This document shows positions 1-64,000 of a stretch of 64,000 bases of DNA, piece by piece. The notes beneath the pieces were generated by a model, which saw only the letters and a list, made by a program, of their open reading frames with translations, made no database searches and was not told the DNA's origin. Origin of the DNA: Takakia lepidozioides (Eukaryota > Plantae > Bryophyta); NCBI GenBank assembly GCA_030704615.1, contig CM060734.1:9610001-9674000 (forward strand), written 5' to 3'. Both the position numbers and the translations under genes were made by a program. Numbering within the stretch: position 1 is the stretch's first letter; the number at the start of each line of letters is the position of its first letter.

Positions 1-374
1 AGAGACGACACTCTCCCAACAAGTTGAATGAGACTCGGATTGCCAATGCTCTTGGGATGGCTTGCACTATTCAGAGCTCCGTGGACGTACCCCCACCCGG
101 CCTTGGGCGTGTTTATCGGATGGCAACGGCCGGCTCAGCTGTACGCGACGACGTATACACAATTACGATTGGAGTGGAGCCGACTTGCAATTGTACGGAC
201 TTCTCGTTGATGGAAGCAAAGAAGGGATCAAAGTAGTATCCGTGCAAGCATCTGTATTACATTTACCTGAAGAGGTTGAGGATGAACTTGACTATTGATG
301 ACTTTATTCATGCACCAGCGTTGAGCGTGAACGAGCTGCACAAACTCCTCTGCCGGGATTCCAGAAATCATTGA
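1..374 (+). pseudogene. C-terminal SWIM zinc finger of a Mutator-like transposase (begins before the window)
   Basis: Reads YTITIGVEPTCNCTDF...GSK*YPCKHLYYIYLKRL...DDFIHAPALSVNEL, i.e. a CxC...CxH SWIM motif with an internal TAG at 234-236. Homologous to the C-terminus at 51100-51329 (YDITVSNFPNCTCPDF...IPCKHLYFIFLRR...DNFIHQATMSFNEV). Confidence 0.8.
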
Positions 375-1672
375 TGGGGCAAAGGGAATCCACCATATGG
401 ATATTTGCAATTGCATTTTGATGCATTAGACTTTGTTTTGCAGTGTAATGAATTGCACCCCAAAACTCCTGGAATGAGACAGACAATATTAAAGTGATGT
501 CTTTTAAACACTATGGACTGCTGGATATCCATTGACGTCTAATGGCAATTCAATGTCGAAACAGAATCAATACAAAGATGGCGGCAGGAAAATTTGCAAT
601 CTTCCAGAAAATTGAGTTCCAACAGTTGCAGTTGAGGGGGCCATTTCTGGAAAAATGGCGCCGAATTTCCAGTTACATGGCCCAAAACTGCCCAACATTT
701 GTGCAATGCCCGGCACCATGTACCGAAATTCGGCACCACATTTCCAAATTTTGGGCTTACACTTCAATCAAGTTGGGACCTATAACCGCGAAATTCGGCG
801 CCATTTTTGCAAATGTCGCTCGGAATTCGCATGAGCGGAAGACGAAATATCATGAGCACTGCTCTCAAAACTACAATTTCTACTTCAAACAATGAATATT
901 ATATTGGTTTTGTTTTGTTTTGTTTGTTTTGTTTGTTTTTTTTGACACATTCCATTAAAATAATGTTTTTAATGTTTTTTATTTCCAGAATTTGTACTTC
1001 TGCTCATGAAAATCGATTGTCTTACTACTCCGCTCATGCCACTCATGCCGCTCATGCTCATGAAATAGCTAACCTCCCCACCATGGGCTGTATTCTTGGC
1101 CAAATGGCCTGATTGTTGCTTTGACGGGTGCAGCACCTCAAGCAGATGAAAAGTTCTGTCCGCCACGCTCATCCGTTTCCAACCCGCCACCAAAATTTCG
1201 AAAAAAAATAAAAAAAAATAAAAATTGTGACACATGTCAAAAAATTGGGCCCCACCCGCAACGGTGGGGTTTTCGCAGATCTGGCGTGATGGGCCCGAAA
1301 TTTGGCATGCAAGGGCAGGGGGTAGGTGGGGAGAGATTATCCAGTCAATTTTCCAAAATTGTAAAAAAATAAAAAATTACGAAGGATTTCGTGGCAAGGG
1401 GTCTGGTTTTTCGTGGAAAGTCAAAAATGCCTGCGGGCGTTTATGGTTTCCAGGAGACCCGTTTACTCCTGGGCCCATGAGACCCATTTCAGGTTTTGAT
1501 GAAGTACATTTTTTTTAATGTATTTTTTACAAAAAAATTAATGGTTCCAACTGATTTAAAATTCAACATGGCCCACCTTTATCGATCCTTCTATATACCA
1601 CCCGCAATGTACTATTGGATTGAAAGTACTCCAACATGACGTAGCCTACTCTATGTGGCCACACGGATAGTA

Positions 1673-2722
1673 CTACCCCAGAATATCATCCGGAGGGTCA
1701 TCTTCCGGACTGTAATAGGGCGGGGGAGGTGCCTCCGAAACTGCAAGCGTTGGGTTAATCGCAATGTATGAAGGAAGCGCCATCTCTGGCATCTTCGCAC
1801 GTTGTACTTGACGATGCATGTTGTCATGTTCTTTCCCTAAGTTGATCGCATCTGCTAGTGTAACAGGTCTCTGTTGCAACACAAACAAGTGAATATCCTC
1901 TCGTAACCCACTCAGAAAGCAATCTTTCAGAACCCCATCATCCAAGGGTGTTAGAGGATTCTGTAATCGCATTAGCTCTTTGAAACGCGTCTCAAAATCA
2001 ACAACTTCCTCGTTTGGTCCCTGTCTAATTCTGGCAAGGGCCATAAGAACACTTGTAAACTGATGTACTGCTCTGAAATGATTTAGAAAATCATCTCTAA
2101 ATTGAGCCTAAAGTTGAAATGAACCCCCGTTTTGCTGCCAATACCAAGTCAATGCTCTACCCCTTAAAGTCGTAGGGAACCAGATCAACCAATAAGCATC
2201 ATCTAAAGCTTGATTGGAGTAATTTTGGATAAATTTTTTGACATGATATTCAGGGTTTTCCTGTGGTTCACCAGAAAACCAAGGCAAGTGACCTGGTAGT
2301 GGCAATGGAGCCAACCCTGCTGGCACCACGATTGGGATATCCGGAGCAAGCGGTGCTGGTGGAGGCGCCGGTGCCGGCGGTGCCTGTGGTGGTTGTGGTT
2401 GTGCCATTGGACCTCCTGGGCTCAGCGGTGGGTTAGATGCTGGAATACTGGGTCTAGTTGGGCTTAAAGGTGGAGATGATACTGAGGATTCAGAACCTTC
2501 AGAATCCTATCCATTCAGATCTATATTCAGGTGATCTATGGATTGATTAACCGAAGTCTCATCCGTTTCTTCTTCAGATGTTGTTACTTGAACTGTACTT
2601 CTGGGTAATTGAAAAAATCTTTCTCTAATTGCTGCACGAAATATTCTACGTCTAAGTCTAGGATCTGTCTCTCCAGAATCTATATTAGGACTGTGATGCG
2701 AACTAGAAGCAAAATTCGACAT
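1673..2722 (-). pseudogene. Ty3/Gypsy gag, disrupted; downstream pol absent
   Basis: LPWFSGEPQENPEYHVKKF...FPTTLRGRALTWY...LARIRQGPNEEVVDFETRF...FLSGLREDI is a retrotransposon capsid signature. Three in-frame ORFs separated by stops, downstream of a PBS and LTR. Confidence 0.85.
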
Positions 2723-2965
2723 TCATCTTTGCTAGTTGGTTTATCATGTTAGCGTTGCCTACACTATCAAGGCTCCCATCCCCTAATTGACACGAAGAGA
2801 TGGTGTGGTAATGTCATTCGTACTATTCTCTCAAATGACACATCTGATCGTTGCTACCATTGTTCTTTCTGCACAACCATTTTCAATCATTGAGAATACT
2901 TCATAAAACGGTTTATCATCAAAACAACAAGCAAGATTTTAAAGAATTCAAAGCAACTAGTCTAT

Positions 2966-2983
2966 CTCTCAGCATACGCACCA
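2966..2983 (-). promoter_or_regulatory. Putative primer-binding site
   Basis: Minus strand TGGTGCGTATGCTGAGAG begins a few nt inside the LTR end (...TTGACA) and upstream of gag. Confidence 0.55.
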
Positions 2984-2989
2984 ACAATA

Positions 2990-5900
2990 TGTCAACCATT
3001 AATGCACCCCATTAACAGTTGCATACTTAATTTAGGGTTCGTGTTAGACAAAGCTAGGTTAGGTCCCGAAGGCGCCGCCTAGCCCCAAGGGTGCTGCTAA
3101 TGTGGATTATAATTTTTTCTATGTTATAAGTGTTTGCGTTTGTAATTTGTAACCAACAGTTAGTACTAACTTATTGACATATTTACGAAAATAATAGTCC
3201 ATAAATAAATAATGCGAATGTATAATTACCTCGGTGTAGAGAGTTATGTTATTTTAGAGGAGAGATATTTTAGTGTAAATATTAGTTATTCAGTAAACAA
3301 CAAAAATTAATTTCAATTAACCAACTTTATTATTGTTTTTCTTTGAATAATTTTATGTATATGTTTAAAAGATAGAGATATTGATTTATTTAGTTTTTAC
3401 TAGTTCCCATTAATTTAGGTGAGTCAAGAATATCTAGTCAATTAAATCATTCTAAGGAAAAGATCAGCCCAACAAACAATATTAATATAACCAAAATAAA
3501 AGAAGAGAATCAAAACCAACTACAAGGAAGCAGTGTGGCTATTAGAATTTGAAACCCGAACCTCGAATGTGCGAGTGAAATTACTAACCGATAAGTCCCT
3601 CAAGTTATATCCAAAACCAACTTTCATATCTAAGTACTTATAGGGCTATTAGAAGGATTCTAAACAAATAAGCAAAACTGAACCAAGTTGCGGCCGGTAG
3701 GAGTTCAACCCCCAACCTCGGAAGTGTAAACTACTAAACTAACCATCAAACTAATCTAGAGATGTTATTACAAAATGGTTTTTCTTAGTTATTTAAACAC
3801 AATAGTCAAATCTCCCTCTTTAACATGGCCTGGCAGTTAGAATTCCCTGTTTAAAAAAATCCATAAGTCCCTACTAGGTTCTTCAATTCACTTGGTGTAA
3901 AACAAAAGCTGTAACCTAAACTTTACTCAACAAGACCATGAAATTAGTTTGTGAATCAAGGTCCATAAAAAGGGTTTAACTCAAATCATTCAAACATATA
4001 TGTCTTTGCAGAATCAGTGCCATGGATATGACAGTCCCAAATTCTGCTAGCATATACTGCATCATAGACTTTTGCTTGCTCCAGTTTAAAAACAACTACT
4101 TTCAAAACTTCTTATTTTATGATCACTAGCTCCAATCTAGCTAATCTTAGGTCCTATGGGAAGTATTAGCCTTATTCTCTGCTATCAACAAGAACTAGCA
4201 TAGACAGCTTTTAAGAACATATTCTAAAGGAGATCAATTTTGTATAAAAGAAATGAGAACCCTTTCCTACATGAAAAATGACCAAAGTCCCCAACATTTG
4301 CAATTGTGTGCTAGTGTAAGAAAAACTGATTTCAAAAATTAATTTCTGAGGATACAAAGCTTTGATTTCACTAATGTCAGATTCTATTGGGAGAATTATC
4401 CTTATTCTCTGCTATAAAAAAGAACTAGCATGGAAATAAATCAATAGGACCCCACTAAAGCAGATATATTTTTCCAACAAATGAGCAGAATCCTAAAGCC
4501 AAGGACTTGAAAAGCAAAACAAGAACTGGATGTCCTACCAGCCCTTGTCTAGATTAGCGTTACACTTGACACTCCGAGAGGGTTGATCAGATCAAGTCAT
4601 CACTTCATTCAATTACAAAGCGGAAAGAACTAGATGCGATTGCAAATCTGGAACAAAATAGTTGTAACTTCGAGTCCATCGCTCACTACTACTGATTCTC
4701 TCTCCATCTTTGTGCTTTCCAACTCCAACGGCTGCCCTCTACCGTGCTCTCTATATCGTGCTAGTCGCTCACTGGTACTCTCTCGATTGATACTACTTCC
4801 TTCCCACTCCCCCAAGCCTTTTTTTATGCTTCTTTTTGGGCCAATAGGAAAATTAGCTCAGAGCAACGCTACAACTCGCTACTTCAAGCATGGGAACCTC
4901 TCCCCGATTCAAAATAACACGGAAAATGGATCTAATGGGAAAACAAGGATAAATGTGAACCGCTGGATATTGGTTGATCAAGGGTAGCGATCCCCACTTC
5001 CCAAACGGATGAATGACATGGATGAGGAGCAACATTCATGAGGACTTAAAACGGCTCATGTATCAATGTAAGTTGGTCATGTCCCTGGATGGATGAAAGT
5101 TACAAATGGATGAAAATTATGAGGAAGAATGAAAATGGATGAACTCAACGGACGGATAAGAGAGCACATGATGGATGGATTTATAGGATGAATGCAAAAG
5201 GTATGACATTACCAGGATGGATGAAATCAGAAGTATCCATGTTTGCTTGGCCAACAAGCTTCCCATTAAATTTAATGATTATCATCCCTTGCACATCGGA
5301 TGCATAACTTTGTTTAGTTTTTGTTATAGTGTAGTTTGAATTATCCTTTTTGAATTCATAGCTTGCGGGAGCTCACTGGTCTAGTGGGGCCGGCATGCCT
5401 CACATATGTGAAGCTAGGATTCCCCCTTTGTTTTTATTCCGCTCTAACGGATGAATGGAGGGTAGGTAGGAACTAGATGAAAGCTAGGCTGGATGAACCT
5501 ATTTTTAATATAGGCTCTTGTTTTATTCCAACAGTCACTTAGGGATGAGGTGTCATCCTAAGCTGCAGTAATCTATGGATGACGGGGCTTGTAATCTGGC
5601 CTACCTATTGTATAAGGACACTTGTCCTCGTGATTATCCACTTGGCTTTCCTATTTAATCAAAGTCTTTGGGCCCTGGCGTGGTGGTGGATTTGATCTTA
5701 TACTATGTACTTGGGATGTGCTAGATAGTGTACTTGTGGTGCTATTGATATATGATGAAAGTGCTATCTCATTGAGTCCTCTGGTGTAGATTCCATCCTC
5801 TTTGCAAAGCAGCTTTACTGACTATATTCCCCTCGTTTAAGCTACTCCCGGTAGAGGAAGGGGAATAACCCCCCGATGCCGGAATCTTGCCTCACATGCC

Positions 5901-6151
5901 AACATACTTGTGCATATTCATTTCTTTATGTGTATTTTATTTGTTGGCTTTGGACGCAAGGGATAGAGGCATTGAGACATCTTGCCTAGGGGGAGAACTA
6001 GCTTATCCATTAAGCCTAGGCTATGGAAGGTTGATGGGCATGATTCATGAAGTCGTGGAAAAAGTATAAAACAACGCCTAAAACAACAACCCCACAATCA
6101 CCGAAGGAAGAGCAAGGACAGAGCCTCTTGTGGCGGAGCCGCTAGTTTTCA
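2990..6151 (-). mobile_element. 5' LTR of the Gypsy element (about 3.2 kb)
   Basis: Plus strand starts TGTCAACC at 2990; this end is confirmed by the inverted copy ending at 35821. The other end (...GTTTTCA at 6151) is inferred only from the TG...CA rule. Confidence 0.6.
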
Positions 6152-7169
6152 CTTAATACTTGCTATTTGATAAACTTGTAATTCAAGATGGTTTTGGAAT
6201 GTTACCAGAGTTGATATCTCATACCAGCTGGTATTGTGGTCATAATACTCATACTCATACCAGTATCTGGAAAAAAAATACATCCACCATTATATAGACG
6301 AGACTGGTATGAAAGTTTTGTGATACGTCTAGTACCAGGACCAGATTGGCATGTAAGAAACTTGATACCAGACACTGGTGTAGACTCCAAGGATGGGATT
6401 TCATGTCTCCAAACCATGTTCTTGAGATTTCTGAGCCTTGACGGTAGGGGATGATTCCATCTGCTGAGACATCTGAGTTCAAATCCACCTCCTTTGAGCC
6501 TTGGGCCCACTACTGGCCCTGTCAACATGAATTTGAAGTTGATATCTGAAGAGCCTGCCTAACAAACGACAGAATGACTCACGCCGCTTAGCCCACATGC
6601 CTGCCCAAAAATCTTGCACATAAAACGCGCCTCCACACACCCCAGCCTCTTGCTTTGTGACACTCCACACCCATCTCCACTTTGATGTCCAGAGGCATTT
6701 TTTCCAACAACCCCAAAGTCTTTGACACTAGATATGTATCACATATTTGACGGCTCCGTCCGGTGTGACAGGGATCCCCACTCAAATTTGGGCTCAGAAC
6801 TCAGGAGTGAGGATGAGAGACCAGCGGGGAAGGATGAGGTGTGAATGCAGCTTCTACTTTGCAGACATGAAGAGCTTCATGCCTCTCTAACGAAAATTAG
6901 AAATGAAGCTCCGGTTGTAGATTACCGATTGCAACAGGGTTACACAGTATGAGAACTCGGGGAACATCATCTATTACGTTTTGAGAACGTGGGAACATCG
7001 AGTGTCTAGGGCTTATTAGGCTATTGCGGATTGAGGTACAAGACACGGAGTGTGATCAGCTCATGTGGAGGCAGAGAGCAGCTACTCAATCTGGCAGAGC
7101 TATGTGAGACCATAGTCCATGGTCGCAACTGGAGTGTGAAGGTCTGCTCCGGAGAGAAGAGCTGTGGCA

Positions 7170-8100
7170 GGGGAGTCAGCCTTTAATGTGGGGTGCTCGA
7201 GGAATAAGGGCATGGCGGAATATCCAAAGGTCGGGCAGGCGGGGGCAGAAGCAGGACACCGGAGTCTCTTTAGGTACACATAGTATAGATGCTTGCAAGG
7301 GCAGTAATGCCAGCTCCGACCTTCGATCTGGGTCAGCTCAATGTCTGAGGGAGAATGCAGGTGACGCAGCCTCGACAGTATCCTCTAAGCATGGAATTAT
7401 GTCTGCTACGGATGGAACATCACAGACATGTTTTGGGGACTTCCCAGCGATTCAGAGAGTTGCCCAACTCAATGCCGGTGATGCCTCTTACCCAGGTACG
7501 GCTATGCCAGCTTCAGAGAAATTAAAAACCTTTGATGCTCGTCTCACCTCAATTCCATTCAATTGCTTTGCACAAGGAAGGTAGCGCTGTCGATTTTCCG
7601 TTAGAGAGAGGAATTCTGCGGTTGGTCTCAAGCGTTTTATATATCTGCAATAATAAGTCTAACTTGGGCGTCGCAAACCCAGCCCAGGCGTAGATTCAAG
7701 TAAGCGATCTTTCATGGCCTCCCATCCGCTGTTACATATTTGCAGCTCTTTCTAGGTCCCGTTGTGTGGATTTTTGCTAGCACTCCTGTTCCCTTCCGCA
7801 TGATCGCCTGGTATGACCGGTAAGGTTTAGGGTTTATGGGCCAGATTCCTGTGGGCGATGATAGATTTCATTCGGAAGTATGTTTGACAAGATGGTACGA
7901 GGAAATTTCCGCATAATAGGGAGTATTCTTTCAACAATCATACCAAGAAGTCTTTTGAAGATGGCACTTGCAGGGAGACGCTATGGTTGGCAACAAATCG
8001 GGAGAGAGCAAGATGGTGCATATCAGGGGCTCACTATCCATACGCACCAGCAGGGCTCGGTAATCTTGATGGCCGCGCATAATATAGATAGCAGAGTACA
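7170..8100 (-). pseudogene. Heavily decayed C-terminus of a SWIM-bearing Mutator-like transposase
   Basis: Minus strand HYCPCKHLYYVYLKRL near 7265-7310, nearly identical to the SWIM at 237-280. Weaker matches KQLNGIEVRR and PTGIWPI to TKRDGKLVRR and PTVWPV of the 47.8-51.3 kb transposase. Confidence 0.5.
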
Positions 8101-9881
8101 AGAATTCTTATCCTTGCGGTTCATGCTATGCAACATAGTGTAGCCTACTGAAATTGTCTTCGGCAGATCTGAACTTAGATGTGCTAACAATGAGGTTGTA
8201 GGGACTTAAGGGTGGATATATTTAAGGCTGTTGAGAGCACAAGAGAGAGAAAATGTACTCTTAAGATGCCGTTCACCGGAGCCTTGTGGCCATAGACCCT
8301 GCGCCCAGTTTGGGCGGAAGAGAGAGAGAGTGTGTGTGTGTTACATAGCATGTCAAAGCTAGACAAGGAAACCTGAAACACAATGTCTTGTGTTTACTTT
8401 TTTTTAACAATGTCAGACAGCCTAATTTGGGCACCATCATACTTCTTCCCCCCAGATCTCGCCTCCATACCTCCCTTTACATATCCTTACTGGAGGGGAG
8501 GGGGTGGTGGTCTCATAACAGTAAACACTATTCCCAAAAGGAAGTTGTTACTAGAGTCAAGTATTCAAGCAAGGGCATGCATAGAAGCCCTTGGTTTGCA
8601 AATATATTCCTAGATTCAAAGTAGAGCTAGTCAAGTCCATGTAAAACTCTTAATAGTGTCCACCCTCGTTGTGTGGCCGTGCTAAGCAGCACTTCAAATT
8701 GCTTAAAGAGCCTTAATGAGTACCTTGCTTGTTGCCACAGTTCAGCAGTAAGGTGACTGCTCCTTTAGCTCTTGCCTGCTCGTCTTCCAAATGAGAAGAT
8801 CGGCCAGGACTTCTGAGCTTACAGGGCAGCTGCTGTAGGTGAAGACTTGAGGAAAACCGTAATGAGTCGTTCTGTTTTCCGTTTTTCCGTTCTGTTTTAG
8901 GTGAAAAATTCTGAACGGAAATAGACCATTCTTTGACTGGTGTTACCAAAAACTTAGCCACCATAAGATAAAAGCAAGACAGAGAGGTTACTGTTGTTAT
9001 GTCAAGACAAGATATGACTGATTCATACAAAATCAGTTTAGAATTTTAATGACATCTTCTGCCTCAAACAGGACCCATCATGCTTTACAGGCTCTTCTTT
9101 ATTTTCAGCTTACCTTTAGTCTGGGGGGGGGGGGGGGGGGGTAGAGACCAAGTCCCTTTTGGTTCCCACAGCCAGAGAAGTTTAACACCACCTTGATAGT
9201 CCAGCAAACAAGAGTACCACATCAGATACTACCCAAGCCAAAGCCAAATCGAGAGGGTGTCATTGTCAACCCACTCTCTCTCCCCTCTCTGATTTACGCA
9301 GAGATAGAGAGAGAGAGAGATTCTTCAGTTTCCAGCTGTACATAAATTGTGCCTTTTTTATGGTTAGTTGGGTCACTTGTATGACCCACATATGAAGTGT
9401 TGTGCTGGGTGCTATCTGCTTTATCTTATGATTATGGAGGTGGATATCCAAATCATGTATTGTCACTTTCATGCATGATTAACCCCTCCGTAATTTTCTT
9501 GAATGTGCAGATCTACATGTGGCCAGGCACAGAGATGAGGGACAGCCATACTGTTGGACGATTGGCTGGATTCATGAAATTAAGCACAAAGGTAGGTGGT
9601 TATTTTCCTATTGCAACAGTTCGTATGTGAAATTTTCTTTACAAGAAATCTACCTTAGCGGTGTTTTAATTCTATGCCTGTCTTCTGAACGTTTCTTACA
9701 TTGAAATTCCTAGATAACCTGAAGGGACATTTGAGGTGGTAGCTCATCACTGCTGCACCATTTTGGTAATGTTGTAGCTGACTGCATCTGTCATAGAGCT
9801 AGTTGCTGGAATATGCTTGGACACTTTGCAATGGTCATCATAGTAATGACTTCATGGCCATTGTATGCGTGTGATCAATAG

Positions 9882-11955
9882 GGCATTTCAACAAGGGTGC
9901 AGTCTTATCAACCTCCATCTTCAGATGGGGTTGAGCAGCCAGTCCGGTCACCTCTGTCACAAGCTCCAGGGCCAATGGACAATGTTGAAGGAATCCCAAA
10001 GGCAGCAGTCTCCAGGAAGGAGTCACAGGCAATTCTAACCATGATCAAGCAGGTAGAGACGTAGTGTCTATCTGTATCATTCTGGAACCAGAGTGGTAGC
10101 AGAAAAACGAGTTATGATATTATGTTTTGTTTAAGGATGCAGACAAGCTTGGTCAATAGGATGAGGCTTACAGGGGAGGGTAAATTTTGGGTGGCTGGTG
10201 GAGATAGAGTCCAAAGAAGGTGAATCTGGTAGCTGAGCTAGTGCGGGGCATGCATGTAGATGATGCCCTCTTGCAGATGGCTGTTTCTCCTAAGCGGGCT
10301 GCAAAGGTTGTTTCCAAGGTATGCTTTTATGTTCCCCTCTGTGCCTTTGATTGTGTGTAGTCCTGCGAGTAATGCCTTGTCATTAGGGAGAGGGGTACTG
10401 ACCCCAGTGAGATGAACCTATTTAGTTGAGTGGTAATTTTACCTTTATGACTAATCTCATCATGGATAGGTCCATATCAAAGTTGGTGGGAATACACCCC
10501 TGAGGTCCTCATCTCTGTGGGGGTTGAAAATCACCAATCGAGTGGGGAGTTTGAGCCTACAAGGATACCGAATACAACCTGAACGCCTGTGCACCTGTGA
10601 CAGCAATGGTCTCATAGCAAATCAAGTGCTGGCTGGAGTGACATGAATGTTCCAGAAGTGCTACTCTAATCCTCCTCCTTAAATGTATAGTGACGCAGGT
10701 CTAGTGCTTGTTACACTAGCTCGGAAATGCTGTTTGATGTTAAAACAGAACAGACATTTGGGGGATGAGAGGAATGTACAGTCAGGGCCTTCTGCAGTAT
10801 AACTTTTTACTTGAAAGGCTACTTGTATTCGTCAGAGCAGGTCTAGAGAACCTTATTTGGGAGTTTGCCACTTAATTTGATTCTTGCTTCAGCCACTCTC
10901 ATATGTACTTCGGGCTGTCTCATCCCCTTTCTAACCCGGAAGCTCAATATTGAAATCTCTTCATATAAAGTCCCTGTGGTCTTTTATGGGTTCAATTTGA
11001 ATCCGCGTTCCTTTTGTTGTTTGTATCCTTGTCTACTTTGTCCTTGCTTCATTTTCATTCTCTTTTTCCTTTTCTTTGCCGTTTGTTTCTGGTTTTCTCT
11101 TCTGAATATCTCTCTTATCGTGTATCAGATCTTCTTAGTACTTTTTTGGTTACCTTTAATTGTAAGTACTTATAAGGACGTTATAAAGTCGCCCTGTGGT
11201 CGTTTGTGCTTTTACAGGTGGTAAGTTCAGCTCGTGCAAATGCAGTACACAATTTTGGTTTGAACAAGGACCGCCTCATTGTGGGTGCGTTACATTACTG
11301 CCTTCTTCCCTGCTTCTTTGTGTGTTTTCGTGAAATTGAATCTTCGTCCTTGTCAATCTAGTGCTGTTTTGCATTTCTTCAGGGCTGTTTAACTCTTATC
11401 TCCTCTGTCATAGCTCATATTCACTTGGATTAGCAGTATCAGTCTCAGCCTCATGGGTCATATCTGTGGCGAGGTAGGGATACTCGGGCTTGATTTATCA
11501 AGCTTTCTAGTATGATGTCAATACCAGCTCTTAATCTCACACTCAACTCCATTCAACATTAGGGACCATGCCATTACAGAAAAATCATAGCCAATTTACA
11601 GAGCTACCTATTTCTCCCCCTTTCTTGTCCCTTTTCATATTGGCTCCAGAACTTCACTGTGCTCTGCCTGTGTCCAGCTGAGGCATTTGTGGGCAAGGAC
11701 AAGTATCTACATCGCTTGAGGATGCATGGAAAGGGGAAAGCTGGGAAAATGGTGCGCCCTCGGTGTAGGCTCACTGTTATTCTCAAGGAGTTGTCTTCCG
11801 AGAAGGAGGCTGACCTGGCAAGGTTGCGTGTCGAAAAGGCCCACGGCAGACCCCCTCATTCGGCCAATGCCAAACTGGTGCCTCATCGTGTTCTCCAAAC
11901 GCAATGGCAGTGGGCTCGCAAGGCTTCCAAGGGAAGACAACCTTCTGTTGTTTAG
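9882..11955 (+). CDS. RPL22: Mitochondrial ribosomal protein uL22m, nuclear-encoded. Exons 9882-10052, 10208-10318, 11218-11284, 11678-11955; N-terminal targeting exon(s) upstream uncertain (possibly 9511-9591)
   Basis: Spliced product GISTR...SQAILTMIKQ|SPKKVNLVAELVRGMHVDDALLQMAVSPKRAAKVVSK|VVSSARANAVHNFGLNKDRLIV|AEAFVGKDKYLHRLRMHGKGKAGKMVRPRCRLTVILKE. GT-AG junctions with consistent phases. Confidence 0.92.
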
Positions 11956-13290
11956 AAATGATTCACTGGCCATGAGGCAGATCCTGTAAATGAGCAAGTT
12001 TTTGTTACCCAGCATACAATATTGAGTCCATTGAGTAGAGTTGGTCAGTGCAACAGATTCCATTAAATTGCTTTGGTCATATCTGTGCTTTATTTGAGGC
12101 CATGGCCCCTGGAGGGTTTTGAATTCCACCGGAGTCCATATCTTTGCAGGTGGATTACTATAGAGTCTGAAGTTTCAGATTCTGTGGATTTCGATTTTTG
12201 TTTCCACTGCCCAAATACCCAGAAAGCTGTCCGAGTCTGAAACACAATTTAACATAATTCGAAAAAACAATCCATTGAATGGTGTTGTCAGTGTGGTTCA
12301 ATAGTGCCACAGACTGCGTGCAATGTCAGTCAGCTTGTCCAACTTCAAAAATTTTGAGGACACAAAGCAGAAAAGCGAAGGATTGCGATCCCTTTTTTTA
12401 TCCCTCCCTCCTTGAACCTTTCCTATTGCCCCTTGTGGGTTTCTTTTAATAAAGTTATGTTGTTATTGAAAGCACTAATCCACACAAATAGTATCAGCAT
12501 GAGGTGTATAATATGGCCCCTGCAAGGTTATTTCTTCCCAATGGAATCTAGTCTTTTGGGCATGTAAATTCTTCATAATAGTGGCGTCCTAGTGTTGCTT
12601 TGGTTTAAAGTTTATACTCTTAGAAGCCCTAGGATTGCGACATACAGGAGAGCAGTGCAGGTAGGGATGCAGCCCCAAGATGATGAGGCTCATACAAATT
12701 TGTAGAAAATGATGCATCCACAACAACCACCCGGCATACCCACTCTACAGAAGAAGAATCCAAAACCCATAAAGAATACTCTCCAGGGAGAAAAAAATCC
12801 TGGAAAACAATAGGAATAATGTGAGAACTTGCATGCGATCTGATGCTGGTTTCTATTGGTCTCCATAGGGTGCCAACTTTGGACCAAACTAACTAAGGGT
12901 TGTAAGACTATAAACATATGTATATCAATATATGAATCGAGACGTTTGTTTTGTTTTGTTTTGTTTTGTTTCGTAGTGTCGTTGAGATCTCCCAAACCAC
13001 GGGGCCCAGCCCCGGTGCTTGGTGCCTTGGAAAGCCCTCGATGAGGAGGGGTGCACCGGCTTGGTCTCATGATTTTTGGACGGGCGGTGTGGGAGATATG
13101 GAATTTCAAGTGCTTTGGGTCGCTGGAAATTCGGGAAAAATAGCAAAGTGGACTTTCCTGGAGCAGTGATTGGCCCTTCACGTGGGAGATTTCAATATAT
13201 TAAGCCTCGACAGGGGAGATTGCAAAATAGCACGAAGAAGAGAAAAAAAAAAAAAAAAAAAAAAAACATGAAAAATAGCCAAGTCCAAAC

Positions 13291-14084
13291 CAGTGTTGTA
13301 CCGGTATATAGGGTATTCCCTGGTATGTGCACAGGTATATGCAATGGTATCAAGGACCCCACCAGCCTGATATCAACCAAGAGAAATACCCCGGCTATGC
13401 ACAAGTTGCCCCCAATAAGTCCCAAATTAATACCCTGGCTTCTACCATACCAAATTAATGTCATACCCTTGTAGATACCAGTACTCCCCCCTCGGTGTGG
13501 CGAAGTCCCTCGAGTATTTGCTGTATAGCATAGGTGGGGGGGGGGGCGCTTCTTCAATGTCCAGTGTAGTGGCTGTAAATTTTACTGCAGATGCTGATTT
13601 GGTCGAGGATCATGAAGATGAATTGCAAGAGGCTGGATATTTTGATGACTTGGGAGATTAGACTTCTTAGCATGCTACTAATGGGATTGATTCCATCTAA
13701 AATTGAATCAAATTCTGCAACCACTCAATTGTTCTAGAGGCACTTACAATTGTATTTATGGTGACTTCAAGAAAATACTTCTTTGATTTAAAATATCTAT
13801 TCAGGGATTTTGTTACAACAAATTTGCTCTTATTATTTTAAGGTCTGCAATGATCTTATTTAATAACAGACCCGGATATATGTATCACTGGTATCACCCA
13901 AACAACTACTCTATATTTATACCAGATCAAACAAAACTACTCACTTCTATTTATTTATACCAGTCCAGTATCTAATTTTTTTAAATTAATCTAATACAAG
14001 GACCTGCCATATGTCAAATTTAGTCCATAATTCAATACCAGTACTAGTCTGGTATGCCCAAATTTTAATATTGGTACAACACTG
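13291..14084. mobile_element. Non-autonomous hAT element (794 bp)
   Basis: Perfect 12-bp TIRs CAGTGTTGTACC / GGTACAACACTG and 8-bp TSD GTCCAAAC (13283-13290, 14085-14092). Confidence 0.9.
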
Positions 14085-14535
14085 GTCCAAACTACCTTGC
14101 TTCATATATTGAAAAAACCAGTTTAATTTTTTCCATTAATTTATTGAATAGTAATAAACGAAACAAAACAAACAAACTACATGGCTTCATATACTGATCG
14201 AATTTGAAGTACTTTTGGTCGCTGGAAATTCCTGAAAAATAGCAAAGTCCAAACTACCTTGCTTCATATATTGAAAAAACTAGTTTAATTTTTTCCATGA
14301 ATTTATTGAGTAGTATTAAACAAAACAAAACAAACAAACTACATGGCTTCATATATTGATCGAATTTGAAGTACTTTTGGTCGCTGGAAATTCCTGGAAA
14401 ATAGCAAAGTCCAAACTACCTTGCTTCATATATTGAAAAAACCAGTTTATTTTTTTTCATGAATTTATTGAGTAGTAATAAATAAAACAAAACAAAACAA
14501 AACAAACAAACTACGTGGCTTCATAAATTCATCGA
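14085..14535 (+). repeat. About 160-bp tandem repeat (about 3 copies) in the Helitron 5' region
   Basis: GTCCAAACTACCTTGCTTCATATATTGAAAAAAC recurs near 14085, 14247 and 14409; a related unit lies at 13120-13150. Confidence 0.8.
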
Positions 14536-14745
14536 AAAAAATAAATTGGTTTCTCAATATATGAAGCGAGGTTGTTTGTTTGTTAGTTTTGTTTTGTAGT
14601 TGCTTTGTTCATATCTCAAAAAGTACGTTCGAAAAGGTACCAATAAGCTAAAAATATATAAACCCTTCACATATGAAGATGGATATCATTATTCATATTC
14701 ATCCAATATTGTTCTTCTTCATCTCTCCTTCAACTACAAAGAAGC

Positions 14746-15888
14746 ATGCCTCCTAGACGTCGTGGCGGTGTTAGTTTACGTACAGAACGTGCACGAGCAC
14801 GACAACGTGCTGCTAGGGCAAGAGATGCGGACACCAATGACGAGAGGGAGGAAAGGCTACGTGCGGAAGCGGCCCATGTAGCAGCTATTAGGGCCGCAGA
14901 GTCCTCCGCTCAAACGGAAGAAAGGCTGCTAGCTCAGGCCGCTTATCAAGCACCCCATGTACTAGCTGTTAGGGCCGCAGAGTCCTCCGCTCAAGCCGAA
15001 GAAAGCCTGATAGCTTAGGTAGCTTATCAAGCACCCCATGTAGCAGCTGTTAGGGCCGCAGAGTCCTCCGCTCAAACGGAAGAAAGGCTGCTAGCTCAAG
15101 CCACTTAACAAGCACCCCATGTAGCAGCTGTTAGGGCCACAGAGTCCTCGACTCAAGCCGAAGAAAGGCTGATAGCTCAGGCAGCTTATCAAGCACCCCA
15201 TGTAGCAATTGTTAGGGCCACAGAGTCCTCCGCTCAAACGGAAGAAAGGCTGCTAGCTCAAGCCGCTTATCAAGCACACCATGTACCAGCTGTTAGGGCC
15301 GCAGAGTCATCCGCTCAAGCCGAAGAAAGGCTGATAGCTCAGGCCGCTTATCAAGCACCCCATGTAGAAGCTGTTAGGGCCGCAGAGTCCTCCGCTCAAA
15401 CGGAAGAAAGGCTGATAGCTTAGGCCGCTTATCAAGCACCCCCTGTAGCAGCTCTTAGGGGCGCTGAGTCCTCCGCTCAAGCGGAAAAAAGGCTGCGATT
15501 GCAGGGTTCATTATGTAGCAGCCGTTAGGGTTGCAGAATTTTCTTCTCAGTCCGAAGAAAGGTGGCAAGCACAAGCTGCTTATCAAGCACCCCATGTAGC
15601 AGCTGCTAGGGCCGCAGAGTTGGAAGAACAACGAGCAAAAAGATTACGTGATCAGGCTGTCTATCAAACTAGACAAAGGGCACCGTTCTTTGAAGTAGGG
15701 GTGCGCCATAACTTGGGCAATATGGATGTTGTCTGTCAACATTGCGGTGCTCTTCATTGGATGGCCGAAAAACTTACTGAGAGCAGTATTCAAAACCCAC
15801 TATTCGGCACATGCTGTCATAAAGATAAAGTTTCATTACCGTTGCTTCGACGCCCACCACCTATATTACAACAACTGTTTCTTGGTGA
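14746..15888 (+). pseudogene. Helitron Rep/helicase N-terminus (repeat region plus Zn finger), with stops and truncation
   Basis: MPPRRRGG..., Glu/Ala/Arg-rich repeats, then HNLGNMDVVCQHCGALHWMAEKL...FGTCCHKDKVSLPLLRRPPPILQQLF, the RepHel CxxC...W..E...CC motif. Confidence 0.8.
14873..15620 (+). repeat. 81-bp (27-aa) coding tandem repeat, about 9 copies
   Basis: Unit CCCATGTAGCAGCTGTTAGGGCCGCAGAGTCCTCCGCTCAA...TATCAAGCAC encodes HVAAVRAAESSAQ(T/A)EERLxAQAAYQAP, with alternating T/A variants. Confidence 0.95.
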
Positions 15889-16039
15889 GGCTGGCGGAGG
15901 TCGAGGCTTGCTTATGGGCTTTGCGGGTAAGGCTGGTTGAGAGATTGCGGATAGGGCGAGGCAAATTGGGACCTGGAACTGGGTGGATGAACCGGGGTGC
16001 GTATGGGCAACGTGTATGGGTTCTGACGTAGGGTTCACC

Positions 16040-16445
16040 TCGGGACAGGTAGCCCCTTTCTGGGCGAAGAAGTCGGCCATGTCGTTACCGGTGATGCCGG
16101 TGTGGGAGCGGACTTTAATGAAGTATATGGGTTGGTCTAAGGAGATGGCAAGATGGGCAATGGCGGATATAAGGTTCATGTCGGAGTGGTAATGGTGAGA
16201 GGAAGGGCGGGAGAGGTGGTTACGGATGAGAAAGAGTGAGGTGAGGCTATCAGTAAAGATGTAGTGTGGGGGGGAAAATGAGGAGAGTTGGGTAATGGCA
16301 TCATGAATGGCCATGAGCTCGGCTCGGAGGATGGTGGCCGGCCTCGAAGACGTAGGGCGATTCCTTGGTTGGTAGCGGCATGGTATATGCCGTAACCAGC
16401 CCGGGGACCAGCAATGAGGGAGCCATCCGTGTAGTGGGAGTGGTC
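16040..16445 (-). pseudogene. LINE RNase H domain
   Basis: HYTDGS...AGYGIY...TILRAELMAIHDAI...YIFTDSLTSL...KVRSHTGITGNDMADFFAQKG, with a frameshift near 16335. Confidence 0.9.
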
Positions 16446-16879
16446 AGGTGGGTATTTGAGAGGAAGTTTCGTGCGAGAAACTGGCGGATCCGTGGGGATA
16501 GTTGGGATAGGGGGGATGGGTGGGCGGGAAAGCATTTGACACCGTGACTTAGTTGCTTTAATGTGAGGAATGGGACGCATGGGGCGAGGGGTGCCGGGGA
16601 GAGTAGGGGGGGGGGTCGGGAAAATAGTGGCCTTCAGGCCATGCGTGTGTGTGAGAAGGTGGAGAAGGCGATCTGGGAAGGTATTGGGTATGATGGTAGA
16701 GAAGATGGGGCGGTGGACCAGCAGAATGAGGGTTAAGGTAGGTTGTTTGTGTTGTAGATATTTGGGGAGGGGCTGGGTGCGCGAATATTTGGAGCTGCCC
16801 TGGGTCAATAGCGGCTAGGGGCGTGACTCCGGGCGGCAGTTGGTGGAGGGGGTGTGGACCATTGGGCATTTGTTGGTGA

Positions 16880-17180
16880 GAGAGGAGGAGGATGGTGGCA
16901 TTGGAGGGGGATGACTGTGCCGCGAGCCGTGCCCATTGAAGTGCGTCTTGTAGATGGGGCCCTTGGGGGGGGTGTGCAAGACCATGGCCAGTCCAGGTAT
17001 GCTGGGATGCAGAGCCGATGGCTCCAAAGAAATAGTCTCTAGGGTGAGGGCTAGAGTATGACGAAATCGTCATACGGCATGTAAGCGGGCTAGAATAGTA
17101 GGAGTGTGTAATGTGAAAGGATTCTATAAGAAGTGTTAGGATGTCCGGATGAAGAGTAGTCTGTGACTGGGCTAGAGATA
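16880..17180 (-). pseudogene. PCIF1/CAPAM-like adenine methyltransferase fold within the LINE ORF; catalytic motif degenerate
   Basis: QTTLHPDILTLLIESFHITHSYYSSPLTC...YSSPHPRDYFFGAIGS...WTGHGLAHPPQ...ATILLL aligns by eye with the PCIF1 pattern LP..VF..L...F....ECFASPLNC...YCS.FPD.D..FGS.G....G..EANPPF...SFIVFI. Confidence 0.6.
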
Positions 17181-17629
17181 GTTTGATAAGGGAGCGGGGT
17201 TTTTTGAGGGGGGTATCGGCTAGCTACCGTTCAGCTAGCCAGCAGACTTCTGTTGCAAAGTCCTGCCGTGCTGGCGAGAACTGACTAGGTGAGGGGGAAG
17301 AGGTAGAAAATCTATGCTAGAGCCGAGAGAGGCGGTCGTTTGGAATAAGGCCTATGTAGCGGCCGTTGGAGGCGTATAATTTGGACATGCGGGATCATGT
17401 GCAGATGATGGGGGTGGTGTAGGAGATGTCTTTATCGGGATTGCATTCAGCAATGCAAACATGCACGTTAGGAGCAAGAAGGGGGGTATGGACGTATTGG
17501 GCGTCTATTGGTTGGGGTGGGGAGGTGTGTTGCTGATGGATATGGGTTAGGTAGTTGGTATTGGTGGATTTATGAAAAGCAATGAGGAGGTCAAGGTTAT
17601 GGTCTGGGTCGCAATCATTGTGAGATCCG

Positions 17630-17780
17630 AATAGGTCATCCTCCGATTGCCAGGTGTTGTCTTCCGATGGGTATCCGGCCCACTTGCAGAGATAGAAGGT
17701 ATCCAGACATAGGGCGCCGAATTTGTTAGCTGTGGTTTGGGTTCTGATTCCGAGGATGGCTTCGATGGTGAAGGCTTCCG
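17630..17780 (-). pseudogene. Chromodomain within the LINE ORF
   Basis: EAFTIEAILGIR...FYLCKWAGYPSEDNTWQSEDDL matches the chromodomain consensus (F.VE.IL...YLVKW.GY....NTWE); aromatic cage residues retained. Confidence 0.85.
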
Positions 17781-17959
17781 GGTTGTCTGGGTTCGTATAT
17801 GGGAGAACGAGTGGGGGGGTTGGAGCAAGTAGGGGATATCCGAGGAGGGGGGGGGGGGGGGGGGGGGGGAGGAGGAGGCGGGAGGGGTTAGGTCTGGGGA
17901 GGTAGGTAGGGTCCGTGTGTGAGCCCGGTGTCAGGGGAGAGAAGAGTGCCTTGGTTAAA

Positions 17960-17960
<1 letters not shown>

Positions 17961-18036
<76 letters not shown>
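17961..18036 (+). repeat. 76-nt G homopolymer; second G run at about 17847-17869
   Basis: Directly visible; produces the poly-Pro and poly-Gly ORFs in the track. Confidence 0.9.
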
Positions 18037-18037
<1 letters not shown>

Positions 18038-19143
18038 ATCGATATAGGGGTGGGGGTTGAGGTGGGGAGCGGCAAGTTTATTGAGAATAGAGGGGGCTGG
18101 GTTGGTTCGGTATTGGGGTAGGAGGTCTAGTTTGTGATGTGGGAAGAGTTTACATGGGAAGTCACAGTCTAGGGTGCATGAGGGGGTCCTGTGGCAAAAA
18201 AGGGTCTGAAGGATGGACAAAAACCGGCATGTCTTAACAGTTGCTTTGGAGTATTTGAGAGTGAATTCTCGGGGTGAGAGAAGTTTGCAGCCAGAGGTTG
18301 TGGTGAGTTGGGTGAGAGTCATGATGTGTCGGAGTTTAAAGTAGGCAAGTATGGTCGTCTTCTGGCGGGAATGTTGTTCTTCAAGTGCGGAGAGGAGTGG
18401 GCTAGCAAGGCAGGCTTGTTCAAGAGGTGAGATGGTGTTGGGGTAGCCGGGTAGATCGGTTTGTATGCTAATGTTCATTTGTCGGAGGATGTAGAGGGTT
18501 CTAGTGGTAGGAGAGTGGAGGCAAGATTGGGGTGGGGGGGAGGGTGGGTAGGGAGTGGAGGCCGTTATATTTGGTAGCCAGGAATTGAAGGAGACCTCTA
18601 TAGATAAGGCCTAGCCGGCCAGGGTCATTGAGGGCTTCTTGAAGTTGCTTGCCCAGGGTGCGGGCATAAGAGGTAAGTAGCGAGATAGTACCTATGTCAA
18701 AGTTGTCGTTGGGGAGCTGGGTAAGAGCATTGGGGGTGCTGGTGGGTAGGCCTCAAATGCGTTTAGTGAGCTGGATGAAGTGTTTGTCAATTAATTTGAG
18801 ATCTGGGAGAGAGAAGGGGGCTGCGTGGAAAGAGTATTGGACTTGTGACTTGAGTACGGTTTGAATGAGGGAGAGTTTGGGACGGATGGATACCGGGGAT
18901 TTGAGGAGGGCCGTACTTTTGTCAATCAATTTAGCGATTGTAGTGGATTTTTGTAGGTGCCAAGTAAGGGAGGGGACTAGTTGTATGCCTAGGTAGGTGT
19001 AGGGTTCATCAGGGCCTAAGAAGGGGAAATTTTTGTTTTGGTAGTGGATATACAATTTGCAGTGTGAGGCTGTCATGGCTTTGGTGAGTTTGCTATGATG
19101 GGTAGCTATGGTGACAGCACATTTGTGGAGGCTGAGCTCCATG

Positions 19144-19841
19144 CAAGGGGAGGTCACTTCCAAATATTACCACTTGACATGCAAAAACATATAGGGTGCC
19201 GAAAATTTTGAGAAAATAAAATTTAGAATACATTTAGAAATACTATAGGGTACTAATATATTGGCGGCACCACATTTAAATTAAAATAGGGTCCAAAATA
19301 AAGACGTATTTAAAAAAGTTAAAACTAATATATGATGGAGATAAATTAAAGGGACACATGTCGTTCAGTGATACGCAGTTCGGGACATGTAGCGGAGAGG
19401 GCATAGGCGCATGTGCACAGCAACCCTAGGCTTCCCTCTCTCCTGAGGGCATTTGAAATTCAAATATGATGTAACTGACAGCAAGTGGATAGACATAGAT
19501 TCAATTATTAGTTCAGTTACTATGAGATTTTATTTTGCTCATAACCTTTATACTTTAAATGATGCTGATGCATCTATTTTGGATGAATTTGTTTCCAACA
19601 AATAAAAAAAATCATTACCCCGTAAATTTATTATATTTATTTTCAAGTTAATATAGGGTGTCAAATATTTCTTACCTGCTATAAAATATAAATAATATAG
19701 CTTGCAAGAAAATATGCCATATTACAAAATTATGTAATAATAGGGTGGCCAAAAATTCAGAAAATAAAATTAATACCCCCATAGAAAATGCCTGTTTGCC
19801 TCACGTGCCTGGGAAACTAGATATGGAGTGACCTCCCCAAG
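19144..19841. mobile_element. MITE (698 bp) with 8-bp TSD, hAT- or P-like, inserted in the LINE RT
   Basis: TIRs CAAGGGGAGGTCACTTCCAAATAT / reverse complement CTTGGGGAGGTCACTCCATAT. TSD GCTCCATG at 19136-19143 and 19842-19849. AT-rich interior. Confidence 0.85.
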
Positions 19842-21213
19842 GCTCCATGCCAAACCATTGATTAAATCTAAATAGTTTGTCTGCTTGTCAGTTGATATTT
19901 TGTGTGGGCGAGGATGGCAAGGTCGTCTGCATAGGGCGCCGCAAAGATGGGTACTGTTAGAGGTTTTATAGCGGTAGCCTATCTTACCTCGGTCGATCCA
20001 TCTAAGAAGGGGCTCTAGGAAGATGATGAACAGGTAAGGGCTGAGGGTATCTCTTTGGATAGTGCCTCGCAAAATTGGGATAGGGGGAGTGGAACCGTAA
20101 TATGAGCCAGTATATTCTGTGGAGCTATCGGTATAGATGTTGCCGATGAGTTGTATAGCGTCAGTGGGATAGCCCAGATCCGTCATAATGGCGAGAAGTC
20201 GGGCGTGGTCAAGAGATCCAAAGGCATTTTTAAAGTCAATGTACAGGAGATAGATGTCATGTTTAGTGAGTTTGGCGTCTTCGAGTGCGGATATGACATA
20301 TTGTATTTGGCGAGTGGTACTACAAGTGGCACGGAAGCCTTCTTGGGGGTCATTAAGAATGCGGTGCTGCTCTCCATAGCAGGAGAGCATTGTGGTTAGC
20401 ATACTAGTGAAGAGTTTGTATATGGTGTTGGCTAAAGCTATAGGGCGGTAGTTACCGAGATCTATGGGGTCCCCTTTTTTGTAGAGAAGGATAGTATGGC
20501 TATGTTTCCAAGATGGAGGAATACGTCGTAGGCGATAACAGAGGTGGAAAAATTTGAATAAGAGGGAGTGAAAATGAGGATCTAGAGCTTGGAGTATGGC
20601 ATTGGGGATGAGATCGGGACCGGGGGCTTTGGATTTGGATAGGGATTTGAGACATGAGTCGTAAATAGCTATGGTGAAGAACGAGAGGATGGTATCCTCA
20701 GGGGCCCCACGTTTATCTAAGGAGAATCCGTCGATGTCATGCCAAGGGTAGAGTTTGAAGCAGTCGTTAGTATGTTTGTTGGGGTGGAGGCAGTGCTTGA
20801 CTGTGGGTGTGTAGGAGGCTGAGGCTTGCAGATTTCATTCTTAATATCGTCCGGTTGGGTTACGAGGTGGCCATGTCGGTGTCTAAGGCAGTCGATAGGG
20901 GGGTTGAGGGCAGGGTTGAAGATGGCTTTATGGGCGCGTTTAGGGTGATCACGTAAAAGTTTCCCGAAGGATGAGACGAATTTCTTGTGATTGGCAGTGG
21001 CTTTTTGTTTGGTGATGTTATATGCGGCCTTCTTTGCATCCCTGCCAATTTTGGCTAGGGTAGCAATCCAGCTGGGTATGGATGTGGGGTCGGACGGCGG
21101 GGGTAGAAGTGGTTGGCAGAGGGGGATAGCGTTTAAGCTGTCATGTACCCAAGCATCGTGCCACAACATACATCGCTGTCCACCACACAATCTAAGCACA
21201 CAATCCTAGAAAG

Positions 21214-22300
21214 CTATACCACAATATAAACATAGTCACCAGGGTTGAATCTCCGAACCCCAAGACGATAGCCCCCACCACGTATGGTAGCATACCTCAA
21301 CGTATCACGATGTTGTGCAATGGCAAGGTTCTCGAAAGCCATGGGCATGACTTTCTTGAACAACTCTGCACGCTGCTCACATGCACGTGCCCACACGTCC
21401 GGATCGTCAAGGTTAAGAACTATAGCAGCTTCTCTGCAAATGGATGTAGGCAAATCCGGCTCTCGGCCAAAGAGAAGAAAGTATGGTGAGAAGGAGGCAA
21501 GTGATGCTTGCTTGCTGAACCTGTAGCCCATGGCTAACCAGGGTAACTGAAGGTCCCAATCTCCTAGGTGTCCCTTCTGCAAGCCATACTTGCGCAAACC
21601 CCTCTTTACTGTCTGAACAACTCTCTCTGCTAAGCCATCGGCCTCAGGATGATCCCGAGAAGTGGTGCGGTGGTCTATCAAGGCCTTGTCACACAAAGCC
21701 TGAAACTCCCCCAAGAACTCTCTCCCTTGGTCCGTGAGTACCTCAGCTGGAGCACCGAATCGGCTAAGCACACAATCCAAGAATGCATACGCAGCTCCCT
21801 CACTAGCCTTATCGGGCAATGGAACCAATTCAATCCACTTGGAGAAGTGCTCTACCATCACCAACACGTACTTGTTGTGGCGCATGGTCAGTGGCAATGG
21901 CCCTGCGAAGTCAAGACTCCACCTGTAGCCCAATCCCATGATCGGAAGAGGGTGCAATTGTGGAGTAGGGGCGTTGAATGAAGCACGCACCCTGTCACAC
22001 ACCATGCACCTAGCCACAAATTGTTGCACCTCTGTGTGCATACCACGCCACCAATACTGCCCCTACAGTAGACTATGAGTGCGTCGCACCCCAAAATGCC
22101 CCAACTCCTCATGGGCATGCCGCGCTAACCGTGCCCGTTGTGTTGGGTGAGGCACAATCCTCACTCGACCATCCTCCCCACACTTGGAGCAGGTGTGTCC
22201 CCTCCCACTTGAACCTCTTGGCTCGTTGTAGGATCCGATCCCTCTCCTTGGCAGTCACAGTGGCTGCAGTGTCTCCAGTGCGGAGGTAGTCCAACACAAC
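21214..22300 (-). pseudogene. Gypsy integrase (HHCC plus DDE), C-terminus truncated
   Basis: HAHEELGHFGVRRT...CMVC; RWSLDFAGPLP; VLTDQGREF; HPEADGLAERVVQTVK. Ends at FNPGDYVY. Confidence 0.92.
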
Positions 22301-22437
22301 TGAATCCTCATGTATATCTTTGGCGCCACCTTGCTCATTGCTGGCCTCAGGGTCCTCAGACACTTGATCTACAGTCATCCTGTTGCAGGTCCAACCTGGC
22401 CTTCCGCTGCCAAGATACACAGAAATGCAGATGCATG

Positions 22438-23875
22438 TCATCCGGGCACCATCTCCTCGTCCGTCTCACCATGCCACTGAGCTCCAGTGTCATCCTGTTG
22501 GCTCGTGCATGGATTGCGATTCAACCCATCTGCATTGCGATTGACCAAACCCGGTCGATGCACCACCTGAAAGTCATACTCTTGAAGGATGAGTGCCCAC
22601 CGTGCAAGCTTCCCCGTAAGCTTGTCTGACTCCATCAACCACTTGAGTGGTTGGTGATCCGTGACAAGGGTGAAGAGATTGCCGTATAGATAGCACCTGA
22701 AGTGTGCCACGGCCCACACTGCAGCTAAGCATTCTCCCTCATATGAGCTATACTTAGACTCTGCAACGTTGTTCGAGCGGCTAGCATAAGCCACTACGAA
22801 CTCTCTTCCCTCATCGTCCACCTGTGTGAGCACCGCTCCAAGCCCCAGCATGCTCCAATCTGTATGCAGCTGAAAAGGACGCCCCCTGATAGGTCGTCTC
22901 AAGATGGGCGCCGAGGTCAACCTCGCCTTGAGCTCTTGAAAAACTTGTTCTTGCTCATCTTCCCACTGCCACTCCTGGTCCACCTTGGTCAGCTTGGTTA
23001 GAGCCTTTGCAATGGCACTAAATCCCTTAACAAACCGTCTATAATAGTTTGCTAACCCCATGAAAGCTCGAACTCGGCTCACATCCGTGGGGCGTGGAAC
23101 CTGTGCAATGGACTCTACCTTAGTCTGTTGTACCCCAATCCTCCAGGATATATCATGTGACCCAGATACTCAATCTGGTTGTGGAAAAACTTGCACTTTC
23201 CCGGATGTAACTTCAATCCGTGCGCCCTCAAGCGCTCAAATACCCCTGAAGGTGTCTCTCATGCTTTTCCACCGTAGCACTAAAGATGATGATGTCATCT
23301 ATGTAGCACCGAGCAAACTCCACCCCTGCTAGAATCCTGTCCATGACTCTCTGAAACTCTGCCGGAGCGTTCTTAAGCCCAAATGGTAAGAACCGCCACT
23401 GGTATAGGCAATCCTTCCCGTGCTCATTGATCCCCCAGAATGCCGTCTTTTGCTTATCCCCTCCTTGATCGGCAACTGGTGATATCCGGATGTAAATCCA
23501 ACGTGCTAAAGACCTTGGCATGCCCAATGGCATCAAAGATCTCCTCTGGTGTTGGCATGGCATACCTATCGGACTTGGTCTGACGATTTACAGGCCGGTA
23601 ATCACCGCACATACGTCTCTCCGTCCAATTGCCAAAGACATCCTTCTTGGCTGGCATCACTGTGGCTGAAGCATACTCTCCCCAGATAGCTCCACCAAAC
23701 CAGCCTCCCAAAGGTCCTGAGTTCTCATCTGAATCAAGGACCTCTCCATGTCAGTGTATCTATAGGGTCTCCGAAAGATTGGCGTGTCAGTAGCCAATTC
23801 AATGCGAATCTCTTGACCCTTCAGTGCTCCTAAGTCCTTCAAACTGAAGGCAAAGCAGTTCCTGTAAGCCCTCAA
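22438..23875 (-). pseudogene. Gypsy reverse transcriptase and RNase H (frameshifted)
   Basis: RMCGDYRPVN, FSTLDL, KTAF, LPFGLKNAPAEFQ, YIDDIII; RNase H LHTDWS...YASRS...EGECLAAVWA...TDHQPL. Confidence 0.93.
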
Positions 23876-24289
23876 GAACCGCCGTATACGTCGTCTCTCT
23901 CCTTCGGTGACTATAGGTCCAACATCAGGCTCCCAGTTGTCCTCCGTGACTGCAACCTTGAGTCCAGCAGGCTTAGAGGTAGAAGACGCGTCCCGTGGTT
24001 GCTATGCTGCAACCTCTTGAGCAGTGACCACTGCCTCATCTGTCAGTGACAATGTCTCATCCTGCCCCATCATCCCATCCTTGAGGACCTCCTCAATCCG
24101 AGAAAAATCCCCAACCTGATCCATCACCGCCGCCTTGGCTGCCAACTCCTTCTGAACCTCGAGCACCTCCCACGTGTGCCATGGATGCGGCCTGCACCTC
24201 GTGGTCCTCACCTGCTCGCCCCCACTCACTGCCTGTACCGTCTCGGTAGGCAGGGAGACCATGAAGGGAAGTGTACTCCGTACTCTGCG

Positions 24290-25260
24290 CTGCTCAGCCA
24301 TAGCCAAGCTGATAATCCAGGTCAAGCAATTGAGATCCATTGCTTGCCCCAACACCTGACGACGTGATGCCTCAGAAAGAGATGGCACCGCCGTGGTACC
24401 TGTGGTAAAACCCATCGCCCGCTCGCGCTCGTCAGCATTGGGCTCCACTAATTGTTGCAACTGGCTATCCCACAAGAGGCCATCTCCACCATCCCGAAAA
24501 GCATGGGATCTTGGGAAGCTGAGCAGTGTAGGTAATGCTGCTCGTGGTTGACCCACCCTGTTGACCACTGCCAAAGGCGAACGGTCATCGTGTCTCACAC
24601 GTTGAGACTGCCTCCCTGTGTCCAAAATGCTATCCACTGTGAGGTGTGCTGGCCGCTGCACCCCATCAAATGCACGCTTGAGCAGTGCGGGTGGCATCAA
24701 GTTAGTCCACCATAGCCGTGGACGATGAGCCCATGACCCCACTGCAGCTGCATCTCTCAACACTGCTGACCCAAGCCACGACCGGACTTGATGCACACTG
24801 GCCATCACCCTGGCCCGAGAATCACCCATCAGTGGCACATTCTCCAAGATGTATGCTGGAGATACAGCTTGATGAAGCTGCAAGTGGTGCAAAATCCGCA
24901 CCATCTCCCAAAACAGACCCGTCCTCGAGTCTCGCAATCCATTGCCATGCCCGGCTGATGAATGCCCTTGGCAGGGCCAACCTACCACTACCAGATCAAT
25001 GGAGCCAACTAGCTCCAAATCCTGCGCCCTCAGCAACGAAATGTCTGCTGGCAAGGCTTGTTGGTATCCACGAACTGCAGACACTGGCAACAAATCAGGG
25101 TACTGTTGTACCAACTGAGCAACATGGCACAGTGAGACGCGTCATGCAGTCTCATCCCTCTCCACATATAGGTAACGTCGAACTCGTACACCTGCCTGTA
25201 GTACTGCAGCCAATCCAGTGCTGATCCCGCCAAACAAGTCCAGAAGGCATATGCCTTCAT
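24290..25260 (-). pseudogene. C5-cytosine DNA methyltransferase domain within Gypsy pol
   Basis: Motif I LDLFGGISTG, II YVERD, IV GWPCQG, VI ILENV, VIII AHRPRLWWTN, IX ERERAMGF, X LGQAMD. One in-frame TGA at 25142-25144, probably from CGA. Confidence 0.93.
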
Positions 25261-25689
25261 CCGGGCACTGCCACACAAGAGGTGTGGTGTCCAATGGCGA
25301 CAACTGAGGTGATCCTGGTGCAATCACCGTACTCTCCTCTTCTCCTGACAGTACGAAGGCCTCTACCCAGGCTTGTTGTACCCGTCCATCAGCAGCTTGC
25401 TGCTAATCCTTGCTCGTACCCCATAATGGAGTGTGAGCAACCATGGCAGGCAACTCCGCCGTACCATGCATGTCATCCTGCTCTGCTGGAGGTCGCACAT
25501 CCTTTGCATGGGCATTGCCTTCTAGCAACTCTCCAGGCCAACTGACTGCAGCTGTAAAGGCGGCCAGTGTTGGCATCTTGCCCCGCTGGGCAGCCGCAAT
25601 ACCCCCAATGAATGTCACAGGGAGCTGTACACGACGACCATCCTCTGACTGCCATCCAGGCCTGTAGGATGCTGACTCCTCCCAAAAGT

Positions 25690-26104
25690 CCAGGGTGAAG
25701 CCCATGGGATATAACACTGCCCCACCAACAAGGACATCATAAGAGACCGCGTCTGTCACAATGGCCTTGGCTCGCATCACTGAGCCATCTACAGGATGAT
25801 CTGGTTATAGTCCAATGGCCAACTCACGCCGTGTCATGCCCCGAGCCTGCTCTGATCCTCCCAGAGATGTCTGTATCTGGAAAGGACAAGGCTCCATATC
25901 CGCCTCCATGAGGCCCAAACTTGCAATAGCAGCTTTGCCCAACATCAGTGGCTGAGCTCCTGAGTCCAACAAGACCCGCAGTGGCCGGTACTTCTTGCCT
26001 GCTGGTCCACTCAAAGTGAAATTGCCTCTCTGGTTGTCTAACAAGACAACTCCAAGTGTCACCATGGCGCGCTCAAAGGCTGGCCTAGCTGGCAGCTCCG
26101 TCAA
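25690..26104 (-). pseudogene. Gypsy aspartic protease
   Basis: VLLDSGAQ active-site motif and downstream YDVLVGGAVL. Confidence 0.8.
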
Positions 26105-26122
26105 CCTGGCAGCTGCAGCTTG

Positions 26123-28173
26123 CTATGGCGCAGCCGTGGCAGTCTTGACCCTCAAATCCGAGGATCCCTCTGCCACTACACCTTCCAGTAACTCCGCAGA
26201 AGATGAAGTGACCTCCCCACTCTCGCAGAGTGTTGCTGCTAGTCTGAACACTGCAGCTGGTCTTACCCCCGGTGTCGCAATCATGGTTGCCGAGAACAGT
26301 GGGGCTTGACACACAGAAGTGGCTGCCCCCAATAACACACCGGCTGCACTAGCCTTGGTAGCAGGTGTCAGTGCTGCACGTGTAGCTCTCCCCAATGGCA
26401 TAGTAACCTCCGCCTCGGTAACAGTCGGGCGAGAACTAGGTGCCATGGATGGCGTCGACACTGTCTCCGCCAATGTGAATGACTGAGGAAGCCTCGCCTG
26501 ATGGCTTGCCTCCCCACGCTGTGGATCCAATTCCACCTCTGCACCTCGTGGCTTAGGAACTCGAGTTGCTCCTCGAGTCACGGCTGCAACAGACTCCACC
26601 TGCACTAGTGGTAGTGCTGCTCCGCACATGAAACCCATGCCTCCCATATCTCCTCCCTCAGGAGCAGGAGGTGGACCATCCCGCCTGGGAGCTGGTACCA
26701 CCTGAGCTGTAGCCATGGCAGCGAGCCTCTGCTCTAGCTGCTGAATCCGGTTGGCCATGTCTTGGTCAACACCCTGACCTCCGCGTCCTTGGCCATGTTG
26801 AACTTGCCCTTGGCCTGCACCTCGTGCCCGACCACCTCGTCCTCTCTGGGCTGGTCCACCTCGCCCCCGGCCACCATTGTTCCCTTGGAACTGGCCTAGG
26901 CGCAACTCAGGGTGCAAGTCATAACACTGGGCATCTCCATGCCCATACTTGCCATAATGCCCACATTGCAACTGTGTAGGCTGTGCTTGTGCCGACCTTC
27001 TGCCACTCTCTGGGCAATCTCTCTTGACATGGGGTCCTCCACATGTCCAACATATCACCCCTGGTTGTTGTTGGCCTGCAAAAGATGCCACGGGCCTCTG
27101 CACCTGAGGTCCCCTGTAAGCTCCATAGAACTTGGGTTGGGCAACCTTGCCCCCGTGACCACGCTGTTGGGCAGTCCCTTGTACCTATTAGCTGGCAGCT
27201 GCACCTCGTGCAGGCATGTCCTTGCCAAATCCAATGGTAACAACTCGCTCCTCCACCATGTTGAGCTCAATCCGCTCAGCCAGCAGAAACACATCCGCTA
27301 ATGTGGGTTGGGCCGCTTGTAACAGGGTTGCATCCCGCACCCTTCTCTTGAGCTCCTTGTCCAAAATTCCATACCAGAACTGGATTGCCTGAGCTTCAGG
27401 AACCCCTTGGGTCACACTTATCAAGCGCCTCATACGAGTGTAGGCCTCTCGCAAGCTCTCACTGGATTTGCGCTGAAAGTCTTGCAAACTTCGCAGCTTC
27501 TCTGTACACCTTGGTAGTTCCTCCGCAACTCCTAGAAGAACTCCACCACCGGGTTGAATCTAGGCACATGTGTTGTAATTGTGGCAGGAGGAGTAGTAAC
27601 ACCTTTTGAACTGGTACCACCTGCAGAAGTGCCGGCACTACTTGTTCCACTACTAGTGCTTGTAGTTGGAGATGTTTGTGTAGCTGCTGGTGTCACCGCT
27701 GCCCTTGTGCCTCTAGTGATTGAGACATAGTTAGGTGACCAATACTCTTGCTACTCCTCAATCTCCACCGCATGTCCCCGCCTAAATTCATGGTAATCAT
27801 CCATGGGCGGCCCCTCAAGGTGCTGGAATAGCCCCTTCCACGCCATAAAGGGCGTAAACAGTTGTGGATTGCGCATTTGCTGCAAATCACACCAACTGTC
27901 AAACTCTTGTATAAAGTCATCAAGCTCGATGGTGCCCACAGCTCCAGAGTACCTACGTGGCCCCTTGGCAGCTCCATACATCTCCTCCATCGTGTCCCAC
28001 AACAATGGCACGGAAATGACTTGCACCCTCGGCGAGAATCCTCCTGACTCCGAGTCTGAACCTTCCTCAGAAGACACTGAAGGTGAAAGTGGCCTAAACT
28101 GCACACCTTGTCTTGTGTACCCACTAGTATCGCTGGTACTTGTACCGGCACTCCCCTCAGCAGCTGGTGGCAC
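26123..28173 (-). pseudogene. Gypsy gag with CCHC zinc knuckles (fragmented)
   Basis: PRRYSG..ELDDFIQEFDSWC; FQRKSSESLREAYTRMRRL; CWTCGGPHVKRDC and CGHYGKYGHGDAQC; RGG-rich region. Confidence 0.85.
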
Positions 28174-28956
28174 CTCCGTGATGAAAACTCACAACCCAAC
28201 CGGTTGTCAACCTGTCTCTAATCCCCACTTTCTACAAGGTAACCGGGTAAAGAACCTGTTGCGGCTACTGGTTCAAGCAGGAATAATAGGTTTCTAACGT
28301 AGACCTGTACCTGCACCTGCATCCACCGCAAGCACTCCTATGGTCTGCTGGTCATCAACCCAGCCTCACCATAGAAGAAACACTGGTGGTCTTGCTGGTC
28401 ATCACTCCAGCCTCACCACCGACAGCATACTCTAGGATTGGCCGGTGATCAAATCCGGACCAACCTCCTATGAAAACAAGCACCCACACAAAGCTAACAT
28501 GGCGCACAGTCAAGCATGCAGGTGTAGAGGGGATCCAAACACAAGAAAATCAAGACAGCAACTCCCCCACACCAAAAACACTCCACAGTGTCGCTCCTGC
28601 AAGGATACTCCAGCCCAAACCCGGACTGACTCTTGCCTCCACCTACGGAAAGGTTTTGGCCTACAGAGAGGGTGAAAGACTATGGAGAAGAGAAACTAAA
28701 GCAATTCCTAACCCCAGAATGCTCTCATCCCACCACTCTCCCTCCTGTCTCTATCCACTCGCTTGTATGGCCGTGGCAAGTATCCTTCAATATCCCTCAA
28801 TCAATCCTTCAAGAGCTCTTCAACATTGTCCACCAAAGCTCCTCGAAGGGTCCTCCAAGGACCCCAAAGATCCTCCAAATACTCCTCCAAGGGCCCTCAA
28901 ATATCTTCCAAACAATCCTCCAAAGGCCCTTAAATTTCACTAAGTCCTTTCACTGT

Positions 28957-29220
28957 TGATACCTTAACAGAGGTATAGTCTGAGGTTGCTAGGGTCCCTT
29001 ATGTTGATGATACCTTTACAGAGGTATAGTCTGAAAATGAGGGTTCTGTTTGGTATACTAACAGAGGTATAGTCTGAGCTGATTAGGGTCCACATATGGT
29101 GATACCTCAACAAAGGTATAGTAAAAGGGACAAGCTCCTGTTTGGTATACTAACAGAAGTAAAGTCTGAGCTGATTAGGGTTCACATATGGTGATACCTC
29201 AACAGAGGTATAGTCGTCCA
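28957..29220 (+). repeat. Six-copy tandem motif AACAGAGGTATAGTCTGAG (about 43/49-bp alternating period); seventh copy near 29928
   Basis: Cores near 28966, 29017, 29060, 29109, 29152 and 29201; several form an ATACCT-N6-AGGTAT hairpin. Confidence 0.85.
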
Positions 29221-32200
29221 ACTTTGACAGCCTTGCTGTCTCAAACAGACATTTCCAGCCATGAACAGTGATCAATGGATCTTTATTTGGACATGGATAC
29301 TTACTGCTCAGTCGCTTTGGTATGTCCCATGATACAAAGAACCCAAAACTATACTAGTTTTTGGGCCAACGATAAATTAGGATGGTTGGTTATGCCTTGG
29401 TATGTAAGCTGACCAAAAAATACAGACTGAATGACATGGCATGTCATGAATGGCACTTTTTAGCATGCTGAACAACGGTTTCCTGCTATGAACAGTGGTA
29501 ATCGAGTCTCTAATTTTTCCCACCCCCCCCACCCAGAGACTTCGTTGACTTTGAAGTCTGGGATTTGTCATAAAGCTGACTTGTGAATGAAGAATGGTTG
29601 ATAATGAGGCCGATTTGTCGTTAATTTTACAATGACCTTGTCAGGTCTTTGTCCATGTCTCGACGAGACATAAATATCTTCCCTCTCTGATTTAGACCAG
29701 TGTACTTGGTGGTTCTTGTATACATTATCAACCAATCTCCCTTCTGTTTTTCAGTTTTATGTTTGATTTACTAACACCTTGGTCTGAGCATGACAAAAGG
29801 TTATCAAATATGTTCCTGATTGAAGTGATGAACCCAAGGCAATGGGAAGGCCAAAGCCATGAGATATCACATGACCACCAAGCAAGTCCTTCTCAAAAAT
29901 ATGTTGGCTAATTGGGCATGGTATACTAACAGAGGTATAGTCTGAGCATACACTACTAGGGTTTGTAATGAAGAGCTAGAATGCAAGTCCTTGACTTCTA
30001 TGCTTCTACTCAAGCAAAAATATGGTCTCTAGGTGGTCATAAGAGGCATCTTCTTGCTCTCTTCCACCCCAATGTGCAACCAAGAGTGGTCCAACTCAAC
30101 TTGCAAGTCATTGTCCACCAAATCAATCCCCCTTCTAGTCCTTGGGATTTGATTGCAAACTACCATATCTCCATTGCCGAGCAATCATGCATTTGTCTCC
30201 TCATCACTTGACAATTGCTCCAAATCAACACAAATTATCTCAATGTGTAGGAGCAATGCTTGTCACTTACAATAATGCTCCCAAGCAATCCACCTTGGAT
30301 CCCACTCTCACGCCATATGCCTCATTTGGGGTCTTGCACCAATCCATCATCCATGTGCTCCCCGTGGTCATTTGAATGCATGTTTCATGACCTCTTGGCC
30401 TATGTGTTGCTCTCCTTCATCATAACATGAATCAACACCTCTCCACTTCACACACAAATGGATCTCAAAGGCCTTCACCTCTTGCTAGTTAAAGAGCTCC
30501 CCTTCTCAAACTTGAACTTACAAACTCAAGCGAGCATGCTCCACACATGCACCACTTGCTTGGTCAACTATCCACCACAAAACTCGCACTACCAAGAGCA
30601 TGAATAGCCAAGTATTGCCTCCCCTCTTGTCACATTACATAGTTAGGGTGTGTATGCATACATTGAATGATGATTTCCCTTCAAGGATTTCCCACCACAT
30701 GTTCTCCAAGCCCTTCCAATGGCACCCTAAGCTTGGCTCCACACCACCATGATTGGAAGATTTCTTCACATGCTCCCTTTCAAAACCTCTTGAGCTTCTT
30801 AGTGCTCTCCAAGTGCTTGCCCTTGTTGTCTTCAAGCCCAAGCATATATAGCTCCTTGGCTTCTCTTCCACAACATCCACACTTTGAACTTGCTTAACCC
30901 TAGCTTGATAGTGAAATGAGCACTAAAAGCCTTTAGTCACTCTCCACAAGCCATGGCGCACACCATCGACTCCATAATGCATACAAAGGATTCTCAAACC
31001 CTAGAATCCATGCTTCCACACACACAAGACTTCCTCCTTACAATCCTTGCAAAATCTTGTGACTCAAGAGCTTTCTTCTCAAGCTCTCCAACTCCTTGGT
31101 GCATGCAATACTCGAGCACCTTTCCTTGCAACCCCTTGCAAGCCTTGTGATACAAGACTAAATTCTCCTAGCTCTCAACCTCTTTAAAATACAAGTGCAA
31201 AACTAATCCTTACACTCCGCACTCACAAGCATAAGGTGATCTTCTTGTAGTGATAAGAGATGAGAAATGAGAGAAGTAGAAGACAATGAAAGCTCTCAAA
31301 GCATGAAGCAATCACAAGAAGAACAAGCCCTAGTCCTTCCAAGTGAAATCCACTCTATCACATAAACTAAGTCAAGCCAAGGGCACCTTTGCTAAAGGAA
31401 TCCACCCTACAAAGCCCTCAACACACTCCCTCTCAATACCTAGAGCTATGGAGGTGAGAGAAGCTCATGGAGGCTCAACTACAAGAAGATGAGCCTCCTC
31501 AACACTCACAAGGGAAAAACCTATCTCCATGTCTCAAGTGAGGCTCGACACCTCACTTGGCATGTGAGACCAAATGAAGTCCCAACACACAAAATATAAA
31601 TATAAATATCTAAAATGTCCTAGTTAACTAGAAGTAGGTAATTCTAGATAACCATTACTAAAACCATGACAAAGCACAAGATACGGCGATCGGTGGACCA
31701 GTTGTTGAGTGGGGTGGTGGTGGGTGTCATGGGGATAATCGTGAGGGCGCAACGTATGGTGTGGTATGTGTTGAGATGGGAGGTCCACTCGTGTTTTTGA
31801 GTGCGTGTAAGGTAGCCCCCATTTTGTTGTGAACGGGGGGTTTGAGGGAGTTCCGGGGGAGCGGAGCAAGTGGCGAGCACGCTGGTGGTCATGAGTTGTA
31901 GGATGGATGTGAGGGTACGTTCAGCTGCAAGCCACGTGGTTCCGGGTGTTGGGAAAGGTTCGAGTCGGATAGGGTGTGCGAGAGGGTGAGCATTAAGGCG
32001 GAGGCGGCTGGGTGAAAATGGGATTTGAATGCGGCTATATTACTATAGGGTAGAGGGGAGAGGAGACGTGGTTGAAGGGGTGGTGCCTACGTGACAGGAA
32101 CTGGTCGAAAGGGGATGAGTGATGGTGGGAGGGAAAGGGAGATCAGATAGTGGTCGGAATTACATAGGCTACATCTCTAATTTGCCATGCCACGGATACC

Positions 32201-33894
32201 CAACAAATATGACACTTTTTCCGGAGTTTCATGGGTTCGTGTTATATCCAAACTATATTCGTGTCATAGTGTTATGCATTATAACCACACGATCATGATA
32301 TCATCATGATTTTAACAAGTATTACACGAAAAGAATGCGATTGGCGTGTATACTGTGATTGTGTCCATCACACACAATTTCCTATGGGCACATTCGTGCA
32401 ATTTGGGTTTGCATATTCACACGACAACATCATTGAAAATGTGTTCCCAACGTGTTCATGGTATTTATGCTAAATTGATATTATGGTTGTGGACAACGGA
32501 ATACATAATGATTTCGTGTGGCACTTGGCTAGCATTATATTGGTGTGCCCTGTGCACTTCAACTGCAGTATTATTGTAATAGCTTTATGTGTAGATTGTT
32601 GATAAATTTGAATTGATAAATAATCCATAGGATGTATTTAGACATTTTTTATCAAACAAATTGGAATAAAAGATACATTCAAAGATGTTGGCATTCATAT
32701 TTAGAAGCACGCAGCTGAGTACAAAGTAAGCCAAAGAGAACTCAATCCCTGAAAAGAGTTATCCCCTTGAGCTCTTATTTTGGAATATTTTTTCTGAACG
32801 TTGCTATAAGCTCAAATTAGAGATGTGAAGCATACCGAAAAGAAGAAAATGGGTCGGTCAAGCCTGGGGGCAAGAACCGTGAAGAGGCTGCTTATGTTCA
32901 CCAGCCTTCTTTCTTAACAGGGTGAGCTAGAGCTGAAAAACTTCATAATAACTAACCTAACCTAATCTCCAACCCTGGCCACTACTATGCTATGGTACGA
33001 CTGAAGTCTCGCATTGAATCAAAAGAGAACTGGAAGCACACAAGAATAGAAACTAGGGTACTTCTGGGAAGCATAAAACGACTGTAAACGATTGCTGTTG
33101 GCGATGCTCATCATCCTATCATTACCAATACACAAACCGATATTTGACATCCCTGTTCCTCAAAACCTGTTTGGATTCGGAGGAATTGTCAATACTGAGG
33201 TTCGCTGGGAGACAAGACCAGCACTCGCCACTCGCATCCACCATACCCTGCGGATGTCCGAACGACAGGAAAACTCTGACCAGAGCTCCCCCCCACTTGC
33301 ACCAACTCACAGATGTTTGACGAACGTAACAACTTTGATCACTTTTTCAGGGACCAAACTAGCATGGAAACAAGGGTACATATTTTCATCATTGTCATTT
33401 CTTCACATACTGCGAATCAGATGCGGCAAGCAGAGCAGCCCCAATTCCCAAGGGAGTTTGGGCGGAACAAAGGAAGAGAGATGATGATCCATGAGATCAA
33501 ATCTGTCTTGGGCATCATATCAAACACGCAGTGTGCAAATACCACACTCCAAAAATTGTATCCAGTAGAACAACCTTACCTCCGAACCATCTCGAAGAGT
33601 GGTAAGCAGACCTGGCGCAGTAGCTGCCTCAAGAAAGCCCCCTCTCGGTGTCGTGCAATCATCCACTAGCACGGCCATCATCGAAATCTGCCCCCTTGTT
33701 GGCATCCGCCCTCTTTTTGTGTCTTCCCAGCTCATGCAAAAGCAGTCTCTTTGCAATATATAACAACAATTTGACATGAAGTGGACACTTAACTGACAAA
33801 ATAATCCGAAGAACTGAAAGCCAAATTACTCACCAATAGAACCCAATATAAAAGACATGTTTTTGAAACGCAGATCCAATTTAATGATTAATTC

Positions 33895-35821
33895 CTAATT
33901 TTCCTATTGGCCCAAAAGAAGCATAAAATGAGGCTTGGGGGAGTGGGAAGGAAGTAATATCAATCGAGATAGTACCAGTGAGCGACTAGCACGATGTAGA
34001 GAGCACGGTGGAGGGCAGCCGTTAGAGTTGGAGAGCACAAAGATGGAGATAGAATCAGTAGTAATGAGCGATGGACTCGAAGTTACAACTATTTTGTTCC
34101 AGATTTGCAATCGTATCTAGTTCTTTCCGCTTTGTAATTGAGTGAAGTGATGACTTGATCTGATCAACCCTCTCGGAGTGTCAAGTGTAACGCTAATCTA
34201 GACAAGGGCTGGTAGGACGTCCAGTTCTTGTTTTGCTTTTCAAGTCCTTGGCTTTAGGATTCTGCTCATTTGTTGGCAAAGTAGATCTGCTCTAGTGGGG
34301 TTCTCTTGACCTATTTCCATGCTAGTTCTTTTTTATAGCAGAGAACAAGGATAATTCTCCCAATAGAACCTGACATTAGTGAAATCAGAGCCTTGTATCC
34401 TCAGAAATTAATTTTTTTGAAATCAGTTTCTCTTACACTGGCACACAATTGCAGATGTTTGTGACTTGGTCATTTTTCATGTAGGAAAGGGTTCTCATTT
34501 CTTTTATACAACATCCATCTGCTTTAGAATATGTTCTTGGAATAAGGCTAATACTTCCAATAGGACCTAAGATTAGTCAGATCGAAGCCAAGGATCATAA
34601 GATAGGAAGTTTTGAATTTTTTTAATTTTTAACTGGAGCAACAAAAGTTTATGGTATAGAGTTATTTTTGGCTGATACGATTTGATCTACTTACTTCTGC
34701 TAGTAAGATATCTGAGTGGAGTCTTATTTGAGTCATAAAATTAAGATTACTACAACACTAGAAGTTTGTAGTTCTAGTAATTATTGCCTGGGTTAAGAGA
34801 TATTAATTTCTAAAGTAGGTAGTATATGCTAGGGAGCTAAACCCTTTTTACGGACCTTGATTCACAAACTCATTCCAAGATCTTGTTGAGTAAAGCTTAG
34901 GTTAGAGCTTCTGTTTTACAGCAAGTGAATTGAAGAATCTAGTAGGGACTTATGAATTTTTTTAAACAGGAAATTCTAACTGCCAAGCCATATGAAAGAG
35001 TGAGATTTGACTATTGTGTTTAAATAACTAAAAGAAACCCTCTTATAACAACATCTCTAGGTTAGTTTGATGGTTAGTCTGATAGTTCACACTTCTGGTG
35101 TTGGGGGTGTTCAACTCCTGCCGGCCGCAATTTATTTAGTTTTGCTTATCTGTTCAAAATCTTTGTAATAGCCCTATAAGTACTTAGATAGGCAGGTTGG
35201 TTTTGAATATAACTTGATGGACTTATCGGTTAGATAGTTGGTTTCCTATAGTTGGTTTTGATTATCTTCTTTTATTTTGGTTATATTAATATTGTTTGTT
35301 GGGCTGATCTTTTCCTTAGAATGATTTAATTGCTTATCTATTCTTGACTCACATAATTTAATGGGGACTAGTAAAAACTAAATAAATCAATATCCCTATC
35401 TTTTAAATGTAAATATATACATAAAATTATTCAAAAAAAAAACAAATAATTAAGTTGGTTGGTTGAAATTAATTTTTTTTGTTTGCTTAATAACTAATAT
35501 TTACACTAGGCTATCTCTTTATATATCTATATATATATATATAATATATACATCTAAAAATCATAATTATTTATCCTGAAGTAATTATACATTCGCCTTA
35601 CTTATTTCTAGACTATTGTTTTCGTAAATACATCAATGAGTTAGCACTAACTGTTGGTTACAAATTACAAACGCAAACACTTATAACATAGAAAATTTAT
35701 AAATCCACACTAGCAGCACCCTTGGAGCTAGGCGGCGCCTTCGGGACCTAACCTGGCTCTGTCTAACACGAACCTTTAAACTAAATATACAACTGTTAAT
35801 GGGGTGCATTAATGGTTGACA
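33895..35821 (+). mobile_element. Truncated LTR of the same family as 2990-6151, opposite orientation
   Basis: Reverse-complement match to about 2990-4856 (ORF-track peptides 4634..4987 and 33904..34110 are near identical). Ends ...GGTTGACA against LINE RNase H sequence. Confidence 0.9.
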
Positions 35822-36125
35822 GGGCCCCGCAACCATACTACGTGCCGAACTTATGGCCATCTACGAAGCCCTTTCCCAGCTACACGCATTCCCCTCACCA
35901 TACTACATTTTTACAGACAGCTTAACTTCGCTATTTCTCCTGCGAAACCACATAGCCAGCCCATCCTCCCACCATCACCACCCAGATTGTAATCTTATCT
36001 CCGCAATCATCACTTTAGCCATCTCAATCAACCAACCCATTCAATTTCTTAAAGTACGTTCATATACCGGAATCAACGGGAACGAGGAGGCTAACCTCCT
36101 TGCCCAACTAGGAGCCTCCAAACCC
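35822..36125 (+). pseudogene. LINE RNase H fragment, same family as 16040-16445
   Basis: GPATILRAELMAIYEAL...YIFTDSLTSLFLLRNHI...KVRSYTGINGNEEANLLAQLG. Confidence 0.88.
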
Positions 36126-37989
36126 CCAGCACTCTGGAATGCTCCACTGTAAGACAGCTCCAAGTACTTGCAAAGAACAGCTCCTAGCTCTTACAAACTG
36201 AATTGAGCAAAGAACATGACAATGAGATGATTCAAGCAAAAACATGGAATTTAAATGGGAAGTATGTCTTCCTGTGTATAAAGAAGGAGCGTCGCTGCTC
36301 AAAAAAGGTCCAGGGGGGAAGAATTCAGAAAGAACCCTTAAAAAGCATGAGCATGACTGTGTGATCACAGCCCGACACATGTCATAGGTCACAGGGTGTG
36401 ACGACCTGTGGTGCTTCATGACTATGAGGTCACAGTCCGACACAGGTCACAGCTCGACTCAAGTCACAGGCGCTGTTACCACAGACAGAGAACATGAGGT
36501 GGGAACACCACCAGCGGGGACACAGTGTAGTTACGAGCTGACTGGCGGTTAGAGGCACGGTTTGACGGTTATAGCTTGCAGGTGATGAGCCAGCAGAAGG
36601 GGGAGGAAAGGAGGACTTTTGGATCGCTTCTGGATCACTTCTTGATCATTTCTTGGAGCACTGGGAGCATGAGGGGAAGAAGCACGATCTTGAGCACAGG
36701 GATGGAGAGCACAGTGGAGGAGGAGACACGATCTGACAATGCTTGATACATGCAAGCTGTAGAGATGTACTGTAGGGCAGAATAGAGACACCATGGCTTT
36801 GGCCTGATACTTGATAGGCATTAATATGATTCCTACTTCATATTCACACTGTGTAGAGAGATCTGAGTGAAGATGTGGAATGAATGCTTAACACTACAAC
36901 ATATTGCGGCTTTTATGACTCCCATGGCTGCGCAGTCATGACAGATTTGTGGCAGAAATGCTATTTGAAGTCGTAGATGCCTTTTGAAGTCATAACGCAG
37001 GTCCGGGGAAGGCGTATATACGATTGCATGACTCCGGACTCTGCGCAACACAGATCAAACATGTTTGACCACGAATATGGCATGGCAGATATGACTACCA
37101 GTCACGGTCATACCTACACTGGAATGACGTGCGCAAATTGCTAGACAGACATATGACTTCACGACTCTCACTCTAATGCATTCTGCCAGATCATCACATG
37201 GATGAATCAGTACATGACTGCACGTGTCGACACATGCTTTTCTGGTTATATATATAATATATCAGTATTTAAATTTTGAAAAAATGTCGGAGACTCTAAC
37301 CACTAGAATGATTTATTTAAAAAAAAAATCAAAGTGCAAAAGATTTGAAAAAAGCACATCGGCTGGAGGTGCACAGTGCGTCGCCCCGGTGGTTCGGGGT
37401 TCAAATCCGCTGCCCTGCCCGTGTGTGGGATTGTTCGTGACGATATGTTTGGGCGTTGATCGCCCTGTAGGTCTCATGGCCCAAATGAAAGGGGGTTAAT
37501 TTTTCCCCCTCCTCAAGGGCCTGAGGCTTCCTTTAAAAAAATCAAAATCAAAAAATCAAAAAATTGCTTATAGGGTTTGCAAGAAGGTTAAAAACCTTTA
37601 AAAGTTGCCCATCACGGTAGCCGTGAATAGAATTAGAGTGAGCGGGAGGGAGGGAGATAGAGAGAGAGGGCTGGGACTTAGAGCGAGCGAGCGGCAAATA
37701 CTGTTGGCTCTTTGGATTATACAAGACCTACTCTTCTTCTAGTTTCTTATTACTCAATGACAGTATTGATTCATGTTTCACAGTTCTGCTCAGAGAGAAG
37801 ACCGGCGTAACTAAGAGCCACTTCGCCTTGCGGCTACTGCCCCCTTATGAGGGTGGGCCCTATATAAATATGACAGGTGTCCAGGGGATACCAAGTAACC
37901 GGGGGTATGAGGTACCTCTGGGTACCTAGGGTACCCGAGAGTACCCTGGGGTACCAGAGATGGGGTGGATTCGAGTTCCGCTTATTGGA

Positions 37990-38860
37990 TATGATGGCTG
38001 TGAGAGAGCAAAGTGCCATAAGGTGGATGTCTTTAAAGCATATATGGATGGAGGTGGTGGGGATTTAAAATTATCTTGAAGTTTTGAGATACTGTCGTTG
38101 TGTATGTCCTCTCTGGTGCCTGTGGAGATGATGGAGAGTGGGCCCATGGCCCACCCTCGTCGGCGAATAGCAAGGATAAGCGGAGCGTATTTCTGGCGTT
38201 TTTTGAGGATGGAGGTGTGCGGGAAGCGGTCGTGGCAGTACGTAAATTCGATGAAGTGTATGATTAGTGGTGGGGTAGGAGTAGAGGGTGGAAGGGCGTT
38301 GGTGGGAAGTCCCTAAACTAAAAGGATGTCCGGGCAGAGCCTAGCGGGACATGTGCATGTAGCATGGGGTTGGCAAATACAGGGTAATAGCCAGGATGGT
38401 ACTGTATGGTAGGGGGGTCTACCTTGGTAAGTGCTAGCATTGATAAGTGAGAACCATCTGGTTTCTTTATGTCGTTGTAATAGTTTGTGGATGTGCCATA
38501 AGCTTGATTGTGCCTGGCGATACGAAGGCCATGCAAGACTGGGTGGGGGCATTTACTGAGGATATACGGCCAAGTGTCAGGTACTGCATGTATATGGGAG
38601 CAGAGGGGGCCGTGTGGGGATGTAAAAATGGTTGGCCAGAAGGTATGCTTACGCTGGTGTTCTAAACTTAAGTGTTTTTTTGATTTGTGCGACGGAAGTG
38701 GCTTTAGTGTGCCAGAAGTGGTTGGACAGTTTATGATGGAGTACTGTGGAGTGGGTCTATTTTTGGATATGTTGTTTGGTGTGACTGAGAGATGTAACGG
38801 CTTGTTTGTTGGCTTCTTTAGAGAGAGTAGAATAGAGGTTACGAATAGGCTGGGAGCTCG
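37990..38860 (-). pseudogene. LINE C-terminus with CCHC knuckle and restriction-like endonuclease (RLE)
   Basis: PLCSH...DTWPYILSKCPHP.LHGLRIARHNQA; RLCPDILLV*GL...IIHFIEFTYCHDRFP...KRQKYAPLI...RGW. Confidence 0.7.
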
Positions 38861-38863
38861 CCG

Positions 38864-39525
38864 TTCTTGGGAGAGTCAGCTTGGTCTTGGCAGGCCGTGT
38901 TTTAATCTCTACCCACTCAGCTGCACCGTGGTGGTTCTCACAGACCAATCCGACATTACCTGACTACAGAAACAAGCAGCACACTGAAGAGGTCCTCTTG
39001 GGTTCATGGTCAGTCAAATCCTCCATGGGTCATGACACAAGGTCGAGGACAATGTGGTGAGGGCACCTTCTTCTTCGACCTATTTCAGCCTGTTTTGCCC
39101 TCTCATCAGACTCGGCCCTTCATTTGCAGCACGGAGCAGAGCTGGCATGAGATTTTTAAAGATCCTTCATGATGGTGTGACAACCGCAATGGCAAGGTGT
39201 GGTTTTTCCTTAATGTACGATGTGAAGAAGTTTGTCCATCCTGCAAATGTGGGTTGTTGGCTCCTGTTAGTACCATGATTTGGTATTCTTCCTGATGTTT
39301 CAAGGTTCTTGGGAGAGTCAGCTTGGTCTTAGCAGGCCGTGTTTCAATCTCTGCCTGCTCATCTGCACCGTGCTGGTTCTCACAGACCAATCCGACATTA
39401 CCTGACTACAAGACACAAGCAGCACACACAAGAGGTCCTTTTGGGTTGATGGTCGGTCACATCCTCTATGGGTTCTTCTTCGACCTATTTCAGCCTGTTT
39501 TGCCCTCTCATCAGACTCGGCCCTG
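38864..39525 (+). repeat. Direct duplication (about 38864-39120 vs 39306-39525)
   Basis: TTCTTGGGAGAGTCAGCTTGGTCTT...CAGACCAATCCGACATTACCTGACTACA occurs twice, as does TTCTTCTTCGACCTATTTCAGCCTGTTTTGCCCTCTCATCAGACTCGGCCCT. Confidence 0.85.
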
Positions 39526-39959
39526 AGATGCATATTGAATTATGTAAGTTAGCTCGTTGCTCATTGATAAGTAGGGTTGGGGGTGTTTGCAGGAATGATT
39601 GATGTATGCATGATTTTGTGCAGAGGCATAGATAGCTGAAGGAGCAGGGATAGAGTGTGGAAAAGGGCCAGATTTCAAGCTCTAGATTATCTATGATTCC
39701 CTGTGGAAGGATAGATACAAGAAACCTGCATGGGTAGATGGTCAATTGGAAGCCACAGCAGCAGCGACACAATTGATAAAATCAAGCACTGCTAATGAAG
39801 GCACCTTCTAAAACACATTTCACCCTATTTTCCCCTCTTATCAGAATCGGCCCTAAATTTTCATGTTGAATTCTGCAAGTTAGCTGGTTGAGTGAATCTA
39901 GTTGGAGTGACTTTGACATGATACTGCCAATGTGATAAGAGTATGCATTGAACCCATTG

Positions 39960-40630
39960 GTGGCGGGATATTGGGATATCTCTTGGCCATGTGCCATCGT
40001 CAAAGCTGAAATTGTACTAGTTGTCATTCTGACCACTGCCCTAGTGGATATGTATGCCAAATGTGGGTGCAGCAAGCCTGATGCAAAGGGAGAGTTCGAC
40101 AACATGACTAAATGAGATGTGGTGTTGTGGACTGCCATGATTGTAAGGTGTGTGTAGCATAGGTGTGGGAGTAAGGCTTTGGAAACCTAAGAACAAATGA
40201 TGTGGGAAAGGATGAAGCCAAACCAGGTCATGGTCATTTGTGTTTGTTAATATGCATATGCGAGCCTAGCAGCCCTGGGAAGGGGCCAAGAGGTTCATGG
40301 TGACATCATCAAAGCTGGAATTGTACCTGATGTCATTCTGAACATTCCCCTGGTGTACATGTATGTCAAATGCGAGCCTGGTAGCCCTGGAAAGGACGCA
40401 AAGGTCCATCATCAAATCTGGAATTGTACCACTAGATGTCACTCTAAACACTGCCTTGGTGGATATGTATGTCAAATGCACGCCTGGCAGCCCTGGAAAA
40501 GGGTACAGAGGTCCATGGTGATATTGTCAAAGCTGGTATTGTATCTGATGTGATTCTGAACGTTGCCGTAGTGGACATGTATGCCAAGGTTGCAGGGTGC
40601 AACTACAAGGATACATGGCTGTTTTGATAA
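39960..40630 (+). pseudogene. PLS-class PPR fragments; continue at 51982-52370 beyond the MULE
   Basis: ALVDMYAKCG...FDNMTK*DVVLWTAMI; ALGRGQEVHGDIIKAGIVPDVILN. The right flank resumes FDNMAK*DVV. Confidence 0.85.
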
Positions 40631-41499
40631 CAGGGATGCCTCGGCGTGAGCCTGGTCACGTGAGCGCGTGAGCGCGACTGCGCTCACGCCACGTCACCTT
40701 GCGCAAATGCCACGTCACGGGTCTCAGTCCACGTCATCACACGTGGAGGCCGAGTCACCACGCACCCAGAAAGAAGTGGAGTGTATTCCCGCGGATTGGC
40801 ACCCTTTACCGCGGAAACAAGCTGGACGACATAATAAAAGGCATTGAATAAATGATGGATGAATGTACAGTTGGATGATAAACAGATGGATGAGTTTGAA
40901 AAATCTATGTAGATGGATGAATGACGGATGGATAAGAGTAAAATGGATGAATGTATAATGGATGTTGAGCAATGACAAAAATTCATGACAGGAAGATGCA
41001 TGACCAAATCTTTGACGAATGCACAAAGTATATGAAATGAGTGTGGAAGGTTTGTGGGGTGGATTAAAGAGTACAGAGGATGAATGTACAATGGATGTTG
41101 TACAAAGGAAGCTTTCATGAATGGAGCACGCATGAATACAGTGTAGATGAATGCACAATGGATATGAGAAGAGTCAGGAAGGTTTGTGAGATGGATTCAT
41201 ACATATAGCAATTTAAACGAAAGTTGATTCTGTGATTATTATTTGTTCTAAAGGAACAACTACGGTAGAGTAAGGGGATTCAACGTTTCCAGATAATATG
41301 AAAATGAATATTAAAAGAATACAGTTCAGTCTGACTCAGAGTCAGTACAATGTATCCCCTCTTCCTCTGCATCTAAGTCTAAGTATTTTAGAACACCGGA
41401 TCCACGCTGGATACACCTACGGCTGGCCACTAAAAAGTCAGGGGATAGGGACTCGGACGCGTGAAGTGCCATTGCTTCGGCATAAACAGGGAGCAGAAA

Positions 41500-44400
41500 A
41501 TTGGAAAGGGGGCTGTCGAAAACAGACTCGCCAGAAATGACTGTATCTCCTGAAGATCCACCGCTGGCTTTCCTGAAAGACAGCCTGAAAAAGTTATTAC
41601 TGTAACTTTGATGTTATCGAGAAATTGAGTATGACTCCCAAAGAGGGTTTAGCACTTACTCACATGAAAAGTCGTTGTCGACCTGCTTATCTTCGGGATC
41701 GTCATCATTTCGAAATTGAATCCGATCAGTCTGTGTGCCTGAAGTGGAGCCAGACAAAAGGGGGAGGAGCACTGTGTTGTAGAGGTCAGAATCACCCTCC
41801 ATACCAAAAAGGCTTCTTCCGCCTGCCTTGCATGCGTGGTAAGTTGCTCCTGCACCAGACAGGAGAACATAAACAGTTTGGAGGAGGGGATTTAAGCAGA
41901 TGAAACTGTTGAAAGGAAACCAATTCGGAAGGGAGAAAACGACCTGTGGACACAGAAAGATCGACACCCGTGCAGAGCGGTGGCTGCATGACTCCAGCAG
42001 TATTTGCATGAATGCTGGTGACTTTTCCTTTGCACCTCTCCAGGGAGTGCCATCTGGTCTCTTCAGAGTCTGACTGGACTGCATGAAGTTGTACAAAATG
42101 TCATCGACATGGGGCTCATAGGGGGGGTTGACGAAACAACCCTGGTCAGAAATCTCAAAGCTGCGGATGGAGGATGGTGTCTTTGATGTGCGAATCCTCC
42201 GCAGGCAGATCGCCTCGAACATCCTCGTCTGCCAAAGATAGCAGGTTAGTGTGGTAAACACAATCTAAAGTGGAAGTGTGTACATCGGCTATTCAGAACT
42301 CTGACACCAAAAAACCATGAATCGTTGATGATCGGTGTCGATCATAAAACATTCTACTAGAGTGGAGCTGCAGAGAAAATTGAAACTCATGATCAAAGCA
42401 TAAGCAGCAAGGCAGACGGCATACCAGCTGACCAGGGAAGGATAACCTTTCACACAGGTAGAGGCCAGTTCACACAATTCCATGAGTGCGCAAAACTTCA
42501 AACCCTGAAGACTTGAGGTGAGGTATGATGCCAATGCCCGACGACTATCATTGTCACATGACTTGAAAAAGCAGAAAGGTCCCTGCATCAGAGAGGAAAT
42601 TGTTACAGAACCCGAAATACCCAACTCCAGTAGTTGTCCTCGAATTTGTTCCACCCTGGCGTCTTGCCCTTTGGAGAAACTTCTGGCACAGCCTGGCCAT
42701 CCGGGATGTCGAGAATGACAATGTCGGCCGCATTAAGTTTTTCTGCACACCGCACACGAAGGTGGGACCTGTGCTCACCTGCAACAGACATGTTTTTTTT
42801 ATAAGAACGATGGCAAGAATGTTTTTCAAAGAACGAGACTGAAATACTGCCAACGAAAACATTCAGAGAAAAAGGAAAAGAAAATGGAAATCTCACCAGA
42901 TTGAGGAATGAGATTATATTGTCCCAGGTAGGGGGATGGCACCCCAGTGTATCCTCTCTTTCGACTCTGCATCATCGAAAGCCAACCCTCATTAACAATT
43001 TTCATCTCTCCTGCTGAATCAGAACGGGAAGGGTGTGGCTTGGCATCGAACACGCACTGAAGAGTGCGGGGGTATATCTTCCAGCAGTAAAGTCCTGCCC
43101 ACTCTCCATCTCCTTTTCATTCTCCTTCCCCTTGTCCTTTTCCTTCTCTTTGGACTTGTTTGTCCTTTGGCTTTGCTGGTGAGATGGCTATGACATCAAC
43201 AGCCTTGTCTTTTGGTTTGCGGCCCGCCTTCTTTCCCTTCTGCGGCGTTCCCTGAGCATCAGGCTCCTTGGCAGCCAAGGTTGCTATGTTTCGGTTATAC
43301 TCTTCGTCAGTCAAAGGCGCCAGCATCTCAGCGTTATTGTTCAAGTATTTCATATGCTGTTCTTGAAAAGGTCGTGTGCTCAGTGTGGCAGTCAAGGTAC
43401 CACCCACAGTCTCTGAAAGTGAGAAGGACTCCAGTCCTTCAATATCCCTGCAGTATACATGGTTGGATCGTTTGCAGGGTCCGACCACATGTCAAGATAG
43501 TCGGGAATTCCGCTCAGGTGATTTCCTTCCATAAGCACATATTCGTGTACCTGAAAAAAAGGAGATGAATCCAACCCACAAAAGCGCTCAGTGAGTGAGT
43601 AAGATGCAAGTAGAACAGAAAGAATAAAACATGATTGAAATGGCTCTGACAACTGCTCCAAGGACCTTTCAGGACCACACTACTGCTCCAGATATGAATG
43701 TCGTCAACGCCATTCAGAACATTCCATTCCATGACACTGTAAATACATCCTAATCCAGGTGAATGCAAATAAGCGATTAGAAATGACACAGACATAGAAG
43801 TGAATGTCGTCAACGACATTCAAGAATGAAGCCAAATTATTACTGAAATGAAGCAAAATCACAGGATGGAAATAAAAAATTTAAGGAAAAAAACTCAATG
43901 CACATTCATAACGAACCTATCACTGAGGACCTCACAAACATCACTGTATGTGAATGGCGTCAACGCCATTCACAAAAATACAAAAAAGAAACCAATTACT
44001 TAGCTCCCCAATCCATGAAAATTGAATTTGTCGTTTTTTGAATAATACAGACACAGCTGTGAATGTCGTCAACGACATTCACTTTGGATTTCTTAAAACA
44101 GAGCTTATCAAGCCTCCATATTCATCGCAAGAGGAAAAAACAATGCAGAACAACTGAATGTCTGCATTGACATTCAGCAAAATGAAGTGATCAACCCTCA
44201 TTGTAACCTCTATGGACATTACAAAAAAATTTAAATAACCTTGAGGACCGCACAACAACTCCGTATGTGAATGTCGTCAACGCCATTCAAGGACATTATC
44301 AATTCTAATCAGGGACAATATAATTGCACCCTTAGATCCTAACCAGGTGAATTCATATACTCGCTTAAGAATGACTCAGACAAAGAAGTGAATGTCGTCA

Positions 44401-46298
44401 ACGACATTCAATCTGGATCTAAGATTGCAATCCATATGAAGCCACAATTTTTCCCAAAAAAACAGTAGAGTTTCAAGTATGACATTTCACCTGTACACAA
44501 CTCGCATCATGGCCCACTCTCTCCAACCTGACTGTCAAAGTCGTTGGACCGTAAAATGTTACCATCTTTGGAGAACTCCCGGAAAAAACAGTATCTCCAG
44601 GTGAGACCTCTCCACTTCCTTATGTATGCCTCCAATGACATTTGGGGAGGGGAAACAATCGCAATGTTCAGGTCCTTCAAAGTCTGATCCAGCACAATGA
44701 CGGCGCGCTTTTCGAGCTGCAAATAGTATATTTGTCAGAATTGCAAAAAAGAAAACATCACATACTTGAAGAGAAGAAACAGCATGTTCGAATACACACC
44801 TGACTCCAAAATGTAGCCTTGTGGAGCCAGTTATCAAACACCAAATCACTGATTCCTTCCACCTTTGTGCCAGGCTGTATGGTGCTCTTTGGGAACTGAT
44901 TCAAGTCCTTTACTGTTTGATCTGAGTTCCATATCTCCAGCCACCCTTATTTTTTTTTTGTGGGTCGACCATCGATATGGCCAGCCGGTGCAATTTCTCC
45001 TGCTGCATCTCCGGATGCACATGCTTGTCATAGTGTGTTTTGATCTGCTGAAGGAACTCAGGACCAAGTCCAGGATCTACTATTCTAAGCTGCTTTCCGA
45101 AGGCTGACATCAATTGGTTCTTCGCATCTCAAACTCCTTCTTTATTGCAGCTTCCACACCCTTTGATGTCCTTAGTTCCTCTGGTGTAGTGCGGTAATAT
45201 TCGGATTTTCCTTCTCAGCTGCCTCTGCCAGTTCTTGCTGCATTCATTCAAGTAGTGATTAGCTCCGAAGGGACTCTAAACATGTATTCGAAAAGTAAAC
45301 AGATTACAGACTCGGGCTTACCGCATACATGTACTCCAGAAACGCCTCTCGTGTCAAAGAATACCAAGTGCCTGCAGCTCTTCCTGTTTCGCACTTCTTG
45401 ATGATATTGGGTGGTAGTACTGTCCGAAAATCATCCAGCTTCATCAGACCAATCCTCTGAATTCGGAATAGTGTGTGAACCAAGCTTGTTGTCACATGCG
45501 ATTTCTCTGTCGATCTGCAAAAACATTGGAAACATTGCATTCCTTAACACTGTTTTTTGAGGATCAACAAGACACTACAGAGGGGAATCAAATCTCCTGG
45601 ATGACTTACTTGTTCACGTCGTGCATAGCTGTAAGAAGCCTAGCGATGTCGTTTCCTGGATCCAAAACCATTGCCTCCACAGCAACATGCTTGTCTTTGT
45701 CTTTCGAATGGTGTTTCTGAATGTATCCCATCCATGCCAGCAATCGGTGGTTGCCGTCCCAGACGTAGAACATGTGGTTGCAAAATTGCTGGGTGTTCTT
45801 TCCCATCATGAGGCCCAGCTCGAACTCCTCATTGGCATCTTTCCAGCACTCATCCCAGTTATCACTGATCTCTGGAGAAACTAATGTGCTTTTCCCATTT
45901 ATATCCGTCAGTGACACATAAAAAACTTGTGCACCAAGTCTATATCCATGCACAAAATCACTCTCCAATTTTGTTATGTCATGGGAAAGAGGTGGACGCA
46001 CAACAGGCATTGATATCATCCGGCACAGAGGTATGTCCAGACGCCCTCCAGATACGAGCATGTCCCTTATAACCTCCTGAGAGTTTACCTTCTGGAATGA
46101 CATGAGTTCTTTCACCTTGTCAAGGTAGTGCACTTCGGATTCATCTGCTTCATCTGTATTCTCTGAGCTTTTGCGGACTCGTCCCCATCTCCAGATCCTT
46201 TCCCCTCTGATCCTGTAGGCTTCGACCTCACAGTTTTCTGCACGATGCCATTCAGTTCTGACTAAGATTTGCAAATAGTGAATGGCTGGTAACGACAA
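41500..46298 (-). CDS. Multi-exon accessory gene: ParB/Srx-like domain plus beta-class N6A/N4C DNA methyltransferase-like domain (frameshifts present; first and last exons uncertain)
   Basis: Exon about 46255-45608: IPLCRMISMPVVRP...DITKLESDFVHGY...FYVWDGNHRLLAW. Exon about 42779-42561: AADIVILDIPDG...PGWN. Exons about 42230-41660: PWRGAKEKSPAFMQILLESCS...VDLSVSTG|ATYHACKAGGRSLFGMEGD. GT-AG boundaries visible. Confidence 0.75.
43695..44410. repeat. Array of seven 22-bp palindromes TGAATG(T/G)CGTCAACG(A/C)CATTCA in the large intron
   Basis: Starts at 43695, 43801, 43951, 44060, 44155, 44268 and 44389. Confidence 0.92.
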
Positions 46299-46598
46299 TC
46301 ACTCTGTATCAAGGAAACTCACCATGAATGGTGTGAAAGAATTCAGCACAATCTACACATGCAAAGCCGAGACTGCCGTATTCAAAACAAAAGTGAGAGC
46401 GATAGCGAACGGCGTTAACGACAATCACAAAAGATAACAACCTGCCGGATCGGTGTTGTGTAATGACATATATGTGCAACTGATTGGCGGCAACGACATT
46501 CAGTGTAGTTTAGGGAGAATAGTAAGTGCAGACTCTCTCTTCAAACACATAGGTACATAAATCTCATGAGCAGAATCGAATGGCGTTAACGACGCTCC
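46279..46598. repeat. Second cluster of four degenerate copies of the same palindrome
   Basis: Starts at 46279, 46406, 46481 and 46577 (e.g. TGATTGGCGGCAACGACATTCA); a weaker remnant near 46325. Confidence 0.75.
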
Positions 46599-47833
46599 GC
46601 GATTCAGTAGTTCCGTGCTAAAGAATGGAAGAGGAAGGACTCCTTGAAAGGCAATCACATAGACTATATGATAAAAACTTACTGGCACCTTCTTAGGTTT
46701 TGAACTTTGATCCCTTCTCTGCAGCTTTCCTCTTCCCTCTCACATCTGTTGGAGTTTCTGTCTGCGCAAGGGTTTCTTGACCTTCGTCAGGTTCGGCATT
46801 CCGTGTGCTTTCCACCTTCTTCAGTGTCCCTGCGATTCATCTCTGCCTCCACAGGCTGGCGCACTCTTATCGCCGGCTGTGGCAGCCGTGCCTCCTCTCA
46901 GTCTCCGTCTGCTCTTGTGAATCAGTCTCCGCGTTCACTGCTGCCTTGGCCCTGTGTTCTCCAACAAACGACGCCTCGTCATTTTCTCTCTTGCTCTGCG
47001 TCTCTCTCTAAGGGAAGTAAAATAAAGAGACTTTCTTCTCTTTCGTATTCTAGAAGGAACCCTCTCCAGCTTGACTACCACTCTCCCTCTAAGCGCGAAA
47101 AGTAGAAAAAACGCAGTGACTCCCGATTTCTTGCGGATAACCTGTTTCTTGCGTGTCTCTAGAAGCATCGGATTCCCTCCCGTGAACCGTTACACATAGT
47201 CGTTTCGATATTAGTGCACATGCCAGCAATTGGTGTACAGCTGTTCGTATTCAGTTATGGATGTCTGACGTGTGCCGCCCAAAACAAAACGGCGTGTTCT
47301 AAATTATAACTGGTTCAATATTTAAAAAGAACAGCGAATCCCAGAAATTGATGCGCAGTCTTAAACATAAATATAAATGAACGAGAGTTTGATGACAAAA
47401 TTTTGGAATATCATACACGGTCATCCTTGTTATCCAAACCCCACATTCGTTGCACACATTTGGAACTTTCCAGGTGCGCATGATCATTGGTAGTAGTATA
47501 TAGATACATTTACTTAATCTGCAATCCCATCTCGGATCCTGTGGCATGCTTCCAGGAAGTCGGCTTTGTTATTGGGTTTATTGATGAGGTTCTGATTAAC
47601 GTTTAACAGTTGCCGACACTGCCCCTATGGATTCTCTGACCACTGGTCCCACAAGAAAAGTAATTAAAATGGACGGCTGCATATCTGGAATGAATAACAG
47701 ATATGCACAGTCGTTATCTGAGCTTCCTCCGCCATATGCTCTGCTCATTCTTCAACTGTGTTCTGGAGACAGCAGTAAACCGATTTACACTAGATCTGCG
47801 ATAGCAAGGTACAAACATAGTCGAGGAAGGAAG

Positions 47834-50800
47834 ATGGCTTCCTCTGAAGCGGAGTTCTTCTCAGACGACAAACCAGTGCCGTTCTCCCAGGAAGTCCTTG
47901 ACAATGGATTTGCAATTGTTCTGGAACATGTCTTGGCTACCCGTTTTCAGCTGCAGAATGGCTCCATCTTTTTGGAGAAAGAGGTTTACGATCTGAAAGG
48001 GAAGTTGGTGAAATATTCTTTCCAAAACCGTGATGAGACGGCTCATATCAGCCAGTGGAGAGTGCGTCCTGGTCGATACAGAGTACTTGGAGAGCCTCGG
48101 CGAAAGTCCCTTGGGTCATATGTGACGCCCGGGACTGCTGCTTCCGGTCGTTGAAGACAAGAGGGAGGTGGTGGTGGTGAAAAAAGAACAGACGTTCCTC
48201 CACTCCAATCGTTGAGCTTTTCGGATTCTTCCGATGATGACATAAGTGAAATTCCAAATCCAGTCCTTCCTACTGTGGTTGCAGAAGCTGATGAAGAAGA
48301 GATTTGTAGTGTCATCCCAAAATTGCGGGCGATGGGAGGAATGGCTGGATTCAAAAGCGAGTTGCGGGGAATTGATTGGGAATCTTTGAAGCAGGTGCCT
48401 GTGAAGTTCTTGCCGGAGACTTTTGATGGCGATATCCTATTCGAGCTGCCTGCCTCCTCCGCGAGTTGGAGGTGTAACAATCATGATGCATGGAATGGAC
48501 AAGAAACACGACGGGCACCCGTGGTGCAGAACAAAAACATCCAATATTCAGAATGATGACAAGCTTGTTTTCAGGAGGACAGTTTGCAATGGACACCTTA
48601 GGTGTGATAATTTGAATTGCAGACACTTTCTTCAGTCTGGAGTTCATAATCAAAGCGAATGGGAGGGTCTGGCAGAGAATCCATTTCAGCCTGGGACTGC
48701 CCTCCACCGGCAAACACTTTCGTCTGCAAATTCTGCAAACTTGTGCCATCCTGCTTGGCGCTCTGCGGAGCAAGAATGTACTATGTTGTCCACCGTTTGA
48801 ATACAATGACGAGAGCTTGTGTGCATTTTGGATTCCATAACCATCCTGTCTCGAAGGGGGATTACAGGGAGAGTGTTGAGACAGTATCGAGGTTGATCAA
48901 ACAGGAGTTCGGGAGAAACCCATCCGCAACAACATCTGCAATTGCTCTTGGCGCAAGCAAGTCCTTCTTGGAAAGCCATATTTTGAGTGAAGGAGATTCT
49001 GTGGGGACTAAACTTGACGGTGCAGCATTGGACCTGGTCATGGATCATTTCTCCACTTTAAGTTCACCTAACATTCGGCATCAGATCATTGAGAATGGGC
49101 TCTGGGATCAGAGGCTACATAGACAATATTTTGGAATTGAAACGACTGAGCAAGTACGATTACATCCAGGACAATGTATTCCCAGGTCAAGGTGCCATCA
49201 AAGTTTTTCTTTTCAAAATGTCGACTGTTGGGGAGGGCAGTGGGGTTAGCCTCGTGAAGCGGATGCAGAATGGGGGGACTTGCAGAACTGTTTTCTTATG
49301 TTTGATCATGTGAAACGAGTGAAGGATTGGACGACAATGGCTTGTCATGTCTACGATCCAGTGTACCAACGAGTTATGACAATTGCAGTTTGTGACATGC
49401 AATCCGAGGATACGGAATCCCAGAAGCTCATGTGGAATTCCCTGATACGTGTCATGGGCTGCCATGGGCTGCCATCTCCAAATTTCGCAGGTTTCATGGC
49501 GGATAGTGCTCAAGCAAATTCAAATGCTATTCGTATTGTCTTCGGATCGGCGACCCAAAAGTGCCTATGCCAGGAAGAGAGCGTACATGTCTATTCCATT
49601 GGACACAATCTCTGGAAAAACATACAAAGTCGGACATCAAACCAGAGATGCAGACTCAGCACCGTAAATTGTGCAAAGAGTACAAAGATGCTAGAACAAT
49701 GAAGGAGGCGGACACTTTGTTCCAGACAATTCGTGCCTGGTGGTTCTCTTCTGGAGCTGCATCACTTGAGAGTATGAGAGCATTGGAAGATTGGCTGGCG
49801 TTTTGGCACTTCCGGTATAGACAGTGGGGAGCAGCCATGACAATGGTACGAGGCTTCTATTTCATGCTTTATTCATACATTTGCTTTCCATATTTTTGTT
49901 GCTTTCTTTATGTTGTTTCCTGTGCACTATTCTGAAGTGTGGTTATCCTCTTTGCAGAACATGTCCATTGAGGAAATGGCGACATGCCATCTTGCAATTT
50001 GGCAGAAACTGTGCACAATGCATGGTTGCAGCAGTCTGGGAAACGAGGTCGGGATTTGTATGTGGCAACAACAGATGATTTGATACGTGCCTTGCAACAA
50101 CAAACCGATACGTGATTTCTTACGAGGTGGGGTTGGTGGCAAGGGTCCGGACAAATCGGAGTTGATGTTGCGTGCTGCAAACAGATCTGGGGATCCAATC
50201 AAGATAGCACGGGCGGTGAGCATGTATGCCCAGGGAACGCCACTTGTTTCTAGAGTTCCACATCTTGAAGGGGAGGAGAGATTCGGCTCCTGTAAGAGGA
50301 AATTGAACACTCCACCTGGTTCGGATTCAGATTCCCACAGGGCAGACCGTGATAACTTCTCGAAGCCTCGTGTTCCCCTGCATGACAGCTCCGTGTCCGG
50401 AACCATTGTGGAGGAACCTCCAACACGACGGCAAGCTCCAGCATCAAACCGTGCCACTGAAATGGTGCAGGAGAGAAACAACCCCTTGATGTGCTTGAGT
50501 CCGCATGCCCCGACCACGTTTGGCACATAGAACGCACAAGTGTCGGGTCTCGTGTGAAATGTACAGCGATCAGGGCAACTAATTTCGAGAAGTGCACTTC
50601 ATCTATATCCAGAGGTGGTGCCCGAACTCCTGCTCCGACTTTCACGGGCTTGATGCGTCCATACGGTCAACCAGAAGCCAAGAACCACAAGTTCTGGTTC
50701 TGCGCAGATGATTGTGCCAGATGTGTGCATGGAACTGTGCGTCCTTCCGTAGTGATGAAGCCATCTCCTCCAACCGTTTGGCCCGTGAAGGTGGGAACAC

Positions 50801-51329
50801 ATCTCAGCTTTCAGGAGATTGAAATGCTGGAGGAGGCAGGTTTTTCCCTTGAGACAACCCCAACTCCATGCATGTGCTACTACTCCTGCGTCCTCCCGGG
50901 TCCCCCCGGCAAATCCTGACTTGTGGCCAACCAAACGAGATGGAAAGCTCGTTCGGCGTTTCCCTCCAACCGCTGAACACTTTGGCAAAGTGGAGTCCGC
51001 AAGAATGCTCCAAGCTCGTGTTGGAAGCACCACGGAAGTACCCGATCCAGGATATGGTCGGGTATTCACATCATCACTTCCACATCTGCTGTTCATGACA
51101 GACCTACGACATCACGGTTTCCAATTTCCCCAATTGCACATGTCCTGATTTTGTGAATATGCTATCCAGTTTGGGCAAGAGAGGTAAATTCATACCCTGC
51201 AAACATTTGTATTTCATATTTTTGAGGAGGATGGTTTGCGATCCCAAACGTGACAACTTCATTCACCAGGCCACTATGAGTTTCAACGAGGTCGATACTC
51301 TTTTGCAGCGGGATACAACACATGGGTAG
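47834..51329 (+). CDS. Mutator-type DDE transposase with N-terminal Cys/His Zn-finger region and C-terminal SWIM; intron 49846-49957; many frameshifts
   Basis: CNGHLRCDNLNC and CKFC...CGARMYYV...CVHFGFHNHP (WRKY/GCM1-like); FDHVK (D1), FMADSAQA (D2), CLFHW (CxxH), NLAETVHNAW (E); SWIM CTCPDF...PCKH. Confidence 0.85.
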
Positions 51330-52370
51330 CATGAACTATGTAATGTGGTATGTGGATGACCATGATTTGAAATGTGTAATTCACATCAATTCGTCGGCTG
51401 TGCAATGATATGGCCTCCAACTATACGGAGTGAGGTCTGAGTGACAACTTTTAGGTAGTGCACATTTGTCATTGCACCGTTCGAAGTCTACATGTCTTGC
51501 TGTCGCTATGCACTACAATCATCTTTTGAAGATGATCATAACTCTCATTGTTATTTGAGGAGGGAGGAAGTCTTCTCGTGGCAGCCTTTATGGCGCACAC
51601 TTTGTGAGGATATTTTTGTCGTCTTCGTAATTGTAAAAGTGAAACAAACATTTGTAATTGCACAATGTTGGATGCTGCAATTGTAGGCCTCAACGCTCGT
51701 CTTGATTCTATTTAGGCAAGATTCCCTGCATTAATTCCACGGTCATAGGACCATCCACGGTTATAGGCGGCGCATGTTTAATGCTGACGTGGCAGTTGAC
51801 GGACAGTGCCACGTCATCATTTACCGCCACATCAGCATGCTGACATGACGCTCACGCCACGTCAGCATGTGTGCAGGCTCACGCCACGTCAGCTGGCGTG
51901 AGCGTACGCTCACGCCACGTCACTCCTGCGTGAGCGTACGCTCGCGCGCTCACGTGCAACGCTCACGCCATTGCGTCGTTGTTTTGATAATATGGCTAAA
52001 TGAGATGTGGTACCAGCCTAGCCCATAATTGCACTTAACTAGAGTACGCAATGAGTGAAGACGGGGTTTGTGATGACATCGTCCAAGCTGGAATTAAACA
52101 AATGTTGTTCTGAACTATGCCCTTGTGGACTTGTATGCCAAATTGGGGTGCATGGAGGATGATGATCCTAGGATATGCACAACAGCGGCGCGGGATGGAG
52201 GCCCTTTGGAGAGGTCTATGAGCAAGTGGTGTGGGAAGGGATACTGCAGCGCAACCACATCGCGTTTGTTACGTTTGCAACATGTGTGCAAGCCTGGCAG
52301 CCCTGCAAAATATAAAGAGGTTCGTGGTAACATCGTCCAAGCTGGAATTGTACTAGATGTCAATCTGAAC

Positions 52371-53500
52371 TTTGACATGATACTGCCAATGTGACAACAG
52401 GAAAGTATCCAGAAAAAGGTCACAGAGACGAGGAGAAGTTGTGGAATGAATACTTTTCCAACCCTAGTCATGGTGGACAACCGAGGGAAAAAGGTTAATG
52501 CCTGTTAGATTATAGAGAGCAGACGCAATTCAGCATAGGAACTAGCACATGATAAGCTGAGTTGGGTGTTTCCTAGAACAAATCTAGGCTGTCATTATCA
52601 GCTGCAAGGCAAGGAAGTACAATGCATGATTTGTGTAAAGCAGTGATAGCTGAAAGAGCAGGGATAGAGTATGGGTCCAGATTCATCCAGAGGGGCCAGA
52701 TTTCAAGCACATGATTACCTATGATTACCTGTGGATCAATAGCTATAAGAAACCTGCATGGGTAGATGGTGAACTGGAAGCCGCAGGAGTAGCGGCACAA
52801 TTGATAAAATCAGGCACTGCTAATAAATGCACCTTCTTCAACACATTTCACCCTGTTTTCCCTCTTATCAGAACCGGCCCTAAATTTCAATGTCTGCAAG
52901 TTAGCTGGTTGAGTGAATCTAGGTTGGAGTGACTTTGACATGATATTGCCAATGTGACAACAGGAAAGTATCGAAAAATAGTTAACGGAGATGGGGGGAA
53001 GCTGTGGAATGAATACTTTTCTGACCCCAGTCAATGGTGGGACAACTGAGGCAAAAAGGTAAATGCCTGTTGGATTACATAGAGTAGCAGATGCAATTGA
53101 GAGTAGGAACTAGTGTGATAAGTTGAGTTGGGTGTTTGCTGGAACAAGTGTAGGCTGTCATTGTCAGCTGCTAATAGCAATGCAAGGATATATGCATGAT
53201 CTGTGCAGAGGCATGGATAGCTGAAGGAGCAGGGATAGAGTGTGGGTCCAGATCATCCAAGAGAGCCGGATTTCAAGCTCCAGATTACCGATGATTCCCT
53301 GTGGAAGGATAGCTACAAGAAACCTGCATGGATAGATGGTCATGGGTAGATGGTAGATAGTTTGGAGTGACTTTGACATGATACTGCCAAAGTGACAATA
53401 TGAAAGTATCCATAAACAGGTAACAGAGATGAGGAGAAGCTGTGGAATGAACTTTTCTGACCCCAGTCAATGGTGGGACAACAGAGGCAAAAAGGTGAAT
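52371..53500 (+). pseudogene. Tandem intron-split OSB-type PDF motifs; another PDF half at 39665-39755
   Basis: LWNEYFSDPSQWWDN(R)GKK|intron|IHPEGPDFKHMITYDYLWINSYKKPAWVDGELE. WWDN halves near 52440, 53005 and 53440; PDFK halves near 52695 and 53265. Confidence 0.75.
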
Positions 53501-55137
53501 GCCTGTTAGATTACAGAGAGTAGCAGACGCAATTCAGCATAGGCACTAAGGCAAACTCTCCTTCCCCGTAAGGGTGTGTTTTGGTATCTGAGCGAATAAA
53601 TATTTTATCTAAGAATATAATTTCAAAAATTCGTTATTTAATAATGTGCCACTGTCCCCTGTTGGTCAAAAGTAATAATAATAATAATTATTATTATTAT
53701 TGTAGTAATTATAATAACAATAAATTGAAATCCCCCCCCCCACAACGATGCTTGTCAATTGACATGAGGAACCACGTGTCAAAATCACGATGCGACACGT
53801 GCTGACGTCTGATTCCCTCCTCTACAGTCGGGATGGCGTCGCAGTCTGACACGTGGCGTGTTATGTAGAGAGCACGTGTCTCTCTTACACAACGGCTGAC
53901 ATGGACCCGTTCAGTCATTCAGTAAAGCCAGCGTGTATGACTACCCCCACAGCTGCTCAGGCGCCACGTCACAGCCAGGCTGGCGAGTTATATCTGCCAT
54001 GCCACAACTGACTAGGATTTTACGACTGTAGAATCATGAAGTCGTAAATGGCTTTCATAACTGCATTTGCAGTCATAACACAGAGTCGTAAAAGCCGCAA
54101 TCTGTTGTAATGTAAGTAGATGGAACATGGTAGATTGCAGAAGCAATGTGATACTTAATTATAGGCAGTAAGGTAACTTACTAAACATGAATGCATGAAG
54201 GAATAGAAATAGGAAAGCACCCCCATGATACACTAGTTGTAGGTCATGATTGATTGTTCTGAGCGGGAGGAGTACTTAGAGATATCGAACTCTTCTATCT
54301 TGGAGTTTCCACCTCGGATAGCGAAGGGATGGGTGAGTAAAATCTGCTCAATAGCTACACAGGTTGCACAGCCCATAGGGGCGGTGACAGGTGGACACAA
54401 GTTGTCAACGGTGAAGTGGCCAAGAAGTACAAAAATAGTTTGGGAGCTAAACTTGGAGAATTTGCCACGGGGCCAAAAAGATACGGGAGAGTGTTTGAAC
54501 TCAAACACGTGGCTTAAAGTGCCCGGCTCTCCGCATTGCATGATCTGCAATGGCGAGCCCCATTGCACAAAATGACAAACAGAGCCGCCGAGGTACTTGT
54601 CCGCTACTACCGCCGTAAGTAATCTGGGATCAATAAATGCAGGCTGTTGAAAGTTCTACATGAATACCTAGAAGGAGGTTGTGCCAATATTGTGATCATA
54701 GTGGTCATTCAAAAAAAAAAATGTGAAATGCGGAGGAGGGCAATTTGGGAAAATTACCTAGCAACTATTCATAAGCCGATCAACGGAGGAAAAACGACCA
54801 ACAAGGCTTCTTTTAAAAACCAAGATCAAGAAAAACGGGTAGTTATGAGCGGCAGGGTAGGTGTTGTTCCTCATAACCACTACCGAGAAAGAGGGCGCAG
54901 TGCAGGCTATAGACTAGCAGCTATGGCGGGCGTTACAGATTACACGCTAGCTGTACTCCTTACGCAGTGGCGCAAGGACGTACATGACGCGCGTACCTTC
55001 TATCTCACTCATTGTTTGCAAGCCCCGCAGGCTTACACACATTTGCCCGTTCCATTTTGCGCAAACCATACTTTCATGTTATACGTGTTGCAGAGCTTCT
55101 TGCAACTATTCCAACAAGACCTTCTTGTTTGTCCGGT

Positions 55138-58100
55138 ATGAAGCGAATCAGAGAGATGGAGGACTTACGGGTGAAGAGCACTACGATACTTCAGAAGCAG
55201 ACTATTGCCACTCCACAGGCAGTGCAACTATTGAAGGAATTGAGGTTGGAGGGACTGTTGCGCAAAGAATGTCTTTGGCACCACAGAGATTTGATGATTC
55301 AGTTCATCAATAACTTTGAACCAAAGACAAGAGCTACACATGTAAAGGGTGAGAATATACAAGTTACTCCACAGTACTTGCAGCAGCTCTTTGATTTACC
55401 AACTGGTAAAATGAGTGTGGATGAGCATAGGGCAAACTTGCAAATGGTGAATCTTTTCCAGGAAAATAACTTCTTCAAGACCCAGGGATATACTTGTACA
55501 AAAGCTGAGTATCCAGGTTTAAGGGAAATAGGCTAGATACTAAACATTTGTTTTGCTATGAATTAGAACCAACAGTATCTCAGCAGATCCTTTATTGAAG
55601 ATGTTTTGAAGGCTTTGAAGGGAGAGGATGTAGCTTGGGCGGAAATGATGCACAGTGGCCTGGTGGAGGAGATGAGATGGCTGCAAACCACTACTACCAA
55701 GGCCCCAATGATCCCCGGAGATAGTGTTGATGCATCACCACTCTCACAGAGTGTAGCTACCAGTTTAAACACTGGGGGCGGCTACGGCAATTTGCCAAGC
55801 TCCATTGTTTTCTGCCACGACAATTGCAATGCCAGGGATGCGGATCCACAAAGAGGGGAAGCAAGTCGGCAGACAAGGCTTCCACAGTCTTTCACATTGG
55901 CTGAGACAGTGCCAACTATGCTATCGATGACACCCACTCGCCCAAGTGTGTCAGAGGTAGAACCACGAGTGTCATTGGAGAGAGTTGGTATGGCTCAGGA
56001 AATACTAGTGAGTGGTACTGCAAAGCAAGGTGCAGCCAGTACAAAATCCACATCCGCTCCTCTTGGCTCAAGGGCATGCGTTGTTGCTCGAGTGACAGCA
56101 ACTGCAGAGTCCACATGTAATGGTCCTGCAAGTGCGGCTCCACACAAGAAGCCCATACCAATCTGGTCTTCCCTAGGCATAGGAGGTTATGCAGGTGGGG
56201 CTTGGTTATCCTCGCAAGGAGAAGGGGGGTTGGAGGGGCAGCACAAAACCAAAAGACAGAAAAAAAGAGAAACCACTGTGGTAGTTCAGGCTACTCCACT
56301 TGCAACAAGGATCCCTCACGATGATGTTTCCATAGCTCCTGCACAAGAAGGGGTGCAGCAGCACAAGGAGTTGACATTACATGAAGCACAACCACTAGAG
56401 AGGGAGGAAGAAGTCACCTCGGTACCACGGCCAACACAACAAGCTAACCAAGTTGCCCCGGAGGTAACTCAGACTGGTCAAGTACAAGATCCAGTGGGAA
56501 CTTGGCCTGATTGGTTTGTGAAACACCAAACTAATGATAATCAGGAAGAACAATAGTAGGTTTTCCAGGAAGATCCACAACAGGCCATGGTTATGAGTTC
56601 CATAGGCAGGACTCTTAACCTGTTGGGCACCTACTTCAAGACTCATGTTCCTTCCACTCAATTGACAGCATTGCGGGAGGAGTTCAAACAAGAGTTTGAG
56701 GCCAGGATTGTAACTGAGTGTCAAACCAAAGTGGAGGCAAGCCTCAAGTTGCAACAGGACTTGGAAGAGTCTAAAGCTGCCCTGCAGCTTGAAAAAGAGA
56801 ATTTAATCAGGGCAGGTCTTGAGCAGGAGAAATTACATTAGGTACATAAGTAGCAGCTATACCAAATGCAAGTTCAGCATGAAGGGAATTTGCAAGAAGT
56901 GAAACTACTTAATTATGGATTGGAAGCAGCTAATCAAAAACTGGCCATGCAGTATGCCACATTGTCGGCTAATCTGGAGCTGGCTGCAGTGGAAGTCAAG
57001 AAACAAACTGAGAGATGTGCATAGGCGGAGACAGAGGCACATGACTAGGGGAAACTCATTGCTAACATGAATGATACTCTCTATCGCAATGAAAATACCA
57101 TTCAACAGTTGAAACACCTCAATGACAAGAAAGACAAACAACTTTTGGAGTTGCAGCAAAAGGTCATAGTGAGGGATAATGAACTTTCTGTGAGTGAAAG
57201 GGCATGGAAAGAAGCCAATAATCTGTCAGCTGCCTATGCAACTCTGGTCGAACCTCATGCCAAGAGAATGGAGAGTTTACAACAGCAGTTGGAAGCATAC
57301 AGACTCAAGGAGGAGCAGAGTGTCCGAAGTACTACACAGGACTTGGTGGACAATCACCTTTTACATGAGTGGTTGACACAATGGCCAGTGGAAGGGAAAG
57401 CACCTAGGAAATTGACTCAAGATGAGATGAATGATCTCAGGCAACGGGTGCAAAATATTGCCACAACAACTATAGACAATGTCTATAGTTGAATAACTGA
57501 GTTGCAGGAGGATGTGGAAAGACTTCAGACTCTAGTGGATGGGTTGAGTTCCAACATTGAGAAGAGGGCATTTGTTCCAGAGGAACAACTACTAGCTACT
57601 TACTTGCGGGCAAGGACTTTGGTTTCTCAATCTCCAGCACAACAAGTACCGGCCTTGCCAACACAATGAGGGACTGTGGCAACTACAACAACCACTTCAG
57701 GTAGCCAGTGTTGATACCATGGCACAGCAGCAATCAGTACCTGAGGTTTGGGGTGACTCTTCTTTTAACCCACCTACTACAAAGCTATGATTATTCCCTT
57801 CAACAAAATTCCTACTGTTATGGATGTGTGGCTTGGAAAGAATTCAGTCCTCCTGAGTCCTTGGCACATTATTACCAGATCATGCGCATATGGTTGCCAT
57901 TGGCAACTCGGACCAAGGTTCTTCCAACCAATAGACCCATTGAGGATCATCATTTTGCACGTTGTTGGGCAGAGGCAGGAACAATGCTGAAGGAATCACT
58001 TGCCTTCCAGATCATTCACGGGTTCATTTACACCAAGACCAGGGAAGTAGCTAGTCTTGTCATGGGCTGTGGGATGTACTATGCTGCTTGCTTTGTTTTA

Positions 58101-58547
58101 CGCTACCACACCGAGTAGCAGAAAATGCAGACGAGGTTCCAGACTTATTCCAATGGGGAGCATTGGACATTACCTCCAGTTCTAGACCACAAGTATCTGT
58201 ATGATGTGAGGGTCATGCTTCAACGGGATCCAAAACTCCGTCTTTGGTTTTCTTATGCTTTGGAGCACTTAGGAAAGGAGCACTTGGACTATGACCACAT
58301 TTTTCCCAAGGGGCATGAGGCCAGGAAATGGCTGCAATTTTCAAAGGTGATAGGCACGCCACTCAGCTATACAGATGAGGAGCTACGGGCTTATACTAGT
58401 CTTGCTCGAAAGAAGTTGGCACAAGTCTTATCACACAGTGTTCCTAACATGGTGGGCACACACTGTATGCCAATTAAACTTCCAGTGAAGCCCAGGAAAC
58501 CGAAAGGCCAGAGGGGGGACAATGATTCTAATACCAGGCAATTTTGA
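55138..58547 (+). pseudogene. Retrotransposon accessory ORF (plant transposon-protein-like N-terminus, long coiled coil) upstream of a PPT and LTR
   Basis: LMIQFINNF...HVKGENIQVTPQYLQQLFDLP; coiled coil at 56600-57500; serial in-frame TAG/TGA stops. Confidence 0.6.
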
Positions 58548-58796
58548 CATGGCTGAGGACTATGAGAAAGCAATGGAAGAGAAGAGGCGACGAGGATCTC
58601 ATATGCCTGAGAAATTGCCACCATATCAACCCAAGACAGGACAGTCTGCTCCACCTAGTCGGCAGTCATCCCCACCAGCCAAAGACACGGATCGGGCTCA
58701 TATACAGAGCCCTCCTAAAGGCTCTCATCAGCATACTGGTGCCATATTTCAGAGGTTTACTGGCTCTAAGTAGTAAACCGTGAGGGCACGGCTTTT

Positions 58797-58818
58797 TGAG
58801 AGGGGGGGGGGGGGGATA
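58797..58818 (+). promoter_or_regulatory. Polypurine tract
   Basis: GAGAG(n)ATAA directly before the LTR start TGTTATAGGG. Confidence 0.75.
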
Positions 58819-58819
58819 A

Positions 58820-59703
58820 TGTTATAGGGCTGTCTGGGACTTAGATGTTGTCTGGGACTTAGACAGTTTTACGGGTTCTGTGGGGTACCCTTAATTTTGC
58901 GCAGGCCTTAAGGTGTGGGAGACTCAAACCAGCATAGGCTTTAGGGGTGGCAGACAGGCTCACACAATCAGCGGTCACAAGCTTACACAGCCTAACACAG
59001 TTTGTCACAGCCCGACATAGCCAATCACAGCCCGACACAGCCGACACAGTCCGTCACCGCACCACATGACACAGCCGACACGAGTCACAGGGTACTGTTC
59101 TCACTGGCGGGGAACGAGAGTGTGGGAACGTCATCAACATAGGGAACGACGGTACTTACGTACTGTTTGGCTGGCAGTTAGTTAGTTAAGCGGTTAGAAT
59201 AGTTTGCAGATACATTATGCATAGTAGCTACATAGAGGGCATCATTTCTTGGAGCACGATCTGGGAGCACAGGGACGAGAGAGCACATGGAGGAGGAGAA
59301 GATGATCTGATGTAGCTTGATACATGCAAGCTGTAGAGATGTACTATAGGGTAGAATAGAGACACCATGACTTCGGCCTGACACACGATAAATATTAATA
59401 CGATTCCTATTTCATACTCACACTGTGTAGAGAGACCTGAGTGAAACTGTGGAATGAATGCTTAAGAAGATGGAACATGGAAGATTGCAGAAGCAATCTG
59501 ATACTAAATCATAGGCAGTAAGGTAACTTACTAAACATGAATGCAAGAAGGAATATGTATAGGAAAACACCCCCATGATACAATAGTTGTAGGTCATGAC
59601 TGATTGTTCTGAACGAGCTGAGTACTTAGAGATTTCCAACTCTTCTATCTTGGAGTTTCCACCTCGGATAGCTATGGGATGGGTGAGTAAAAGCCGCTCA
59701 ACA
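58820..59703 (+). mobile_element. 3' LTR (884 bp)
   Basis: TGTTA...TCAACA termini, preceded by a PPT; homologous to the split LTR at 36.1-36.9 kb and 54.1-54.35 kb. Confidence 0.85.
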
Positions 59704-59719
59704 TGCCTCAATGATCTTT

Positions 59720-62225
59720 GATCACATGGAATATAATGTTGGTAGGATTTCTCAAGCATGGACGTGGTACGAATGCCTTGGAGACTTGTGAGCAAATGAT
59801 GTGTGAAGGGGCGAAGCGCACCCACATCACGTTTGTTTGTGTTTGCAATGCGTGTGCAAGCCTGGAAAAGGGGAAGAGGTACCATGGTGACATCGGTCAA
59901 GCTGGAATTGCACCAGATGTCATTCTGAACACTGCCCTGACCTAGACATGTATGCCAAATGTGGATGCATTGAGGATGCAAAGGGAGTTTTTGACACTAT
60001 GGTTGAACGAGATGTGGTGTCGTGTAGTGCGATGCATGCAGGGTATGCACAGCAGGGACGTGGGATGGAGGCTTTGGAGACCTATGAGCAAATGATGGGG
60101 GAAGGGGTGAAGTCCGGCCACATCATGTTTGTGTGCATTTGCAATGCTTGTGCAAGCCTAGCAGCCCTGGAGAAGGGCAAAGAGGTGCATGGGGATATCA
60201 TCAAAGCTGGAATTGTACCAAATGTCATTCTGAACACTGCTTGGCAGCTTTGGAAAAGGGGAAAGAGGTCCTTGGCGACATCTTCAGAGCTGGAATTGTA
60301 CCAAATGTCATTCAAACCATACCCTAGTGGACATGTATGCAAAATGTGGGTGCATCGAGCCCTGGACAAGGGCAAAGAGGTGCATGGGGATATCATCAAA
60401 GCTGGAATTGTACCAAATGTCATTCAAACCATACCCTGGTGGACATGTATGCAAAATGTGGGTGCATCGAGCCCTAGACAAGGGCAAAGAGGTGCATGAA
60501 GATATCATCAAACCTGGAATTGTACCATAGTTCCTCACGAACTGGACCAATTCATGCTCGGTATGGATCCTAATCTCCGAGATTCAGCTACATAAGATAC
60601 ACTGGTGATTTCGTAGTTTTTATCTCCGGCGTCGAAAATGAGGCTGAGGAAATAAGAGCGGAAATCAAAAGCTTCCCTGAACAAGCATGTTCTGGAGCTA
60701 AATGTGTGAAATACTCACAATATCTAAGTATAAGTAGCCCTGGAAAAGGGGAAAGAGGTCCATGGCGACATCTTCAGAGCTGGAATTGTGAATGAGTTCT
60801 ATACCAAATTTGGATTGCAGTGGGCTGGCTGAATTGTCAGAGATGAAGCACATGAGCAGGAGGCACCTATCCCTCCATGTTTCGGGTTCACAACATCCAC
60901 GGATTGCTGCCAATAAACTTGGAAAGCTTTGGCCAGAACCTCATTTCGCTGTCATATGCTTGAAGAATGATATCAGACCCGTGCAACTAGTTCTTCAAAT
61001 CCTTATGTGTTTGTAGCATTAGGGCTCAACAATAATGTCATTCTGAACCATACCCTAGTGGACATGTATGCAAAATGTGGGTGCATCGAACTCTGGACAA
61101 GGGCAAAGAGGTGCATAGGGATATCGTCAAAGCTGGAAATATTGTATCAAATGTAATTATGAACATTGCCCTGGCAGCTCTGGAAAAGGGCAAAGAGGTC
61201 CATGGCGACATTGTCAGAGCTGCAATTGTACCAAATGTCATTTTGAACAATACCCTTGTAGACATGTATGAAGGGAGTGTTTGACAGTATGGCTGAATGA
61301 GATGTGGTGTTGTGGAGTGCGATGATTGCAGGATATGCACAGCAAGGGCGCGAGATGGAGGCTTTGGAGACCTATGAGCCCAGGTGAGGTGTTGTAGTCG
61401 CCACAAACTATAATACCACAATGGTAATTGGGGGGTCCGTATGGCAATGGTGGGTGTTATGGTCACCACCGACTATATTATCCCCACTCAAAGCTTGACC
61501 TCTATAAAAATGGCAACGAACCCAGGATAGATTGGGGAGGTTGAAGGAAACGGTGTTGTCGGCACCAACTTCAAGCAAGGGACGTAAACCAGCTGGCCTC
61601 TGAGGGGGTTCTCTCTTCCAACCTCGCAAAACGAGGCTCTGCACAACACATGTAAAAGGTCTTTGCGACTGGCTCCAACATGTCGTGGACAAATAGGAGA
61701 TCAATCAAAATTGGTTGAAAGGACCAACGAATGGTTTTCGATCTGCAAAGGGGTGAAGCTCCACCACGTCACATTTTGTTGCGTTTGCCAGGCTGTGTGC
61801 AAAGCCTGGCCAGCCCTGGAAAAAGGCAAAGTGGTCCATGGTGACATTGTCAAAGCGGATGGAATTATACCCAAGTCATTCTGCTGACTCTGCCCTGGTG
61901 GACATGTATGCAAAATATGGGAGCATTGAGGATGCGAAAGGAGTGTTCAACACTATGGCTGAACGAGATGTGGTGTCGTGGAACGCAATGCTTGTAGGGT
62001 ATGCACAGCAGGGGCGCGGGATGGAGGCCTTGGAGACGTATGAGCAATTGATGGGGGAAGGGTGTGAGTGCAACCACATCACGTTTGTGTGCGTTTGCAA
62101 CTGTTGTGCAACTGGCAGCCCTGGAAAAGGGCAAAGAGGCGCATGGTGACATCACCAAAGCTGGAATTTTACCAGATGTGATTCTGAACAATACCCTCAT
62201 GGACATGTATGCCAAATGTGGGTCC
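59720..62225 (+). pseudogene. Cluster of decayed, locally duplicated PLS-class PPR repeats
   Basis: DMYAKCGCIEDAKGVFDTMVERDVVS...GYAQQGRGMEALETYEQM; ALEKGKEVHGDIIKAGIVPNV repeated many times with frameshifts. Confidence 0.9.
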
Positions 62226-62353
62226 ACCGAACGGGGATCACCGAGCATTTGGGTGGCATGGACCCAACAAACACACGCCGTGGGCCCAGCCAGAGTCTAG
62301 TTTTTGTGTAGGATGGTGCTGGTTCTAGAGTACCGAAGTCAACGGCATTTGCC

Positions 62354-63702
62354 TTGGCCATACAACAATCCTTGTTTGAGGCGCGTCCACTGCAGAAGTC
62401 GGTGCTGACTTCTGAGGTGAAATGCATCCACTGCGACATCTTCGCACTTGTTGAGCAGCGCATGGCAAACAAATCCACCATGAAGAGGTGGCCAGCGGAG
62501 AGGGCAATGGTGGATGCGTTCATTGAACATCACAAGAAGAGGAGGGAGTCTGTGCGGGGGGGAATTTTCGAGTCGTCCATGAAGGAAGGTGCTGACCTTG
62601 TCATTGTGGATATCCCATATGGGCAGATGGTGCAAAATTGCGGGGCAGAGGGTGTTGTGCCTGATTGGAATGTGCGGAAGCTTTCGCACATCAGCTCTAC
62701 CATATCACTGGCAAATGCAATCACGGATGATGTGGGACGACTCCTCATTTTCTGCAAGGGTGACGGCAGGATGGAGATGGAGCTTCGACGGATAGTGAGC
62801 AATGCGCCCTTTCGTTTTATGAAGAGGAAGTGGACCTGCATGAATGCCCTCCCGCTCCTGACAGGCAACGAGGAGCAGCCACAATGAACCCAAAACACCA
62901 CCTCCTTCTCATATTTTTCATGTTCCATTCCCTTTGCATGTGGGAAGTCGCCACAGACTTCCCAAATGCCTGAATGGTGTTCTGATCACTTCCTGTTGTG
63001 GGGGATAGCTGCACAGACTTCTCACATACACAGCCATGTTTTCATGGAAGAGAGTAGATCATCCTAGCTGTTCCCAAATCCACTACTGGTTTTTTAATAG
63101 AGCAGTAGTGAGGTAGGTGAGCAGTTTGAATTTGGTCGGAGTCCAGGTCTTGATTGGGAAGTCGGTACAGACTTCCCAGAATAGTGTGGGATAGACTTAC
63201 TAGTGTGCGTTGAGGTAATTGGGTTTTGTGTGCAGACTAGGGTGTTCTATGCTTTTTTGCTGTTGAAGAGCCCGACATACACCTACTTACTTGGCCGGGA
63301 TGCCAAGAAACTCAATTTGGACTTCAATCCGGTGGACACCGACATTGTGCGGAATTTCGTCAGCAAAGACAGCTGTACACAAGACCTAATGGGACCTGGT
63401 TCAGAGGCGCCAGAGAAAAAAGTCCAATGTCCCTACAGACTTTTATGGAGATGCTGACTGACGTTGGTGGCAAGATTGTCGACCTCACTGCAAACTGTGG
63501 CGCATCGATAGTGCTGGCACGGGTTTGTGGTCACCACTTACTGGCCTTGGAAGGCGATGGAGAGCTTGTAAGAGAGAAACTCATGGGCCTGCAATGTGAC
63601 ATGCCTGCTACCCCAGATCCCATGGCCGCAATGGACTTGACACCTGATGAGTGGTTCAGGGAATCTGGTGACCAAGCTGTGCATGTCCATGTATTGGAGT
63701 GA
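62354..63702 (+). pseudogene. Second beta-class N6A/N4C methyltransferase-like gene fragment (two coding blocks)
   Basis: IFESSMKEGADLVIVDIPYG...VPDWN; FNPVDTDIVRNFVSKD; PEKK...FMEMLTDVGGKIVDLTANCGASIVLARVCGHHLLALEGD. Confidence 0.7.
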
Positions 63703-64000
63703 GTAAGTTTGATGTTCCTGTCGTTCATTTTTTTTAAATTGGATAGTCGGCGCAGATTTGGCAATTCTTCTTTGCTCTCCTTGCGTGCCATGGCTGACCA
63801 TGGTTTCATTTCCTACTGCAGTGATGATATTCCCTCAATTTGCACAAGGAGGCCAGCTCCAACGACGCCAGATGCTCGCCGTGCTGCCTCGTTAATGGCT
63901 GCACGTCAGGAGAGAGAAAAGCGGAGGGCACATATTTCCGAGAAGAGGGTAGAGCTTCATTGAAAGGCAGCTGCTATTCTCTTTACCCCACCCAAACCTC

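Follow-up and report, generated by a model that had tools for sequence, protein, structure and literature searches.

Palindromic candidate binding sites in predicted introns of a ParB-methyltransferase-like gene carried by a Mutator-like transposon of Takakia lepidozioides

Our analyses favour an interpretation in which the palindromes amplified in two predicted introns of a transposon-borne, ParB-methyltransferase-like gene are, on balance, probably sites, specific to the family, at which the element's own protein would bind double-stranded DNA, in a logic akin to that of VANC. This interpretation is preferred because the palindromes are conserved beyond their flanks, retain their CpGs, vary symmetrically and differ from those of homologous genes. 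The window analysed is a 64,000-nt stretch of the genome, in which the gene, its host element and a second, related gene were delimited (Table 1).

The host element and its palindrome array

The array lies within a Mutator-like DNA transposon, and contigs bridging the locus without the element were recovered in four runs (40615 joined to 51983 in three of them, 40617 to 51978 in the fourth). The 9-bp target-site duplication, together with a DDE transposase bearing CxxH and a SWIM domain, assigns the element to the Mutator (MULE) group. In the transposase, D, D, CxxH and E read FDHVK, MADS, CLFH and AETVH, which we take to be its DDE signature; SWIM (PF04434) scored above the cut-off and MULE (PF10551) below it (E 0.017, 16 bits, cut-off 27.6). 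None of the six longer transposase homologues matched any Pfam family, and no transposase relatives were found in viral contigs. All nine window matches to the terminal motif GCGTGAGC/GCTCACGC are located at the two element termini; this motif, distinct from the intronic palindrome, likely represents the transposase sites.

Table 1. Features of the window, with position, strand and basis or remark
Feature	Position	Strand	Basis or remark
Mutator-like DNA transposon, 11,351 bp, in degenerate PPR-like repeat	40631..51981	.	9-bp repeat on both sides, CA...TG ends
Left target-site duplication, 9 bp	40622..40630	+	sequence
Right target-site duplication, 9 bp	51982..51990	+	sequence
Left degenerate terminal repeat, GCGTGAGC/GCTCACGC motifs	40631..40720	.	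motif scan
Right degenerate terminal repeat, GCGTGAGC/GCTCACGC motifs	51838..51981	.	motif scan
Frameshifted Mutator-like transposase, C-terminal SWIM	47876..51329	+	Pfam, 160 homologues, motifs; extent by tblastn
ParB-fold / helical / beta-class amino-methyltransferase-like gene, intron-split, frameshifted	41400..47000 (ends approximate)	-	homologues
Methyltransferase motif-IV region, DIPD	42606..42778	-	aligns with DVPE of L040 and DIPY of second gene
Predicted intron GT...AG with seven-copy array	43551..44490	-	splice signals; no long open frame
Palindrome A	43695..43716	.	1 mismatch to symmetric consensus
Palindrome B	43801..43822	.	perfect arms
Palindrome C	43951..43972	.	G variant in both arms, fully symmetric
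Palindrome D	44060..44081	.	perfect arms
Palindrome E	44155..44176	.	4 mismatches, both core CpGs lost
Palindrome F	44268..44289	.	1 mismatch
Palindrome G	44389..44410	.	perfect arms
ParB/Srx-fold exon, DGNHR motif	45609..46258	-	AF2 pLDDT 88.9; folds Noc, ParB, PadC, KorB, Srx
Predicted first intron with four weaker copies	46262..46682	-	GT 46682, AG 46262/46258
Weak copy, one extra central base	46279..46301	.	sequence
Upstream-cluster copy	46406..46427	.	4 mismatches
Upstream-cluster copy	46481..46502	.	3 mismatches
Upstream-cluster copy	46577..46598	.	5 mismatches
Second methyltransferase-like gene, 5'-truncated, DIPY; outside element, comparison case	62312..63702	+	homology
Palindrome of second gene, TGGGAAGTC-N6-GACTTCCCA	62941..62964	.	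perfect arms; also 63155-63178

About eleven copies of a 22-bp inverted repeat had been announced in the preliminary description, and the scans bear this out: the palindrome TGAATGTCGT-CA-ACGACATTCA is present in the two predicted introns as ten clear copies and one with a 1-bp insertion. At up to three mismatches, 12 strand-matches corresponding to seven distinct sites were detected, against none in 100 shuffles. A scan with the symmetric consensus and a free centre recovered ten sites with 0-5 mismatches, all within two clusters (seven and three sites), the background beginning at six mismatches (one site, at 36041) and growing to 16 sites at seven and 66 at eight. The remaining 52 kb yielded no copy in the same scan; within the window the palindrome is confined to the element, as had been proposed. 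Consistently, 16 of the 17 window occurrences of the half-site TGA[AT]TG[GT]CG fall within these palindromes.

The main cluster shows successive spacings of 106, 150, 109, 95, 113 and 121 bp, matching the 95-150 bp described for seven copies in one (here predicted) intron. The remaining copy, which accompanies the second cluster, has eight mismatches in register, measures 23 bp with its extra base and keeps an exact right half-site. The four copies described as upstream of the ParB exon do exist; they lie in the predicted first intron, however, and not upstream of the gene. Both introns were predicted from splice signals, homology and intron positions common to the homologous locus L040, and none of the joints listed for two presumed RNA runs, in which the gene is partly covered, spans the array.

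That the palindromes are better conserved than their spacers was confirmed by mean pairwise identities: 0.91 in the palindromes, 0.41 and 0.29 in the 22 nt next to them. The flanks fall into two homologous classes, A/C/F and B/D/G, from which we infer the duplication of a two-site unit; within these classes mismatches affect 2/132 palindrome positions versus 52/132 flank positions, and in the two closest pairs 0/44 versus 11/44 (Fisher P = 5e-4). Gapped flank identity (~0.5) has decayed to near background (0.49), the flanks of the second-intron cluster are unrelated to those of the main array, and the arms have no common extension beyond 22-24 bp. Gene conversion, for its part, can also homogenise short palindromes.

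Across the ten copies 18 of 20 core CpGs are kept, and the array spacers are CpG-depleted (8 CpG versus 25 expected). Both arms show the same half-site variants, T/G and A/T, and every combination of these occurs. The palindrome at 43951 had been credited with compensatory changes, and it does carry the G-C variant in both arms; the change is nevertheless not a double one, since its sisters at 43695 and 44268 already share the right-arm variant, which leaves a single symmetry-restoring substitution. Protection of CpGs across the whole element was sought through the CpG observed/expected ratio and not found: the value of 0.68 equals that of the neighbouring LINE (0.67), and so gives no sign of element-wide protection.

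The ParB-methyltransferase-like gene and its homologues

The assignment of a ParB domain is backed by the AF2 model of the ParB exon; a single-sequence fold of that exon, with a pLDDT of 34, was uninformative. Foldseek ranked Noc, ParB and PadC best (probability up to 0.99, best E 0.016), and in VIA the model aligned with KorB (Z 7.6, rmsd 2.7, 90 aligned residues) and PadC (Z 7.5); these Z values are middling, and all eight VIA matches with Z of at least 4.9 belong to the ParB/Srx superfamily. Pfam and PDB sequence searches with the domain gave no recognition, nor has the domain family a Pfam annotation. The arginine patch reads DGNHRLLAW (family motif [WC]DGNHR[LFH]xAW), and of the CTP-binding motif GERRxRA, as given in the accessible part of PMC7333895, it keeps only the G and one R (G-x-x-R), the RxR part being absent. 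The helical middle region gave Atlas matches below 0.9; hhalign against nine cyanobacterial ParBs produced no alignment even over the ParB fold and is hence uninformative for the helix-turn-helix (HTH), and a homodimer prediction for residues 150-600 of the homologue P0199 (score 0.00) carries no weight either way.

The methyltransferase assignment likewise found support, through full-length P0199, whose C-terminus is N6/N4-type-like: PF01555 was matched at E 5e-5, below the cut-off, Atlas linked it to N6_N4_Mtase clusters at 0.95, and its motif order is permuted, with motif IV before motif I, as in the beta class. The methyltransferase pieces of the window, with no Pfam match of their own, are linked to L040 by tblastn (E 1e-4 to 3e-3). 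By comparison with the canonical amino-methyltransferase motifs, taken from the available text of PMC8885841, the catalytic [DS]PPY is absent: DIPD stands here and DIPY, DVPE, DMPS, DLPT, DMPT and DVPF in homologues, with an aromatic residue in 2/7 sequences. Since the motif is DIPD here and degenerate in most homologues, it seems doubtful, judging from these motifs, that the protein methylates DNA. The frameshifted gene copy in the window is a decayed relic.

The label 'parS-like' proved to be an analogy, the folded part being the nucleotide-binding domain of ParB and not the HTH that reads parS. With GERRxRA altered, an HTH not demonstrated and no ParA family among the scanned open frames of the element, the module does not qualify, as far as its sequence tells, as a true parS system. 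Pfam scans yielded no VANC-type family either.

Relatives of the ParB domain form 1,202 clusters (50% identity, E <=0.001), 626 of them at E <=1e-10, plant origin being known only for the named ones; the homologues looked up (n=10) included eight from Riccia and one from Adiantum. The L040 contig was the only relative across 401 cyanobacterial genomes. No relative of the ParB exon turned up in viral contigs, and a phage tblastn search with the methyltransferase homologue returned three weak motif-I matches.

As the preliminary description had anticipated for sister genes, both homologues examined carry different palindromes, the second gene having no ParB exon in view; its ParB domain is not demonstrable because the gene is 5'-truncated. 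Its palindrome has weaker copies at 62392, 63001 and 63740, and all five window sites with up to five mismatches lie in this gene. One match (12/12 of the core, at 62395) is in probable coding sequence; the claim that no copy occurs in exons therefore stands for the Mutator-like element and not for the second gene's own palindrome. L040 carries TGGGTCTCGG-AT-CCGAGACCCA with a period of about 107 bp, found in its own assembly only on that contig, 200-550 bp before the ParB exon, a position like that of the upstream cluster here. Three homologous genes thus have three different palindromes, with cross-gene matches never better than six mismatches, and the two related genes with palindromes of their own point to likely family-specific docking sites. 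The L040 sequence begins within its array; the units there are foldbacks of 60-90 bp and may represent a distinct repeat, and the comparison comprises three loci.

Origin and function of the palindromes

Conservation and CpG retention are compatible with any binder, be it the transposase of the element or a transcription factor of the host, regulating the divergent transposase and accessory genes, and a Mutator transposase suffices by itself to activate its cognate copies and lower their methylation, according to the accessible part of bioRxiv 10.64898/2026.08.24.746577. We nonetheless regard such a binder as unlikely: the binding described there concerns terminal repeats, for which the termini here have their own, exclusively terminal motif, and a host factor is not expected to switch motif family by family. 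A neutral origin, with a chance palindrome multiplied by tandem duplication in introns and kept similar and symmetric through template switching together with gene conversion, would fit the two-site unit duplication evident in the flank classes, the single symmetry-restoring change at 43951, which template switching could produce, and a contig skipping 43769-44360, a hint of unequal crossover. Set against flanks decayed to near background beside still conserved palindromes, the retained CpGs, a second cluster with unrelated flanks in another intron and the recurrence of different palindromes at two homologues, it appears distinctly unlikely.

Action at the RNA level, as pre-mRNA hairpins controlling splicing, feeding small RNAs or mediating autoregulation by an RNA-binding protein, could be read from the predicted intronic location of all copies in the element, the folding of the intron (z = -6.3 versus 20 shuffles) and arms able to form 9-10-bp stems. 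Such a folding score is, however, expected of any palindrome array; G-U pairs account for 3/15 mismatched pairs on the transcript strand and 0/4 within the main cluster, the recurrent variant gives G-A or U-C mismatches, and 40500-64000 contains no Rfam match, making this explanation very unlikely. The L040 foldbacks do resemble MITEs, yet a tiny mobile palindrome or MITE-like dispersed repeat gathered by chance in these introns is highly improbable given its restriction to the element within the window and the lack of a common arm extension. A metagenome scan argues in the same direction: 39 loci had one exact site each, all singletons, with a second relaxed site in 1/39, and none of the 39 was related to the element by tblastx.

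Under the preferred interpretation of self-recognition, intact gene copies would make a protein that docks at the palindromes of its own family, binding each site as a dimer, probably via the helical region that follows the ParB fold, the sites having presumably been amplified through duplication of the two-site unit. Once loaded, this protein would tag or protect the copies of its family and let them escape CpG silencing by the host, as VANDAL elements do thanks to VANC. For the methyltransferase domain, a role as a shield that binds DNA and SAM would be more likely than one in writing methyl marks, since motif IV is DIPD and lacks the aromatic residue in 5/7 sequences. The window copy being decayed, the family would act through other copies. 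A far broader version, which we think rather unlikely, would give seed-free land plants hundreds of transposon families, each with a bacterial-type ParB clamp and a private palindrome: nucleotide-gated loading at intronic sites and sliding over chromatin would be followed by 4mC/6mA writing (DIPY-type) or by a block of CpG methylation by the dead fold. The outcome would be a programmable anti-silencing code of phage origin, in which the families share a TCG-N4-CGA-like core and differ in their outer arms.

Comparison with known systems

The concept of a self-binding ParB accessory protein is already in print, as a proposal, for algal transposons. In Ectocarpus, the accessory gene of Sola1-1_Ec32 likewise combines ParB-like and N4/N6-methyltransferase domains opposite the transposase, and its protein of about 1100-1200 aa has been suggested to bind the transposon that encodes it and to modify it; the case here differs in its Mutator-like element, land-plant host and degenerate catalytic motif, the likeness resting on the description in the available text of PMC12477816, which has 0 matches to 'palindrom' and reports none for this element. 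PAG3 of Bostrychia Plavaka elements similarly pairs a ParB-domain accessory gene with adjacent inverted-repeat arrays, which flank the gene and are proposed as self-binding sites, and PAG3 homologues are noted in Chondrus Mutator elements; its effector is, however, a 2OG oxygenase, the methylase being a separate gene (PAG2), whereas the arrays described here lie in predicted introns and the ParB domain is fused to a methyltransferase fold (accessible part of bioRxiv 10.1101/2025.02.11.637652). Our literature searches brought up no land-plant case, and the Ectocarpus and Bostrychia supplements may list land-plant relatives.

The window thus supplies exact candidate sites for ParB-type accessory proteins, the algal ones being without a tested target, and three homologues with three palindromes provide a built-in specificity control in which a 3 x 3 binding comparison is possible. 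VANC is the sole transposon protein listed as binding and modifying its own element in the available portion of bioRxiv 10.1101/2025.02.11.637652; if true, the interpretation proposed here would add a second, independently evolved self-recognition system in land-plant transposons and could yield orthogonal protein-site pairs for epigenome targeting.

With ParB-parS, Noc-NBS and KorB-OB (PMC7333895, in the part available) the gene has in common a ParB/Srx-fold N-terminal domain and clustered two-fold symmetric sites; it departs from them in the altered GERRxRA, in the lack of a ParA in the scanned frames and in having nothing to segregate. The bdelloid N4CMT and the Marchantia 4mC methyltransferase (accessible text of PMC8885841) are likewise eukaryotic examples of an amino-methyltransferase fold of bacterial type with a link to transposons or to CpG; they are, however, host-encoded, with SPPY in N4CMT, and the fold here is transposon-borne, ParB-fused and without the canonical motif. 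A similar logic is seen in VANC/VANDAL of Arabidopsis, as described in the available part of PMC5735166: in both, a Mutator-type element carries an accessory gene and short, family-specific motifs multiplied in its non-coding parts, introns among them. By Pfam scans the protein here is no VANC homologue, pairing a ParB fold with a methyltransferase-like domain, and the VANC motifs, non-palindromic words of 8-9 bp, are proven binding sites, whereas the palindromes described here are candidate ones.

A palindrome array in the accessory gene

The preliminary description reported some eleven copies of a 22-bp palindrome in the element's ParB-fold/amino-methyltransferase-like accessory gene, and the array proved real and well beyond chance. 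Allowing up to three mismatches, seven distinct sites were found in the window and none in 100 shuffles, while a scan with a symmetric consensus recovered ten sites with 0-5 mismatches, every one within two clusters, its background starting at six mismatches with one site outside them; an eleventh copy has an extra base. The half-site occurs 17 times across the window, 16 of these in the palindrome copies. Good splice signals flank both the main cluster (GT 44490 to AG 43551) and the upstream one (GT 46682 to AG 46262/46258), and both are predicted to be intronic. Seven copies share one predicted intron, as described, while the four placed upstream of the ParB exon fall within a second. Single contigs from two public runs, X5 (joint 46503 to 43889) and X1 (skip from 43769 to 44360), suggest family copies with shorter or rearranged arrays, or could alternatively reflect mis-laying on repeats.

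Features of the window, by nucleotide position
Feature	Position	Strand	Characteristics
Mutator-like element	between 9-bp duplications at 40622 and 51982		11,351 bp; CA...TG ends; degenerate terminal repeats
Subterminal motifs	40644-40690; 51850-51968		GCGTGAGC/GCTCACGC; candidate sites for the transposase; some form a perfect 24-bp palindrome at 51894
Transposase	47876-51329	plus	frameshifted; D, D, CxxH, E motifs and SWIM finger
Accessory gene		minus	opposite transposase
Palindrome cluster 1	43695-44410		seven copies, spacing 95-150 bp
Palindrome cluster 2	46406-46598		three copies
Eleventh palindrome copy	46279-46301		one additional central base
Second gene	62312-63702 (feature extent to 63763)		5'-truncated; 24-bp palindrome TGGGAAGTC-N6-GACTTCCCA; DIPY motif; abuts PPR-like repeats
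Helitron-like fragment (by eye)	14677-15940		81-bp coding tandem repeat, 7.7 copies
LINE-like element	15817-21205	minus	reverse transcriptase, RNase H, chromodomain-like stretch (by eye); 76-nt G run at 17961
Gypsy-like polyprotein (by eye)	21214-28217	minus	
C5 cytosine methyltransferase	24002-25141		embedded in Gypsy-like polyprotein; PF00145, E 2.5e-12
PPR-like sequence	39500-40620; 52000-52400; 59700-62230		degenerate, PLS-type
Possible LTR-like element	54113-59701		239-bp direct repeats (91%), 5.35 kb apart, around open frames 54988-58547

The accessory protein and homologous genes

For the exon at 45609-46258, 50 homologues comparable in length were found, and a profile search extended to 1,202 clusters; the named homologues come from Riccia and Adiantum, which suggests a seed-free land plant as the host. 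The top structure matches of the exon model (pLDDT 88.9) were all of ParB/Srx fold (Noc, ParB, PadC, KorB, sulfiredoxin and SerK), although their scores were moderate (best E 0.016; Z 7.6 with rmsd 2.7 over 90 residues). The protein had been presented as a ParB-MTase with parS-like sites; the ParB fold is upheld, but the arginine patch, GERRxRA in ParB, is reduced to DGNHR, and PMC7333895, which describes that patch, assigns the reading of parS to an HTH domain of its own, for which no counterpart was recognised here. At its C-terminus, the full-length homologue P0199 (1207 aa) has a permuted N6/N4-methyltransferase domain, to which the window's methyltransferase-like pieces connect via a homologue on another contig, L040. 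Active amino-methyltransferases carry DPPY or SPPY (PMC8885841), both absent from motif IV of this copy (DIPD) and of the homologues compared (DIPY, DVPE, DMPS, DLPT, DMPT, DVPF).

As a check, different palindromes had been proposed for relatives, and two homologues indeed carry their own motifs, with at least six mismatches to any other gene, in a comparison of three genes where the second gene is seen without its ParB exon, neither homologue has a transposase in view and L040 starts inside its array. The core of the motif of the second gene, which lies outside the element, is matched exactly at three places, against no place in 100 shuffles. At up to five mismatches the window has five sites, all inside this gene: four fall in predicted introns, the fifth in sequence that is probably coding. 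L040 is an intron-bearing contig within a bacterial (cyanobacterial) assembly, spliced and plant-like in sequence and probably a contaminant; its homologue (42% over the ParB exon) shares intron positions with the accessory gene. In front of the L040 gene stand four long palindromes, 106-109 bp apart, that have TGGGTCTCGG-AT-CCGAGACCCA as their core. As foldbacks of 60-90 bp centred on GGATCC, these array units (L040:1-400) exceed the window's sites in length. A TCG-N4-CGA-like centre, noted by eye and post hoc and imperfect in the second gene, is common to the three palindromes.

The transposon and its surroundings

It is the target duplication and the motifs that justify the label "Mutator-like", since the transposase's Pfam MULE match is below cut-off. 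With 160 homologues, the longer of which match no Pfam family, the transposase appears to belong to an under-described Mutator-like clade. Other family copies have indels at several spots where, by eye, this copy shifts frame, so that intact copies likely exist. Contigs lying on the element (48,568 from X1, possibly the source sample, and 1,015 from X5) covered 30 of 30 bins, a depth that does not equate to copy number, and indicate a multicopy, variable family. Contigs from four public runs also span the insertion site, joining its two flanks; given that the flank consists of a PPR-like repeat, the joints probably come from empty sites at paralogous positions. The PPR-like sequence acts as a high-copy repeat in which several insertions landed. 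With its embedded methyltransferase, the Gypsy-like element is reminiscent of DNMT-bearing retrotransposons of algae. A Pfam search of open frames 54988-58547 gave no match, and the surrounding interval is possibly an unclassified LTR-like element.

Readings of the array and known systems

The palindromes had been described as better conserved than their spacers, which was confirmed by mean pairwise identity (0.91, against 0.41 and 0.29 for the 22 nt on either side), by mismatches within flank classes (2/132 positions in palindromes, 52/132 in left flanks) and by the two closest pairs (0/44 vs 11/44, P = 5e-4), a contrast somewhat inflated because the motif was picked for its conservation. Core CpGs are retained at 18 of 20 positions; the array spacers hold 8 CpG where 25 are expected (P = 6e-5). 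On balance we favour the reading that the palindromes serve family-specific self-recognition, bound by a dimer of the element's own accessory protein.

Binding by the transposase or a host factor (cf. the AtMu1 preprint) seems unlikely. Alignment of the 60-nt flanks is about at background, and the flanks sort into two classes (copies A/C/F and B/D/G of the main array), indicating growth by duplication of a two-site unit; that neutral duplication with conversion made the array is slightly less probable still. RNA hairpins would fit the strong folding of the array intron (z -6.3), but, read on the transcript strand, just 3 of the 15 mismatched pairs are G-U, and half-site variants recur on both arms, which favours double-stranded DNA sites and makes hairpins improbable. 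Least credible is a dispersed mini-element.

Under the favoured reading, binding by the accessory protein, the bound protein would shield or mark the element against CpG silencing, by analogy with Arabidopsis VANC (PMC5735166). However, the element-wide CpG o/e of 0.68 counts against an anti-silencing step: it is like that of the LINE nearby (0.67), even if it exceeds the values of the Gypsy-like element (0.50) and PPR-like flanks (0.24 and 0.44).

ParB-linked methyltransferases occur in chlorophytes, chytrids and phage loci (Iyer et al. 2016, PMC4738411). In Ectocarpus, Sola1-1_Ec32 carries, opposite its transposase, a gene for a ParB-like/N4-N6 methyltransferase of 1104 aa, which has been proposed to modify the element that encodes it (PMC12477816). 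Inverted-repeat arrays adjoin the PAG3 gene of Bostrychia, whose product contains a ParB domain (bioRxiv 2025.02.11.637652). With the latter two described, the self-recognition idea is already published for algae; our literature searches returned no land-plant case, no intronic case and no test of it. The element resembles Sola1-1_Ec32, as there described, in carrying its gene on the strand opposite the transposase. The system is a member of neither the bacterial ParABS segregation system nor VANC; by analogy, array and gene would form a self-recognition module that works in the manner of VANC and is built on a ParB-fold protein.
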